Part shown: one piece after another, positions 1 to 43,666 of the stretch
How the letters are laid out: every line of letters begins with the position of its first letter
How positions within the stretch are numbered: position 1 is the first letter of the stretch
Assembly: GCA_029938745.1 (NCBI GenBank)
Contig: JAOZUJ010000001.1
Span: 1 to 43,666, forward strand
Direction: 5' to 3'
From: Candidatus Moraniibacteriota bacterium
Lineage (GTDB): Bacteria; Patescibacteriota; Minisyncoccia; Moranbacterales; GCA-2747515
Length of the DNA: 43,666 nucleotides
Notes under the pieces: generated by a model
Seen by the model: the letters and a program-made list of their open reading frames with translations, nothing else
What the model was told of the DNA's origin: nothing
Database searches by the model: none
Made by a program: the position numbers and the translations under genes

Positions 1-58
1 TTTTACATTTAATGACATTCATATAGTACCATATTCATATAATATACAACATACATTT

Positions 59-87
59 TTGCATTAAAGTACTGTACATATTATAAT
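59..87 (+). promoter_or_regulatory. sigma70-type promoter upstream of 118..591
   Basis: TTGCAT (59-64), 17-nt spacer, TATAAT (82-87), about 30 nt upstream of the ATG at 118. Confidence 0.5.
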
Positions 88-117
88 AAATACATAATTT
101 CATAATACCGATATATC

Positions 118-591
118 ATGACAGACTTAACACAAACAATAAGCGGCCTCATCAATCAAAGTGATCTATCCGATGATGACAAAGAGGATTTCACACTTTT
201 TTTGGACGGTGCAACTGACGAAGAACTCTCACAAATGATCGAGATGTTCACAGATCGTCCAGATGAACTTATATCTTTTTGGTCTTCACTGAAAGAAAGA
301 CTCATTTTCCTCCAATTGCTTGATGAAAATACAGAATTTTCAGATGAGGCAAAAAGTGATATTAGTGAACGTGTATCACAAATGAGTGACGAAGAATTTG
401 GTGCGCTTACCAGTGCGATACAAGAATTAAACGACGGTGCAAATCCAAAAGAAAAAATGGAAGGCTTGTCACAAGAGGCTGAAAAAAATCATGCAGAGTT
501 CATGACACTTACACAAGAATTTTTAACAAAATCACAAGAATATCAAGAAAATCTTAAACAAGATTTGCAAAATGAGGAATCTAATAATTAA
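118..591 (+). CDS. hypothetical acidic, probably all-helical protein
   Basis: 157-aa ORF rich in D/E (DDDKEDF, SDEEF); no recognisable catalytic motif; followed 19 nt later by the next ORF, so probably an operon. Confidence 0.5.
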   Translation: MTDLTQTISGLINQSDLSDDDKEDFTLFLDGATDEELSQMIEMFTDRPDELISFWSSLKERLIFLQLLDENTEFSDEAKSDISERVSQMSDEEFGALTSAIQELNDGANPKEKMEGLSQEAEKNHAEFMTLTQEFLTKSQEYQENLKQDLQNEESNN

Positions 592-609
592 TTTGAATTA
601 TAAAAAATT

Positions 610-1287
610 ATGACATTTGAAAATAGTTATGACGCAAACACAATAGATGATCTTGAAACACACCAAAAACCTGATACACAATTTGTTGCGGAGCAAATGG
701 AAAATGTAGACACGCAACAACTACTAGAACAAGAGAGCGTTGGCAAAATGAACGACGTACTCAGCAATATGGAGCAATTACTAAACGATGATTTTGTAGA
801 AAAAAATTCTGGATTATTACGAAATCTTAGCGAAAAAGCAAAAAAGGGTGCCCTTATTGGTGCGGCAGCGTTCGGCATCACTGCGGCAGCTAGCTCTCCT
901 GCGTTTGGTGAACAAATCGCGCAAAATGGAAGTATGCATATTCGCAATCCACATGAGCAAGCATTAAAACAATCTACACAAGGTATTGAAATAATACGAG
1001 CCAATCCAACAAATAGGATACGTATCCTCCCATTAAATCGAATCAGATTAGAAGGTCAACAACAAAATCGCGTAATCATAGACGGACAAAATATATACAA
1101 TGGCAATAATCGTGCATTTCAAGGACAACTAAATCAATATGAACAACGCCGAGTGCTACCTGGCGCAACGATCAATGGTGGTCCAGCATATGAAATTGCT
1201 CCTGGAGTATACGGTAATGAAAATAGCTACTATAAGAAAGGGTCTAATGGCAGTGAAGTTTCCATAGGAACAATCTCAATTGAATAA
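610..1287 (+). CDS. hypothetical protein with acidic N-terminus, one central hydrophobic segment and an N/Q/G-rich C-terminal part
   Basis: 225-aa ORF; hydrophobic stretch ALIGAAAFGITAAASSPAF; short internal repeat NRIRILPLNRIRL; no family recognised. Confidence 0.5.
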   Translation: MTFENSYDANTIDDLETHQKPDTQFVAEQMENVDTQQLLEQESVGKMNDVLSNMEQLLNDDFVEKNSGLLRNLSEKAKKGALIGAAAFGITAAASSPAFGEQIAQNGSMHIRNPHEQALKQSTQGIEIIRANPTNRIRILPLNRIRLEGQQQNRVIIDGQNIYNGNNRAFQGQLNQYEQRRVLPGATINGGPAYEIAPGVYGNENSYYKKGSNGSEVSIGTISIE

Positions 1288-1289
1288 TA

Positions 1290-1838
1290 TTAGATTTTTA
1301 CATTTTTCAACTCTTTTCTCAGTTCTTTATAATTTGGAATTGTTTTTTCTACCAAATACCAAAATTGCTTTGAATGATTCATCTCTTCTAGATGACACAA
1401 CTCATGAGCTACTATATATTCTCTGAGTTCATTTGATAAACATATCAATTTACAATTAAAATTCAAATTGCCCTCACTGCTACAACTGCCCCATCTTGTT
1501 TTTTGATGACGAATTGTAACACGATTATATGTAAAATTATAATATGAGTTAAATTGTAAAAGTTTTGCTTCAATAATTGGCTTCATGGCTATTTTCATAT
1601 GATTTATAACACACACATCTACTGTTACATACTGTGATTTGTTGCCAATGTGTTTTATGATCCACTTCTGATTTTTTTGTATTTCTCTGACAATTATTTT
1701 TTGTGTACACATTTTTGGTGCTGTCACAACCAATGTGCCATCTTGATGTACGATAAAATTAATTTGCCGTTGGCGATTACGTTTTTTGATCGTGTATGCT
1801 ATTTTTTTGTCATCAATGACAATATAATTATCTGTCAT
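1290..1838 (-). CDS. YgjP-like (DUF45) zinc metallohydrolase
   Basis: C-terminal WGSCSSEG...VAHELCHLEEMNHSKQFW with an HExxH motif, the typical DUF45/M48-like layout. Confidence 0.7.
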   Translation of the reverse strand: MTDNYIVIDDKKIAYTIKKRNRQRQINFIVHQDGTLVVTAPKMCTQKIIVREIQKNQKWIIKHIGNKSQYVTVDVCVINHMKIAMKPIIEAKLLQFNSYYNFTYNRVTIRHQKTRWGSCSSEGNLNFNCKLICLSNELREYIVAHELCHLEEMNHSKQFWYLVEKTIPNYKELRKELKNVKI

Positions 1839-1841
1839 AAC

Positions 1842-2402
1842 TTATGTAGATACATGAAAAATGCCGAGTGCAATAAGTGTGAGGAGTGTAATATTTCCTG
1901 CAATAATAATTGGTATGATTCGACTGTATTTAAATTTTAATATACCAAGTGTGATCATCAAAATATCATTTGGCATTGGCACAAACGCTGCATACAAAAA
2001 TGTAAATATGTATACACCCCAATGTGGTAAACGTGCAACAAAATTATATATTTTCATATAAAATTTATTATTTTCAATTTGCATGATATTTGCAGATTTA
2101 TATGCAACAAGAAAAAATAGTGAATCCCCTATGCTCATCCCAAGTCCACCCACAATACCCATCATCACTGGGTCAACTAATCCTGTTGTCGCATATGAAA
2201 AAAACACAGCATAAAATGATGCTGATGTTAAAAATGATGTACCAGAGACCACGGCAACGAGAAATAAACTCACATACGCATTTTGTATACCAATTGCTTC
2301 AATAAATGTCCCAACATCAATAAAAAATAAAGCAATGCTCCAGCACGTCAGACAGATTATTAATATCCATATAGCAATTTTTTTTATTTTTTGCGTTTGC
2401 AT
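1842..2402 (-). CDS. integral membrane protein (about 5 TM helices), family uncertain
   Basis: Hydrophobic ORF. The track start at 2417 is a TTG overlapping the dxs stop; the in-frame ATG at 2402 avoids the overlap, so it is preferred. Confidence 0.5.
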   Translation of the reverse strand: MQTQKIKKIAIWILIICLTCWSIALFFIDVGTFIEAIGIQNAYVSLFLVAVVSGTSFLTSASFYAVFFSYATTGLVDPVMMGIVGGLGMSIGDSLFFLVAYKSANIMQIENNKFYMKIYNFVARLPHWGVYIFTFLYAAFVPMPNDILMITLGILKFKYSRIIPIIIAGNITLLTLIALGIFHVST

Positions 2403-2403
2403 A

Positions 2404-4266
2404 TTATAATTTTGCAATAAATTTCATAATTTTCTCTTGTGATAATCTTGCATCATCCAAAATCTCATCACGTGTTCCATGTGTCGTAAATTCATCTGGC
2501 AACCCGAGATTTTTGACATTTACAGTCATATTTGCATTCAGTACGTATTCATTGATTCCACTACCTGCGCCACCCACAACAGAATTATCTTCTGCTGTGA
2601 CAAAAATATCATGCGTTTTTGCAAGTGTATCAAGTAATTTTGTGTCTAATGGTTTTACAAAGCGCATATTCACCACCGTTGTACCCAACTCATCTGCCAC
2701 GTCCAAACAGCGTTCTACCATTGCGCCAAAAGCTAGCACAGCAATTCTGCGCCCATGTCGGACAATTTGTCCCTTACCCATTTTTACTGGTGTGTCATTA
2801 TTTTCGATATACTCCTGTCCACCTCCACGTGGATATCGCACAACCGTTGGTCCCTTATGATCATACGCAACATCTAACATCTGTATACACTCATTTAGAT
2901 CTGCCGGTGCCATGATCACAACACGTGGTACACATCGCAAAAATGAAAAATCAAAACTTCCTGCATGTGTCGCTCCATCTGGACCAACAATTCCAGCTCG
3001 ATCAACTGCAAACATCACATCAAGATCCTGAATTGCAACATCATGAATAAACTGATCATACGCACGTTGCAAAAAAGTTGAATAAATCGTTACAACAGGT
3101 TTTTTTCCTTCACAGGCAAGTCCAGCAGCAAAGGTAACAGCATGTTGTTCTGCAATGCCCACATCATGATACCGATTAGCATATTTATCTCGAAACTCTT
3201 TCAGACCAGATCCCTCACACATTGCTGGTGTAATTGCATGTAATTTTTTATCACTACTAGCCCGCTTATTGATCCACATACCAAATACCTCTGTATATGT
3301 GATACTTTTCTTTCTTTTCTTTTCTACTTTTTCGCCCGTCTTTGGATTAAATGGACTAACGGCATGCAGTGATGTTGCATCACTTTTTGCATATTTATAG
3401 CCCTTACCCTTTTCCGTTATAACATGTAATAATCGTGGACCTTTGATATCTTTGATATTTTCCAATACATCAACAAGCGCACCTATGTCATGCCCATCAA
3501 TCGGACCATAATAACCAAAACCAAGCTCTTCAAAAAGAACGCCAGGCGTGATCATCCCCTTTGCCGAAAGCTCAGCTCGTCGTGCAACCTCATGCACAGT
3601 TGGCGCTTTCTTTGATAAAATTTCTTTACTACTTCTCCGTACATGCTGAAACTTTTTCGATGAAATAAGTCGTGTGAGATATTTATGCATTGCACCAACA
3701 TTTGGCGAAATAGACATCTCATTATCATTGAGGATCACCAAAATATCTGATTCAATATCTCCCGCATGATTGAGCGCCTCAAATGCCATACCACCCGTAA
3801 GTGCGCCGTCTCCGATCACTGCAACAATATACGGTGGGTTTTTCTTATCACGATTTGCTCTCTCCATACCAATAGCAGCACTAATTGATGTCGCACTATG
3901 TCCCACGCCAAATGCATCATATTTACTCTCCGTTCGCTTTGGAAATGGTGTTAAGCCTCCCTTTTGTCGAATTGTACAAAACTGATCTTTGCGTCCTGTA
4001 AGAATTTTGTGTGGATAAGCCTGATGACCAACATCCCAAATAATTCTATCTCTTGGTGTGTCAAAAACATGATGCAACGCAACAGTAAGCTCTACCACAC
4101 CCAAATTAGACCCAAAATGCCCACCAGTCTGTGCCACTGATTCAATTAAAAAAGACCGAACATCATCACCAAGCTCCCTCAACTGCTTACTATTCAAAGC
4201 ACGGACATCAGCAGAATCATCGATGTCACATAAAATGTTATATTGTTTTTGTACTTTCTTTGTCAT
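2404..4266 (-). CDS. dxs: 1-deoxy-D-xylulose-5-phosphate synthase
   Basis: 620 aa; GGHFGSNLGVVELTVALHHVF, DVGHQAYPHKILTGR, TPP-binding GDGALTGGMAFEALN; transketolase-like middle and C-terminal domains. Confidence 0.95.
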   Translation of the reverse strand: MTKKVQKQYNILCDIDDSADVRALNSKQLRELGDDVRSFLIESVAQTGGHFGSNLGVVELTVALHHVFDTPRDRIIWDVGHQAYPHKILTGRKDQFCTIRQKGGLTPFPKRTESKYDAFGVGHSATSISAAIGMERANRDKKNPPYIVAVIGDGALTGGMAFEALNHAGDIESDILVILNDNEMSISPNVGAMHKYLTRLISSKKFQHVRRSSKEILSKKAPTVHEVARRAELSAKGMITPGVLFEELGFGYYGPIDGHDIGALVDVLENIKDIKGPRLLHVITEKGKGYKYAKSDATSLHAVSPFNPKTGEKVEKKRKKSITYTEVFGMWINKRASSDKKLHAITPAMCEGSGLKEFRDKYANRYHDVGIAEQHAVTFAAGLACEGKKPVVTIYSTFLQRAYDQFIHDVAIQDLDVMFAVDRAGIVGPDGATHAGSFDFSFLRCVPRVVIMAPADLNECIQMLDVAYDHKGPTVVRYPRGGGQEYIENNDTPVKMGKGQIVRHGRRIAVLAFGAMVERCLDVADELGTTVVNMRFVKPLDTKLLDTLAKTHDIFVTAEDNSVVGGAGSGINEYVLNANMTVNVKNLGLPDEFTTHGTRDEILDDARLSQEKIMKFIAKL

Positions 4267-4315
4267 ACACTATATCTTAGCACAAATTACATAAAAATAT
4301 CTATCTTTTTATGAA

Positions 4316-5473
4316 TTATATTTTTTTCATTTTAAAAAGAAAAATACTGAATATAACAACACTTACAATTGCTGGCAAAATGAAGAAATATTGTGGATAA
4401 CTAGCCGTAAACAAGATCACGCAAAATACAATCAACCGACCAAAAACCGTTGGAATTTCACGCAAAATAATAAATTCTTCACTGTCTTTGTTCTTCACTG
4501 CACGATAAATAACGCTAAAATATGGTACAAGAAAAAGCGTCATAACAAATGAACCAAATAGCGTTACAACATAAACACTAAGTGGGACAACAACAAAAAT
4601 ACGTAGGATTGATACAATAACCATAAAGATGGAAGCGGTAAGAATTAACATACGAGCATTTTTATTCGCAGCCTTTCCAACAAATAACAAAAATAATATA
4701 CCTCCAATTGCTGATAAACTTCCAGCAATACCTGGTGCAGATAATGTTCCAATAATCAAAAATATATAAATACCCCAAAACCATTCCGATTCTTCAAGAA
4801 TATTATCAAATATCTCCAAAATAAATAATTTTTTCCTTTTTCGCATTTTTTGAAATGCTTCTCGCAATTGAGGCGTTGCTGATACGCTACTACGCTTAAT
4901 GCCAACAAGAGGAATAAATGATAAAATAAGACCGAACATTGCTAATACAAAAACTGACCAAAAACCAACCGTTGGCACAAGAATTGCACCAATCAACGGA
5001 CCAACCACTTTAAATATTTTTGGTAAGGCAAAAAAAGTAGCGAGGTCACTTCCCATTTTGTCATAATGTGTATGTTTTACAAGTAAAATATTTAGTGGAA
5101 CCCAATATGTAAATGTCGCCATACCACCAATAACAGCGACAACCCACAGTGGAATTGCATATATTGCCAAGACATACAATAAAATATAAAATAAAATTTC
5201 TATCGGATAATATAATTTCAATGTACGAATCAAGCCATATCTATTAATAAGGGGTGAAATAATAACTAATGTAAACAAAAGACCACTAATATGAAAAATC
5301 ATATAAAAGATAATAACCTCTGACAATGAATATCCTAATGTCAAAAGATAGATGGGAACATATATACTAACTACAGACAATGCAATTGCACGGAGTGTGT
5401 GTGCAATGTGAATTCGATGAATCTCCCTTTTGTTCATTAATGCTCGCAATTTCCAAAACATATTAGCTACCAT
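4316..5473 (-). CDS. multi-pass membrane transporter, MFS-like
   Basis: 385 aa with about 10-12 hydrophobic helices and a central basic loop (KMRKRKK), as in MFS permeases; substrate unknown. Confidence 0.55.
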   Translation of the reverse strand: MVANMFWKLRALMNKREIHRIHIAHTLRAIALSVVSIYVPIYLLTLGYSLSEVIIFYMIFHISGLLFTLVIISPLINRYGLIRTLKLYYPIEILFYILLYVLAIYAIPLWVVAVIGGMATFTYWVPLNILLVKHTHYDKMGSDLATFFALPKIFKVVGPLIGAILVPTVGFWSVFVLAMFGLILSFIPLVGIKRSSVSATPQLREAFQKMRKRKKLFILEIFDNILEESEWFWGIYIFLIIGTLSAPGIAGSLSAIGGILFLLFVGKAANKNARMLILTASIFMVIVSILRIFVVVPLSVYVVTLFGSFVMTLFLVPYFSVIYRAVKNKDSEEFIILREIPTVFGRLIVFCVILFTASYPQYFFILPAIVSVVIFSIFLFKMKKI

Positions 5474-5580
5474 TTAAAGAATAGACTATTTTACATATTA
5501 ACACATTAATTACAAAGAATGCCACAATATAGCCCTTTCAAGGTTCAAACTAACACTAAAGTTTTGAGAAAGTCTTGTTC

Positions 5581-5609
5581 TTGACTTTTGCACCAAAACA
5601 TTATACAAT
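5581..5609 (+). promoter_or_regulatory. sigma70-type promoter for 5661..6206
   Basis: TTGACT (5581-5586), 17 nt, TACAAT (5604-5609); AGGAGG RBS at 5650-5655. Confidence 0.55.
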
Positions 5610-5660
5610 AACATGTCAATAAAAAAACAGTTCTTTACATAAACCAAACAGGAGGCAAAA

Positions 5661-6206
5661 ATGAATAATGTAATAATAGATTTTATCAATATTTTTGTTG
5701 CATTTTTCCTATCATCATCACTTTGTTTGATGATTATTTCAAAATTTTGTCAACAATTTATAAATGATGAGATATCGGAAAGTTTTTTCTTCTTCTTTCT
5801 CTCTTTGTCTGTGAAAACACTTTTATTGACAGTAATGTTTATTATTGCTCTCACATGCCTTGGAATTCTTGCTACCTCCATAAGCTATAAGGCAATAATT
5901 ATTTGTTGCTTGTTAGCTGTAGTTATTTGGTCAATACTCATAATATTTGTTGACAGACTACGTAACATAGTTGGTGATCTACTGGGGAAGCCACGCTGTT
6001 ACAACTGCGGTAACTCTCATTTTTTGAGAAGAGATTTTGAAATACCACTAAGTGGACAAACCTTAATAGTTTGTTCAGATTGTGGTAAAGATCACAAAAA
6101 TCTCAATCCCACAGGTATTTATTTAAGATTAAGACCCGTGGGAATGAACTCAAGTGCTGCGCATGATATCGAACTTGGTGTAGAGAAATTCAAAAAAAAC
6201 TTGTAG
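5661..6206 (+). CDS. membrane protein with C-terminal zinc-ribbon
   Basis: 181 aa; three or four N-terminal TM helices, then CYNCGN...CSDCGKDH (CxxC...CxxC); strong RBS. Confidence 0.55.
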   Translation: MNNVIIDFINIFVAFFLSSSLCLMIISKFCQQFINDEISESFFFFFLSLSVKTLLLTVMFIIALTCLGILATSISYKAIIICCLLAVVIWSILIIFVDRLRNIVGDLLGKPRCYNCGNSHFLRRDFEIPLSGQTLIVCSDCGKDHKNLNPTGIYLRLRPVGMNSSAAHDIELGVEKFKKNL

Positions 6207-6216
6207 AATGGATGTT

Positions 6217-6249
6217 AAGGCCTAATTCAAAAAATTTGAATTAGGCCTT
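6217..6249 (+). terminator. intrinsic terminator hairpin after 5661..6206
   Basis: Perfect 15-bp inverted repeat aaggcctaattcaaa / tttgaattaggcctt with a 3-nt loop, then a T-containing tail. Confidence 0.6.
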
Positions 6250-6284
6250 TGACTTTTACCTTCAAATCACATAAAGTTATATGT

Positions 6285-7508
6285 ATGGATATAGATGCTA
6301 TTAAAAGAGATTACGACATTTTTACGCGAGATGAAAGCCTTATTTATCTTGACTCTTGTGCTACCTCACTTACACCGAGAATTGTTACTGCAAAGTTGTT
6401 GGAATATTATAATTCTTATAATGCAAATATTGCTCGTGGTGCTTATAAGGCAAGCACAAAGGCAACGGAAGAATTTGAAATGTCTCGTAAAGTTGTTGCT
6501 AATTTTCTCAACGCACAATTAGAAGAAGTTGTTTTTACTTCTGGAACAACTGCCAGCCTCAACATGATTGCACATGGACTAACTTCACAAATTTCAAACA
6601 CTGATAATATCGTTGTTACGGCAATGGAACATCACGCAAACTTTATCCCATGGCAACAATTATGTGAACACACTCATGCAGATTTTCGTGTTGCGCCAAT
6701 CACAGATGACGGTTTACTTGATACTGATCAATTATTGGAATTAATTGATGAGAATACAAAAATTCTTGCGCTCACACATGTTTCAAATGTACTTGGCACG
6801 ATCAATCCTATAAAAGAGCTTACACAAAAGGTACGTGCAAAAAATCAAAATACTTTAATTGTTGTCGATGCTGCGCAATCTGTGGCACACATGAAACTCG
6901 ATGTTGCTGACGTAGATTGTGATTTTTTGGCTTTTTCTATGCATAAATTATTCGGACCAACGGGTGTTGGTGTGCTTTATGGAAAAAAAGAACACTTAGA
7001 AAAACTAACACCAATTTTTACAGGCGGTGAAATGATCCAAGAAGTAACAACTGCGTGCACCACATTTCGCGAACTGCCTCACAGACTAGAAGCCGGCACG
7101 CCACACATCGCAGGAGTAATCGCAAGTCAAGAGGCCATTGCGTACGCTAAAAGTTTTGGATTTGAAAAAATTAGAGAACATGAAAAAGAATTATTAACGT
7201 ATTGTACGAATAACCTAGTAGAAAATTTTGGGGATGATATAAAAATATTTGGACCCTGTGACATTAGCCTTCGTTCTGGAGCAATCAGCTTCACATTAAA
7301 AAACCATCACCCACATGACATTGCGACAATATTAGATGACAAAAAAAATGTGGCGATAAGAGCTGGACAGCATTGTGCAATGCCACTACATTTAGAAACA
7401 CTCAAAACAAATGCAACTGCTCGTGTCAGTTTTTCTGTATACAACACAAAAGCAGACATAGACGCATTCATTGACGGACTAAAAAAAGTTGACGAAATAT
7501 TATCTTAA
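6285..7508 (+). CDS. sufS: cysteine desulfurase, SufS-type (class V aminotransferase)
   Basis: SMHKLFGPTGVGVLYG (PLP lysine) and RAGQHCAMPL catalytic-Cys loop. The ATG at 6285 is preferred over the TTG at 6249 because the TTG lies inside the upstream terminator hairpin. Confidence 0.9.
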   Translation: MDIDAIKRDYDIFTRDESLIYLDSCATSLTPRIVTAKLLEYYNSYNANIARGAYKASTKATEEFEMSRKVVANFLNAQLEEVVFTSGTTASLNMIAHGLTSQISNTDNIVVTAMEHHANFIPWQQLCEHTHADFRVAPITDDGLLDTDQLLELIDENTKILALTHVSNVLGTINPIKELTQKVRAKNQNTLIVVDAAQSVAHMKLDVADVDCDFLAFSMHKLFGPTGVGVLYGKKEHLEKLTPIFTGGEMIQEVTTACTTFRELPHRLEAGTPHIAGVIASQEAIAYAKSFGFEKIREHEKELLTYCTNNLVENFGDDIKIFGPCDISLRSGAISFTLKNHHPHDIATILDDKKNVAIRAGQHCAMPLHLETLKTNATARVSFSVYNTKADIDAFIDGLKKVDEILS

Positions 7509-7519
7509 CTAAAAAAGCG

Positions 7520-7632
7520 TGTCATCTCGAGTGTAGTGATAACGAAGTCGAGAGATCTCAAAATTATCAGATTATCACAAAATTATTCATTTAAAGATTC
7601 CTTCATTTCACTACGTTCCATCCGAAATGACA
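7520..7632. repeat. 113-nt hairpin repeat element, copy 1 (sufS-sufU spacer)
   Basis: Starts TGTCATCTCGAG and ends CCGAAATGACA (terminal inverted repeats). The first 43 nt match copy 2 at 42 of 43 positions. Internal stem tctcga/tcgaga. Confidence 0.75.
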
Positions 7633-7665
7633 ATACACAAATAATCTACTTTTTAAAATACAAGT

Positions 7666-8040
7666 ATGGACCTCTATCAAGAAGAAATTTTGGAACATTA
7701 TCATCATCCGCAAAACAGTGGCAAACTTAATAATCCCACGCATGAACGATGTGCGAACAATCCAACATGTGGTGATAAGATTTGTGTAACTATCGACGTC
7801 ATTAATGACGTCATTAATGACATCAATTTTGAAGGAGAGGGTTGTGCAATCTCACAAGCAGCAACATCAATGGTTACAGATAAAATAAAAGGTGACACAG
7901 TAGAAAATGCGCTCGCCATAACGCGCGACGATATCATTGACATACTCGGCATTGAAGTTGGCATTGGCCGCATCCGCTGTGCCCTACTTGGCATAGAAAC
8001 AATTCAAAAAGCACTCGAATATGGAAAGATCAAAAAATAA
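7666..8040 (+). CDS. sufU: SufU/IscU-like Fe-S cluster sulfur-acceptor/scaffold protein
   Basis: 124 aa with the three conserved Cys contexts NPTCGDKI, GEGCAISQA and RIRCALLG. Confidence 0.85.
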   Translation: MDLYQEEILEHYHHPQNSGKLNNPTHERCANNPTCGDKICVTIDVINDVINDINFEGEGCAISQAATSMVTDKIKGDTVENALAITRDDIIDILGIEVGIGRIRCALLGIETIQKALEYGKIKK

Positions 8041-8047
8041 TGTAATT

Positions 8048-8160
8048 TGTCATCTCGAGCGTAGTGATAACGAAGTCGAGAGATCTCAAAACGGTAAGAC
8101 TCTATTAAGATTTACTACTTAGAGATTTCTCCATTTCACCTTGCTACAATCGAAATGACA
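8048..8160. repeat. 113-nt hairpin repeat element, copy 2 (sufU-DUF59 spacer)
   Basis: Same length and termini as 7520..7632 (TGTCATCTCGAG ... TCGAAATGACA); 5' 43 nt nearly identical, centre diverged. Confidence 0.75.
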
Positions 8161-8171
8161 ATCGTAACCAT

Positions 8172-8474
8172 ATGAAAAAAGACAAAGGCTTAATAAAAAA
8201 ATTAGACGCAGTCATAGATCCAGAATTAAATATTCCCATCACAGAAATGGGACTTATTTATGGTGTAGAAAAAAAATCTGACACAACAATTAATGTACTC
8301 ATGACACTCACAACAATCGGGTGTCCTCTCTACGACGTAATACACGATGACATCGTGCGTGTACTAAAAGAAGACAAAAAGGTCAAAGAAGTAAAAATAG
8401 AACTAACCTTCGACCCACCATGGTCCCCAGAAATGATGACAGACAGCGCAAAGATGGATATTGGTTTTTTGTAA
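8172..8474 (+). CDS. DUF59/MIP18-family Fe-S assembly protein (SufT-like)
   Basis: 100 aa; VIDPELNIPITEMGLIYGVE ... LTTIGCPL, typical of DUF59. Confidence 0.75.
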   Translation: MKKDKGLIKKLDAVIDPELNIPITEMGLIYGVEKKSDTTINVLMTLTTIGCPLYDVIHDDIVRVLKEDKKVKEVKIELTFDPPWSPEMMTDSAKMDIGFL

Positions 8475-8521
8475 GTTCAAATAAAATTGGACATTATAAA
8501 TGTTCTAATCGTTATAAACGT

Positions 8522-8553
8522 AAAAAACAGCAACAAGCCTCGTTGCTGTTTTT
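8522..8553. terminator. bidirectional intrinsic terminator between convergent DUF59 gene and ispG
   Basis: A-run, stem acagcaac / gttgctgt with a 7-nt loop, then T-run. Confidence 0.65.
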
Positions 8554-8560
8554 GATTGAT

Positions 8561-8593
8561 GAACATACCATGGTATGTTCAATGGTATGTTCA
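8561..8593. repeat. 20-nt perfect palindrome plus a tandem 12-nt direct repeat
   Basis: gaacataccatggtatgttc (8561-8580) is self-complementary; atggtatgttca occurs at 8570-8581 and again at 8582-8593. Confidence 0.8.
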
Positions 8594-8614
8594 TACACAA
8601 TAGTAACCAGGTTG

Positions 8615-9820
8615 CTAATTACGGCTCCCAGGCTCAACCCAATTTCCTTCTTTTTTAATGAGTTCAATGAGGGCATCAATTGCTCCTTCTTCTGGGATGT
8701 TGTATTCTATTACTTCTTTGTTTTTGTAGAGACTAATTTTACCTGGTGCTCCGCCGACGTATCCAAAATCTGCGTCTGCCATTTCTCCTGGACCGTTTAC
8801 TATGCAACCCATTACGGCGATTCTTACACCTGTTAAGTGCCCTAGTCTTTCTTTGATTTGTTTTGTGACTGTTTCTATATCAAAGAGTGTCCGTCCGCAT
8901 GACGGGCATGAGATGAATTCTGCTTTTGTGATGCGCCTCTGCGTTGCTTGAAGGATTGTGAAGCATACTGGTATTTCGTCTTCTGGTGGTTCTGTGAGTG
9001 ACACACGGAGAGTATCTCCGATACCATCCATCAGAAGTGTACCGATGCCAATTGTAGACTTTGCACGACCATCGTCCTGACTACCTGCTTCTGTCACACC
9101 AAGATGCACTGGATAATCCATTTTTTCTTCATCCATTTTGTCTACCAAAATTCTATTTGCCTCTATCATTATCATTGGATCGGATGATTTGATTGCTACT
9201 ACTATTTCATTGTAATCATATTTTTTGAACACACGCAGATATTCCATCACACTCTCAGCAAGTCCTTCTGGTGTGTTGCCATATCTTGCTAGCACTCGTC
9301 CTGAAAGTGAGCCCCAATTTGTACCAATTCTAATTGGTTTTTTTGTTTCTTTGAGTTTTTCTATAAATGGAATGAGTCCCTCCTCTATTCTATCTAATTC
9401 TTTTGCATATTCTTCGTCGGTCAAAACCTTATCATCATCTGCACGAGAATCCAACAAATTTCCAGGGTTTAATCGAATTTTATCTGCCTCTTCAAGTGCT
9501 GCAAAAGCTGCATTTTTATCAAAATGAATATCAGCAACAAGCGGCACATGACAATCATGCTCACTAGCCAATTTTTCTCTAATTTCCCTCAATGCTTTCA
9601 CATGCTTTACTGTCGGAGTTGTCAAACGCACGATTTCACTTCCAGCATCTACGCACCGCATAATCTGAGAAACCGTTGCGTCTATATCAAGTGTGTCTGT
9701 ATTTGTCATTGTTTGCACAACAACAGGGCTATCTCCACCAATCGCTATATCTCCCACCATCACTACCCGTGTTTTTCGTCGTGGTTTAAGTGCTTTAAAA
9801 TCTTCTTTTGCTTGTGTCAT
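8615..9820 (-). CDS. ispG: 4-hydroxy-3-methylbut-2-en-1-yl diphosphate synthase
   Basis: VGDIAIGGDSPVVVQTMTNTDT at the N-terminus; C-terminal 4Fe-4S ligands ISCPSCGRT and MGCIVNGPGE. Confidence 0.95.
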   Translation of the reverse strand: MTQAKEDFKALKPRRKTRVVMVGDIAIGGDSPVVVQTMTNTDTLDIDATVSQIMRCVDAGSEIVRLTTPTVKHVKALREIREKLASEHDCHVPLVADIHFDKNAAFAALEEADKIRLNPGNLLDSRADDDKVLTDEEYAKELDRIEEGLIPFIEKLKETKKPIRIGTNWGSLSGRVLARYGNTPEGLAESVMEYLRVFKKYDYNEIVVAIKSSDPMIMIEANRILVDKMDEEKMDYPVHLGVTEAGSQDDGRAKSTIGIGTLLMDGIGDTLRVSLTEPPEDEIPVCFTILQATQRRITKAEFISCPSCGRTLFDIETVTKQIKERLGHLTGVRIAVMGCIVNGPGEMADADFGYVGGAPGKISLYKNKEVIEYNIPEEGAIDALIELIKKEGNWVEPGSRN

Positions 9821-9917
9821 ATAATATAGTGTTAATTCTTAACTCCTTACTTGTCTCCAATTTTATGTAAAATAAAGCATTTTGTCAAAATAAAAATATG
9901 CAAAATAAGTAAAATAA

Positions 9918-9926
9918 TGGTAAAAT
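9918..9926 (+). promoter_or_regulatory. extended -10 promoter element upstream of 9958..11037
   Basis: TGgTAAAAT (TG at 9918-9919, TAAAAT at 9921-9926). The same TGgTAAAAT motif lies upstream of gpmI. The -35 is weak. Confidence 0.4.
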
Positions 9927-9957
9927 ATACTTTGTAAATATAAAACCACAAATTAAA

Positions 9958-11037
9958 ATGAAAGATCACAATTATATCGTTATTATGGCTGGTGGATCAG
10001 GCACAAGACTCTGGCCAATCTCACGCAAAGATCACCCAAAACAATTTCAATGTCTCACAAATGAAAAACAAACTCTTTTACAAGAAACTTTTGAACGTGT
10101 GTGTCCGCTTGCAGATTTTGATAAAATATTTGTTTCCACAACACAACAATATGCACAGCTCGTAAAAGAACAATTATCTGAATTACCAGAGGGGAATATT
10201 ATCATAGAACCATGTGGTCGCGATACAGCGCCTGCAATGGGACTTGTGGCACGTACAATCTATAAAAAAGACAAAGACGCAATCATAGCAACCACACCAT
10301 CTGATCATGCAATCAAAAATCCTAAAAATTATGTTTGTACTGTACAGACAGCATTTTCTGTAATTGAAGATCATCCAGAACGATTTGGACTCATCGGGAT
10401 TAATCCCACAGAACCAAGTACTGAGCTTGGCTATATTCAACTTGGTGATGAGTTTACGAAAAAATATAAAAATCGTGTTTTTGAGGCAGTAGCCTTCAAA
10501 GAAAAGCCTAATGCAAAGACAGCCAAAGAATATTTCTCACACTGGTCTTATCTGTGGAATGCTGCATATTTTGTTTTTAAAGCCTCTACTTTTATTGACA
10601 TGCTCAAAACACATACACCACACATTCTCAACGCACTTGAAAAGATGGATGGTATTTCTAATAAAAAACAACTTGAGATCTATAAGTCATTACCACGCGA
10701 GCCTATCGACACTGTCATCTTGGAAAAGCTTGCACCAAAGGAGCGATTTGTTGTTCCTGCAGATCTCGTATGGAGTGATGTCGGAAATTGGCGTACATTA
10801 CATGACTTCTATCAAAATGGAGAAAAAAATGTTGTCCGTGGAAAAGTACAAAAATTTGATACTGAAAATTGCCTTCTTTTTGGCAATAAATCAAAAACAA
10901 TCGCCACGATTGGACTCAGAGATATTGTCATCATTGATACTGAGGATGCTATACTCATTGCTCACAGAGATGAAGTTCACAATGTTAAAAAGATCATAGA
11001 CAAGCTCAAAGAAGATGACATGGAAGATCTTCTCTAA
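9958..11037 (+). CDS. mannose-1-phosphate guanylyltransferase (NTP-transferase domain only)
   Basis: MAGGSGTRLWPISR nucleotide-binding loop; 359 aa with no C-terminal cupin/isomerase domain. Confidence 0.8.
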   Translation: MKDHNYIVIMAGGSGTRLWPISRKDHPKQFQCLTNEKQTLLQETFERVCPLADFDKIFVSTTQQYAQLVKEQLSELPEGNIIIEPCGRDTAPAMGLVARTIYKKDKDAIIATTPSDHAIKNPKNYVCTVQTAFSVIEDHPERFGLIGINPTEPSTELGYIQLGDEFTKKYKNRVFEAVAFKEKPNAKTAKEYFSHWSYLWNAAYFVFKASTFIDMLKTHTPHILNALEKMDGISNKKQLEIYKSLPREPIDTVILEKLAPKERFVVPADLVWSDVGNWRTLHDFYQNGEKNVVRGKVQKFDTENCLLFGNKSKTIATIGLRDIVIIDTEDAILIAHRDEVHNVKKIIDKLKEDDMEDLL

Positions 11038-11058
11038 ATACTCACATAAAATATAAAA

Positions 11059-11090
11059 AACATCTACACGCTTGTATAGATGTTTCTTTA
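11059..11090. terminator. terminator hairpin between convergent genes
   Basis: aacatcta / tagatgtt 8-bp stem flanked by an A-run and a T-rich tail. Confidence 0.45.
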
Positions 11091-11108
11091 TTATAATTAA
11101 AGCTTCTT

Positions 11109-11561
11109 TTAGACATCCTTTAAAAAAGCTACACCATAAATATCAATGTCATCTCCGCACAGCCAGCCATATGTTGTACGAGAGTCCATTGATTGTCTTT
11201 TTTGATTATTTTCTTCCCAAATATCCTGACGACCCTCAAGCCAATAACACGATTTTTGCTTTTGCACGATTTTTTTAATATATGCACCATCACACTCATC
11301 GTGCGCACACTCAAATGCAATTACATCACCAACATGCGCTTCTGCTGTTGGCACAACAGTAACAAATGCATCATGCGCAAATCCTAAAGTTTTCATAGAA
11401 TTACCTTCAACCTGATATATGCGAGAATTCTCAACGTCATATCGCTCACTTCTATCAAATTGCGACATCACTGCAATATCTCCAGCACTCGTTTGAATCG
11501 GCACAGCAACAATAAAAATCGTTACAACAAATATAATAATATAATATTTCATTACAATCAA
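11109..11561 (-). CDS. lepB: signal peptidase I (S26 family)
   Basis: N-terminal TM helix; GNSM (Ser box), GDVIAF, YIKKIV (Lys box), SMDSR (box E). Confidence 0.6.
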   Translation of the reverse strand: MIVMKYYIIIFVVTIFIVAVPIQTSAGDIAVMSQFDRSERYDVENSRIYQVEGNSMKTLGFAHDAFVTVVPTAEAHVGDVIAFECAHDECDGAYIKKIVQKQKSCYWLEGRQDIWEENNQKRQSMDSRTTYGWLCGDDIDIYGVAFLKDV

Positions 11562-11612
11562 AAAATTATAATTAACGTATTACATTAGCACATTCCTCGT
11601 TTTTTAGCAAGA

Positions 11613-12563
11613 TTAAAAATCAATTTCAAGTGCCTCAAACCGACGTTTGTATTCTCCAAACACGATCGGACCATGTGGTTGTGGTAAAAAAATGAGATGT
11701 TCATCATTACATAAAATTAAAGCACCTTCTTTTTTTGTTTTTGGATTTTGCATGATCTTTTTTTGTTGTAATTTCTTTAATCTTTTTTCCATTGCCTTGT
11801 CAGCAAGAATCATTTCTCCAAATGATCGAATTGATCGTGTAATGATATTATCAAAAAGAGTCAATGTATGTATTGTATTATTACAACTATAATGTGGCTT
11901 ATATGCTTGAATCCACATATTTTTTTTGCAAAATTGTGAAAAATATTTTGTATCAAAAATTGGAATGATAAAAGCATACTCATGCGCTGCAAACAAATCA
12001 CGTGTTGGCACAGCAAGTGACTCTGTTGTAATGTGATAATTTAGACAAATACGATTATTTGTTTTATCATCATATCGTCGTACACCAAAAATATGTGAGA
12101 GTACTGTCATCATGAAACGCCCCGTCCAAATATGTCCAAATTTATACGCAATCAAAACATCCAGATCACTCCCACGCTCACAATTATGATATGAAAGTCT
12201 ACCCGTAACACAAATCATGCGTACAAACGGACTCACACGCAAAATAGACACAATGCGTCGCAATTTATGCATCTTTCGAAAACTGATATATTCTCGATCT
12301 CGTCTGGACTTCACCAATTTATCACGCCCAAACAGAAAATACATTCCATTTTTCTGATCAACATATTTCAATAAATCACAATCATTCAATGCCTCGACAA
12401 CCTGTGTCAACGACCATGTTTTAGTACTGTTATCTACACTACAACGAATCAAATGTTTCCATATTTCAAATGACGTTAGGGGATAATCCAAAACATCATA
12501 ATATGTTATTGTTGCAATAATATTTTTACACAAGATCTTATTCACATCATTTGAAAAAAACAA
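11613..12563 (-). CDS. hypothetical protein, possibly nucleotidyltransferase-fold
   Basis: 316 aa; RGSDLDVLI resembles the GS...DxD motif of pol-beta-type NTases; otherwise unrecognised. Confidence 0.4.
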   Translation of the reverse strand: MFFSNDVNKILCKNIIATITYYDVLDYPLTSFEIWKHLIRCSVDNSTKTWSLTQVVEALNDCDLLKYVDQKNGMYFLFGRDKLVKSRRDREYISFRKMHKLRRIVSILRVSPFVRMICVTGRLSYHNCERGSDLDVLIAYKFGHIWTGRFMMTVLSHIFGVRRYDDKTNNRICLNYHITTESLAVPTRDLFAAHEYAFIIPIFDTKYFSQFCKKNMWIQAYKPHYSCNNTIHTLTLFDNIITRSIRSFGEMILADKAMEKRLKKLQQKKIMQNPKTKKEGALILCNDEHLIFLPQPHGPIVFGEYKRRFEALEIDF

Positions 12564-12621
12564 AATGAATTATGCACAGCTGTGCATAAAACAATTCATA
12601 ATGTTTTTTTATTTTATCTTT

Positions 12622-15459
12622 TTACAAAAACTTTGCTGTTGGACTTTTTTTATTTTTTTTAAGATCTTTTGGCAATCCTGCAAAAATGAGTTCCCCGCCG
12701 AGCGCACCACCTTCCGGACCAAGCTCTATGACCCAATCAGAATGTTTAATAACATCTGTATTATGTTCTACCACTAACACAGTGTTTCCTTTGTCAACAA
12801 GTGCGTCAAGCATTTGTAATAATTTTTTTACATCATCAAAATGTAATCCAACTGTTGGTTCATCAAGGATATATAATGTTTTTCCAGTTGATTTACGAGC
12901 CAGTTCCGTTGCAAGCTTAATTCGCTGTGCTTCACCACCAGATAAATTTGTTGCGCTCTGCCCAAGTTGAATATATCCCAAACCAACTTCTTGCATTGCT
13001 TGTAATTTTGCAGCAATAAGTGGCTTGCTTTTGAAAAATTCATATGCATAATCAACACTCATATCCAATACTTCCGCAATTGTCACACCATTGTATTCCA
13101 CATCCAATATTTTACTATTATAACGCTTGCCACCGCATTCTTCACATGGAATATACATATCTGGTAACAAATGCATCTCAACTTTTACAGATCCATCACC
13201 ACGACACACTTCACAGCGACCGCCTCGCATATTAAAACTAAAGTGACTCGCATCAAATCCGCGCTCAATAGCCATGTCTGTCGCAGCGAAGAGGTCACGC
13301 ACATGTGAAAATACCCCTGTATATGTTGCTGTATTTGAGCGTGGCGTACGACCAATCGGATTTTGATCGATCATAATTACCTTGTTTATATTTTGCAATC
13401 CTGTAACCCTTTTATGCGCACCTGGCTCCACAGTTGACCGATGAAATTTCTTTGCTAACACACGTGATAAAATATCATGTACAAGTGTAGATTTACCACT
13501 ACCAGAAACACCACATACTGTTATAAATTTTCCAAGTGGAAAATCAACAGATACTTTTTGTAAATTATTTTCTCGCGCATCTTTAATAGACACGTTTTTT
13601 CCTGTGCCTTCACGCTTTCGTTTTTTGTCTGTTACCGTTAATTTACCAGATATATATTGCGCTGTTTTTGTTTTCGATTTTAACATTTGTGACATCGTAC
13701 CCGAAAAAATTAATTCACCCCCATCATCTCCTGCTCCAGGACCCATGTCGACAATCCAGTCAGCCTCTTTCATAACATCAGGATCATGCTCCACAATAAT
13801 TAACGTATTATTTGCACTTTGTAATTTTTTCATTGCCCTTATCAAACGGACCGTATCTCTACTGTGCAATCCAGTCGTTGGCTCATCAAGCACATAAATA
13901 ACACCCGTCAAATCTGATTTTATTTGTACAGCCAACCGAATGCGTTGTGCCTCCCCACCAGAAAGTGTGTTACTGGATCGTGACAATGTTAAATAATCTA
14001 CACCGACATCACACAGTGACCGTGCACGTGACGCCATCTCATCAACCAAAACACTTACAGCTGCACGCTCTGTTTTATTAATACCGTCCATCTTTTTTAC
14101 ATCTTCGATCAAAGTCACAAAATCACCCAACGCAATCGATGTGTATTTATCAATTGACTTTTCATTTACTGTCACAGCAAGATATTCTCTTTTGAGTCGC
14201 TTACCTTCACACAATGAACATGTTCTCTCAACCATATACTTTTCCAATTCTTTTCGCATATAATCTGACTTTGTGTTTTTATATCTTTCTTCCAAATCAA
14301 AAATAATACCATTAAAGTCACCCTTCTCTTTTTTTGGCTCTCCATAAAAAATAATTGCGAGATTTTCTTTTGAGATCTTTTTTACTGGCTTAGAAAGTGA
14401 AAATTTATATTTTTTTGAGAGGTTTTCTAAACTTTTTTTATGTTTACTAAATGCTGTATTTTTTCCACCTGATTTACTCCAAATATGAATTGCTCCTTCT
14501 TCTATAGATAGTTCATCATTTGGAATAAGAAGCGACGCATTAATTTCATTTTTAATACCGATACCATCACAATCAGAACACGCTCCATCAGGATTATTGA
14601 AAGAAAAGCATCGTGGTGTTAATTCAGATAAAACAAATCCTGATTCTTTACAATAAAAATCTTGTGAAAATTCTTCTTCAAACTCATCATATGCCACAAT
14701 ACACAATCCTTGTGATAATTTCATCGCAGTTTCTACAGAGTCCATCAGACATTCACGATCAAGTTCATTTCCATCATTGACCAAAGAATCAATTACAATA
14801 TCAATACGACTTGAAACATCATCGCTAACAATAAGCTCTGCATCTCTTACTGGCATAATTTTGTTATTGAAGCGTACACGGGCATACCCGTTTTGTTTTA
14901 TATTTTTGAGTATATTACTATCTTTTTTCTTTTCATCTGATAATGGCGCTAAAACTGTAATTTTTGTCCCCTTATCTGATGCCATAATTTTTGCAACAAT
15001 ATCACGTGTGCTTTTTCGTTTTAACGGACGACCTGTGAACGGACAATGTGGCACGCCAACCGTAGTAAAAAGGATTCGTAAATAATCATAGATTTCTGTC
15101 ATTGTCCCAACAGTTGAACGTATTGATTTCCCAACGCTTTTTTGATCAATTGCAATTGCTGGAGAAATGTTTTCAATACGATCCACATCTGGCTTATTCA
15201 TCACACCCATCAAACTGCGTGCATGTGTTGATAAACTCTCCATAAAACGACGGTTACTCTCTGCATAGATCACATCAAAGGCCAAAGAACTCTTCCCTGA
15301 GCCAGACAAACCAGTTACAACGGTCAACTCATCCCGCGGAATATCAACTGAAACATTTTTTAAATTATTTACGCGCGCATTATGAATATAAATTCGATTT
15401 GAATTTTTGTTATTTTTTTTAGACGTTGCTTTTTTACGAGAAGTTTTCTTTACTACCAT
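12622..15459 (-). CDS. uvrA: excinuclease ABC subunit A
   Basis: 945 aa; two ABC modules (Walker [13 protein letters not shown] and [11 protein letters not shown]; LSGGEAQR signature twice) and CxxC zinc modules. Confidence 0.97.
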
Positions 15460-15559
15460 ATATAATTAAAATAAATAGAAAATGAACCACATTAGTTACC
15501 AATGGTACAGCATTTTTGTCTTTTGGTCAACCGCAGCCCTGCGATACACGAGCATATAC

Positions 15560-15592
15560 AAAAAGTAACTTTCTTATAAAAAGTTACTTTTT
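15560..15592. terminator. AT-rich intrinsic terminator downstream of the giant gene
   Basis: Perfect 13-bp stem aaaaagtaacttt / aaagttacttttt with a 7-nt loop. Confidence 0.6.
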
Positions 15593-15638
15593 CTTTTGTG
15601 CTCTATTTTATATAAATCTTTACATCTATGTCATCAAT

Positions 15639-18600
15639 TTATTTCACTGAAGTGATTTTATCTTCTTTGATAACATCAACAATCCACCAATCCACCTGTA
15701 CATCCTCATCTGACTCTTGATTTAATCCAATGACAAAACTTTCACCATCAATAATGTTCTCAACGTGTGCAAAAATCGAACGGTCTGCATCCTTTACTGT
15801 AACAAATACATGACTATTTGCACGCACATCAGTTGTTTGAATAGATATTTCTAATGTGCCTTCTTTGATAACTACAGAGCCAATGTGTTGAGAATCTTCA
15901 TCTTCCATGACTGCAAATTTTCCCGTTGTTAATGCATCGGTTTCAATATCATCTGCAATGATCTTTGTTGCATTAAGTACACCGGCAAGTGTGAGGCCGC
16001 CTTCATCTGTTGTGTATAGAAGATTGTCTTCATCAAGTGCAATTAATAAATCTGTGAGACTTGTTTGTAATTCATCTATTGTGTCTACTTGTGTTTGCAT
16101 TAAACCTACTTTTGAATCTATTGAATCTAATAAATTTGATTGGTTATTTGCATCTTGTTGCATCTGTAAGACATTATCTTGCATTGTTCCATTTTCTGCT
16201 AATTGTGTTCCAAAGATCTTTGCTATTGTTGTAAGTTGTGTATCAATAGAGTCTTGTAATTGTGTGAGAGTCGAAATATTTGCATCTGTCTTTAATGTAT
16301 TTGATGTAATTGTGATATTTTGTTCCTGGATTGCACTTACTGTAAGTGGAATTATATCTGAATAAAACACTCCAAGTACTCCATTGTTTTCTCTCACTAC
16401 TTCTGGGATGACTGTTTGTAACTGCTGTGCCGAAAATCCTATTTTTTTATTTATTCCTACCTCACTATCTTTCCAATTATAACTAATTGGATTTATTTGC
16501 ATAAGCTCACTTAAACCATAATTAAGATTTGTAATGTTTTTCTTGAAATTTGTATCTGATGTTGTCATCACACCATTTGCAGAAAAAACTGTATGCCACC
16601 TCGCTGACCCCGATCCCAGCATCTGTGTTGCATCAGATGCGGGCACAACTTCATAAAGTGAACCGTTGCCAAGCATCATTTGATTTGATGCTGTTGGCTC
16701 TGCATTGTAACCAAGTGCTGTTGAATTTGTGTATACATTTTGATCTTCAAGATAATGTGCAACTGAGCCTTGTGATGTAATATTACCAATTTGATTACCC
16801 TCTGCTAACTCAAGTGTAGTTGTGTCAATAATCTTAAATTGATAAATACCATTGTTAGACAGTCCACCAGGTGGCGTACCTCCCGTTGTAAATCGTAAAT
16901 TTACATAATCCCCTGCATTACCAAAGCTATGTCCTGCCAGTGTAATTCTGTTAGTTGTCACATTAACACTACTGGGTGCAAATGTCTTAGGAGTTCCTGT
17001 ACCGTTAAAATTATTAAATGCTCCATCACCAACAGCAACATTATCATCTCCTTGATTATAAAGTAATGTGCCTCTACCTAATCCTATTACTTCCTCTCCT
17101 GTGTTATACCATAGAGAACTTCTGCCAAATCCAGAAGAATAATTACCAGTATTATTTCGAAGTGCGCCATATCCAAAACCTGAAGCACTATCAGAAGCAT
17201 TATTCATGAGAGCAAAGCTTCCAAATCCAGAAGCTGCTTGACTGGTATTATTATATAGAGCATTATATCCAAATCCAGAAGCATAATTTCCTGTATTACT
17301 TTGTAGAGCATTATATCCAAATCCAGACACATAATCAGCAGTGTTATCCGAAAGAGCATTTGCTCCAAATCCAGAAACATAAAGACCTGTATTGTCATAA
17401 AGTGCACTTGCCCCAAATCCAGAAGCTGCTCCACCAGTGTTATTTCGAAGCGCTTGATATCCAGCTCCAGTAGAATAAAGACCAGTGTTATTTTGTAAAG
17501 CATTGTACCCAACGCCAACTGAGCCCCATCCAGTATTACTTTGTAAAGAATTTACACCAAATCCTGCAGACTGACTACTGGTATGTGATTGCAATGCGTT
17601 GTGTCCAAATGCAACATTTTCATGTCCACTGACATTTGTATTTAATGCATTGATGCCAACTGCCGTATTGCTATTTGTTGTGAGATCATCATTTATACCC
17701 GCACCACTTCCGAGAAAGACACTTGTTGTCCCAGTAATTCCATCAGTAAGACCACTTATCGCACTTGCACCACCACCAGACGTAAATGACACCCAGCTCG
17801 ATCCATCATGCCCTTCAAAATCTGTACCAGTCCATCTGATCGATCCTGCATTTGTATTTGTGGTTGTACCTAAATTTATTGCACCAGCAACCTGTAAGTT
17901 TTCATTTGGCGTAATTGTTCCAATTCCCACATTTCCAGTTCCATTTTCTATCATGAGTCGAGTTAAGTTTTCATCTCTGAACATCAGATTTTCACCCTCA
18001 TCTATATCCTGATGAATTCTCCACTGTTGTGCAGTAAATGTATTTTCAAAATGATATGATGGATCCTTAACACCATCTGGTGATTCACTCTTGATCTGAC
18101 CTGCAACATGTAATTCCTTATTTGGATTATTCACATTACCAATAATCACGCTACTCATTGCATCTCCTGGGGCTAATCGTAAATGTTGCGTTCCTGGTCC
18201 AGTCGTGGCATATGTAGAAATTGTATTTGCATGAATCATCGTTCCTGCACTGCCAGCATATCCAAGTGCAGTACTGTTGACTGTTAAATCCCCTCCATGA
18301 ATAGATAAATTACCATCATTAACAGCTAATTTTGATGCAGATGGAATTAAACCAAATCCAAGAGGAGGCTCTGAACCAACAAACATTTGTCCATTATCAT
18401 TTATGATCATTTCAACTTGACTATCTCCATCTGAATCGAAACCTAAATAATTATCCGTTGTATCGTAACTAATAATACCCTCATTATGTTCCGCACCAAT
18501 ATGAAGCGAACTGGGGCCAAGATAAAGATCTTGCCATCTCAGAGATGATGTGCCTAAATTGTACGTATTATTTAATTCTGGAACAATATCTCCATCTACC

Positions 18601-20753
18601 TGTAACTTGTATTGAGGATTATCTGTGCCAATGCCAACGTGTCCAGAATGTTCAATAACAAAACTTTCTTCTCCATTACTACGATTGATAATTGAGAATC
18701 TGCCAGCATCCTGACCAGGTACAATCGCATCTGTAGCTAATGCTCTAAATCCCCATACACCTCCACCATCTGACTCCAAAATAATGTCAGCAGATTTAGG
18801 CTCATAAGGACCTGGCGGAGGATCTGCATTAGCTTTTACATGAAGCGTGGATAAAGGATTATCTGTTCCAATTCCCACACGTCCATATGGCGTAATTCTC
18901 ATCCTTTCTAAATTATCTGTTCCAAAAATAAGTGGATCAGCTTCATAATTACCAATGATCAAGCCATCTGGGCTTGTGTCACCTGGATTCGATGACCCCT
19001 CATCTCCTAAATTTACAATTTCACTATATCCAGCCAAAGTCGGCAATCCCCATCTCGTTCGCGCCCTCTCTGACCCATGAGCCAACATAGATACTCTTGA
19101 TGCATCTGAGATAACGCCCGTACTTGCAAAATTATTTACACCAAATGTTTGTGTCCATATCCGAGCATCCTGAGCCGTAATAGCATTTTTTGATACTTCA
19201 ATATCTGGACGACTTCTGCCATATGTTGGAAATGTCAACTCATGACTCACATCCCAATCACCGTGAAAATATCGTCCTGCATTTTCTAATGATACGTGTG
19301 GATTATTATCAGTGCCAATGCCAATGTTGCCATTGCCTTTAATAACCATACTATTTTTCATGATTCCATCTAAACCCTTTGTGACAAATTCTATACGACC
19401 AGGTATACCGTTTGTAAAATCACTACCATCAACACGCATACGAATTTGTGCTAATCGATTTAAACTATTACCTTCAAAAGCCATTGCATCTAGGGCTGTA
19501 ACTACATCGCCATTGTGTACTGCCAAGGGATTTTCACTAGTTCCTCTATATCGTTGACCTCCAAAGTAACTTCCCATCCATGGTGTATCTGAATGTGAAA
19601 CACCTGTAAAGCCAGAATGTTTACCGTCTAGCGATTGATGTGTAAACCCTCCTATTGATTTGATACGATCCTCTGCGTAAAGACTTATATTGTAATATTC
19701 AAAAGAAGCATCTGTAAAAATATTTAGTGTAGCGGCGTTAATGTACAATTCTGTATCTGACACGATCTTTCTAATTCCATATTCCCTTTCAATTCCCAAA
19801 TCATCTACAACTTTTAGAATTGTTGTTTTAGTTGTAAGTTCCGATAAAAAATGTGTTCCAATGCCAGTAACCTTCGCTGCACTATCTACAGTAATAGTTC
19901 CTGTTCCATTTTTTATATCTGATGGATTAATGTGCAATGATGCTTGCGGACTACTAGTCCCAATCCCTACATTTCCATCCTCAGTAATTCTCACTCTTTC
20001 AACTCCATTTGTTTTGAGGAGTAATGCATAATTATCATTTGTACCTAATTGTGCAATTTGTCCAAATGAATTACCATTTTGTGCAAAAAAATTACCATTA
20101 ACTACATCAGGGATTGGTTTGTTTATCCAACTTGTTCCATCAAAGTACATGATGTCTCCACTTGTTGGATTTTGTGATATTTCTACTCCATCAATATCTG
20201 TCATTGTAATTGTACTGCCTGCATTTCCACAGCTCCAATGATCTTTTTTTGCATTCCAATACAACATCTCGTTATCATTTTCACACTGGATTCTTCCTGA
20301 ACTTGATACTTTTAATCCTCCCTTATTTACTGTGCCAAAAACTGTTTTCGATGGTAATTTACATTCCCACTGATTTCTCCCTTTTTGCCATTGTAATACC
20401 CTGTCATCTTTTGTGCATTTGAGATAATTATCTTCTACTGTGACAGAATTTTCATCATAGAGAAAGTGTGGGGATGTGTTTACTTCTTTTATGTATATTT
20501 TTTGAGTTGTTGTATCTGTATTTTGTGCAATTTGCGTATCTTGTTGTTGTGTTGCATCTTGTTGTACTTGCTCTTGTGCACGTACACGTACATGATCCAT
20601 AAAACCGACCACAATTAATGTGATCACTAATGCAGTTGTGACTGTTTTGAAATGATATTGTTTTTTTATTCTTTGTTTTGTTTTGTATGTTGAACGTTCT
20701 TTATGTAAAAAGTTGGGAGATGCTATTTTCTTTTTATGCATAGGGAGATGCAT
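15639..20753 (-). CDS. giant (1704 aa) membrane-anchored tail-fibre-like surface protein with a peptidase-S74-type intramolecular chaperone module
   Basis: N-terminal basic region plus one TM/signal anchor (VTTALVITLIVVGF). Five G(N/R/H)(V/I)GIGT...L(H/Q)V motifs. About 14 tandem 16-aa GFGxNALxxNTGxxxS repeats. SDTNFKKNITNLNYGLSELMQINPISYNWKD...GFSAQQLQTVIPEVV matches the S74 chaperone-of-endosialidase signature. A coiled-coil region and a terminal beta-rich region follow. Confidence 0.85.
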   Translation of the reverse strand: MHLPMHKKKIASPNFLHKERSTYKTKQRIKKQYHFKTVTTALVITLIVVGFMDHVRVRAQEQVQQDATQQQDTQIAQNTDTTTQKIYIKEVNTSPHFLYDENSVTVEDNYLKCTKDDRVLQWQKGRNQWECKLPSKTVFGTVNKGGLKVSSSGRIQCENDNEMLYWNAKKDHWSCGNAGSTITMTDIDGVEISQNPTSGDIMYFDGTSWINKPIPDVVNGNFFAQNGNSFGQIAQLGTNDNYALLLKTNGVERVRITEDGNVGIGTSSPQASLHINPSDIKNGTGTITVDSAAKVTGIGTHFLSELTTKTTILKVVDDLGIEREYGIRKIVSDTELYINAATLNIFTDASFEYYNISLYAEDRIKSIGGFTHQSLDGKHSGFTGVSHSDTPWMGSYFGGQRYRGTSENPLAVHNGDVVTALDAMAFEGNSLNRLAQIRMRVDGSDFTNGIPGRIEFVTKGLDGIMKNSMVIKGNGNIGIGTDNNPHVSLENAGRYFHGDWDVSHELTFPTYGRSRPDIEVSKNAITAQDARIWTQTFGVNNFASTGVISDASRVSMLAHGSERARTRWGLPTLAGYSEIVNLGDEGSSNPGDTSPDGLIIGNYEADPLIFGTDNLERMRITPYGRVGIGTDNPLSTLHVKANADPPPGPYEPKSADIILESDGGGVWGFRALATDAIVPGQDAGRFSIINRSNGEESFVIEHSGHVGIGTDNPQYKLQVDGDIVPELNNTYNLGTSSLRWQDLYLGPSSLHIGAEHNEGIISYDTTDNYLGFDSDGDSQVEMIINDNGQMFVGSEPPLGFGLIPSASKLAVNDGNLSIHGGDLTVNSTALGYAGSAGTMIHANTISTYATTGPGTQHLRLAPGDAMSSVIIGNVNNPNKELHVAGQIKSESPDGVKDPSYHFENTFTAQQWRIHQDIDEGENLMFRDENLTRLMIENGTGNVGIGTITPNENLQVAGAINLGTTTNTNAGSIRWTGTDFEGHDGSSWVSFTSGGGASAISGLTDGITGTTSVFLGSGAGINDDLTTNSNTAVGINALNTNVSGHENVAFGHNALQSHTSSQSAGFGVNSLQSNTGWGSVGVGYNALQNNTGLYSTGAGYQALRNNTGGAASGFGASALYDNTGLYVSGFGANALSDNTADYVSGFGYNALQSNTGNYASGFGYNALYNNTSQAASGFGSFALMNNASDSASGFGYGALRNNTGNYSSGFGRSSLWYNTGEEVIGLGRGTLLYNQGDDNVAVGDGAFNNFNGTGTPKTFAPSSVNVTTNRITLAGHSFGNAGDYVNLRFTTGGTPPGGLSNNGIYQFKIIDTTTLELAEGNQIGNITSQGSVAHYLEDQNVYTNSTALGYNAEPTASNQMMLGNGSLYEVVPASDATQMLGSGSARWHTVFSANGVMTTSDTNFKKNITNLNYGLSELMQINPISYNWKDSEVGINKKIGFSAQQLQTVIPEVVRENNGVLGVFYSDIIPLTVSAIQEQNITITSNTLKTDANISTLTQLQDSIDTQLTTIAKIFGTQLAENGTMQDNVLQMQQDANNQSNLLDSIDSKVGLMQTQVDTIDELQTSLTDLLIALDEDNLLYTTDEGGLTLAGVLNATKIIADDIETDALTTGKFAVMEDEDSQHIGSVVIKEGTLEISIQTTDVRANSHVFVTVKDADRSIFAHVENIIDGESFVIGLNQESDEDVQVDWWIVDVIKEDKITSVK
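16325..16559 (-). other. peptidase S74-like autoproteolytic chaperone domain inside 15639..20753
   Basis: The Ser codon at 16557-16559 starts the SD(x)3K(x)NI...NPISYNWK...IGFSAQQLQ.VIPEVV pattern known from endosialidase/tail-spike C-terminal chaperone domains. Confidence 0.65.
17020..17670 (-). repeat. in-frame 48-nt (16-aa) tandem repeat block, about 13-14 units
   Basis: ccaaatcc-type unit starts at 17077, 17125, 17173, 17221, 17269, 17317, 17365, 17413, 17461, 17509, 17557 and 17605, exactly 48 nt apart. Confidence 0.85.
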
Positions 20754-20833
20754 TATTTTTTAAGTTTCTTTATTATATCATGTTTTTTTGTTTAGGTAAA
20801 TTTGCTTGAGTAAATTTTATTTATAAATAAATT

Positions 20834-20869
20834 AATGACCCATTTAATGACGTCATTAAATGGGTCATT
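20834..20869. terminator. 36-nt perfect palindrome, terminator downstream of pepA
   Basis: aatgacccatttaatgac / gtcattaaatgggtcatt; T-run on the + side, AT-rich on the - side; core TGACGTCA. Confidence 0.7.
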
Positions 20870-20892
20870 CTTTTTTATGATGACGTGTGTGA

Positions 20893-22284
20893 CTATTTCT
20901 CCAACAAATCTACTAATAGTCGTACAGGAGAACCTTTTGCTCCTTTTGCAAGTTGCTCATCAAAAACTGCCGTCATTGTTGGTGCAATGTCGATATGCAT
21001 CCATTGTTTGTGATCTTTTACAAAATGCTTGAGAAACATTGCAGCTGTAATCGCGCCACCGATTCCAGGCTGTCCTTTTGTGCGAATATTAGAAATATCT
21101 CCATATGTTCCTGCAATCTCTGCACTGTATTCATCCCACAATGGCAACCGCCATGCATAATCACCTGTTTTTTCTGCACTCTTAAGAGTTTGCTGTGCTA
21201 ATTCATCATCGTCTGTAAAAATTGCACTTGCACGCTCACCAAGCGCAACAAGAGCTGCTCCTGTGAGTGTTGCCACATCAATTACTTGTGTTGGTTTGTA
21301 CATTTTTGCGTATGTGAGTGCATCTGCAAGAATGAGTCGCCCTTCTGCATCAGTGTGTCCCACTTCCACATGTGTCCCATCCATCATCGTCACAATATCA
21401 CCTGGACGATAGCTGTGCCCACTTGCCATATTTTCTACTACTGGAATCAGTGCGACAATATTTTTTTTGGTTTTTAACTTTGCCACTGTTAGCATCGTCG
21501 CAATTACTGCCGCACCACCACTCATGTCCATCATCATCTCTAACCCAAATGGATGTGGTTTTGTATCAATGCCACCACTATCAAACGTTACACCCTTTCC
21601 CACAAGTACTGTTGGTTTTTTATTTGGTGCTGTTCCTATATATTCCAAGATCATAAACCGTGACTGATTTGCACTTCCTTGTCCAACAGATAACACACCA
21701 TTCATTTTTTTACGTCGCATTTGTTTTTCATCCATAACACGCATTTTAATCTTTGTGCCCTTTATTGCTTTGCGTGTTGTTGCTACAAGCTGTGCTGGTG
21801 TCATATCACATCCAGGTGTATTTGCAAGATCACGACAAAAATTTACTTGTGTCGCAATTGTGACGCCCTTACGGACATCTTGTCTTTTTAATGTTTTGTC
21901 AGTTTTATTTACAATCACTACAATCTCTCCCACATCACCAAATCCTTCTTTTGGCACAGTTTTATATTTGCGAAATTCATAGTGTGCCATATACGCAGCT
22001 TCTGCAAAAACTTGTCCCAATTCTTTATCTAAATTATCAAAAGATGTCAGATCTTTCCATAAGATCTCAACACGTCCTAAATTATATTTTTTTGCCTCCT
22101 GTACAATTGTGCGTACCAAAATAATCCACTGACGCATCGTCATCTCCTCTTTCTTTGGTACTTTAATTTCTAAAATCTCTCTTTTTCCGTCAATCAAAAA
22201 ACGATTTACTCTTGCTTTTTCATTTAATACTACACACGTACATTTTTTACGTGATAATTTCTTATCGACAACTATGATCTTCAT
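20893..22284 (-). CDS. pepA: leucyl aminopeptidase (M17)
   Basis: VGKGVTFDSGGIDTKP and HTDAEGRLILADAL metal-binding motifs. Confidence 0.9.
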   Translation of the reverse strand: MKIIVVDKKLSRKKCTCVVLNEKARVNRFLIDGKREILEIKVPKKEEMTMRQWIILVRTIVQEAKKYNLGRVEILWKDLTSFDNLDKELGQVFAEAAYMAHYEFRKYKTVPKEGFGDVGEIVVIVNKTDKTLKRQDVRKGVTIATQVNFCRDLANTPGCDMTPAQLVATTRKAIKGTKIKMRVMDEKQMRRKKMNGVLSVGQGSANQSRFMILEYIGTAPNKKPTVLVGKGVTFDSGGIDTKPHPFGLEMMMDMSGGAAVIATMLTVAKLKTKKNIVALIPVVENMASGHSYRPGDIVTMMDGTHVEVGHTDAEGRLILADALTYAKMYKPTQVIDVATLTGAALVALGERASAIFTDDDELAQQTLKSAEKTGDYAWRLPLWDEYSAEIAGTYGDISNIRTKGQPGIGGAITAAMFLKHFVKDHKQWMHIDIAPTMTAVFDEQLAKGAKGSPVRLLVDLLEK

Positions 22285-22295
22285 AATATTTTTTA

Positions 22296-22652
22296 TTAAT
22301 TAGTGAGTTGTTTCGAATTATCATTTTTTTTATCTTGTTTTTCCCTTTTACGTTTTCGTATAAAATAATACAAAATTGCACCAAAAAAACTTAACAAAAT
22401 AATAATCAAGATCCATACCAATAGATCATTATCTTTTTCATTTTTAATCGCATCAACCAACATCCATACCCAAAAAGCAAGCAGAAGCATCATGAACACA
22501 AAAAACAGCAACATCATCACAAATGGCCATTTTGGCATTTGATCACAGGGGATAGCTTCGCCATTCAATGTGCACTGTGCAAGTGCACTCTGCGCAATAA
22601 GAATAAAACCAGCTAATGACATTAGGAGTGATATAGGTTTTTTCATACACAT
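22296..22652 (-). CDS. small membrane protein with PLD-nuclease-N-terminal-like (PLDc_N) domain
   Basis: Signal-like N-terminus; two helices WVWMLVDAIKNE...LLSFFGAILYYFIRKRK followed by a basic tail. Confidence 0.5.
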   Translation of the reverse strand: MCMKKPISLLMSLAGFILIAQSALAQCTLNGEAIPCDQMPKWPFVMMLLFFVFMMLLLAFWVWMLVDAIKNEKDNDLLVWILIIILLSFFGAILYYFIRKRKREKQDKKNDNSKQLTN

Positions 22653-22716
22653 TATATTAAAAGATTATCTATATAGCTATAGTAATAACTTTACACGTAG
22701 TCTGTCAAATGTAATT

Positions 22717-24120
22717 TTACAAATTTTTTGTAAAAAAGTCTTGCAACTCATCAACACTCACTCTTTCCTGTTCCATCGTATCACGATCACGTACTGTTAC
22801 TTCACCAGTTTCAAGTGTATCAAAATCAACTGTTACACAGTACGGTGTACCAATCTCATCTTGACGACGATACCGTTTTCCGACATTTCCATTATCGTCA
22901 AACTCACACATGTACTGCATCTTGAGCTCATCATAAATCTCACGTGCTTTCTCCACAAGCTTTGGCTTGTTTTTGAGCAGTGGAAATACAGCAATCTTAA
23001 TTGGTGAGAGTTGTTTTGGTAACTTCAAAACTGTACGTGACTTATCATCACCTAGATCCTCTTCTACATATGCTTCCGTGAGAACAGCAAGAAATGTCCG
23101 ATCTACACCAACAGACGTCTCTACAATATGTGGCACATATACTTCATTTGTTTTTGGATCACGGTATTCTAATTTTTTACCAGAAAACTTTGCATGCTGT
23201 GTAAGATCATAATCACCACGCGCATGAATTCCTTCCAATTCTTTAAAACCAAATGGAAACCTATATTCAATATCCCATGCAGCTTTTGCATAAAAGACGA
23301 GATTTTCATGTTCATGCCATTTAAGATTTTCTTCTTTAATACCAAGGTCAAGATAATATTGCCACCGTCTTTCACGCCACTTCTCATACATATCCATTGC
23401 ATCATCTGGATGAACGAACATTTGCATTTCCATTTGTTCAAATTCCCTTTTACGAAAAATAAATTGACGTGCCGTAATTTCATTGCGAAATGCTTTTCCA
23501 ACTTGTGCGATACCAAATGGCACTTTTACACGCGTTGAGTCAAGTACATTTTTATAATTCACATAAATACCCTGACATGTCTCCCCACGCAAATACGTTG
23601 GCTCTTTATCCCAATCACCTGTAAAATTTCCAAGATTTGACTGTACGAGTAAATTGAAATTCTTTGCCTGAGAAAAGTCACTACCACCACATTTTGGACA
23701 TCGTAACTTTTCTTTATTTTCAACCAAAAGACCATTGATCTCTTCTTCTGTCATTTTTTCATCCGCAAACACTCCAGCATCTTCCAATAAATGATCAACT
23801 CGCACTCGCGAATGACACTTCTTACATTCAGAAAGTGGATCACTGAAACCACCTACATGACCAGAAGCTTCCCATATTTTTGGACTCATAAAAATACTAC
23901 TATCAAGTCCCACAATATTATCGTTTTGCTGTACCATTGCTTTCCACCACGCTTCACGAATGTTTTTTGCTAATTCTGCACCATATGGTCCATAATCATA
24001 TACTGCACCGAAACCTCCATAGATTTCGCTCGAAGGAAACACAAAGCCTCGACGCTTTGCAAAACCTACGATCTTTTCCATTTCAACTACTTCAGGAGTA
24101 GTTTTTTTCTTGTCACCCAT
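22717..24120 (-). CDS. glyQS: glycine--tRNA ligase, alpha2 (GlyQS) type
   Basis: 467 aa class II aaRS; FRNEITARQFIFRKREFEQMEMQMF (motif 2 region), ETSVGVDRTFLA (motif 3 region), C-terminal anticodon-binding domain. Confidence 0.95.
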   Translation of the reverse strand: MGDKKKTTPEVVEMEKIVGFAKRRGFVFPSSEIYGGFGAVYDYGPYGAELAKNIREAWWKAMVQQNDNIVGLDSSIFMSPKIWEASGHVGGFSDPLSECKKCHSRVRVDHLLEDAGVFADEKMTEEEINGLLVENKEKLRCPKCGGSDFSQAKNFNLLVQSNLGNFTGDWDKEPTYLRGETCQGIYVNYKNVLDSTRVKVPFGIAQVGKAFRNEITARQFIFRKREFEQMEMQMFVHPDDAMDMYEKWRERRWQYYLDLGIKEENLKWHEHENLVFYAKAAWDIEYRFPFGFKELEGIHARGDYDLTQHAKFSGKKLEYRDPKTNEVYVPHIVETSVGVDRTFLAVLTEAYVEEDLGDDKSRTVLKLPKQLSPIKIAVFPLLKNKPKLVEKAREIYDELKMQYMCEFDDNGNVGKRYRRQDEIGTPYCVTVDFDTLETGEVTVRDRDTMEQERVSVDELQDFFTKNL

Positions 24121-24152
24121 AATATTTTTATAATTAATAAATTAATACTTCA

Positions 24153-24352
24153 TACAAATTAAAAACTCATCCCGACAATTCCAAAATACTACTCTTGAAA
24201 TTATCAGGACGAGTTTCATGTCTTAACCTCCGTCGCTCTATCGAGCTATGGCGATTGATACCCGCGGTTCCACCTGTATTCTTGTATAAAAATATATACA
24301 AACACTTTATCATATTGTACGATCCTCTAGGTGTTCCACCACCTACAGTGCT
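24153..24352 (-). promoter_or_regulatory. probable glycine T-box riboswitch leader with terminator/antiterminator
   Basis: Minus strand reads acaGGUGGAACCGCGGG (+ 24261-24276), matching the T-box core GGUGGNACCGCG with a UGGA bulge, where A matches discriminator U73 of tRNA-Gly. Antiterminator: CAGG/CCUG plus GCGGG/CUCGU. Competing terminator: AAACUCGUCCUGAU (24203-24216) with GUCGGGAUGAGUUU (24163-24176) plus a U-tract. Stem III-like hairpin uuguaua/uauacaa. Upstream hairpin UAGGUG-GUGGAA-CACCUA (24328-24345). Confidence 0.6.
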
Positions 24353-24358
24353 GCAACA

Positions 24359-24387
24359 AATATACCACCCACAAAAATCATTGTCAA
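24359..24387 (-). promoter_or_regulatory. sigma70-type promoter driving the glyQS leader
   Basis: Minus strand TTGACA (24382-24387), 17 nt, TATATT (24359-24364). Confidence 0.6.
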
Positions 24388-24403
24388 CTCAAAACTTACA
24401 TAT

Positions 24404-24438
24404 AAACAAAACTCTACAATAATTGTAGAGTTTTGTTT
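24404..24438. terminator. terminator downstream of hup
   Basis: Palindrome aaacaaaactctacaat / aattgtagagttttgttt with flanking T-run. Confidence 0.65.
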
Positions 24439-24483
24439 CCATCTTTTTGAGTCATTCGAAAAAATGGCCTTTGTATAAATTCT

Positions 24484-24768
24484 TTACGCTTTTATTGCAT
24501 CTTTCAAAGACTTTCCAGCCTTAAACTTTGGTACAGTTGTTGCAGCGATTTGAATTCTTTCTCCAGTCTTTGGATTTACGCCCATTCGCGCAGCACGGTC
24601 AGATGTTGAAAATGTTCCAAATCCTGTAAAAGCTACTTCATTTCGTCCTTGCAATTGTGTTGTTACCTCATCGAGGAATGCTTCTAGAAAACGTTCTGTG
24701 TCAGCTTTTGTCATATCAGTCTTTGAAGCAACTGCTTCTACGAACATACTTTTATTTACTTTTGCCAT
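24484..24768 (-). CDS. hup: HU-family DNA-binding protein
   Basis: FGTFSTSDRAARMGVNPKTGERIQIAATTVPKFKAGKSLKDA arm motif. ATG at 24768 (MAKVNKS...) is preferred to the GTG at 24780 given RBS spacing. Confidence 0.9.
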   Translation of the reverse strand: MAKVNKSMFVEAVASKTDMTKADTERFLEAFLDEVTTQLQGRNEVAFTGFGTFSTSDRAARMGVNPKTGERIQIAATTVPKFKAGKSLKDAIKA

Positions 24769-24941
24769 TATAGTTTTCACCGTCCTTTCTATATTAAAAT
24801 TTTACTTACTTATTTTGTAATGCACTTATTCTACTACTTTTTGTGTAGATAAGGCAAGTCTGTTATTCACAGCCTTATACATATGATGCTGGTAAGTGTC
24901 TTTTTTGTCAACAACACTCTTGAATAATCTACCAAAATAAA

Positions 24942-24972
24942 AGCTGAAAGTTTCATAAAAAAACTTTCAGCT
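24942..24972. terminator. terminator downstream of rny
   Basis: 12-bp stem agctgaaagttt / aaactttcagct, 7-nt loop, T-runs on both sides. Confidence 0.7.
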
Positions 24973-25004
24973 TTATATTTTTTTCTCAAAAATTTCTTGC
25001 TAGG

Positions 25005-26534
25005 TTAGCGTGCATATTCAATAGAACGTGTCTCTCGCAAAAGATTAATTTTAATTTCTCCTGGGTATTTCAATTCTTCTTCAATTTTATCCGCAATATC
25101 TCGTGCAAGTTTTGCAGATGCAAGATCATCTATTTCTTCTGCTCGCACAAAGACACGAATTTCACGACCAGCTTGAATTGCATAACACTTTTCTACTCCA
25201 TCAAAGTTCCCTGTCAATGTTTCAAGCTCCTCAAGTCGCTTGAGATAATTTTCCACTGTATCCTTACGTGCACCTGGTCTTGCAGCCGATAGTGCATCTG
25301 CAGCAGTGATAATATATGACTCTGGTGAAGAATATGGATATTCCTCGTGATGTGATTTCATTGCGTCAATGACATTTGGATCAATATTAAACTTCTCCAA
25401 TATCTTAATACCAATCTCCACATGTGTCCCCTGCACCTCGTGGTCAACAGCTTTTCCGATATCATGCAAAAGCCCTGCCATCTTTGCAACTTTTACATCA
25501 CATCCAAGTTCTGTTGCAAGTGCACCTGAAAGATAAGACACTTCCAAAGAATGTAACAATACATTTTGTTTGAAACTTGTACGATAACGTAATCGCCCAA
25601 GCATATATAATAATTTTGGATTGAGTCCTGCTATACCAACTTCGTATGCAGCAGCATCTCCTGCCTCACGAATACGATTGTCAATTTCTTTCTCTGCCCA
25701 TCCAACAATTTCTTCAATTTTTGCTGGATGAATACGTCCATCATCAATGAGTTTTTCCAAAGCAATTTTTGCAACTTCTCTACGAACTGGATCAAAAGAT
25801 GACAACACAATAGAATCTGGTGTTTCATCAATAATCACTTCAACACCTGTCATACGTTCAAGCGCACGAATATTCCGACCTTCCTTACCAATGATCTTTC
25901 CTTTGATTTCTTCATTTGGAATAGAAAGTGTTGATGTCATAACTTCTGCAGCATGTGAACGTGAATACTTCTGAATCACGTGTGTCATAATATCACGTGC
26001 TTCTTTTTCTAATTCATCATGTGATTGTCTTTGTAATCGTGTCATTTGTTCTGCAAGCTCATCACGATTTTGTTCTTCTGTTAATTGTATGAGAGCTGTT
26101 TTTGCTTGTGTTTGTGTTAGTTCACTAATACTTTCAAGTCGCGTCAATTCTTCATCGCGCATTTCTTCTACTTTTTGACGTACTTCACGTACCTCATCTG
26201 CCTTTTCTTTTAATGCTTCCTTACTCTGATCAGCTTCTTCTATTTTTTGATCAAGAACATTCTCACGTTTTTCCAAACGTTGTTCTGATGAACGAATTGC
26301 CTGTTTTCGTTCTCGTTCTTCTGTATCAGCTTTGTCTAATATATTTACAGCCTTGTTCTTTGCTTCAAGTACAATGTCTTGTGCTTTTGTTTTTGCTTGA
26401 GTAATAATTTGAGATACTTGTCCTTCTGCCGTTTTTACTTGGTTTTTTGCAATAATTTGACGTGCAATATAACCAGCAATGATACCAACGACGAACGATA
26501 CAAACACCCAAATCAATAGTGTTGATTCGATCAT
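25005..26534 (-). CDS. rny: ribonuclease Y
   Basis: N-terminal TM helix, long charged coiled coil, KH domain (IGKEGRNIRALE), HD domain (LLHDIGKAVDHE). Confidence 0.95.
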   Translation of the reverse strand: MIESTLLIWVFVSFVVGIIAGYIARQIIAKNQVKTAEGQVSQIITQAKTKAQDIVLEAKNKAVNILDKADTEERERKQAIRSSEQRLEKRENVLDQKIEEADQSKEALKEKADEVREVRQKVEEMRDEELTRLESISELTQTQAKTALIQLTEEQNRDELAEQMTRLQRQSHDELEKEARDIMTHVIQKYSRSHAAEVMTSTLSIPNEEIKGKIIGKEGRNIRALERMTGVEVIIDETPDSIVLSSFDPVRREVAKIALEKLIDDGRIHPAKIEEIVGWAEKEIDNRIREAGDAAAYEVGIAGLNPKLLYMLGRLRYRTSFKQNVLLHSLEVSYLSGALATELGCDVKVAKMAGLLHDIGKAVDHEVQGTHVEIGIKILEKFNIDPNVIDAMKSHHEEYPYSSPESYIITAADALSAARPGARKDTVENYLKRLEELETLTGNFDGVEKCYAIQAGREIRVFVRAEEIDDLASAKLARDIADKIEEELKYPGEIKINLLRETRSIEYAR

Positions 26535-26771
26535 AAAAATAATGGATCCACCTGTCGTGTCAGAAAGAGAGACACAAAAATAACCTCGTCAATATTAGTG
26601 ACTTGCGGTCTTTTTGCGTTTGTTTACATGTGATATAAGATAAATCATAAAAAATTGATGATTTAAAATCATTCTACTTGTCTCACTGCGTTTCATCTTT
26701 ACTTGCACAACAGAATTTTCCTTCAAAACGTTAATTAATACTGGTTTGAATCATACTACACATCAAATACT

Positions 26772-26799
26772 TTGTCAAAACTAAAAAGAGTGGTAAAAT
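26772..26799 (+). promoter_or_regulatory. promoter for gpmI with extended -10
   Basis: TTGTCA (26772-26777), 16 nt, TGgTAAAAT (TAAAAT at 26794-26799). Confidence 0.5.
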
Positions 26800-26865
26800 A
26801 TATAAGGATTCTTCCAATATGGTGAGAACTCAATAGCTATACAAAAATAATTATAAATAAAAAAT

Positions 26866-28434
26866 ATGTATTCTCCTGTTGTATTAACTGTTCTTGACGG
26901 ATGGGGTTTGAGCAATTCTCCGGATAACCCGCTTAATCAAATTGAACTCCCAACATTCAATAAGCTAAACACTTATTATCCTCTCGTTGCGCTACAAGCA
27001 TCTGGGATCTCTGTTGGTTTACCTTGGGGCGAGCCAGGTAACAGTGAGGTTGGTCATATGACCATGGGCATGGGTAAGATCTTGTATCAAAACTTTCCAC
27101 GTATTTCTCTTGCAATTCAAAATGGCATCTTCGCACAAAACCCTGCACTAGTAGACGGTATGAAGAAAGTAAAAGAAAATGGAGGCGATTTACATTTGAT
27201 GGGACTTGTTGGTGATGGTGGTGTACATTCTGCACGCGAGCATCTTTATGCTCTCATTGACCTCGCACATACAAATGGTGTAAAAAATGTTTACATTCAT
27301 TGTTTTATGGATGGTCGTGATTCTTCTCCAACTGCAGGCACACGTGTCATCACAGAAATTCAAGAAAAATGTAAGCAACTTGGCGTTGGTGAAGTTGCAA
27401 CAATAATTGGACGAAACTGGGCAATGGATCGTAATAATAATTGGGATCGTGTAGAAAAAGGATATAAAATGCTCGTTAACGGTGTCGGTGAAAAAACAAC
27501 AGACCCACTAAAGTCCATACAAAAATCTTATGATAACGACATCACTGATGAATACATAGAACCATTGATCATTGTGAATAAAAAAGATGAGCCTCTGACA
27601 AAAATAAAAAATGGCGACAGTGTGATATTTTTTAATTTTCGTGAAGATCGCGCACGTCAACTTACAATGGCATTCGTATTGCCAGGATTTGAAAAATTTG
27701 ATCGCGGAGAGCAGTTGAACATTGATTTTGTGACAATGGTTGAATATGATGCTGATCTACCTGCTACCGTTGCATTCCCACCTGAAATACTCAAAAATGG
27801 ACTTGGAGAGACAATCAGTGCACATCACCGCACACAACTCCGCATTGCAGAAACAGAAAAATATGCCCATGTTACATACTTTTTTAATGGCGGTGAGGAG
27901 GAGCCCTATGAAGGAGAAGATCATCTCCTTATACCATCACCTGCCGTTGATAAATTTGATGAACAACCAGCTATGAGTTCTTATGAATTAACAGATAAAC
28001 TGATTGAAAATATCAATGAAAAAGAATACGACCTCATCGTTGTTAACTATGCTGCTGCTGACATGGTTGCACATACAGGTAATGAACCGGCTGCAAAAGA
28101 GGCTGCAAAAGCTATTGATATTTGCCTTGATAAGCTCATAAAGGCGACACTCCTCAAGGGCGGTTGCTTATTTATCACAGCGGACCATGGGAATATTGAG
28201 ATCATGCGTAATTCTCATACTGGCGAAGTGGACACAAAACACAACACAAGCCCAATTCCACTATGGTATGTCTCACCAGATAATCACAGAGAGCGGGATG
28301 AATCCGAGATCATACGCAATCAAACAGAGATCCGTGGACTGATGAGTGATATTGCACCAACAATTCTCGATGTTATGGAAATTCGAAAACCTGATGACAT
28401 GCAAGGAGAAAGTTTACTGTCATCTCTTAAATAA
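26866..28434 (+). CDS. gpmI: 2,3-bisphosphoglycerate-independent phosphoglycerate mutase
   Basis: 522 aa; LDGWG, GNSEVGHM (catalytic Ser), C-terminal ADHGN metal-binding motif. Confidence 0.95.
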   Translation: MYSPVVLTVLDGWGLSNSPDNPLNQIELPTFNKLNTYYPLVALQASGISVGLPWGEPGNSEVGHMTMGMGKILYQNFPRISLAIQNGIFAQNPALVDGMKKVKENGGDLHLMGLVGDGGVHSAREHLYALIDLAHTNGVKNVYIHCFMDGRDSSPTAGTRVITEIQEKCKQLGVGEVATIIGRNWAMDRNNNWDRVEKGYKMLVNGVGEKTTDPLKSIQKSYDNDITDEYIEPLIIVNKKDEPLTKIKNGDSVIFFNFREDRARQLTMAFVLPGFEKFDRGEQLNIDFVTMVEYDADLPATVAFPPEILKNGLGETISAHHRTQLRIAETEKYAHVTYFFNGGEEEPYEGEDHLLIPSPAVDKFDEQPAMSSYELTDKLIENINEKEYDLIVVNYAAADMVAHTGNEPAAKEAAKAIDICLDKLIKATLLKGGCLFITADHGNIEIMRNSHTGEVDTKHNTSPIPLWYVSPDNHRERDESEIIRNQTEIRGLMSDIAPTILDVMEIRKPDDMQGESLLSSLK

Positions 28435-28448
28435 ATACTAAAATAATT

Positions 28449-28477
28449 AAAAACTCCGCCACATTGGCGGAGTTTTT
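28449..28477. terminator. bidirectional terminator between gpmI and clpP
   Basis: aaaaactccgcc / ggcggagttttt stem with a 5-nt loop; A-run and T-run flank it. Confidence 0.8.
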
Positions 28478-28499
28478 AATTTTAGTATTATATGCTTGG

Positions 28500-29078
28500 T
28501 TATTTCACAATTTTATCAACAATGCCATATTTTTTTGCTTCTGCCGCACTCATGAAATTATCTCTATCACTATCTCTCTCTATCACTGATATTTTTTGAC
28601 CTGTGTGCTTAGACATTATTTTATTCAGCTTTTCCTTGGTCTTCAAAATATGTTTTGCATGGATATCAATATCACTTGCTTGTCCCTGCGTCCCACCAAG
28701 CACTTGATGAATCATTACTTCTGCATTTGGCAAGATCATCCGTTTTGTTTTTTCACCAGATGCTAAGAGCAGAGATGCAGCTGACGCGGCAGTACCGATA
28801 CAAATTGTTGATACATCTGATTTAATATATTGCATTGTGTCATAAATTGCCAATGCACTTGTCACAACACCACCTGGAGAATTGATATACATTTTTATAT
28901 CTTCATCACTTCCCTGTGCCTCCAAAAATAACAATTGTGCGATGATACTATTTGCAACATCATCATCAATTTCTGTACCTAAAAAAATAATACGATCCTT
29001 CAAGAGTCGTGAATAAATATCATACGCTCGCTCAACTTGTCCGCTCTTTTCTATTACTGTTGGAATTATGTAATTCAT
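28500..29078 (-). CDS. clpP: ATP-dependent Clp protease proteolytic subunit
   Basis: 192 aa; [19 protein letters not shown], catalytic Ser context [12 protein letters not shown] His context. Confidence 0.95.
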
Positions 29079-29094
29079 ACTTTACTGTTTATAC

Positions 29095-29160
29095 GTAGTG
29101 ACACCCTTTATGGGTGTCATGCTGACATATTGCACTAACAGGCACAAGACCTGTCACTAC
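29095..29160 (-). other. structured 66-nt element in the tig-clpP spacer
   Basis: 9-bp closing stem gtagtgaca / tgtcactac. Internal 7-bp hairpin gacaccc / gggtgtc shares 2 nt with the 5' arm of the closing stem; on the transcribed minus strand this overlap falls on the 3' arm. The two pairings therefore partly exclude each other. Confidence 0.4.
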
Positions 29161-29170
29161 ATAAATTAAT

Positions 29171-30460
29171 TTAAAGTTTCTCAAGTCGATCGAACACTTC
29201 ATTATTTCGCATTACACCTTTTGTATATTCATACAGTTGTTCCATATCAATATTTTTTTCCATATCCTCAACACCCTTATACATTGCCAATGTTTTGTTC
29301 ATCTCTTGTTCAATGTCCTTACTATCAATATTAATTTCTTCTTCATCAGCAATTTGCTCCAAAACTAATGCACTCACAACACGCTTTTTTGCTTGAGGTG
29401 CCCATTCTTTTTCTAGATCTTCACGCTTTTTACCAATTTTTTCTAGATACTGGTCAAAATTCATGCCACTTTGCGAAAGTTGTTGTTCAAATTCCCCAAC
29501 CATTCGTTGCATCTCATCGTCAAGAATCACTTGTGGTAAATCGATTTCTATCATTTGTGCAAGTGTGTCAAGATATTTTGTTCGCACTTCTTCCTCTCCT
29601 TTTTTTGCACGTTCTTTTGTCATACCCTCCTTAACACTTTTTTTCAGATCATCTAAATTTTTGAATTGCTCGCCCAAAGATGCTGCAAATGCATCATCAA
29701 TTTTTGGCGTAATACGCTCTTCCACAACATTAAGTGTCACATCAAACTCCGCCTTTCTCCCTGCAAGATGTTCAGCATGATATTCTTTCGGAAATTCTAG
29801 CTCAAAAGTTTTTTGTTCACCCTTTTTCATACCAATGACCTTTTCTTCAAATCCTGGTATAAAGACACCCTTACCTAACACAAGTGTATGATCTTTACTT
29901 GTGCCATTTTCTATTACAACACCATCTTGTTTTACAATAAAATCAACTTTTACACTATCGCCGTCTTGTGCTGCACGCTCAACTTCATTGTGCTGTGCTC
30001 GACTGTTTGCAACATGTTTTAATTCCTGCTCAACCTCATCATCAGTGATATCAATCTCTACATCTTTATCTTCACTATTGATTTTTTTGATCTCATTTTT
30101 CCACTTTTTTGGCAAAACAATTTCTGGCAAAATTGCAACGGAAAGCTTAATTTCAATATCATTTCCCTCTGCTAATTTTGTAATACTCACACGTGGTGCG
30201 CCAATTGTTTTGAGTGATTCTTTGTCCAAAATGTCTGCATAATATCCACGCAACATCTTATCTGCCACTTCTGACAGTAATTTTACACGATCAACTTGTG
30301 CCTCAGCAATTTCACGTGGCACTGCACCTTTACGAAATCCTTTTACTGATACATTTTTTATTGATGCATCCATCATTGTATCAAATTCTTTGCCTGCATC
30401 ACTCCATGGAATGGTTACATCAATTTCCACTTCGTCACCTTTTTCAATTTTATAATCCAT
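29171..30460 (-). CDS. tig: trigger factor
   Basis: GFRKGAVP ribosome-binding signature, central FKBP-type PPIase region, C-terminal helical arm domain. Confidence 0.95.
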   Translation of the reverse strand: MDYKIEKGDEVEIDVTIPWSDAGKEFDTMMDASIKNVSVKGFRKGAVPREIAEAQVDRVKLLSEVADKMLRGYYADILDKESLKTIGAPRVSITKLAEGNDIEIKLSVAILPEIVLPKKWKNEIKKINSEDKDVEIDITDDEVEQELKHVANSRAQHNEVERAAQDGDSVKVDFIVKQDGVVIENGTSKDHTLVLGKGVFIPGFEEKVIGMKKGEQKTFELEFPKEYHAEHLAGRKAEFDVTLNVVEERITPKIDDAFAASLGEQFKNLDDLKKSVKEGMTKERAKKGEEEVRTKYLDTLAQMIEIDLPQVILDDEMQRMVGEFEQQLSQSGMNFDQYLEKIGKKREDLEKEWAPQAKKRVVSALVLEQIADEEEINIDSKDIEQEMNKTLAMYKGVEDMEKNIDMEQLYEYTKGVMRNNEVFDRLEKL

Positions 30461-30516
30461 TATATTTAGTACATTAACAATTAACCCTTTAGAAACTAGT
30501 CTATTTTATTACTTTA

Positions 30517-32037
30517 CTATTTTTCTTCCTTGTCCGCCGCCTGCCTGCCGGTAGGCAAGGTAGCTTTAGCGGAAGAGGATTCTGTATCATCTTTTTTCTC
30601 TGATTCTTCTACAACATCTTCTTTCTCTTCCTTTTTTTCTACATCCGTCTCGCCATCATTTTTAGCATCGGCGGATTCACTTTCTTCCACATCCTCAGTT
30701 TCTTTTTTCACATCATCAATCACTTCACCCTCATCAACGCCACTTTTGGTTATCTTTTCTTCTGTTGACTCATCAACAGATTTTTCTTCCCCTGTCTCGC
30801 CAGAGCCTTTGGCGTCGGCGGATTCCACATCTTCACCAGGAACACTGCTTTCATCAACAGATACAACATCCAAATCCCAACCGGTTAATTTCACAGCAAG
30901 TCGCACATTTTGTCCACGCTTTCCGATTGCAAGTGATAACTGATCATTTGGTACGATTACTGTTGCTTTTTCCTTTTCTTCATCAAGTTCGACAGCAACT
31001 ACCTTTGCTGGTGATAACGCTGCTGTAATATATTCTTCTCTATCCTCACTCCATTCTATAATATCTACTTTTTCTCCACCAAGTTCATCAATAATTGCAT
31101 TCACACGTGTCCCTTTTTGTCCCACACATGAACCAATCGGATCAATTCCATCTTCTTCTGTATACACTGCAACTTTACTACGAGATCCTGCCTCACGTGC
31201 AATTGCTTTGATCTCTACAGTTCCAGCAAAAATTTCTGGTACTTCCAATTCAAATAAACGTCGCAATAATTCTGCATGCACACGTGATAATTTGATACCA
31301 GGTCCTCGTGTATCAAGTTCTACACTTTCTACATAAACTTTGACACGTTGTCCCGCATTATATCTTTCACCATGCACCTGTTCACGCGGCAAAAGCACAC
31401 CAACAGATTTTCCGAGATCAACAAATACATTTCTACCCTCTACACGTTGTACTGTACCAGTAACAACTTCACCTTCCTTTTCTTTGTATTCTGTGTACAT
31501 TGCATTTCGTTCTGATTCCCGAATACGCTGAATAATGACCTGTTTTGCCGTTTGTGCTGCTACACGACCGAAATCTGTATATGATGGTAATTCTTCTTCT
31601 ACAAACGCGCCGAGCTCTGCATCGCCATATGTTTCTTTTGCTTCTTCAAACATGATATCGCGCTCTGGATTGAATCGTGGTTTTCGCTCTTCTTCATCTT
31701 CTTCTGCTGTAACAATATCCTGTACTTCTGCAACCTCTTTTTCCTCACCTTTTATCACCACTTCTGCATCTGCTAAAGCCGCTAGATCAACAAACTCACG
31801 CGTTGTGTCATCCACAACTTCTTTCACCAAAAAAAAGTTCATATCCCCAGATACACTATTGAGCTCTGCACGCACATTTTGTCCACGCTTACCATATTCT
31901 TTTTTGTATGCTGCTGCGATTGCTGTTTCGACTGTTTCCATCACATCATCAACGTCAATACCTTTTTCTTCTGCAAGTGCAGTTATTGCACCCGTAAAAT
32001 CACTAAATGGATTTTTTTCTTCTGTTGCTTTTGCCAT
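30517..32037 (-). CDS. nusA: transcription termination/antitermination factor NusA with long acidic C-terminal extension
   Basis: S1 domain (GEVVTGTVQRVEGRNVFVDLGK), KH1/KH2 (GSCVGQKGTRVNAI, AIGKRGQNVRLA), then about 115 aa of D/E/K-rich tail with the repeat ESADAK(G/N)xGET. Confidence 0.93.
   Translation of the reverse strand: MAKATEEKNPFSDFTGAITALAEEKGIDVDDVMETVETAIAAAYKKEYGKRGQNVRAELNSVSGDMNFFLVKEVVDDTTREFVDLAALADAEVVIKGEEKEVAEVQDIVTAEEDEEERKPRFNPERDIMFEEAKETYGDAELGAFVEEELPSYTDFGRVAAQTAKQVIIQRIRESERNAMYTEYKEKEGEVVTGTVQRVEGRNVFVDLGKSVGVLLPREQVHGERYNAGQRVKVYVESVELDTRGPGIKLSRVHAELLRRLFELEVPEIFAGTVEIKAIAREAGSRSKVAVYTEEDGIDPIGSCVGQKGTRVNAIIDELGGEKVDIIEWSEDREEYITAALSPAKVVAVELDEEKEKATVIVPNDQLSLAIGKRGQNVRLAVKLTGWDLDVVSVDESSVPGEDVESADAKGSGETGEEKSVDESTEEKITKSGVDEGEVIDDVKKETEDVEESESADAKNDGETDVEKKEEKEDVVEESEKKDDTESSSAKATLPTGRQAADKEEK
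30528..30576. repeat. GC-rich hairpin mini-element embedded in the last codons of nusA
   Basis: ccttgtccgccgcctgcctgccggtaggcaaggtagctttagcggaag. Inner hairpin tgcct/aggca; outer pairing ctt(gt)ccgc / gcggaag. It is strikingly GC-rich in an AT-rich window. Confidence 0.55.
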
Positions 32038-32191
32038 ATGTTTAATAAATTATTATATTACTAGTTTAATTTACTCAATTTAGATTATTTAACAGGGTAA
32101 ATAAAAAATTCGTGTCTACCGACCCGAATCATAAACAAACCATGTCTCTTTCATGTATCTATACTAACAATATTAAGCATGTCAGTCAACC

Positions 32192-32220
32192 TTGACAACA
32201 TATGATATATATGCTATAAA
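32192..32220 (+). promoter_or_regulatory. sigma70-type promoter for 32265..32507
   Basis: TTGACA (32192-32197), 17 nt, TATAAA (32215-32220); GGAGG RBS before the ATG. Confidence 0.6.
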
Positions 32221-32264
32221 TTATGTAAGCTATTTAAACAACTCAACCATATGGAGGAACTATC

Positions 32265-32507
32265 ATGTTTTGTTCAAATTGTGATCTTGCAATACCCATT
32301 CCATTAGAAGAAATTGGCCATAATATTTACCAATGTCCGCGCTGTGGCATGATTCGTACTAGGTCACTTGGAGGCGGTTTCAACGACCGTTCTCATGAAG
32401 AATATGAAAACGAAATTGTTGATGGACTCAAAACAGTTGGCAAAGTTGTTGGTACAGTCGCCATCGGCGCATTAATACTTGGTGCTATAGCCTCTGACTC
32501 TAGCTAA
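32265..32507 (+). CDS. small zinc-ribbon protein with C-terminal membrane anchor
   Basis: 80 aa; CSNC...CPRC zinc ribbon; C-terminal hydrophobic VGTVAIGALILGAIA. Confidence 0.55.
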   Translation: MFCSNCDLAIPIPLEEIGHNIYQCPRCGMIRTRSLGGGFNDRSHEEYENEIVDGLKTVGKVVGTVAIGALILGAIASDSS

Positions 32508-32533
32508 AACCCTAAACAAATCTGCAACTGACT

Positions 32534-32566
32534 AAACTTGGTGTATAATATATATCAAGTTTTTTA
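32534..32566 (+). terminator. terminator after 32265..32507
   Basis: aaacttg / caagttt stem followed by a T-run. Confidence 0.45.
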
Positions 32567-32599
32567 TTTATTTAAATATAAAATCCACAATATATCACA

Positions 32600-32628
32600 T
32601 TGACAAAACTCCAAAAATGTGCTATATT
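32600..32628 (+). promoter_or_regulatory. sigma70-type promoter, cassette A (duplicated copy 1)
   Basis: TTGACA (32600-32605), 17 nt, TATATT (32623-32628); identical to the copy at 33459-33487. Confidence 0.65.
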
Positions 32629-32748
32629 TGTTTGTTACAGCATTATAGTGCTTCAAAGTACACAAAACTGTAATTTTCGGTAAACTTACTGCTTTTATAA
32701 GCAAAATTATAGAACTGTTATCAATTCGTTAACAAATGGAGAATAAAG
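32629..32748 (+). promoter_or_regulatory. conserved ~120-nt 5' leader, copy 1
   Basis: Roughly 88% identical by eye to 33488-33607. Stems ttacag/ctgtaa (32635-32640 with 32668-32673), tgctt/aagca, and gaactg-ttat-caattc (32712-32727) just before the RBS. Confidence 0.55.
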
Positions 32749-33231
32749 ATGAAAGCAAATGAATTAAAAAAACTTCAGAAAACCACTAACCCTATCAGTG
32801 CATTTGCACAAAAGTTTGATGCTCATGCCAAAAAGCACGCGAAATCATTATGGTACGCACTACTTCTCTTAATCATCCTACTAATAACAGCAATGGTGGC
32901 AGGAGTTTGGTGTAATATTCACGGATATCGTGAAATAAATTATTACATTGCAATTGGCGTATTTATTGTGTCGTTGGTAATGTTCACGCGACCAGAATTG
33001 CTCATAGCATTGTTGAAAATGGATATCATAAATATGTTCGTTCCTCAAAAATTCCAACTGGATCTAGAGGATACCATACTCATGTCGTTTCTGCACATTG
33101 TGAAGCGTACAACTGCATTTTGTGTTGGTGCGTTTCTGTTTCTTGGATATATACCAATTAAGGATAGTGTGGAATTATTTATTCTATTATTAATTGGTTC
33201 AATCATATTTATTCTAATATACACCGAATAA
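32749..33231 (+). CDS. hypothetical 4-TM membrane protein (cassette A cargo)
   Basis: 160 aa; basic N-terminus then four hydrophobic helices; GGAG RBS. Confidence 0.55.
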   Translation: MKANELKKLQKTTNPISAFAQKFDAHAKKHAKSLWYALLLLIILLITAMVAGVWCNIHGYREINYYIAIGVFIVSLVMFTRPELLIALLKMDIINMFVPQKFQLDLEDTILMSFLHIVKRTTAFCVGAFLFLGYIPIKDSVELFILLLIGSIIFILIYTE

Positions 33232-33263
33232 ACAGAAAGGTTCTGCTATAGTATGAAAAAAAT

Positions 33264-33304
33264 CATATGCAATTTTCCAACAGTTTGGGATTGCCACACT
33301 CTGA
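33264..33304 (+). pseudogene. orphan 3' gene fragment homologous to the end of 34753..35037
   Basis: catatgcaattttccaacagtttgggattgccacactctga matches 34997-35037 (YAIFQQFGIATL stop) with 3 substitutions. An in-frame TGA lies just upstream, so it is no longer attached to a gene. Confidence 0.6.
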
Positions 33305-33312
33305 AAACTAAG

Positions 33313-33345
33313 GCACAGTGCGTTATATAACGCCCTGTGCTTTTT
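33313..33345 (+). terminator. intrinsic terminator, cassette A (duplicated copy 1)
   Basis: gcacagtgcgtt / aacgccctgtgc stem with one mismatch, followed by TTTTT. Confidence 0.7.
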
Positions 33346-33458
33346 ACTGTTTCACAATCTTAAAATATACCTCACAATCCCCTTTTTTTAATCTATTACA
33401 CGATATTCAAAACTTGCGTCATAATAGCCAGCATTACAATAAAAATTATATACGCCTA

Positions 33459-33487
33459 TTGACAAAACTCCAAAAATGTGCTATATT
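33459..33487 (+). promoter_or_regulatory. sigma70-type promoter, cassette B (duplicated copy 2)
   Basis: TTGACA (33459-33464), 17 nt, TATATT (33482-33487). Confidence 0.65.
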
Positions 33488-33607
33488 TACTTGTTACAGT
33501 ATATAGTGCTCTCAAAGTACCTAAAACTGTAATTTTCGGTTAAACTTACTGCTTTTATAAGCAAAATATAGAACCGTTATCGGTTCGTTAACAACAGGAG
33601 AAAGATC
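33488..33607 (+). promoter_or_regulatory. conserved ~120-nt 5' leader, copy 2
   Basis: Paralog of 32629-32748. The hairpin gaaccg-ttat-cggttc (33571-33586) is perfect here and shows a compensatory t-a to c-g change relative to copy 1. Confidence 0.55.
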
Positions 33608-34756
33608 ATGATGAATTGGATTACAAATACAGCCCAGGGTCTCGGACATACGGATTTTCCCATTAGTACGATATTATTTTATGCCGCTGTTATTACAGTA
33701 AGCGTGACCTTTATGATATTTATTGTATTAATAAAAATTATTCCGGTTTTTCGAAGAGGTGAAGAAGACCTGTATGAAAAAGCCACTAAGACCATACCAA
33801 CCGCCAATGGTAAAGGTTGTGAATTTGAGTTGAACAGAGCAAGTGTTTCAAATGAAATGAGCTTGTATGGCATATTGATGTTTTGCTTTATCTGTATTGC
33901 ATGTTTTGTATCGTATTTTTTTGGTGCAACAAACATGTTACTTATGGCCATTGCCAGTGGAGCTTTATGGGTAAATATTTACGTATCTGTCGGCTGGACT
34001 GAAGTACTCGCAAAAGAGTTTATTATTATTGAAGAATACGGAAATTTTAAACGCGCAATTCTACCAGGTCCTCGCATACTGTGTTTGCCTGGAATCGTTG
34101 ATAAAAAAACACATTTAGAGTACAGCACTAAAAGGGAGGGTATAAAGTTTTTTCAAGGTGAAATGACAAACTGTATGGTGGATTTTACGGATGGTTATTC
34201 TGCATCAACTGAAATGACTGTATATTTTGACATTGACAATCCGATATTATGGGTTTACCGAATTAACGAGGCAGTGGTATGGCTTGAAGATCAAATATTC
34301 CGCGTTGCACAGCAATGCCTAGAAGAAAAGGATTTAGCGTATGCAACTAGTCATAAAATACCTATCGCCAAAGATGTTCTTGGAATACACTTAAGACTTG
34401 GTGAAACAGAGGATACGCTAGAGAAGCAAGTCAACACGCAGCTTGGTATTAAACTCACCAGTTTTATTATCAATGACATTGATATTCCGCAAGAAATCAA
34501 AGATATGCGCATGGAAGAGCGGCGTGGTATTGTGGACAGCGAAAAGCGCGTTGCAAAAGCTAAGGGTTACGAGAAAGCCATTCAGGCAATCAGAGACACC
34601 TATGAAAAGATTTATGGAAAAGAGATGTCTCGTGATGATGCAAAGAAAGTGTATGACGAAAACCAAAATCGTGAAATGTTATCGGGTGCAAATGTAACGA
34701 TTATGGGTGGCGACATACAGAACATGGTCAAAACATTAATTGGAGGCAAAAAATGA
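33608..34756 (+). CDS. SPFH/band-7 (stomatin/flotillin-like) membrane protein
   Basis: 382 aa; N-terminal TM helices, then FIIIEEYGNFKRAILPGPRILCLPGIVDK and GIKLTSFIINDIDIPQEI typical of SPFH domains; C-terminal charged helical region. Confidence 0.8.
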   Translation: MMNWITNTAQGLGHTDFPISTILFYAAVITVSVTFMIFIVLIKIIPVFRRGEEDLYEKATKTIPTANGKGCEFELNRASVSNEMSLYGILMFCFICIACFVSYFFGATNMLLMAIASGALWVNIYVSVGWTEVLAKEFIIIEEYGNFKRAILPGPRILCLPGIVDKKTHLEYSTKREGIKFFQGEMTNCMVDFTDGYSASTEMTVYFDIDNPILWVYRINEAVVWLEDQIFRVAQQCLEEKDLAYATSHKIPIAKDVLGIHLRLGETEDTLEKQVNTQLGIKLTSFIINDIDIPQEIKDMRMEERRGIVDSEKRVAKAKGYEKAIQAIRDTYEKIYGKEMSRDDAKKVYDENQNREMLSGANVTIMGGDIQNMVKTLIGGKK

Positions 34757-35037
34757 CGGAAGGCATATTCATCAGTATTTTTGTAATCATCGGAAGCTCT
34801 TTCTTTCTAAAGATTTTGATGAAAAATAGCACTCGAACTACTGCAGATGGCTCAGTAAGAACGGGCTTGAATGTCGTAATATTTTTCAAAAAAATGTTCG
34901 GGATATTTCGGATATTTCCCTTAATATTTCAACTCACATTAGATGCAATTCGATGTATTGTCGCATTTGTCATCTGCGGTGGAGTAGCATTACTTGCATA
35001 TGCAATTTTCCAACAGTTTGGAATTGCTACACTCTGA
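34753..35037 (+). CDS. small 3-TM membrane protein translationally coupled to the SPFH gene
   Basis: ATGA start/stop overlap with 33608..34756; GGAGG RBS inside the upstream gene; hydrophobic 94 aa. Confidence 0.5.
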   Translation: MTEGIFISIFVIIGSSFFLKILMKNSTRTTADGSVRTGLNVVIFFKKMFGIFRIFPLIFQLTLDAIRCIVAFVICGGVALLAYAIFQQFGIATL

Positions 35038-35045
35038 AAACAAAA

Positions 35046-35078
35046 GCACAGCGCGTTATACAACGCCCTGTGCTTTTT
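35046..35078. terminator. bidirectional terminator (duplicated copy 2) between cassette B and the pilin array
   Basis: gcacagcgcgtt / aacgccctgtgc stem; T-run on the + side, and an A-run upstream gives a T-run for the minus strand. Confidence 0.7.
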
Positions 35079-35117
35079 ACTTATTTCATAATTCAAAAAT
35101 CTTGCGTCTTTTCCAGA

Positions 35118-35714
35118 TTATTGCACAACATTCACAACCTGTGTCACAATGATCAATGCCATGATAGCAATAATCAATCCAATAATTGCATACTTGATTA
35201 TATTTTTTGCTGTATCTGCACGTGTTGAATCACCCCCTGATACCATATACATAATTCCACCCACGACAAGCATGAGAACTGATAATGCACCCACAAGTCC
35301 TGATGCCACCTTTATTGTGCTTATAATAATGTCTGACAGTGATTTTGTAGCTGTAACAGGATTGTTTACATCTGATTCAGTTATCTGAAAAATTTCTGAC
35401 AAAAATGCTGGTGCGGCGAGTGCTAATGCGAGACCAATAAGTGCAGCTGTCACTGCCTTTTTTGCAAGTTCAACACGACCACTATCTCCACCTGACGTAA
35501 TATATAAAATACCACCTACCACAATCATGAGAACTGCTAATGCTGCAACAATATTTTGTACTCCCACCAACACAGCTCCAAGAAAATCATTCACATTGCC
35601 GTAACCAATTGGATTGTCAAATGTTTGTGCATAAATATCCCCCACAAAAAACGATGCGTACAATACTATTGCAAAACTTGGTACAATTAAATATCGTAAA
35701 TATTCTTTTTTCAT
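35118..35714 (-). CDS. VirB2/TrbC-like pilin paralog, fused two-domain form
   Basis: 198 aa; signal peptide (ASFFVGDIYAQT). Two copies of the core: LAVLMIVVGGILYITSGGDSGRVELAKKAV... and LSVLMLVVGGIMYMVSGGDSTRADTAKNII... Confidence 0.75.
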   Translation of the reverse strand: MKKEYLRYLIVPSFAIVLYASFFVGDIYAQTFDNPIGYGNVNDFLGAVLVGVQNIVAALAVLMIVVGGILYITSGGDSGRVELAKKAVTAALIGLALALAAPAFLSEIFQITESDVNNPVTATKSLSDIIISTIKVASGLVGALSVLMLVVGGIMYMVSGGDSTRADTAKNIIKYAIIGLIIAIMALIIVTQVVNVVQ

Positions 35715-35744
35715 ATATGTTTTATTATTTTTTATTTTTATTAT

Positions 35745-36083
35745 TTATACAATTCCAAGTGCTTCACTAATAAAATACACGATCATATACGAAACCAATG
35801 CCACAATAAGTCCTACGATTGAATATGTTAGCATTTTTTTTGCTGTCTCTGTACGTGTTGAATCCCCGCCTGATGTGATGTACATTATGCCAGATACAAT
35901 AATCATAAGAACTGCTAACGAGGCAAGAAATGCAAGAAAAAAATTAATCATATCTCTTATAACTGTATTTATGTCTGTTTGTGTTGCAAGTCCGTGATTG
36001 TCTGTTGGCCTCTTTGCTTGTGCACTCACAAAAATAGGTACTAGAAGTATTGTTGATAAAATTGTAAAAAAAATATTTTTCAT
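35745..36083 (-). CDS. VirB2/TrbC-like pilin paralog
   Basis: 112 aa; signal peptide ending VSAQA; core LAVLMIIVSGIMYITSGGDSTRTETAKKMLTYSIVGLIVAL. Confidence 0.75.
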   Translation of the reverse strand: MKNIFFTILSTILLVPIFVSAQAKRPTDNHGLATQTDINTVIRDMINFFLAFLASLAVLMIIVSGIMYITSGGDSTRTETAKKMLTYSIVGLIVALVSYMIVYFISEALGIV

Positions 36084-36117
36084 AACTCTTATAAATAATT
36101 GATAAAAGTATTATAAC

Positions 36118-36450
36118 TTACCATGCGCCGAGCTTATCTCCAATCACCGTTACAATAACATAAGCGAGTAATGCAACAACAAGACCTGCAATTGAATATG
36201 TTAACATTTTTTTTGCTGTTTCCGCTCTTTGTGTATCGCCTCCTGATGTTATGTACATAATACCAGATATTATGATCATCAATATTGCCAATGATGCAAT
36301 GATACCTGCTACAAGGTCAATTATATCTCCGATAAGTGCATCAGCATTAATTTCATTTGCTAATCCATGCTGACCAGGCTTAGTTAATGCATTTGTAGTC
36401 ACGGGCAAGGCAATAATTGTACAAAAAATTGCATAAAAAATCTTTTTCAT
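36118..36450 (-). CDS. VirB2/TrbC-like pilin paralog
   Basis: 110 aa; signal peptide; core LAILMIIISGIMYITSGGDTQRAETAKKMLTYSIAGLVVAL. Confidence 0.75.
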   Translation of the reverse strand: MKKIFYAIFCTIIALPVTTNALTKPGQHGLANEINADALIGDIIDLVAGIIASLAILMIIISGIMYITSGGDTQRAETAKKMLTYSIAGLVVALLAYVIVTVIGDKLGAW

Positions 36451-36477
36451 AATTTTATTTTATTATTTATATTATGT

Positions 36478-36843
36478 TTAATTCCACGTACCACCAACAG
36501 TTGTGCCGATGAGTATAACAATCGCATAGGCCAGCACTGCTATAACAAAACCAATAACAGCATATACCATAATTTTTTTAGCTGTTTCTGCTCTTTGTGC
36601 ATCACCGCCTGAAGTCATATACATTATACCAGATATTACAATCATCAACACAGCTAAACTTGCAATAATCACCGCCACAAAACCAACCATTTTTTCAATG
36701 ACTGGTAGAATATAATTATCATTGGTGGCTGTCCCCCCTGGCAAGCCAGTGTCTCCGCTGCTTGGCACTGTGATTTGCGCATTGACGATTTGTGGCAACA
36801 CAACAATCACCAGTGCACCAAGTATATAAAAATATTTTTTCAT
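36478..36843 (-). CDS. VirB2/TrbC-like pilin paralog
   Basis: 121 aa; signal peptide ending VNAQ; core LAVLMIVISGIMYMTSGGDAQRAETAKKIMVYAVIGFVIAV. Confidence 0.75.
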   Translation of the reverse strand: MKKYFYILGALVIVVLPQIVNAQITVPSSGDTGLPGGTATNDNYILPVIEKMVGFVAVIIASLAVLMIVISGIMYMTSGGDAQRAETAKKIMVYAVIGFVIAVLAYAIVILIGTTVGGTWN

Positions 36844-36853
36844 ATTATTTTTT

Positions 36854-36901
36854 TATTTTTCATATATGTATTATACACCATACAAAACAAAAAAACAAAG
36901 A
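36854..36901 (-). repeat. 48-nt duplicated promoter module, copy 1
   Basis: Identical to 37333-37380. On the minus strand it carries TTGTTT (36893-36898), 17 nt, TATAAT (36870-36875). Confidence 0.6.
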
Positions 36902-36929
36902 CTGTGTACCATACACGTCTTTGTTTTTT
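36889..36929 (-). terminator. terminator after pilin gene 36951..37301
   Basis: caaagac(t)gtgta / tacacgtctttg stem (36896-36923) flanked by an A-run and a T-run. Confidence 0.65.
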
Positions 36930-36950
36930 GTTTTTATTTTTTTGTCATGC

Positions 36951-37301
36951 TTATACTCCAAGCATAGCACTTACTGTCTTTACAATTACATAACTGAGGA
37001 GTGCCACAATTAAGCCAACAATTGAATATGTAAGCCATTTTTTTGCTGTTCCAATTCGAGATTCATCGCCACCAGATGTGATGTACATAATTCCAGCAAC
37101 AACAATCATCAGTACTGACAATGATGCAAGAAATGCCAAAAACCAGTTGATAGCAGAAACAATAATATCATTTACATTTGTTGAATCTGGCAATGATCCT
37201 GGATTTGAACTCCCTGGATCATATTGTGCACCGACAATACTTGGCACTATAAGTACCATTGCTGTCATTGCATAAAATGCATTTTTTATTTTTTTTATCA
37301 T
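36951..37301 (-). CDS. VirB2/TrbC-like pilin paralog
   Basis: 116 aa; signal peptide ending VGAQ; core LSVLMIVVAGIMYITSGGDESRIGTAKKWLTYSIVGLIVAL; strong GGGAGG RBS. Confidence 0.75.
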   Translation of the reverse strand: MIKKIKNAFYAMTAMVLIVPSIVGAQYDPGSSNPGSLPDSTNVNDIIVSAINWFLAFLASLSVLMIVVAGIMYITSGGDESRIGTAKKWLTYSIVGLIVALLSYVIVKTVSAMLGV

Positions 37302-37332
37302 TTTTGAGCACCTCCCTTCTTTGTTTTTATTT

Positions 37333-37380
37333 TATTTTTCATATATGTATTATACACCATACAAAACAAAAAAACAAAGA
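37333..37380 (-). repeat. 48-nt duplicated promoter module, copy 2
   Basis: Identical to 36854-36901; TATAAT at 37349-37354 and TTGTTT at 37372-37377 on the minus strand. Confidence 0.6.
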
Positions 37381-37424
37381 TGCGGCATAATATGTATCTT
37401 TATTTTGCATACTGTTTGAGTATG

Positions 37425-37694
37425 TTAAACAAAACCAACAATCGTTTTTACAATGATGAGTGATAAAATAGCAATTGATAAACCAATAACACCTGCCCAC
37501 AATGCCTTTTTTGCTGTTTGCACACGATTTGCATCCCCACCAGATGTCATGTACATAATGCCCGCAACAACAATTACCAGCACAGCAATAACACCAACGA
37601 GCGTAACAACAAATTGTAGCACACTCATCACGAGACTACTGAGTTTTGGGGCTGTATCTAGCGGGCCTGCCTGCACAATGTTAATTAGTCGCAT
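37425..37694 (-). CDS. VirB2/TrbC-like pilin paralog lacking an N-terminal signal peptide
   Basis: 89 aa; core IAVLVIVVAGIMYMTSGGDANRVQTAKKALWAGVIGLSIAI; begins 13 nt after the upstream stop with no obvious RBS. Confidence 0.6.
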   Translation of the reverse strand: MRLINIVQAGPLDTAPKLSSLVMSVLQFVVTLVGVIAVLVIVVAGIMYMTSGGDANRVQTAKKALWAGVIGLSIAILSLIIVKTIVGFV

Positions 37695-37707
37695 AAATTA
37701 TTTATAA

Positions 37708-38148
37708 TCAATTTGTTGGACATGTAAATGTCCACATCCTGCCAAATATTGGCACATCTAATCCTCCCTCACTTACAACGCTCGTTTTGTTGAATACAGT
37801 GTTCAATAAAAATGTAATAATTAAAAATGCTGTCAACATAATTATAAGGCCAATGAGAGCATTTTTTATAGCCGATTTTGCCATTGTTGTCATTTGCTGA
37901 TTTCCTGCTGAACTAATATATATAATACCTGCAACAACAATCACTACAATCGCAGCAACTGCCATAATATTTTTGAAAAAATCAATGATATTCCACATAC
38001 CTTGTGCAAGTTCACAGATTGTACAAGCATCCACATCTGTACCTGTAACATTATTGCCGCACGGCACAATATTTGCTTGTGCATTATATAATGGAACCAT
38101 TATAAAAAGTAAAGCAAAACTCAATAAAAATATTCTCACAAATTTCAT
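37708..38148 (-). CDS. divergent Cys-containing VirB2/TrbC-like pilin paralog with C-terminal extension
   Basis: 146 aa; signal peptide ending YNAQA; CGNN...C..C in the mature N-terminus. The core is changed to VVAGIIYISSAGNQQMTTMAKSAIKNALIGL. Extra 35-aa tail ends FTCPTN. Confidence 0.65.
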   Translation of the reverse strand: MKFVRIFLLSFALLFIMVPLYNAQANIVPCGNNVTGTDVDACTICELAQGMWNIIDFFKNIMAVAAIVVIVVAGIIYISSAGNQQMTTMAKSAIKNALIGLIIMLTAFLIITFLLNTVFNKTSVVSEGGLDVPIFGRMWTFTCPTN

Positions 38149-38214
38149 AATTTATATCATTAAAAATTTATATATTACATCAAGCAACTACCTATCAATA
38201 AACTTTTTATTTTA

Positions 38215-39618
38215 TTATTTCATCAATTGTTGCGTCCTTCTTGCGCCCAGGTCAACTGCATCATGTACAGACGACTTTCCCGTGTTTACACTGTCGATCA
38301 TTTCAGCAAAGATTGCATCAACTGCAATTGCACTGTTGCGCCACCATGTCTGTGCGATCAAATTCCCTCGCGCAAATGACCCAAGTCTCACATCATCTAC
38401 TTGTTCTTGCACAAGATCTCGCCGTGCTGCTGGCTTCCCTGTTTCTTCAAGATATTTTTTGGTAAAATCAAACTTTGTTTGAAATATTAATGCTTCTTTA
38501 TTCAATCCATTCGTCAGAAGGATACCCTTTTCACTTGGAAATGTCATTGCAATTAATAATTGCCATGCTTCATGAATACGCATCTCATTTGTAATTGGTC
38601 TCGCGTCTTTTGATGATGGTTGTGTAGGTTGCTTATTTTTTGCAACTACAAAAGTCCAATAATTTGCAAAATTCGCCTGTTCTCCAATTGTATCAAAAGA
38701 AACCTGTGGCAAATCAGCAACAGCAAAATTTAATTTTGCGTTTTTTGCCTCAATTGTGTCATAGTGCCATGAATAATTAATCATCATTGCAGCATTACCT
38801 TCAAAAAACTCATCAATCGAATAATTTTGATTTTTATTCCATGTATAAACTGGCTCTACCGCTGACGCAAAATCTGTATAATATTTCAATGCTTGTTCAC
38901 CTGGTACGACTGCCTTACCGTCTTTTTGTACTGGTTCTGCAAATGTCACCCTCTTTGTTGTTGGATCTGACATTTCTGCACTATTTTGTATCATCATTGC
39001 CGTTAAAATATCAGTTGATCGATTTACATTAAATGCTGTACCAATCGCTGCTGCACTTTGATCTATATTACCAAATTCATCAATGTTCGTTAACTTCTTT
39101 ACAACTTCATCAAATTCATCCCATGTTTTTGGTGGTTGTGTGACACCAGCTGCATTAAAAATATCCTTATTATAATATAGAGCAAGCGAATCAACAGAGA
39201 GTGGGACTCCATACATTTTTCCATCCAACACAAAATCATCAGCCACAACGTCTACAAAATTATAACGAAAATCTTGTTCGCTCATCATATATTCTGGGAT
39301 TGGTTCAATTTTATCTTGAAAGTCTGGAAACCACGAATTATGAATCATAAAAATATCTGGACCAGTGCCAGATGCTAAGGCATTAAGTAAATCCTCTTTA
39401 TATGAGTCGATTGTGTATTTACGATAATTCACATTACTAACATTGTCATTAATGCTCCTGTATGCAAGTAATATTTCATTGTATGCACTAGTATTATCAA
39501 ACACGCCCCATATATCAAGTTTTGTCTCATAAGCCTGATTCTCTGTTTTCAGTCCACAACCAGACAAAAATACTATTGAGCAGATTACGAGAATACTAAC
39601 AAAATTTTTCATATACAT
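38215..39618 (-). CDS. lipoprotein, ABC-type extracellular solute-binding protein (family 1-like)
   Basis: 467 aa; lipobox FLSGCG; overall family-1 SBP-like sequence (GTGPDIFMIHNSWFPDF...); no permease or ATPase gene adjacent. Confidence 0.75.
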   Translation of the reverse strand: MYMKNFVSILVICSIVFLSGCGLKTENQAYETKLDIWGVFDNTSAYNEILLAYRSINDNVSNVNYRKYTIDSYKEDLLNALASGTGPDIFMIHNSWFPDFQDKIEPIPEYMMSEQDFRYNFVDVVADDFVLDGKMYGVPLSVDSLALYYNKDIFNAAGVTQPPKTWDEFDEVVKKLTNIDEFGNIDQSAAAIGTAFNVNRSTDILTAMMIQNSAEMSDPTTKRVTFAEPVQKDGKAVVPGEQALKYYTDFASAVEPVYTWNKNQNYSIDEFFEGNAAMMINYSWHYDTIEAKNAKLNFAVADLPQVSFDTIGEQANFANYWTFVVAKNKQPTQPSSKDARPITNEMRIHEAWQLLIAMTFPSEKGILLTNGLNKEALIFQTKFDFTKKYLEETGKPAARRDLVQEQVDDVRLGSFARGNLIAQTWWRNSAIAVDAIFAEMIDSVNTGKSSVHDAVDLGARRTQQLMK

Positions 39619-39630
39619 ATTTTCATTAAA

Positions 39631-40203
39631 TTATTTTGTAAAAATAAAAGCATAATGATACTCCCCAGCATCAATTTCTTGTGCTCCCATAAAACCACCC
39701 TTTGTTGCAAATTCTTGCACACTTTCTTTATCTAATCTCTCACTTGTTCCAAATCCTGCAATCACTTCTTTATCCCATCCAACCACAAGTAATTTGCCAT
39801 TACCAGTTAAAACACGACATGCCTCGCTAAAGAGGACTTCTTTATCATTATTTTGTAAAAGGATCTTACGCATAATTACATGCTCCATAGCACCATCATC
39901 CAAACCGGACCCGCCTATTTTTTCAAGATTTACCCGACGCGTCACAATATTATTTAAGCCACCTGTTTGTGCTCTGCTATTTACCGCCTCAAGTGCCGAC
40001 TCCAACACATCAAAACAGTACACAGTTCCCTCCGTCATACGCGCAATCGGAATTGAAAAAATACCAGGTCCACACCCAAAATCAGCAACATCATCATCTT
40101 TTTTAATGTCACAAACTGTAAGTAATTTTTCTGGTTCTAAAATTGCCTCATTTTCATCCATATTTTTATTTTTGTGTTTTAATACTTTATTATTATACCA
40201 CAA
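39631..40203 (-). CDS. class I SAM-dependent methyltransferase
   Basis: Motif I VADFGCGPGIFS; the true start may be the internal MDENEA. Confidence 0.8.
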   Translation of the reverse strand: MWYNNKVLKHKNKNMDENEAILEPEKLLTVCDIKKDDDVADFGCGPGIFSIPIARMTEGTVYCFDVLESALEAVNSRAQTGGLNNIVTRRVNLEKIGGSGLDDGAMEHVIMRKILLQNNDKEVLFSEACRVLTGNGKLLVVGWDKEVIAGFGTSERLDKESVQEFATKGGFMGAQEIDAGEYHYAFIFTK

Positions 40204-40245
40204 GACAACAAAATAATGCTAATAATGTAATTTTGTTATACTATT

Positions 40246-40773
40246 TTATTGATTAATTTCTGCACTATTTTCATTAAACCACAGTGACCACTCAGCAATG
40301 AGCTGTTGTCCATCAATTTGCTTTTGCGTACCCCCTACAATATAACCTGTGCTATTATCAGCATCACCTATCTCAATCATCTCACGTCCACTCGCATATA
40401 TTTCGAAACCCTTGACTAATTTATTTTTAAACATATTTTGTATTTCGGGATGTATATAATTCAAATATTCATCACTAACACGCTTTCCTAATGCAACACC
40501 CTCTTCACTACTTGCAAAAAATTCCTCATTTATTTCTTTTTTTAATTCTGGTTCTAAATCTTCGTAATCAGTTAACTCCATAGCTTTATATAATAAAAGT
40601 ATAGATCGATTAAGATTCTCATTGTCAGTCTTGTATTGCGCAGGAACATCAGTAGATTGTATAAAAATTTTATTACCACCTTGATACTGCTCAGGAGCCT
40701 CTGTTTTCTTCACATATCCAAAAATTGCAATACCTGCAATTAACAAAAATCCAATAACAACAAAAAGTTTCAT
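40246..40773 (-). CDS. hypothetical membrane-anchored/secreted protein
   Basis: 175 aa; N-terminal hydrophobic helix FVVIGFLLIAGIAIFGY then an acidic soluble domain. Confidence 0.5.
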   Translation of the reverse strand: MKLFVVIGFLLIAGIAIFGYVKKTEAPEQYQGGNKIFIQSTDVPAQYKTDNENLNRSILLLYKAMELTDYEDLEPELKKEINEEFFASSEEGVALGKRVSDEYLNYIHPEIQNMFKNKLVKGFEIYASGREMIEIGDADNSTGYIVGGTQKQIDGQQLIAEWSLWFNENSAEINQ

Positions 40774-40910
40774 ACTTTATATTTTATTATTTATATATTT
40801 ATACTATCACAAAAAATATCTCTGTGGAATACAAAAAATCACGTGATTAATTATGCGATTTTTTGTCAGTGATATTGAGCTTCGCTTTTGACTGTGTAAA
40901 TTTCACATCT

Positions 40911-40974
40911 CTCCTTCGCAAGCTATAGCGGACTGCGTCCGCCATAGCTCGCTTCGGCGAGCGACGGCGGGGAG
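40911..40974. repeat. GC-rich double-hairpin element in a 470-nt non-coding gap
   Basis: gctatagcgga-ctgcg-tccgccatagc (40922-40948) and (g)ctcgc-ttcg-gcgag(c) with a C(UUCG)G tetraloop (about 40948-40962), bracketed by ctcc/ggag. Confidence 0.6.
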
Positions 40975-41245
40975 GTTGGGACGATGTTAGAACTTTTTTA
41001 CTATAACTTCCGTTTAGCTACAAAGTTCACTTAATTTTTCTCTTCACAGACTTTATAGTGTCAATAATAATTTAAATATTAATTCTTTTTCGTTCACATT
41101 ATCTACTCGGTGTTCTTGTAACTCGCTCATCAACTTCAATTAAAGCTTGCTGCGCATCTTACGGAAAAAACAGATTGTACTAAACACACAAACAAATCAT
41201 ATTATGCTTACCCCTCCAATGCGCGAGTAAGCGTTGCTTCTTAAA

Positions 41246-43450
41246 TTAGAAATCTTCTGGCATGTCCTCTTTCTTATTATCTTTACGACTATTCCTAATC
41301 TCCTCATAAGTAGTATCTAAAGCCTTACTTGCATCTAGCTTTGCTTGATCAAAATCTACTCTAACCAACAAAGGTCGTTCACTTTTAATTGCTTTGCCAG
41401 AAGCAAGAAACTCTCTAGTTCTTAGGTTAGGAATAGCTTTAACATGTTCTGGACTATACACACCACCTAAATAATCAAGGCTTGTTTTATCTACGAGCCC
41501 ATAAGTGAAATATGTATTACATTGAGACAATATTGTCTTACTTACCAAGGCTGTGCGTTGAGACACAATAAGTAATCCAACACCATACTTTCGACCCTGT
41601 AGTGCAATTTGACCAATTCGACCAACAACCCACTGTGTATCAGCATCAAACCCAGCACTGTAGACTTCAGGTATGATTGTGTGGGCTTCCTCAAGAACAA
41701 TCATTATCCTCCTTGCTTTTCGATTCTCACGGGCCCACCTCATTATCGATGATAAATACATCTCGGTGATTCTTAATGTTGCTCGTGTGTTTGTTATTTC
41801 TGACAATTCAAAAATACCAAGATTGTTTTCTTCACTCATTAAGAAATCATCAACTTGTTTTTCAACGTCTGATTCAATAGTTTTAAGAAACTCTTGTAAT
41901 GTGGCTCGTTCTTTTTTAGCACCATACTCTCCAACAGCGACAGCCTGGAGTACCTCCTCCAGTTCTTCAATTTTTTCTTCAGACAACCTGAGTGGTTGTG
42001 GTTTTGAATCTGCTAATCTTGGTGCATATTCCCCAGTAAAATCGACACAAAAAACCTTAACTTCTTCACTGAGAGCATTTTTTATAACATCTAATACAAG
42101 TTCAGTTTTACCAGTACCAGTTACACCTAATATTGCGGCGTGGTACTCAACAAGGTTATTTAAATCTATAGGAACTTCAAAACTAGTTGATGGTATTTTG
42201 CCTACAGTGAAGTTGCCTTTTTCCATTTTTTGTTCAAGAACATCATCTTTATCGACCAAAAACACAGGCTGATTCATTTCTGGTAACCATGCAAACTTTT
42301 GAAATCCGTGCTCCTCATCAAAAGAGCCTAACTGTGAAGTAGAAACAATGTGCATTCCATAAGGACTGGTTTGAAAATTCTCTTCATCTGTTTTTGCATC
42401 TAGTATTTGATAGTAAACTTTTTTACCTTGAACTTTACAGAAAACAACCATACCCTCTTCAAGGTTAAGCCCTCTTACAACCTGAAATCTTATATTTCCT
42501 ATAGAAGAGTTTTCAACAACCAAACCCGCGATTTCTTTTGTTTTATCTTCGCCACTCAAAGTTTTGACCAGCTCTTTGGATAACTCGGAGTTCATGCTCG
42601 CATAAACATTACCAAAGAGTATTTCTTTATTATTTTCATCACTATATTCACACAACAACCCTGTTCCTACTACTCCCTCATTCTGAACTTGCGTAAACAA
42701 TGGCAGTATGTGAACTATTTTGTTATTAGATAATTGAGATACATACACTTTTCCATGTTCCCATGATGTCTCTGTATCAATTAGATTAACCTTTACTATA
42801 TTTGGGTCATCAACACGTAATATTGAACCCACCACATCTTTTTCCTCTATAATTAACGCTGTACTGAATAATTTATATATTTGCAAAGTAAGTTCAACTG
42901 GTTTAATAACAACCATAAATAACCAAAAGCCCATTATCAAAAGAGCTGTATCAATTTTATCTTGATAGAACCCAAGCGAGCTTATTAAAACAACCATTGT
43001 AAAGAGTATCTCCCCTCTTCCAAGTTTATTACTTAGTTGGTATGTAATTATGCCAACTGGCGATTGTTGTCCGTCACTTCTTTTAAAAATAGCAACTAGG
43101 GATAGTATTACAACGACTAAAGATATGCCGATAGCAACCCAATACAATATTGAGAGAACTATTGTAAAATGTTTGACAGATACCAAGCTGACGGGAGCTA
43201 GTATAAGGATAGTTGCAATTGCATTTGCGAGGGCATCTTTTGGCGGAGTAAAGAAAGGAGTTGTGACTAGAGTAAACAACCAATATGTTACTGCTGCCAA
43301 CAGCCATAAACCTTGTTCTGTACCAAATGGAGAAAGAGTTCCAGTGGCTACAACAAAAACAATAATAGCTAACACAGTATTTGCGACAAAAACACCCACA
43401 CGAGACTTTTGTTTTAAATTGTCTATTGCTGTATTAGAAATCATAATCAT
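41246..43450 (-). CDS. membrane-anchored HerA/FtsK-superfamily (DUF87-like) P-loop ATPase
   Basis: 734 aa; N-terminal about 200 aa with roughly five hydrophobic helices. Walker A GVTGTGKT (about 42103-42126); Walker B IMIVLEEAH (about 41681-41707), where the EEAH form is characteristic of HerA-type ATPases. Confidence 0.75.
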   Translation of the reverse strand: MIMISNTAIDNLKQKSRVGVFVANTVLAIIVFVVATGTLSPFGTEQGLWLLAAVTYWLFTLVTTPFFTPPKDALANAIATILILAPVSLVSVKHFTIVLSILYWVAIGISLVVVILSLVAIFKRSDGQQSPVGIITYQLSNKLGRGEILFTMVVLISSLGFYQDKIDTALLIMGFWLFMVVIKPVELTLQIYKLFSTALIIEEKDVVGSILRVDDPNIVKVNLIDTETSWEHGKVYVSQLSNNKIVHILPLFTQVQNEGVVGTGLLCEYSDENNKEILFGNVYASMNSELSKELVKTLSGEDKTKEIAGLVVENSSIGNIRFQVVRGLNLEEGMVVFCKVQGKKVYYQILDAKTDEENFQTSPYGMHIVSTSQLGSFDEEHGFQKFAWLPEMNQPVFLVDKDDVLEQKMEKGNFTVGKIPSTSFEVPIDLNNLVEYHAAILGVTGTGKTELVLDVIKNALSEEVKVFCVDFTGEYAPRLADSKPQPLRLSEEKIEELEEVLQAVAVGEYGAKKERATLQEFLKTIESDVEKQVDDFLMSEENNLGIFELSEITNTRATLRITEMYLSSIMRWARENRKARRIMIVLEEAHTIIPEVYSAGFDADTQWVVGRIGQIALQGRKYGVGLLIVSQRTALVSKTILSQCNTYFTYGLVDKTSLDYLGGVYSPEHVKAIPNLRTREFLASGKAIKSERPLLVRVDFDQAKLDASKALDTTYEEIRNSRKDNKKEDMPEDF

Positions 43451-43518
43451 ATTTAATGAATTAACTCTTTACCCATCTATGTTGATTTTTTATTACACCC
43501 ACAAACTTCTTGCTATAT

Positions 43519-43548
43519 AGTATAACTCCTCGGCACACCTCTTTGCAA
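43519..43548 (-). promoter_or_regulatory. candidate promoter for 41246..43450
   Basis: Minus strand TTGCAA (43543-43548), 18 nt, TATACT (43519-43524). Confidence 0.4.
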
Positions 43549-43551
43549 ATC

Positions 43552-43585
43552 GGTGGAAAATTCTTTTTCCACCATATTTGTTTTT
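43552..43585 (+). terminator. terminator-like hairpin with a + strand T-tract
   Basis: ggtggaaaa / ttttccacc stem with a 4-nt loop, then atatttgttttt; no + strand gene precedes it in the window. Confidence 0.35.
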
Positions 43586-43642
43586 CGAGCACTTCATTGC
43601 CTGCGATCAAGGTGGGGACGGAGTATTTATTTGAAATAAAAG

Positions 43643-43666
43643 AATTACATAATTAATTATGTAATT
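43643..43666. repeat. 24-nt perfect AT-rich palindrome at the window edge
   Basis: aattacataattaattatgtaatt equals its own reverse complement. Confidence 0.7.

Follow-up and report, generated by a model that had tools for sequence, protein, structure and literature searches.

The 43.7-kb stretch of DNA analysed here (the window) carries an intact open reading frame of 1,704 codons on the minus strand (15639-20753), hereafter called the fibre gene after the product that we propose for it. It is the largest open reading frame in the window and sits between uvrA (12622-15459, minus strand) and pepA, which encodes an M17 aminopeptidase (20893-22284, minus strand), as a first reading made without database searches (the sequence-only reading) had described. 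The remaining genes of the contig are housekeeping genes (dxs, sufS, ispG, manC, an aaRS, RNase Y, iPGM, trigger factor and nusA), and every neighbour of the fibre gene within the 43.7 kb has a housekeeping or cell-envelope function. The window yielded no tRNA genes. The GC content across the fibre gene (0.33-0.39) matches that of the neighbouring genes, and horizontal transfer, as judged by composition, was therefore rejected. Synteny with congeners breaks exactly at the fibre gene.

Translation probably starts at Met5 (ATG at 20741), since the equivalent first ATG in the paralogue on contig C65 runs into a stop codon. A promoter-like site, TTTACC-17 nt-TGATATAAT with TATAAT as its -10 element and a TG extension (20772-20800, minus strand, 10 of 12 consensus matches), lies 19 nt upstream of the first ATG of the fibre gene, and this promoter and the 5' leader align with those of the C65 paralogue. 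A 16-bp perfect palindromic hairpin, AATGACCCATTTAATGACGTCATTAAATGGGTCATT (20834-20869), lies between pepA and the fibre gene and resembles a bidirectional terminator. The element occurs at least six times in the assembly, and a variant copy precedes the C65 paralogue. About 50 nt past the stop codon lies an AT-rich hairpin, AAAGTAACTTT...AAAGTTACTTTTT, followed by a T run (15558-15592, minus strand); this terminator-like element was read from the sequence, the consensus scan having missed it because its stem contains few G-C pairs. The gene had been proposed to have its own terminators, and hairpins were indeed found on both sides, together with the promoter-like site.

The N-terminal part of the protein (aa 1-58, 20580-20753, minus strand) consists of a Lys/Arg-rich N-terminus, the sole hydrophobic segment of the protein (aa 37-53) and the sequence VRVRA↓QEQ. 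Hydropathy thus agrees with the basic segment and single hydrophobic segment noted previously. The V-x-A↓Q/E site after the hydrophobic segment is conserved in four relatives, among them the C65, C45 and L025 relatives. This part may be a Sec signal peptide or a signal anchor, and the conserved site makes a cleaved signal peptide possible; the membrane anchoring assumed in the sequence-only reading is not established, as a conserved signal-peptidase-like site follows the hydrophobic segment. A Gln/Thr-rich spacer and a conserved N-domain with two Cys...W.C units come next (aa 59-235, 20049-20579, minus strand). This region, presumed to be the cell-proximal module, is 44-52% identical in two paralogues of the same genome. 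The N-domain is present in 6 of the 151 genomes of the order and has 180 matches among 1.84 billion representatives, about 20 of which carry the whole domain near the N-terminus; its alignment, searched against contigs, matched one Moraniibacteriota MAG. An AF2 model of the N-domain built from three sequences had a mean pLDDT of 42, was unusable and was kept out of the fold search.

The following region (aa 236-1014, 17712-20048, minus strand) is a shaft, in which a motif search identified five capping-loop motifs of the mosaic adhesive trimer (MAT) type. The G-x-V/I-G-I-G-T motifs begin at aa 260, 475, 624, 704 and 940 (19929-19976, 19284-19331, 18837-18884, 18597-18644 and 17889-17936, all on the minus strand), and each is followed by P-x-x-x-L. 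Shuffling the protein 2,000 times gave an expectation of 0.004 motifs versus the five observed. Two PHROG tail-fibre families match the shaft, phrog_9942 at aa 616-826 (2.9e-27) and phrog_18345 at aa 251-341. Pfam searches of eight separate segments at E <= 5 found no family for aa 55-945 or for the repeat block described below. About 60% of the shaft has no recognisable family, and an enzymatic or other activity could therefore hide there; aa 270-620 and 780-930 lack an assigned family.

Beyond the shaft motifs lie about 14-15 units of a 16-aa repeat, S-G-F-G-x-N-A-L-x-x-N-T-G-x-x-x (aa 1015-1254, 16992-17711, minus strand), with 14 units in exact register at aa 1031-1254 and a degenerate unit at aa 1015. 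The block is presumed to form a beta-roll or beta-helix shaft, and a tail spike family (phrog_4636) matches aa 1022-1071. A YadA-head identity of the repeats was considered and dropped for want of a Pfam match at E <= 5. The 48-nt units share only 64-75% DNA identity, which makes recent expansion or contraction by slippage unlikely. The segment between the repeats and the predicted cleavage site (aa 1255-1398, 16560-16991, minus strand) ends in LGSGSARWHTVFSANGVMTT and would form the far tip of the mature fibre. It has a weak Pfam End_tail_spike match and, at the cleavage site, a junction, LG....RW.......G...T-SD, that recurs in homologues. In the AF2 monomer this segment has a pLDDT of 30-43, and shaft and tip are unconfident.

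The C-terminal module begins with a Peptidase_S74 or intramolecular chaperone (ICA) core (aa 1399-1464, 16362-16559, minus strand). The Pfam profile (PF13884) matches aa 1399-1454 over its full length (positions 1-58) with 48.9 bits, well above the cut-off of 22, and the domain scores 55.1 bits in a six-frame scan of the genome. The S-D-x-x-x-K dyad is present as S1399-D-T-N-F-K1404, with S1399 as nucleophile and K1404 as base; it is invariant in nine C-terminal modules of this genome, and all of 20 aligned sequences (two alignments) keep its Ser and Lys. AF2 predicts the core with a pLDDT of 80-90. A PDB profile search retrieved the tail fibres 8JOV and 6F45 (~1e-17) and the eukaryotic MyRF (7DC3, 1.9e-12), as well as T5 (4UW8) and 3GW6. 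A BFVD fold search gave 120 viral matches at E <= 0.001, of which the best-ranked named ones are mostly S74/ICA or tail-fibre proteins.

The core runs into a single long helix of about 109 residues that starts at a conserved AIQEQN (aa 1465-1572, 16038-16361, minus strand; AF2 helix aa 1464-1572, pLDDT 80-91). The helix is conserved in all nine C-terminal modules of this genome and is presumed to be the trimeric coiled coil of the chaperone. A linker and a terminal beta-sandwich (aa 1624-1693) complete the protein, which ends in VDWWIV (aa 1573-1704, 15642-16037, minus strand). The sandwich is predicted by AF2 with a pLDDT of ~90, and the K1-lyase_C profile (PF24146, cut-off 27) scores 29.2 bits for the last 135 residues alone and 22.7 bits for the whole protein. 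Foldseek likens it to the C-terminal domains of tailspikes and depolymerases and to K1-lyase_C proteins (best K1-lyase_C match in BFVD, E 8.7e-6). Against the PDB, Foldseek matches included 7W1C/7W1D and 3GW6, all with E > 0.007, and were for that reason used solely as support for the end domain. The searches thus recovered each part of the architecture that the sequence-only reading had laid out: five spaced GxGIGT-type motifs, the 14-unit block of 16-aa repeats, the S74 module (Pfam score, dyad, AF2 fold and PDB profile matches), the coiled coil, predicted in the AF2 monomer as one helix, and the C-terminal beta-rich domain, now a confidently predicted sandwich that resembles K1-lyase_C.

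Among the paralogues, no part is more conserved than the coiled coil and the beta domain, which both lie past the cleavage serine; most likely they go with a chaperone fragment that is discarded, and the working tip lacks them. The sandwich was found in 52 of 400 other Patescibacteria genomes and also closes giant frames without S74, and it may therefore do more than assist folding. Its affiliation bears on the possibility that the gene encodes a tailspike-like enzyme, an exported trimer whose shaft degrades or modifies host or biofilm polysaccharide as phage depolymerases do. The terminal domain resembles the C-terminal family of the K1 capsule lyase and is placed by Foldseek beside depolymerase C-terminal domains, End_tail_spike is an endosialidase family with a weak match here, and the two shaft regions lacking an assigned family leave room for a catalytic unit. 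The End_tail_spike match, however, involves nothing but the stalk of that family (aa 1354-1397 of the protein against positions 113-159 of a 160-position model), searches of Pfam and NCBIfam (the latter matching no family in the protein) found no lyase or hydrolase catalytic domain, and the K1-lyase_C-type domain, which sits behind the predicted cut, is not the part of the K1 lyase that carries out catalysis. We consider an enzyme of this kind quite unlikely.

The fibre gene had been taken for a single embedded gene, a view that must be abandoned, as it belongs to a mosaic family of ten or more genes that makes up about 5% of the genome. Ten S74 frames are scattered over the contigs of the 1.18-Mb assembly, and 19 fibre-gene pieces of mosaic content account for 5.4% of its DNA. 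Other family members carry a phage collar, an RCC1 propeller and other inserts. No full-length orthologue was found in 24 relatives, congeners included, in which single modules reach 50-70% identity. In a word-indexed protein search, 57% of the protein was the most that any relative covered, and the most significant match aligned over only 13%. A search with the C-terminal region matched only 11 proteins; the whole protein found no related locus among genome contigs and only a 32-residue match among metagenome contigs. PF26696 is annotated on several homologues. Of 11 congeners, 10 have S74 frames, as do 89 of 400 (~22%) other genomes sampled across Patescibacteria.

The scatter of the family bears on whether the fibre belongs to a virus or a phage-tail-like particle (a prophage remnant, a tailocin or an eCIS fibre) and not to the cell surface. 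All recognisable modules are of phage type, as this explanation would have it. Phage virion fibres fold in the cytoplasm without a signal peptide, so that the N-terminal export segment would be needless in one of them, and the ten copies lie on scattered contigs, the base composition is native and housekeeping genes flank this copy across the whole 43.7-kb contig. Phage_sheath_1 and Terminase_6N had no match in the whole assembly, which is 92.6% complete, and the earlier statement that no phage structural, integrase or lysis genes flank the gene stands. That the protein is part of a virion or tail-like particle is largely refuted, and we give this reading next to no credence.

The position of the gene also calls for an assembly chimera to be considered, in which two paralogues were joined in the MAG where synteny breaks. 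The fibre gene lies exactly at the breakpoint relative to congeners, and many of the 197 contigs end within family members. Paralogues, however, are at most ~87% similar in DNA over stretches of 108 nt or less, which is insufficient to mislead an assembler, and the reading frame is uninterrupted for 5.1 kb and its domains follow in a coherent order, making such an artefact very improbable. Both placeable copies bearing the N-domain lie where synteny breaks and have a uvrA paralogue immediately downstream.

In our view the product of the fibre gene is probably a homotrimeric surface fibre that is exported by the Sec route, is of the phage-tail-fibre or MAT type and, we propose, binds another cell. 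A domesticated fibre adhesin had been suggested in the sequence-only reading; its cellular, non-prophage nature and its tail-fibre/S74 kind are upheld by the housekeeping contig and the S74 match, and adhesion stays a proposal. The nearest characterised relatives, the MAT fibres of Bdellovibrio, are trimeric adhesins used on other cells, and for this reason host attachment in a CPR cell is the best inference. A fibre of the same build could instead serve the envelope of its own cell, as a coat or spacer, in self-aggregation or biofilm formation, or as a decoy or shield against phages. A family occupying 5.4% of the genome could fit a bulk structural coat, and the restriction of S74 frames to ~22% of the sampled Patescibacteria genomes means that the fibre is not a universal requirement of episymbiotic life. 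On the other hand, the lack of a full-length orthologue in the genus and the mosaic domains point to diversifying pressure from a variable partner and not to a coat, and the characterised relatives act on other cells. We regard a role in the cell's own envelope as unlikely.

For the favoured fibre, the chain would be exported through its N-terminal signal or anchor segment and would stay at the cell via that segment or via the Cys-containing N-domain. Three C-terminal modules, each made of the S74 core, the ~109-residue coiled coil and the beta-sandwich, would then trimerise and template an interwoven beta-helical shaft, whose folding would start at the C-terminal end and proceed to the N-terminal one, by analogy with K1F endosialidase, T5 pb1 and Bd3182. 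The Ser1399-Lys1404 dyad, whose residues are present, would cut before S1399 and free a 306-residue chaperone fragment, leaving a mature fibre of ~1,340 residues with a beta-helical end at its free tip. By analogy, the fibre may bind a structure on the surface of another cell, probably a glycan; this cell would be the host if the Moranbacteria-type organism is an episymbiont.

The paralogues share their end modules and differ in shafts and inserts, which suggests a diversified recognition set. A more elaborate and rather doubtful proposal has two parts, to which we jointly attach a low probability. The fibre genes would be recombining cassettes, in which the conserved 5' leader with the N-domain and the 306-aa C-terminal module act as homology arms and the shafts and inserts between them are reshuffled, resetting the host range; in addition, the released C-terminal fragment would be functional, its coiled coil and lectin-like sandwich forming a second released product or a handle for extracellular assembly.

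We know of no cultured member of this lineage. Discussion of host recognition in Patescibacteria has so far centred on type IV pili and on unnamed "surface proteins predicted to be adhesins" (PMC11665869). The fibre family is large, fast-changing and phage-derived, occupies ~5% of a 1.2-Mb genome and is present in about one-fifth of the sampled genomes of the phylum, and it would provide concrete candidates for host attachment. The biochemistry of these candidates is testable, through the predicted self-cleavage at S1399 and the predicted binding of glycans by the mature tip. We found no paper describing MAT-like fibres in Patescibacteria. With this family, the MAT principle known from Gram-negative predators would reach a distant lineage whose cell envelope is different.

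Among known systems, YadA-type trimeric autotransporter adhesins share with the fibre protein short Gly/Asn/Ala-rich repeats and a trimeric state, which is predicted here, and some database homologues carry YadA-head repeats. The polarity is opposite, however, the cell-proximal end of the fibre protein being N-terminal, and the YadA anchor and head/stalk families have no Pfam match in the whole protein or, at E <= 5, in the repeat block. The last ~70 residues resemble the C-terminal domain of the K1 lyase of Klebsiella phage NTUH-K2044-K1-1 (PF24146; 7W1C/7W1D) in profile, when scanned alone, and in fold. In that enzyme the sandwich ends the tailspike and is kept, whereas here it follows the S74 site and the coiled coil, and no lyase domain was detected in the fibre protein.

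The S74 fold and dyad, preceded by a stalk and followed, beyond the point of cleavage, by a coiled coil, are shared with phage tail fibres and tailspikes that end in an ICA, such as K1F endosialidase (3GW6), the T5 L-shaped tail fibre pb1 (4UW8), the S16 long tail fibre tip (6F45) and the GA-1 neck appendage (3GUD). Those are phage-encoded virion parts, whereas the fibre gene is cellular, lies among housekeeping genes and has a product predicted to be exported. Use of an S74/ICA module by a cell, with a capping-loop-type motif upstream, is also seen in MyRF (7DC3), where trimerisation is coupled to self-cleavage (PMC10769870). In MyRF, cleavage separates a transcription factor at the N-terminus from a membrane anchor at the C-terminus, whereas the export or anchor segment of the fibre protein is N-terminal and it is the C-terminal fragment that would be set free, outside the cell.

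The MAT fibres of Bdellovibrio are trimers on the predator surface that bind prey glycans, and those with an S74 domain cleave themselves (Caulton et al. 2024, PMC10769870). The MAT protein Bd3182 (8OJN) is the sole PDB sequence match of the whole fibre protein, with aa 237-293 aligned to its proximal capping loop (E 4e-4). Searching the PDB with a family profile matched Bd2133 (8OND, 1.8e-9), Bd1334 (8OML, 3.3e-6), Bd3182 (8OJN, 1.1e-5) and Bd2439 (8OL4, 1.5e-3). The motifs of the fibre protein agree with the published capping-loop motif, which is of the V-G-x-G-x-x-x-P-x-x-x-L type (PMC10769870). Like the S74 subgroup of MAT proteins (Bd3182; 8OJN/8ONB/8ONC), the fibre genes are chromosomal, multi-copy and mosaic, and both have capping loops on a shaft, which here is predicted to be beta-helical, and a C-terminal S74 domain with SDxxxK. 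In layout, the export segment and the conserved N-domain behind it, which three paralogues here share, resemble the MAT arrangement of a signal peptide and a beta-rich N-terminal domain of ~130 aa. The fibre protein is larger (1,700 versus about 1,000 aa), its N-domain has the two Cys...W.C units, and its C-terminal module of 306 aa is about twice as long, with the ~109-residue helix and the K1-lyase_C-type sandwich; its carrier is an ultra-small bacterium of the Patescibacteria and not a Gram-negative predator.

With 1,704 codons in one open frame, the fibre gene (15639-20753, minus strand) is the largest of the window; it lies, as the sequence-only reading had described, between uvrA (12622-15459) and the M17 leucyl aminopeptidase gene pepA (20893-22284). 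The window is one whole contig (C104) of the 1.18 Mb, 197-contig assembly G000, and its other genes include ispG, mannose-1-phosphate guanylyltransferase, a LexA-like S24 protein, a class II aaRS, RNase Y, iPGM, trigger factor, nusA, dxs and sufS. We found neither a tRNA gene nor a phage gene in the window, in agreement with the earlier claim that no phage genes flank the fibre gene, and no phage sheath or terminase in the G000 assembly. The base composition of the gene is native. A phage or tailocin part, as the tail-fibre likeness of the product would allow, is largely refuted in this setting.

The block ispG-manC-lexA-like-x-uvrA1 is conserved in congeners. pepA lies 52 to 80 kb away from this block in the three congeners that have both on one contig, near uvrA2, the second uvrA paralogue (at 112 bp in G005, about 3 kb in G011 and about 35 kb in G003), and no fibre gene was found at the uvrA1 block or at pepA in these genomes. 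As the order in G000 is pepA, fibre gene, uvrA1, the comparison of gene orders places the fibre gene at a rearrangement point. A paralogue on another G000 contig (C65:625-5317) has the leader, N-domain and C-terminal module in common with the fibre gene and is directly upstream of uvrA2; both placeable fibre genes with this N-domain are directly upstream of a uvrA paralogue. A rearrangement via paralogous fibre or uvrA genes is suggested. The same position could reflect an assembly chimera joined through paralogues, but this is unlikely because their DNA resembles the fibre gene at no more than about 87%, in stretches of up to 108 nt.

Consistent with the terminators attributed to the gene, a 16-bp palindromic hairpin (20834-20869) follows pepA, and a second, AT-rich hairpin together with a T run is found 3' of the fibre-gene stop codon. 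An extended -10 promoter (20800-20772) is located 5' of the gene. The true start is probably Met5, because the C65 paralogue, which is alignable over the leader and the start region, has a first ATG that meets a stop. The hairpin after pepA forms a perfect 36-nt palindrome (core TTTAATGACGTCATTAAA) with at least six intergenic hairpin copies in the assembly, including copies on contigs C33, C65, C102, C143 and C165; a variant copy precedes the C65 paralogue. A related tandem TGACGTCATTAA pattern occurs at about 7804.

The protein has a Lys/Arg-rich start and, after it, a single hydrophobic stretch (aa 37-53, hydropathy), so the basic segment and single hydrophobic segment reported earlier are present, but the latter need not be the membrane anchor proposed there. 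V-R-A|Q-E directly follows the stretch and a V-x-A|Q/E site is maintained in three relatives; the stretch may thus act as a Sec signal peptide, with a long basic n-region, that is cleaved off and does not serve as a permanent anchor. The N-terminal 220 residues, which include two Cys...W.C units, are common to two paralogues at 44-52% identity. Within the order, 6 of 151 genomes carry this N-domain. A search of 1.84 billion representative proteins gave 180 matches; in about 20 the domain is complete and close to the N-terminus, and the others are the Cys unit repeated within giant proteins.

All five GxGIGT-type motifs noted earlier were found (G-x-[VI]-G-I-G-T starting at aa 260, 475, 624, 704 and 940, vs 0.004 in shuffles), each followed by P-x-x-x-L. 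The sole PDB sequence match of the whole protein is Bd3182 of Bdellovibrio bacteriovorus (8OJN/8ONB/8ONC), where aa 237-293 align on the proximal "capping loop". Based on this alignment and the published consensus of the mosaic adhesive trimer (MAT) fibres, we identify the motifs as MAT capping loops. The 16-aa repeat block is likewise present, in perfect register (aa 1031-1254). PHROG tail-fibre/tail-spike families match aa 251-341, 616-826 and 1022-1071, and no Pfam family was found for the other shaft segments or the 16-aa repeats.

The predicted S74-type chaperone module is borne out by a Pfam Peptidase_S74 match at aa 1399-1454 (48.9 bits, cut-off 22), with the Ser-Lys dyad in S1399-D-T-N-F-K1404. 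In an AlphaFold2 model of aa 1290-1704 (20-sequence alignment), the S74 core (aa 1399-1464, pLDDT about 80-90) leads into one uninterrupted helix (aa 1464-1572, pLDDT 80-91), a linker of poor confidence (aa 1574-1621) and a beta-sandwich (aa 1624-1693, pLDDT about 90). The segment before the cleavage site (aa 1290-1395) has pLDDT below about 45, as expected for a stretch that would fold only as an interwoven trimer. A profile of the last 415 residues combined with 19 relatives matched the tail fibres 8JOV and 6F45 (about 1e-17), MyRF (2e-12) and four MAT proteins (Bd2133, 1.8e-9; Bd1334, 3.3e-6; Bd3182, 1.1e-5; Bd2439, 1.5e-3) in the PDB, as well as T5 pb1, the GA-1 neck appendage and the K1F chaperone. 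The model has 120 matches among predicted viral structures at E <= 0.001, the best-ranked named ones being mostly "intramolecular chaperone auto-processing"/S74 proteins with some K1-lyase C-terminal-domain proteins. Fold matches in the PDB are weak (E >= 0.007) and comprise 3GW6 and the sandwich domains at the C-terminus of tailspikes and depolymerases, and the last 135 residues scanned alone match Pfam K1-lyase_C at 29.2 bits (threshold 27). Given the modelled helix and sandwich and these fold and K1-lyase_C matches, the coiled coil and beta-rich end proposed earlier are real, but both are located after the cleavage serine. The depolymerase and K1-lyase likenesses leave a depolymerase-like enzyme as a rival; they too concern the part beyond that serine.

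The domain identities, catalytic residues, export segment and non-phage context are shown here, and the best-supported reading is an exported, trimeric, self-processing fibre. The C-terminal S74 module would nucleate folding and then remove itself, and the mature fibre of about 1,340 residues would stay attached by its N-terminus and have a free end of beta-helical structure. Such a fibre may bind another cell; as a rival, it may serve the cell's own envelope. We conjecture that the long coiled coil and sandwich may make trimer nucleation more robust in the extracellular space, where the chains are dilute. The tail after the S74 serine is roughly 80-110 residues in most database homologues, extended in a minority only. 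Of 400 other Patescibacteria genomes sampled, 52 have the end sandwich, which often terminates giant frames, some without S74.

The fibre gene is one of a family, not a lone gene. G000 encodes 10 S74-matching frames (321 to 3,087 aa), the top count seen in our sampling of the phylum, and 19 open-frame pieces with capping loops (63.9 kb in total, 5.4% of the DNA), many cut by contig ends. Modules are common to members at 30-70% identity and their overall order is not; conservation among nine G000 paralogues is highest in the 292-330-residue C-terminal module, to the terminal F-D-W-F-I-V. Some members include a pair of phage tail-collar domains or an RCC1 propeller, and others ~50-aa serial repeats or beta-propeller-like repeats. 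The collar domains (Pfam Collar, 1.2e-40) are in fibre fragments on C151 and C113, followed by serial His-x-His units (…SHGHSVDPPST…GSHAHSVDPPST…GNHRHSVDPPST…) that resemble the HxH needles with which T4-type fibres bind metal. On C181 and C186, a full RCC1-like seven-blade propeller (WD40_RLD, 1.7e-98) lies between capping-loop modules of fibre fragments, which have a second N-terminal module type (…AAPDNELTYHGKLTD…) in common with a 1,318-aa paralogue on C118. Also on C118, a minus-strand frame (9288-13845, reverse-complement coordinates) adjoining the 3,087-aa fibre gene encodes a 1,519-aa secreted protein of SWDVSSVTNM-type repeats, which we take to be BspA/DUF285-like leucine-rich repeats.

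Of 11 congeners, 10 have S74 frames (1-5 copies), and in a sample of 400 other genomes from the phylum 89 have them (mostly 1-4 copies, up to 8,840 aa). No full-length orthologue was found among 24 relatives, where the best match has 53% identity over aa 1134-1699, or in genome or metagenome collections. In the closed congener genome G005, several 2,469-3,259-aa frames with fibre shaft modules cluster at about 0.92-1.19 Mb, with stop codons inside some C-terminal modules. In a congeneric Candidatus Moraniibacteriota MAG (JBBQZC010000024.1; L025:6766-9635), the relative of the fibre gene is broken into two frames, one of 154 aa with the N-domain and one of 834 aa with S74; a stretch of 44 residues (ITIGYDLNVQNPAGNGQLSIGNLIFGTGIDGTGSTLSSGNVGIG) occurs at the junction and again about 480 residues further on, which looks like recombination or deletion within the gene, or like misassembly.

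Full-text literature searches returned no paper linking S74, tail-fibre-like or MAT proteins with Patescibacteria, and a 2024 perspective mentions only unnamed surface proteins predicted to be adhesins (PMC11665869). The kind of protein is already known from the MAT family and, more broadly, from cellular use of S74 fibres; particular here are the repertoire size, the extended chaperone module, the Cys-unit N-domain and the uvrA-linked breakpoint position. Relatives of MAT proteins are listed in predators, the FCB group and Omnitrophica, and none in Patescibacteria (Supplementary Table S3, PMC10769870). The MAT set of B. bacteriovorus consists of 21 fibre genes on the chromosome, and 13 of them terminate in an S74 domain with SDxxxK; this subgroup is represented structurally by Bd3182 (Caulton et al. 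2024, PMC10769870), whose self-cleavage at S782 has been shown (PMC10769870). Every one of these MAT proteins carries a signal peptide plus a conserved N-terminal domain, shafts of interwoven trimeric beta-helices with the capping-loop consensus V-G-G/N-pi-x-x-P-x-x-x-L, and exchangeable tips (PMC10769870). The fibres are on the predator surface, and prey-glycan binding has been shown for one member (PMC10769870).

Follow-up and report, generated by a model that had tools for sequence, protein, structure and literature searches.

We consider it somewhat better than an even chance, at a probability of roughly 0.55, that the seven pilin-like genes of this Moranbacteria (Patescibacteria) contig form a chromosomal operon cluster for fixed, ordered and non-interchangeable VirB2-like hairpin subunits. 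We infer that its product is a T4SS-type filament or conduit of heteromeric make-up, built from specialised subunits. Five classes, designated A (g7), B (g6), C (g5), D (g4, g3 and g2) and E (g1), occur in the same order across the lineage, and every class for which close-ortholog data were available is under purifying selection, the exposed ends evolving faster but still being constrained.

Gene array and hairpin architecture

The window, that is, the whole analysed stretch of 43,666 nucleotides, contains the seven minus-strand genes of 89-198 aa and the eight hairpin domains that the earlier note had described, and all seven are intact, consecutive open reading frames within 35118-38148 (Table 1). 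According to hydropathy and alignment, the layout per gene is a signal peptide, a variable segment, TM1, a short loop, TM2 and a tail, with two TM segments seen in each domain by hydropathy. The shared architecture claimed earlier was therefore recovered, but g6, like all of its orthologs, has no signal peptide, and the “A-Q” end of the signal peptide is present in five of the seven genes. The loop cannot be called invariant, as had been proposed, since g7 carries SSAGNQQMTTMAKS and only 8 columns of the alignment are invariant across all domains.

Table 1. Positions of the array genes, putative expression signals and upstream neighbour in the window.
Feature	Coordinates	Strand	Remarks
Terminator hairpin closing the array	35042..35077	-	-23.6 kcal/mol, z = -3.9; also in consensus scan
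g1, class E “di-pilin”	35118..35714	-	198 aa, two complete hairpin domains
g2, class D-like extra copy	35745..36083	-	112 aa
g3, class D-like extra copy	36118..36450	-	110 aa
g4, class D pilin	36478..36843	-	121 aa
Second copy of identical promoter-like module, upstream of g4	36861..36885	-	repeat D6, 83 nt at 83% identity
Strong intrinsic-terminator hairpin and U-run downstream of g5	36884..36934	-	-21.6 kcal/mol, z = -5.0
g5, class C pilin, candidate major subunit	36951..37301	-	116 aa
Promoter-like module, A-rich leader and strong Shine-Dalgarno before g5	37302..37364	-	putative promoter function
Weak terminator-like hairpin and U-run downstream of g6	37358..37411	-	-13.3 kcal/mol, z = -2.4
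g6, class B pilin-like protein, no signal peptide	37425..37694	-	89 aa
g7, class A pilin-like protein	37708..38148	-	146 aa
Lipoprotein-type solute-binding protein (SBP_bac_1)	38215..39618	-	Pfam match; immediate upstream neighbour

Mean pairwise identity among the eight domains was 51% for TM1, 61% for the loop and 40% for TM2, versus 14% for the signal peptide, 8% for the exposed N-segment, 16% for the pre-TM region and 10% for the tail. The core lies far above the ends, and the description of a conserved core with variable ends therefore stands. Protein identity to the first domain was 25-36% in the alignment, reaching 55-56% among g2, g3 and g5, while net charge ranged from +1 to +2 in the loop and from -3 to +1 in the N-segments. 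Conservation of the core at the DNA level was borne out in part: a codon-level motif for MY[IM]TSGGD occurs 7 times, always within the array, against 0.05 expected by chance, and exact ATGTACAT is found at 4 sites of the window, again always within the array, but core DNA identity between copies is only 61-73%.

Several members carry features of their own. In g7, a Cys-rich exposed N-segment (VPCG...CTIC) and a divergent loop (SSAGNQQ) are combined with a long C-tail ending W..F.C; four Cys (C30, C42, C45 and C143) are invariant in 10 homologs and are split between the N-segment and the C-tail, which implies that both lie on the same, extracytoplasmic side. The start of g6 is located 13 nt past the stop of g7. 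The motif ITVPSSGDTGLP follows the signal peptide of g4, and GITAPSGTGLP-type motifs are found in its positional orthologs at related loci L003 and L005-L008. The di-pilin g1 consists of a signal peptide and two domains joined by a linker of ~24 aa; its AF2 model (mean pLDDT 79.7) displays helices at 41-73, 78-112, 126-158 and 163-197, arranged as two helical hairpins.

The family assignment proposed in the earlier note, a VirB2/TrbC-type family with the T4SS_pilin model, was confirmed. All seven proteins exceed the gathering cut-off of PF18895 (T4SS_pilin, 26.6 bits), with scores of 74.2 for g1, which matches in two stretches, 39.8 for g2, 46.8 for g3, 38.2 for g4, 38.7 for g5, 35.2 for g6 and 41.6 for g7. 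The features of this family, namely a signal peptide, a two-TM hairpin and a short polar loop, are seen by hydropathy, alignment and AF2 models in every member except g6, in which the signal peptide is missing. The PF04956 profile (TrbC/VirB2, cut-off 27.9 bits), named earlier as a check, matched every protein but g7 (E = 4e-8 to 7e-4), but its cut-off was passed by g1 only (33.9 bits); g2-g6 scored 20.1-26.4 bits (E = 8e-6 to 7e-4), and g7 gave no match at E <= 1. As judged by sequence comparison, the relation of the array to PF04956 is homology-level similarity, with curated membership for one gene only.

Outside this lineage, the family profile aligned with a Firmicutes protein, the “Mbov_0395 family pilin-like conjugal transfer protein” of Pontibacillus (hhalign probability 97.8%, E = 7.5e-13), which itself passes PF18895 and is encoded next to a second pilin-like protein, TrbL/VirB6-like and PrgI/TraL-like proteins, a CD1110-family VirB4-like ATPase and a peptidoglycan endopeptidase. 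Against the corresponding NCBIfam model NF045849, g1, g2 and g7 scored ~26 bits versus a cut-off of 40 bits, so the window proteins are relatives of the Mbov_0395 family and not members. No solved pilin was detected by profile search against PDB sequences, which returned only spurious MacB TM matches; a Foldseek search of the PDB with the di-pilin model gave generic helical bundles only (best E = 0.14), a bare helical hairpin not being discriminating. The supports of the pilin fold are therefore HMM similarity and predicted topology only.

Ordered classes and the selection acting on them

The class order is kept across ~70 Moranbacteria loci and is directly visible in seven syntenic loci. An HMM survey of 69 complete arrays gave a median of 5 genes and the canonical order A B C D..E, copy number varying in class D only, plus class C in other genomes; homologs and syntenic loci bear the titles Ca. 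Moraniibacteriota or Moranbacteria. Hallmarks of the classes are four invariant Cys and a long tail in A, no signal peptide in B and the fused two-domain form in E. Class A is recovered as an NJ clade (bootstrap 94%), the value for the first domain of E being 91%. Orthologs of g6 measure 88-89 aa and occupy the same position, with gaps of 9-19 nt, in most related loci. Both g3 and g2 belong to class D by the class HMMs, the core of g3 grouping with g4 and that of g2 with g5. For g1, ~100 homologs, likewise of roughly 200 aa, align over most of the protein, and at least 95 species-level genomes encode the di-pilin.

In comparisons with close orthologs, omega was lowest in class C (0.01), followed by E (0.12) and D (0.16, from 80 codons of g4), and highest in B (0.23) and A (0.24). 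Class D is otherwise covered only by a g2-like fragment of 43 codons, for which omega against L010 was ~0.10 with dS saturated. The g5 protein is identical to its counterpart in the close relative L011 at 116 of 116 residues, the exposed N-terminus included, with 29 synonymous differences between the genes (dS 0.47). Omega was 0.06 for the neighbouring SBP and 0.08 for the methyltransferase, and class C is the most conserved protein of the neighbourhood. The excess variation claimed for the exposed ends is evident both in the paralog identities and in omega pooled over close orthologs, 0.27 in exposed segments versus 0.08 in cores (Fisher p = 1.4e-5). Between g7 and L011 (omega 0.24), changes are concentrated in the exposed ends, and in g1 the linker reaches ~1.8 (13.5 non-synonymous vs 2.5 synonymous changes) against 0.03-0.06 in the cores. 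Class B is reversed, its core being more variable than its N-terminus.

That only one copy matters and the others are redundant duplicates, drifting in a pseudogene-like manner, is highly improbable. The low identity of paralogs to the first domain would be expected under such decay, but all seven frames are intact, each class has orthologs across at least 69 arrays, and the omega values of classes A-E and of the g2-like fragment indicate purifying selection, by which this reading is effectively refuted. No decaying copy was found among the seven genes, and the decay of extra copies named in the earlier note as counter-evidence was not seen where omega was tested (0.01-0.24).

The same note had suggested antigenic or host-range diversification, in which the paralogs are alternative versions of one surface subunit that are switched or recombined, an idea that PMC12102498 also floats, with Anaplasma and Bartonella and their VirB2 paralogs as the analogy. 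Conservation is indeed lowest in the exposed N-segments and tails (8-10% vs 40-61% in cores), omega is higher in exposed parts and the di-pilin linker changes rapidly; furthermore, the copy number of classes D and C differs between genomes, and the array of L009 holds a nearly identical gene pair, indicating recent duplication. However, the classes are ancient and position-conserved across the lineage, overall omega is well below 1 in all classes tested, and the g5 protein is invariant even in its exposed segment. Silent cassettes are absent, every copy being a complete reading frame with its own start codon. Between paralogs, synonymous changes have reached saturation (pS 0.54-0.70) and identity stays within ~73% in every coding DNA tract, so that no recent gene conversion among them is seen; invertible or recombination elements were not found, and two further contigs from metagenomes match the window at 100% identity. 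Diversification of this kind is consequently regarded as quite unlikely, only the variability of the exposed ends having stood. The heteropolymeric filament, which had been offered as the alternative, fits the evidence better than antigenic variation, and it is this that we infer.

Expression signals, neighbourhood and proposed assembly

Class C stands out by a promoter-like box of its own, by flanking terminators and by a Shine-Dalgarno that is the single strong one in the array. The box TTGTATGGTGTATAATACATATATG, located at 37340-37364, is a 25-nt module present in exactly 2 copies in the window (0 expected), and it is followed by the Shine-Dalgarno AAGGGAGGTG. A GGAGGTG-type Shine-Dalgarno is kept before the class C gene in L003, L006, L007, L008 and L011 and singles out the first C-type gene in the majority of the 69 arrays. 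None of 200 shuffles folded as well as the terminator hairpin of g5, whose equivalent is located after the class C gene in L003, L005, L006, L008 and L011. The hairpin that closes the array also has an equivalent after the last array gene in L003 and L005-L008, this gene being the di-pilin, or in L007 a class D gene located after the di-pilin. It appears that g5 is a monocistronic unit, and from sequence signals and conservation class C looks like the major subunit.

The array is set in a fixed housekeeping neighbourhood composed of the methyltransferase, SBP, array, NusA, Tig and ClpP. Of all neighbours the SBP is the most constant, occurring upstream in the same orientation at 58 related loci. 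The interval that separates it from g7 has no hairpin, and the SBP and array may be co-transcribed and might also be linked in function. T4SS machinery (VirB3/PrgI, VirB4, VirB6 or VirB8) was found neither in the 43.7-kb contig nor among conserved neighbours within 7-10 kb in ~70 related loci. A 734-aa ATPase (41246-43450) was considered as VirB4 and rejected: its best NCBIfam and PDB matches are HerA-type, Pfam assigns DUF87 and a weak TrwB_AAD_bind, and it is absent from all syntenic loci, L011 included. In the published Table S1 most Moranbacteria genomes are VirB4-positive, including the source genome of L046, in which the array has the same order as here. In L008, L046 and L074 the gene that opens the array is a pilin-SLT (VirB1-like) fusion.

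Instead of a filament, the hairpins could be membrane-resident subunits or anchors. They could belong to a monoderm T4SS, as a hetero-oligomeric channel or as part of its stalk, or could be generic anchors of two helices on which extracellular domains are displayed, and they might act with the solute-binding lipoprotein in uptake. The closest non-CPR relative comes from a Firmicutes T4SS cluster, T4SS genes are absent nearby, and among relatives this hairpin occurs in fusions with SLT, PKD, InlB-repeat, SBP or large unknown domains; the constancy of the SBP and the missing terminator before g7 point in the same direction. Nevertheless, similarity to the TrbC/VirB2 model is significant, and a dedicated, extremely conserved and putatively highly expressed small protein such as g5 suits a polymer rather than an anchor. 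The SBP adjacency could reflect the conserved order of the region, in which NusA, Tig and ClpP are conserved too, and just one in-frame SBP-pilin fusion, in L019, was found. A non-filament role is therefore judged possible, though rather doubtful.

For the preferred reading of ordered filament or conduit subunits, the following assembly may be envisaged. The subunits would reach the membrane via the Sec pathway and be processed by signal peptidase I after Ala, mostly at A|Q, whereas the leaderless class B would insert uncleaved. Both ends would face outward, with the basic loop (TSGGDxxRxxxAKK) in the cytoplasm. A T4SS of VirB4 type, with its genes elsewhere in the genome, would then extract and polymerise the subunits into a surface filament or envelope-spanning conduit, its lumen lined by the loop and its outside formed by the N- and C-segments. 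Class C would provide the bulk of the polymer, and A, B, D and E would be low-abundance specialised subunits with initiation, tip, adaptor or base roles; the fast-evolving exposed ends and the gain or loss of D copies may tune contact with host surfaces. A more specific version, a five-class heteropolymer with a di-pilin and a disulfide-locked cap or base, its genes apart from the machinery and co-transcribed with an orphan SBP, is offered tentatively and is, as a whole, somewhat unlikely. If true, it would represent a nutrient-capture or host-contact organelle without counterpart among characterised T4SSs, which have one major pilin and VirB5.

Comparison with known systems

Pilin arrays as such are already published for these ultrasmall bacteria. 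Quinonero-Coronel 2025 (PMC12102498) reports 441 VirB2 arrays of 2-11 divergent genes in 383 Patescibacteria assemblies, pilins near virB4 in 1135 of 1948 assemblies and a within-array identity of 25% on average and 54% at maximum. Its definition of an array, at least 2 PF18895/PF04956 genes in tandem or one gene apart, covers the seven consecutive and highly divergent PF18895 genes found here. Likenesses extend to the tandem same-strand arrangement on a CPR chromosome, the strong divergence (identity 25% to ~56% here) and the absence of a relaxase nearby. An essential six-gene pilin array is described for Ca. Southlakia epibionticum ML1 by Wang 2023 (PMC10633639), its essentiality being reported also in PMC12857230; that array lies in or beside a virB4 cluster, whereas the present one does neither. 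Experiments have not shown a pilus in any Patescibacteria, and PMC11665869 calls what the T4SS does in Saccharibacteria “completely unknown”. The class order, leaderless member, Cys-rich member and di-pilin do not figure in the passages of PMC12102498 and PMC10633639 found by keyword.

The VirB2/TrbC/TraA pilins of Gram-negative bacteria (PF04956) likewise have a signal peptide and, after it, a hairpin of two helices around a short basic loop, and they agree with the array also in the predicted outward position of both termini and in significant sub-threshold HMM similarity. They differ in that six of the seven proteins here fall below the PF04956 cut-off, solved pilins were not matched, the host is monoderm and many paralogs take the place of one major pilin with VirB5. 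The Mbov_0395 family of monoderm ICEs and plasmids (NF045849) has a homologous hairpin with a ...YITSxGD...AK... loop, but the Firmicutes genes lie inside a T4SS cluster and the window genes outside any. According to PMC12102498, VirB2 of Anaplasma and Bartonella is likewise present as divergent tandem genes whose variation is thought to affect surface interactions. Those hosts are diderm intracellular animal pathogens, in contrast to the ordered classes under purifying selection described here, among which no sign of switching-type variation was found.

In type IV pili and type II secretion pseudopili, one abundant subunit and several conserved low-abundance subunits are encoded together, some of the minor ones with extra domains. 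Their fold and assembly machinery are unrelated, and the resemblance is a functional analogy, not homology. What the present array adds to the published ones is a set of five ordered, conserved subunit types instead of interchangeable surface variants.

Array genes, family assignment and predicted structure

The ORF list bears out seven consecutive minus-strand genes, designated g7 to g1 in transcription order. Hydropathy shows an N-terminal hydrophobic signal-like segment and, for each domain, two TM segments, with four TM segments in g1. The exception is g6, which has no leader, and the A-Q ending occurs in five of the seven genes only. In the alignment of the eight domains, eight columns never vary (G, I, Y, S, G, A, K, G), and these center on the loop. 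Mean pairwise identity is 51% in TM1, 61% in the loop and 40% in TM2, against 14% in the signal peptide, 8% in the exposed N-segment, 16% in the pre-TM region and 10% in the tail. These values support the description of a conserved core with variable ends given in the earlier note; the loop, however, is not invariant, since that of g7 reads SSAGNQQ. As DNA, the cores make up a repeat family of eight copies with about 61-73% identity, so that the conservation claimed there is real but moderate only. A degenerate codon pattern for MY[IM]TSGGD gave seven matches, all inside the array, versus 0.05 expected. Fusion of g7 to g6 by TGA recoding or readthrough was rejected, as an in-frame TAA follows two codons on and the g6 ATG lies in another frame. 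The window sequence recurs with 100% identity in two other metagenomic contigs, and P0121, a "99% identical" g7 homolog, proved to be a contig-truncated copy of the same sequence.

Features of the window and of related loci. Lengths of g7-g1 are from the ORF list; omega (dN/dS) was estimable from two close relatives only (L010, L011).
Sequence	Feature	Position	Strand	Length	omega
Window	g7, class A	37708-38148	minus	146 aa	0.24
Window	g6, class B	37425-37694	minus	89 aa	0.23
Window	g5, class C	36951-37301	minus	116 aa	0.01
Window	g4, class D	36478-36843	minus	121 aa	0.16 (partial)
Window	g3, class D	36118-36450	minus	110 aa	
Window	g2, class D	35745-36083	minus	112 aa	
Window	g1, class E (di-pilin)	35118-35714	minus	198 aa	0.12
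Window	SBP_bac_1 gene (SBP)	38215-39618	minus		0.06
Window	Small SAM methyltransferase	39631-40203	minus		0.08
Window	Intergenic repeat	36845-36927; 37324-37406	minus	83 nt	
Window	DUF87/HerA ATPase	41246-43450	minus	734 aa	
Window	Membrane-protein genes	33608-34756; 32749-33231	plus		
Window	Peptidase_S74 protein	15639-20753	minus	1704 aa	
Window	DXP synthase	2404-4266	minus		
Window	IspG (GcpE)	8615-9820	minus		
L009	Pilin gene pair	5746-6117; 6386-6757		123 aa	
L009	Di-pilin pair	7920-8729; 9575-10570			
L008	Hairpin-SLT fusion	6365-7528			
L046	Hairpin-SLT fusion	3874-4944			
L074	Hairpin-SLT fusion	3024-4145			
L038	Hairpin-InlB B-repeat fusion	422-2536			
L089	Hairpin-PKD fusion	7524-8930			
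L092	Pontibacillus plasmid cluster	11713-18027			

All seven proteins exceed the gathering score of PF18895 (T4SS_pilin), which confirms the proposed pilin family. The PF04956 (TrbC/VirB2) profile suggested earlier as a check gave a mixed outcome: g1-g6 match at E = 4e-8 to 7e-4, but only g1 passes the cut-off, and g7 has no match at E <= 1. NCBIfam models returned sub-threshold matches to Mbov_0395 family pilin-like conjugal transfer proteins, and the sole tblastn match among plasmids was a Mbov_0395-family gene on a Pontibacillus megaplasmid. This gene itself passes PF18895 and aligns with the window-family profile over 76 columns (hhalign probability 97.8%, E = 7.5e-13). Downstream of it are a second pilin-like gene, TrbL/VirB6-like and PrgI/TraL-like genes, a CD1110-family VirB4-like ATPase and a peptidoglycan endopeptidase, and the pilin family is thus physically tied to a monoderm-type T4SS outside CPR. 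In this cluster (Pontibacillus sp. ALD_SL1 plasmid NZ_CP062975.1) two PF18895-type genes lie upstream of the VirB6-, PrgI- and VirB4-like genes. Such an arrangement sits uneasily with a statement in PMC12102498 that Gram-positive T4SS classes are without VirB2 homologues, and raises the possibility that CPR pilins and monoderm systems have a common ancestor.

The AF2 model of the di-pilin (pLDDT 79.7) places hairpins at 41-73/78-112 and 126-158/163-197. Foldseek of this model against the PDB gave no significant match and no pilin, and the family profile found no solved pilin among PDB sequences. In class A, four invariant Cys are divided between the N- and C-segments; pLDDT is below 50 in the Cys-bearing parts of its model, so that no disulfide geometry can be claimed.

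Ordered classes, expression signals and selection

The records of homologs and of syntenic loci name Candidatus Moraniibacteriota or Moranbacteria. Seven syntenic loci share one gene order: methyltransferase, SBP, a ~145-aa pilin with VPCG...CxxC, a leaderless 88-89-aa pilin, a 'MIKKIKNAFY' pilin, one to three 'GITAPSGTGLP'-type pilins and the di-pilin, followed by divergent small genes and then NusA-Tig-ClpP. The two-domain architecture is conserved, with about 100 clusters of ~200 aa spanning most of g1, and a g1 relative is encoded in at least 95 species-level genomes. An NJ tree built on the core regions recovers class A (94% bootstrap) and the first di-pilin domain (91%) as clades, while the second di-pilin domains and most of class B are visual groups with clade bootstraps of only 3% and 10%. 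Among the 69 complete arrays of the class-HMM survey, gene number ranges from 2 to 9 (median 5); A B C D..E is the canonical pattern, and a more distant subgroup has A E (E) C D D instead. The window, at A B C D D D E, lies toward the large end of this distribution. Tree, synteny and survey therefore indicate that the seven genes represent five old classes, each conserved in its position, with two further copies of type D. In L009, a more distant relative, a near-identical pair of pilin genes and a near-identical di-pilin pair, the latter separated by two Cys/Pro/Arg-rich ORFs, point to recent duplication in that lineage, or are possibly assembly or frameshift artefacts.

The gap from class A to class B is 9-19 nt in most loci, the exceptions being the related loci L005 (63 nt) and L007 (183 nt). 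On its 5' side, class C carries in the loci compared a TATAAT-containing box with a strong GGAGGTG Shine-Dalgarno that the other pilin genes lack, and on its 3' side a strong hairpin with a U-run (-21.6 kcal/mol in the window, z = -5.0). Between this hairpin and class D is another TATAAT box. The last array gene, which is the di-pilin except in L007, is followed by a terminator (-23.6 kcal/mol in the window, z = -3.9), and no hairpin was found between the SBP gene and g7. Judged from these signals, the likely transcription units are methyltransferase-SBP-g7-g6, g5, and g4-g3-g2-g1. Only the conserved TATAAT-containing module supports the promoter calls, because a generic sigma-70 scan of the window was not enriched (14 found versus 18.8 expected); tRNA and Rfam scans of the window were both empty. 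An identical 25-nt module (about 50 nt in alignment) lies upstream of both g4 and g5, despite coding DNA that is only about 55% identical. It can also be observed that an intergenic repeat upstream of these two genes (83% identity, identical core of ~50 nt) joins a terminator tail to a TATAAT promoter-like box beside coding DNA diverged to saturation; the repeat is either strongly constrained or was homogenised recently.

Per-site dN/dS among the paralogs and the first ortholog set was unusable, with saturated synonymous sites (pS 0.5-0.87). Between close relatives, class C is identical at 116 of 116 amino acids with 29 synonymous differences. Pooled omega is 0.27 in exposed segments versus 0.08 in cores (Fisher p = 1.4e-5), in keeping with the proposed concentration of variation in exposed segments, but the trend in class B is the opposite. 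Omega reaches ~1.8 only in the di-pilin linker, at residues 108-131, on small counts. Decay of redundant copies, which the earlier note had raised against its own reading, is excluded: omega is 0.01-0.24 in classes A-E, and no decay was found in any copy with close-ortholog data, a set outside which g3 falls. Clear positive selection was likewise found in none of these copies. Concerted evolution was suggested by the grouping of class C and D cores by genome in the core tree; however, pS within genomes (0.51-0.73) is barely below that between genomes (0.57-0.87), so that recent gene conversion is unsupported, and the grouping may reflect old conversion or co-adaptation. Antigenic variation by switching or conversion, the diversification proposed earlier, is not supported.

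Neighbouring genes and T4SS machinery

The window spans a complete contig of 43,666 bp. Outside the array it carries housekeeping genes, among them those for UvrA, NusA, trigger factor, ClpP, RNase Y and iPGM, and none for VirB3, VirB4, VirB6 or VirB8 was found within it. The 734-aa protein combines about six N-terminal TM segments with a DUF87/HerA ATPase domain; it matches HerA-type proteins best, and CedB/CedD DNA-import ATPases weakly. It was rejected as a VirB4, being HerA-type by the models used and not syntenic with the array: it is absent from all syntenic loci, including close relative L011, and scanning the genome collection with it gave no match. When flanking ORFs were clustered across related loci, no T4SS component appeared among the conserved neighbours. 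The SBP occurs in 58 related loci, always upstream on the same strand; the other partners are methyltransferase and NusA (44 loci each), trigger factor (38), pyrophosphatase (30) and ClpP (29). Published Table S1 marks most Moranbacteria genomes as VirB4-positive, including the one yielding L046, a locus that shares the array order; the T4SS machinery is therefore probably encoded elsewhere in the genome.

In-frame fusions in relatives join the hairpin to SLT (VirB1-like) domains, InlB B-repeats, PKD or large unknown domains (the last in L021, L026, L072 and L091), and the hairpin thus also serves to anchor enzymes and adhesin-like modules. The SBP and methyltransferase genes are constant upstream neighbours of the array; the SBP gene has no adjacent ABC permease gene and no terminator before g7, and in the related locus L019 SBP and pilin domain share a single 602-aa ORF. 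The slot between array and nusA is filled by variable unknown genes in all loci. In the window it holds divergently oriented membrane-protein genes: the 382-aa protein shares 28% identity with a counterpart in L006 that has a weak Band_7/SPFH match, and the 160-aa protein has counterparts in L003, L004, L005 and L010. Elsewhere, the gene for the 1704-aa protein is flanked by those for UvrA and an M17 aminopeptidase. With Peptidase_S74 (endosialidase chaperone) at 1399-1454 and, at its extreme end, a K1-lyase C-terminal domain at 1624-1692, this protein brings a phage tail-fibre-like architecture to a CPR chromosome. DXP synthase and IspG of the MEP isoprenoid pathway, with the Fe-S assembly genes for cysteine desulfurase and a NifU-like protein, represent biosynthetic capacity in a reduced CPR genome.

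Proposed assembly and comparison with known arrays

The favoured reading, drawn from sequence, is a multi-component assembly, which might extend as a pilus, span the envelope as a short conduit or form a complex in the membrane. Class C would provide one abundant, highly constrained subunit, and the other classes several specialised minor subunits. Outward-facing ends would evolve faster, with the basic loop toward the cytoplasm or lumen, an orientation predicted from segment charges and the split of class A's four invariant Cys. At this locus the array of divergent pilins resolves, in another large CPR lineage, into a conserved list of parts in fixed order: a probable major subunit, a double subunit made by fusion, a subunit without a leader and one rich in Cys. 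"Many paralogs" is turned into testable matters, namely subunit stoichiometry, the subunit to image or label, and the exposed segments that might set host specificity.

The array is real, its family assignment is correct, and its kind is already described. PMC12102498 counts 441 VirB2 arrays, each of 2-11 pilin genes, across 383 Patescibacteria assemblies, with within-array identity of 25% on average and 54% at most, and proposes host-strain adaptation by analogy with Anaplasma and Bartonella. The only Patescibacterium that is genetically tractable cannot live as an epibiont without its T4SS and pilin array. The six-gene array of Southlakia is essential (PMC10633639) and was called remarkable for a monoderm in a 2025 review (PMC12857230). 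Relative to these systems, the locus adds useful refinements and no new system: its pilins fall into classes, one of them is a fused di-pilin, one is probably the major subunit, the array lies apart from T4SS genes, and the family is linked to "pilin-like" T4SS proteins of Firmicutes and Mycoplasma. The last of these suggests that CPR pilins could have come together with a monoderm-type T4SS, and were not co-opted from diderm systems.

What the first reader, a model, noticed from the sequence alone, without database searches (positions are those of the whole stretch)
41246..43450. HerA/FtsK-type ATPase fused to an N-terminal multi-pass membrane domain, with no NurA partner
**Seen in sequence:**
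- Residues 1 to about 200 contain roughly five hydrophobic helices.
- The remainder contains a Walker A GVTGTGKT and a Walker B IMIVLEEAH.
- No nuclease gene (NurA-like) or Sir2/DUF4297-type partner is adjacent in the window.

**Established knowledge:** The h-h-h-h-EEAH Walker B is typical of HerA/DUF87 ATPases, which are hexameric translocases related to FtsK and VirB4/VirD4. Soluble HerA usually pairs with NurA or with defence effectors.

**Inference:** A membrane-embedded HerA would be positioned to pump DNA or protein across the membrane. It is the only candidate motor near the pilin array.
Basis: partly seen in the sequence, partly recalled or inferred. Interest (0 to 1): 0.6.

Follow-up and report, generated by a model that had tools for sequence, protein, structure and literature searches.

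The report
Stand-alone membrane-embedded HerA ATPase cassette
This gene encodes a ring-motor ATPase of the HerA type fused to its own six-helix membrane module of unknown fold. It is a rare, horizontally moving single-gene cassette that usually sits among anti-phage genes, so it is an untested candidate one-protein defence and not the motor of the nearby pilin genes.

Summary
Window 41246-43450 (-) is an intact 734-aa ORF with three parts:
- a conserved N-terminal membrane domain (about residues 1-200)
- beta-barrels (about 200-400)
- a HerA/DUF87 ATPase with Walker A GVTGTGKT and Walker B IMIVLEEAH.

Sequence and fold searches place the soluble part with HerA, closest to the SIR2-HerA, DUF4297-HerA and NurA-HerA structures. 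It does not group with VirB4, TrwB or FtsK. The membrane domain models at pLDDT 95 and matches nothing in PDB or BFVD. It occurs only at the N-terminus of this family.

The link to the pilin array is not supported:
- No pilin gene lies near any of 90 relatives' loci.
- The three congeners inspected keep the pilin/SBP/methyltransferase block, and none of the 11 congeners searched has this gene.
- The genome has a VirB4-like ATPase on another contig.

The gene behaves as mobile accessory cargo. A 91%-identical copy shares only the gene plus about 50 bp on each side. There is no conserved neighbour among 531 flanking proteins. Flanks are often R-M, Shedu, PDC-S65, Abi or Fic genes. Here it lies in a variable slot beside tRNA-Ser genes.

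My best reading (about 0.55) is a single-protein membrane HerA defence. The function is untested. This scan has already noted the same family on other DNA.

The parts
41246..43450 (-). Complete gene for the 734-aa membrane-fused HerA-like ATPase (stop codon at 41246-41248)
   Evidence: ORF list and translation. More than 1300 full-length homologues. dN/dS 0.19.
42851..43450 (-). N-terminal membrane domain, residues 1-200. It is a compact helical bundle with six probable membrane passes. Conserved residues and motifs are R17, W49, P65-F-x-P-P-K-D72, L-G-R-G-E147, G160-x-Y162, W176 and P184.
   Evidence: Hydropathy scan. Alignments A1 and A3. Model with pLDDT 95.3 and pTM 0.89. No significant fold match in PDB or BFVD. 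No Pfam family covers it. The profile finds it only at the N-terminus of this family.
42251..42850 (-). Beta-barrel region, residues about 201-400 (HAS-barrel-like, apparently two barrels). It links the membrane domain to the ATPase.
   Evidence: DSSP strands 206-398 in the model. PDB HerA alignments begin at query residue about 356. Foldseek alignments to HerA chains span 435-609 columns.
41306..42250 (-). HerA/DUF87 RecA-like ATPase, residues about 401-715. It contains the invariant GRKYGVG (R620, probable arginine finger) and the SQRTALVSK motif.
   Evidence: Pfam DUF87 5.9e-15. NCBIfam HerA models. PADLOC HerA 4e-36. PDB 8wiv 5e-21. Invariant columns in A1.
42104..42127 (-). Walker A motif GVTGTGKT (residues 442-449)
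   Evidence: Translation. G442, T444, G445, K448 and T449 are invariant in A1.
41681..41707 (-). Walker B motif IMIVLEEAH (residues 582-590)
   Evidence: Translation. L586-E-E-A-H590 is invariant in A1. It aligns to VVLEEAHT of 8wiv.
41249..41305 (-). Disordered acidic C-terminal tail, ending ...KKEDMPEDF
   Evidence: pLDDT below 50 for residues 726-734. Related members end in an SSB-tip-like D-(I/L)-(P/L)-F. The genome's own SSB ends EDVPF.
41187..43492 (.). The only segment that this genome shares with the 91%-identical copy in an unrelated metagenomic contig. This is the extent of the transferred cassette: the gene, 42 bp upstream and 59 bp downstream.
   Evidence: blastn and tblastx of L001 and L002 against the window and the whole genome.
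40824..40993 (+). Distal copy of an imperfect direct repeat of about 150 bp. It holds a 24-bp palindrome at 40837-40860, a GC-rich hairpin and a degenerate bit of the tRNA-Ser 3' end.
   Evidence: Local alignment score 69, against 23.9 +- 4.6 (maximum 41) for 300 shuffles.
43631..43666 (+). Start of the proximal repeat copy, with the perfect palindrome AATTACATAATTAATTATGTAATT at 43643-43666. It continues on contig C114 into tRNA-Ser(cga).
   Evidence: 36-bp, 97% overlap with the start of C114. tRNAs on C114. Repeat alignment.

Best explanation
The gene encodes a self-contained, horizontally mobile member of an uncharacterised family, membrane domain + beta-barrels + HerA ATPase. It most likely works as a one-protein defence against invading DNA (phage or plasmid) at the cytoplasmic membrane.

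Shown:
- It is a HerA-clade P-loop ATPase with intact catalytic motifs.
- A conserved six-pass membrane module is fused to the barrel (effector-binding) side of the motor.
- It travels as a single gene with no conserved partner.
- It is rare and patchy across phyla, and none of the congeners searched has it.
- It tends to lie among R-M and other defence genes or on mobile elements.

Inferred:
- Like other HerAs it forms a hexameric ring, so six membrane modules (about 36 helices) would form a collar coaxial with the motor channel.
- The ring loads on free or incoming DNA.
- ATP-driven movement is passed to its own membrane module. That module stands in for the soluble Sir2, DUF4297 or NurA effectors of other HerA systems.
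- The outcome is either membrane permeabilisation (abortive infection) or blocking or expelling the entering DNA.

I favour the membrane-effector version, but the data do not separate the two.
For: HerA identity:
- Pfam DUF87, 56.4 bits against a cut-off of 23.2.
- NCBIfam anti-phage HerA models are the best hits, 5e-22.
- PADLOC HerA 4e-36.
- Best PDB match is SIR2-HerA 8wiv, 5e-21.
- All 50 top Foldseek matches are HerA chains.

The membrane module is part of the family:
- It is conserved end to end in 30 and in 46 sequences.
- The model reaches pLDDT 95.
- The profile hits 584 cluster representatives. The domain is N-terminal in all 150 best hits that were listed.

Single-gene mobility:
- Only the gene plus about 50 bp on each side is shared with a 91%-identical copy.
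- 531 neighbour proteins from 80 genomes form 508 clusters, the largest with 5 members and none adjacent to the gene.
- No Pfam family occurs in more than 2 of the 124 immediate neighbours.
- None of the 11 same-genus and 13 same-family genomes searched has the gene.
- Phyla are intermixed on the tree, 22 label changes against a minimum of 13.

Defence or mobile-element company:
- EcoRI-like methylase plus GmrSD/HNH.
- Shedu SduA (1e-129) plus a Pycsar-like block.
- Type I R-M plus a serine recombinase.
- Eco47II R-M, Fic and zeta toxin.
- PDC-S65 SIR2, overlapping the gene by 4 bp.
- A PLD/DrmC-like nuclease 16 bp downstream, and UvrD-PDDEXK.
- Restriction enzyme, Abi, Fic and NERD genes on a Bradyrhizobium conjugative plasmid.
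- The families seen twice among immediate neighbours are mostly R-M, nuclease or helicase families.

This genome and its genus:
- In congener G003 the same slot holds a ThsB-TIR gene.
- A rare 1273-aa variant carries weak DUF559-like and Cas4/PD-(D/E)XK-like C-terminal domains.

Precedent for membrane segments in HerA systems: a SIR2 partner with a C-terminal TM domain is reported in bioRxiv 10.1101/2024.10.22.618286.
Against: - No experiment exists, and no paper on this architecture was found.
- The defence-island association is guilt by association and was not tested against a matched control.
- Some loci are flanked only by housekeeping genes. So is the window's downstream side (SBP, methyltransferase).
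- The family is not in PADLOC v2 as a system. The best HerA model covers only part of the protein.
- The oligomeric state and any pore are inferred, because only monomers could be modelled.
- The adjacent Shedu and PDC-S65 genes are self-sufficient systems, so they do not show a functional partnership.
- No copy was found in 50,697 phage records, and only 7 plasmid records carry one. The vehicle of transfer is therefore unknown.
Confidence: 0.55

Rival explanations
1. It is a trans-membrane DNA (or protein) pump for transfer or uptake. It would be a HerA-built analogue of FtsK/SpoIIIE, TraB, VirD4/TrwB or archaeal CedB, possibly serving the VirB2-like pilin array.
For: - An N-terminal membrane anchor plus a ring ATPase is the architecture of TrwB, FtsK and SpoIIIE (established knowledge).
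- There are weak P-loop-level hits to TrwB_AAD_bind (22.6 bits), FtsK_SpoIIIE, CedD (1.4e-12) and CedB.
- Seven T4SS_pilin genes lie 3-8 kb away in the window.
- Seven plasmids carry a copy, four of them typed as conjugative.
Against: - No pilin or T4SS gene lies near the gene in 90 relatives' loci.
- The three congeners inspected keep the pilin block, and none of the 11 congeners searched has the gene.
- The genome has a VirB4-like ATPase with a small membrane-protein gene just upstream on C161.
- No VirB4, TrwB or FtsK structure is among the top 50 fold matches.
- VirB4, CedB and CedD scores are far below their cut-offs.
- No relaxase, oriT or clt-type context recurs.
Confidence: 0.15
2. It is selfish cargo of mobile elements with a non-immune role, such as entry exclusion against related elements, or element maintenance or segregation at the membrane.
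For: - Serine recombinases and ParB lie nearby in two CPR loci.
- It occurs on large Bradyrhizobium plasmids.
- It has cassette-like boundaries, and direct repeats flank it beside tRNA-Ser genes.
Against: - Most loci have no recombinase or plasmid backbone nearby.
- The window's islet has no integrase.
- tRNA proximity across 80 loci is no greater than the local background: 5 loci observed, 5.3 expected.
- Exclusion of incoming DNA overlaps in mechanism with the defence reading.
Confidence: 0.12
3. It is a housekeeping DNA-repair HerA that works with an unlinked nuclease.
For: - Archaeal and bacterial NurA-HerA are among the sequence and fold matches.
- Some family members carry an SSB-tip-like tail that could recruit host nucleases.
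Against: - The genome has no NurA.
- None of the close relatives searched has the gene.
- It occurs in about 0.1% of species representatives.
- A polytopic membrane anchor is not expected for end resection.
- The copy 91% identical in DNA sequence has unrelated flanks, which shows recent transfer.
Confidence: 0.05
4. It is a protein-translocating ATPase, like the T7SS EccC/EssC membrane-anchored FtsK-like motors.
For: EccC/EssC share the layout of an N-terminal TM region plus FtsK-HerA superfamily ATPases (established knowledge). There is a very weak EccCb hit, E 0.19.
Against: - It has a single ATPase domain with HerA-specific barrels. The best matches are all HerA.
- No WXG100 or T7SS genes appear among the neighbours.
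Confidence: 0.03

Closest known systems
Anti-phage HerA of the SIR2-HerA (Nezha / Gao_Her_SIR) and DUF4297-HerA (Gao_Her_DUF) systems
   Same: - These give the best sequence and fold matches: 8wiv/8wld 5e-21, 9c1m, 8xau and 8ziq.
- They share the Walker A, hhhhEEAH, GRKYG and SQR motifs, and the barrel-plus-RecA-like layout.
- They share defence-island surroundings.
   Different: - There is no obligatory Sir2 or DUF4297 partner.
- A 200-residue polytopic membrane domain sits at the N-terminus, on the face where those effectors dock.
- Identity is only 14-21%.
- NCBIfam equivalog scores are 78 and 72 bits against cut-offs of 850 and 800.
NurA-HerA DNA end-resection complex (archaea, Deinococcus, Thermotoga)
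   Same: The same ATPase clade and HAS-barrel fold (4d2i, 9x1m).
   Different: - The genome has no NurA, and no NurA, Mre11 or Rad50 family is among the recurrent neighbour families in relatives.
- The protein is membrane-embedded.
- It is an accessory, horizontally moving gene.
Membrane-anchored ring translocases FtsK/SpoIIIE, TrwB/VirD4 and crenarchaeal CedB/CedD
   Same: The overall logic is the same: an N-terminal membrane segment followed by a hexameric P-loop motor of the FtsK-HerA superfamily. There are weak P-loop-region hits.
   Different: - The ATPase clade is different, because fold matches are HerA only.
- The membrane domain is different and larger, with no structural match.
- There are no T4SS, Ced or division partners.
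Defence effectors with membrane-spanning modules (CBASS Cap14/Cap15, Pycsar PycTM, and TM-bearing SIR2 of some Gao19 loci)
   Same: The concept is a membrane module serving as the killing or arrest arm of an immune system. A TM-bearing SIR2 partner of HerA has been reported.
   Different: - No sequence or fold similarity was detected.
- Here the membrane module is fused to the motor itself.
- Its effector role is inferred and has not been shown.

Membership tests
HerA/DUF87 clade of the FtsK-HerA superfamily | P-loop ATPase with Walker A GxxGxGK[ST] and Walker B hhhhEEAH, matching Pfam DUF87 above its gathering score | tested here: met
   GVTGTGKT and IMIVLEEAH are present. PF01935 scores 56.4 bits against 23.2.
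HerA/DUF87 clade of the FtsK-HerA superfamily | N-terminal HAS-type beta-barrel preceding the ATPase, with overall fold similarity to solved HerA | tested here: met
   Beta-strand domains span residues 206-398 in the model. The top 50 Foldseek matches are all HerA, E down to 5e-21, target-normalised TM-score up to 0.75.
HerA/DUF87 clade of the FtsK-HerA superfamily | Hexameric ring with a trans-acting arginine finger | not testable with these tools
   The invariant GRKYG (R620) aligns with EGRKYG of 8wiv. The oligomer could not be modelled.
NurA-HerA repair system | Adjacent or genomic NurA nuclease partner | tested here: not met
   The 92.6%-complete genome has no PF09376 match. No NurA family is among the recurrent families of the 124 immediate neighbours in relatives.
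SIR2-HerA / DUF4297-HerA anti-phage systems | Operonic Sir2 or DUF4297 effector, and a match to the NCBIfam equivalog | tested here: not met
   - NF042944 scores 78 bits against 850, and NF042943 scores 72 against 800.
- No such gene is in the window.
- A SIR2 neighbour occurs in 2 of 80 loci. It is a full-length PDC-S65, which is itself a single-gene candidate system.
VirB4 / VirD4 (TrwB) T4SS ATPases | Match to VirB4/CagE or TrwB family models, and co-location with T4SS genes | tested here: not met
   - TIGR00929 scores 13.5 bits against 643.
- The TrwB_AAD_bind hit covers only the 52-residue P-loop stretch.
- No pilin lies near the gene in 90 relatives' loci.
- No VirB4 or TrwB structure is in the top 50 fold matches.
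FtsK/SpoIIIE | FtsK_SpoIIIE motor domain above the Pfam cut-off | tested here: not met
   PF01580 scores 19.5 bits against 24, and only over residues 428-474.
Ced DNA-import ATPases CedB/CedD | Equivalog-level match | tested here: not met
   CedD scores 47 bits against 600. CedB scores 32 bits against 700. The presence of CedA-type partners was not tested.
Any system already catalogued in PADLOC v2 | Full-length match to a PADLOC model of a defined or candidate system | tested here: not met
   The best hit is a generic HerA model, 122.7 bits, and its best stretch covers residues 529-689 only. By contrast, neighbours match PDC-S65 and SduA over their full length.

The most novel reading that the evidence does not exclude
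A new class of one-protein immunity. A HerA hexamer is built into the membrane through a previously unseen six-helix module. It either catches invading DNA as it crosses the membrane, or opens its 36-helix collar to collapse the membrane potential once the motor engages foreign DNA ends. No separate sensor, nuclease or NADase would be needed. In some members an SSB-tip-like C-terminal tail additionally recruits, or acts as a decoy for, SSB-binding proteins.
Probability: 0.4. Interest if true: 0.75.

Novelty: new variant of a known kind. Interest (0 to 1): 0.55.

Why it matters
HerA motors are known in DNA repair (with NurA) and in two-gene phage defences (with Sir2 or DUF4297). In all of these a soluble partner does the damage.

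A family in which the motor is fused to a conserved membrane module of unknown fold, and moves between phyla as a single gene, would add two things:
- a membrane-acting branch to HerA-based immunity
- a compact candidate system that is simple to test.

It would also show how a DNA-translocating ring can be coupled to a membrane domain other than those of FtsK or TrwB.

For this genome, the result removes the gene from the proposed pilin 'apparatus'. It marks the slot between the methyltransferase gene and the tRNA-Ser genes as a variable, defence-type hotspot in this CPR genus.

Tried and rejected
1. Pilin or T4SS motor. Rejected.
2. A conserved small downstream partner gene. 20 of 78 downstream neighbours are same-strand ORFs of 80-150 aa, which equals the background share (23.5%). 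They are not homologous to each other. The only related pair is a spurious ORF over a tRNA.
3. A general tRNA-linked integration site. 5 of 80 loci have a tRNA within 1.5 kb, against 5.3 expected from the local density. The tRNA-Ser adjacency here is anecdotal.
4. Fold identification of the membrane domain. Foldseek against PDB and BFVD gave nothing (best E 1.0 and 0.35).
5. Stand-alone or differently fused copies of the membrane domain. The profile search lists many short hits. Among the eight whose sequences I read, the short ones run co-linearly with the start of the full-length protein and break off, so they look like truncated gene calls rather than stand-alone proteins. This could not be checked on contigs. 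The only other architectures seen were C-terminal extensions (P0219, P0243).
6. Nuclease domains in the 1273-aa variant. These are only weakly supported: DUF559 at 0.004, PDDEXK_1 at 0.002, Cas4 at 8e-5, and no PDB sequence hit.
7. Literature. Four full-text searches found no description of a membrane-fused HerA family. Iyer et al. 2004 is not held.
8. Phage carriage. No match in 50,697 phage records.
9. A formal defence-enrichment statistic could not be computed, because the family-scan tool returns only tallies for large sets.
Full report
**Observation**

The ORF at 41246..43450 on the minus strand is real: 734 codons, ATG start, no internal stops. Walker A GVTGTGKT lies at residues 442-449 and Walker B IMIVLEEAH at 582-590.

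The first 200 residues are strongly hydrophobic. They model as eight helices. Six of these are probably membrane passes, because the K/R-rich N-terminus and the ATPase must both be cytoplasmic.

The window is the entire contig C104 of a 1.18-Mb, 197-contig, 36% GC assembly of CPR/Patescibacteria type. The gene ends 216 bp from the contig edge.

**What the protein is**

The soluble part belongs to the HerA clade:
- Pfam DUF87 at 5.9e-15, above the gathering score. TrwB and FtsK models touch only the P-loop.
- The best NCBIfam hits are the two anti-phage HerA models and the archaeal HerA models. All are far below equivalog cut-offs. CedD, CedB and VirB4 score much weaker.
- PADLOC HerA models reach 4e-36 but cover only part of the protein.
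- PDB sequence hits are all HerA: SIR2-HerA 8wiv, HerA-DUF4297, HerA-NurA and Sulfolobus HerA.
- A full-length AlphaFold model built from 30 homologues (pLDDT 81) gives 50 of 50 top Foldseek hits to HerA chains. None is a VirB4, TrwB or FtsK structure.

The region between the membrane domain and the ATPase is beta-rich, consistent with HAS-type barrels.

**The membrane domain**

- It is conserved across the family. Conserved elements are R17, W49, the P-F-x-P-P-K-D loop, L-G-R-G-E, G-x-Y, W176 and P184.
- Modelled alone with 46 sequences it reaches pLDDT 95.3 and pTM 0.89.
- It has no significant structural neighbour in PDB (best E 1.0) or in BFVD (best E 0.35). No Pfam family covers it.
- A profile of this domain, searched against 1.84 billion representatives, finds 584 proteins at E <= 1e-3. 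In the 150 best hits listed, the domain is always N-terminal. Full-length members are about 700-760 aa.
- Many hits are shorter. The short ones whose sequences I read run co-linearly with the full-length protein and break off, so they look like truncated gene calls.
- Two longer variants were seen. An 815-aa protein ends in DEEIPF. A 1273-aa protein has a C-terminal extension with weak DUF559-like and Cas4/PD-(D/E)XK-like matches.

**Family and mobility**

- More than 1300 full-length homologues exist at 45-90% identity.
- In one-genome-per-species data, 199 of 185,579 species carry a relative. They span Patescibacteria, Alphaproteobacteria (the majority), Acidobacteriota, Gemmatimonadota, Planctomycetota, Chloroflexota, Bacillota, Actinomycetota and others.
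- Phyla are intermixed on a tree. The window's protein groups with Woesebacteria and Staskawiczbacteria copies, next to a deltaproteobacterial MAG.
- None of the 11 same-genus and 13 same-family genomes searched has the gene.
- A metagenomic contig carries a copy 91% identical in DNA sequence, yet shares nothing else with this genome. Homology runs from 42 bp upstream of the start codon to 59 bp past the stop codon (window 43492..41187). tblastx of the rest of that locus against the whole genome finds nothing.
- dN/dS between the two copies is 0.19, with all three modules constrained.

**Neighbourhood**

- Across 80 genome loci, the 531 proteins within four genes of the HerA gene fall into 508 clusters. 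The largest has 5 members, none of them adjacent.
- No Pfam family occurs in more than 2 of the 124 immediate neighbours. The families that occur twice are mostly R-M, nuclease or helicase families: N6_Mtase, N6_N4_Mtase, HsdM_N, Eco57I, Mrr_cat, UvrD, PDDEXK_1 and SIR2_2.
- Annotated contexts show the following:
  - EcoRI-like methylase plus GmrSD/HNH
  - a full-length Shedu SduA plus a Pycsar-like block
  - type I R-M plus a serine recombinase
  - Eco47II R-M, Fic and zeta toxin
  - a full-length PDC-S65 SIR2 overlapping the gene by 4 bp
  - a PLD/DrmC-like nuclease
  - UvrD-PD-(D/E)XK
  - restriction enzyme, Abi, Fic and NERD genes on a conjugative Bradyrhizobium plasmid.
- Some loci are purely housekeeping.
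- No phage record carries the gene.
- A recurrent small downstream ORF and a general tRNA association were both tested and rejected.

**This genome's locus**

- The congeners inspected share the block NusA ... pilins ... solute-binding protein-methyltransferase.
- In two of them, different genes follow in each genome, and then tRNA-Ser(gga) and pyruvate kinase. The third differs again and carries a Thoeris ThsB-TIR gene in this slot.
- In this genome the tRNA-Ser/pyruvate kinase block is on contig C114. Its first 36 bases overlap the window's last 36 at 97%.
- The gene therefore sits in a variable slot with tRNA-Ser(cga) and tRNA-Ser(gga) upstream, and no effector gene there.
- An imperfect direct repeat of about 150 bp flanks the gene. 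It holds a palindrome, a GC-rich hairpin and a degenerate piece of the tRNA 3' end. The alignment score is 69 against 24 +- 4.6 for shuffles.
- The genome has no NurA.

**The pilin link**

- The seven small genes at 35118-38148 are T4SS_pilin/VirB2-like.
- An HMM built from them finds no hit near the HerA gene in 90 relatives' loci.
- The three congeners inspected keep the pilin block, and none of the 11 congeners searched has the gene.
- The genome encodes a VirB4-like ATPase on C161 and another TM-anchored DUF87/TrwB-like ATPase on C16.
- The proximity in this window is best read as coincidence.

**Mechanism**

The membrane domain joins directly to the first barrel (residues about 198 to 206). 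In a HerA-like hexamer the barrel face is where NurA, Sir2 and DUF4297 dock in solved complexes (established knowledge). That face would then lie against the inner leaflet, with the motor channel perpendicular to the membrane.

Two readings follow:
- The membrane collar is the effector, giving permeabilisation and abortive infection once the motor engages foreign DNA.
- The ring intercepts or expels DNA that is entering the cell.

Both are inferences. I favour a defence role (0.55) because of the cassette behaviour, the company the gene keeps, the clade's closest relatives and the rare nuclease-fused variant. Rival readings are a transfer or uptake pump (0.15), a selfish mobile-element function (0.12), repair (0.05) and protein secretion (0.03).

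**Novelty**

Four full-text searches found no description of this architecture. Pfam, NCBIfam and PADLOC have no model for the whole protein or for its membrane domain.

Earlier notes of this scan reached the same reading for relatives in two other genomes. The family is therefore not new to the scan. I checked each of the claims I reuse independently here.

Noticed in passing
window 41249-41305 (C-terminal tail); homologues P0004, P0006, P0009, P0069, P0243 and others: 15 of 120 family members end in an acidic D-(I/L)-(P/L)-F tip (for example DDDIPF, PDDIPF, PEDLLF). A distant 815-aa member ends DEEIPF. This resembles the conserved C-terminal tip of bacterial SSB. This genome's own SSB ends EDVPF. 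The window's protein ends EDMPEDF, a degenerate form. The tail might recruit SSB-binding enzymes, mimic SSB, or auto-inhibit the motor.
   Followed up: partly
window 43643-43666 and 40837-40860; other contigs of the genome: A family of 24-bp palindromes (consensus AATYACRTRATTAATYAYGTRATT) occurs at 16 sites in the genome, allowing up to 5 mismatches. Shuffled sequence gives 0-3 sites. Two copies flank the HerA gene. They could be an operator or a terminator-like element.
   Followed up: partly
window 43631-43666 joined to contig C114:1-304: The contig end overlaps the start of C114 by 36 bp at 97%. C114 begins with tRNA-Ser(cga) and tRNA-Ser(gga), followed by pyruvate kinase. This matches the gene order in congeners, so the two contigs are probably adjacent.
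   Followed up: partly
window 40246-40773 (-): A 175-aa protein with an N-terminal hydrophobic segment has no Pfam or PADLOC hit and no counterpart in the syntenic region of three congeners. It is a second lineage-specific gene in the same variable slot. It is not shared with the 91%-identical HerA locus.
   Followed up: partly
L106:2614-3021 (same-genus genome G003, equivalent slot): The variable region beyond the conserved methyltransferase gene in a congener contains a Thoeris ThsB TIR-like gene (8.7e-17) among about 10 unannotated genes. This suggests the slot is a defence hotspot in this genus.
   Followed up: partly
P0219 (1273 aa, from the representative library): A rare family member carries a C-terminal extension of about 480 aa with weak DUF559/Vsr-like (E 0.004) and Cas4/PD-(D/E)XK-like (8e-5 in PADLOC, 0.002 in Pfam) matches. 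It appears to be a membrane-HerA-nuclease fusion.
   Followed up: partly
window 15639-20753 (-): A giant 1704-aa protein with one N-terminal hydrophobic segment has a Peptidase_S74 'chaperone of endosialidase' domain (8e-13) and a weak K1-lyase C-terminal match. These are features of phage tail spikes or fibres.
   Followed up: no
window 35118-38148 (-); genome contigs C90 and C99: An array of seven VirB2/T4SS_pilin paralogues includes one tandem-duplicated 198-aa gene and an unlisted 90-aa ORF at 37428-37697. Two more pilin-like ORFs lie elsewhere in the genome. The VirB4-like ATPase is on a different contig (C161:5543-7426).
   Followed up: partly
Plasmid hits H1-H6 (Bradyrhizobium): Most plasmid-borne copies match only from residue 128 or 289 onward, or are split into two pieces. 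They may be 5'-truncated or frameshifted, that is, decaying.
   Followed up: no
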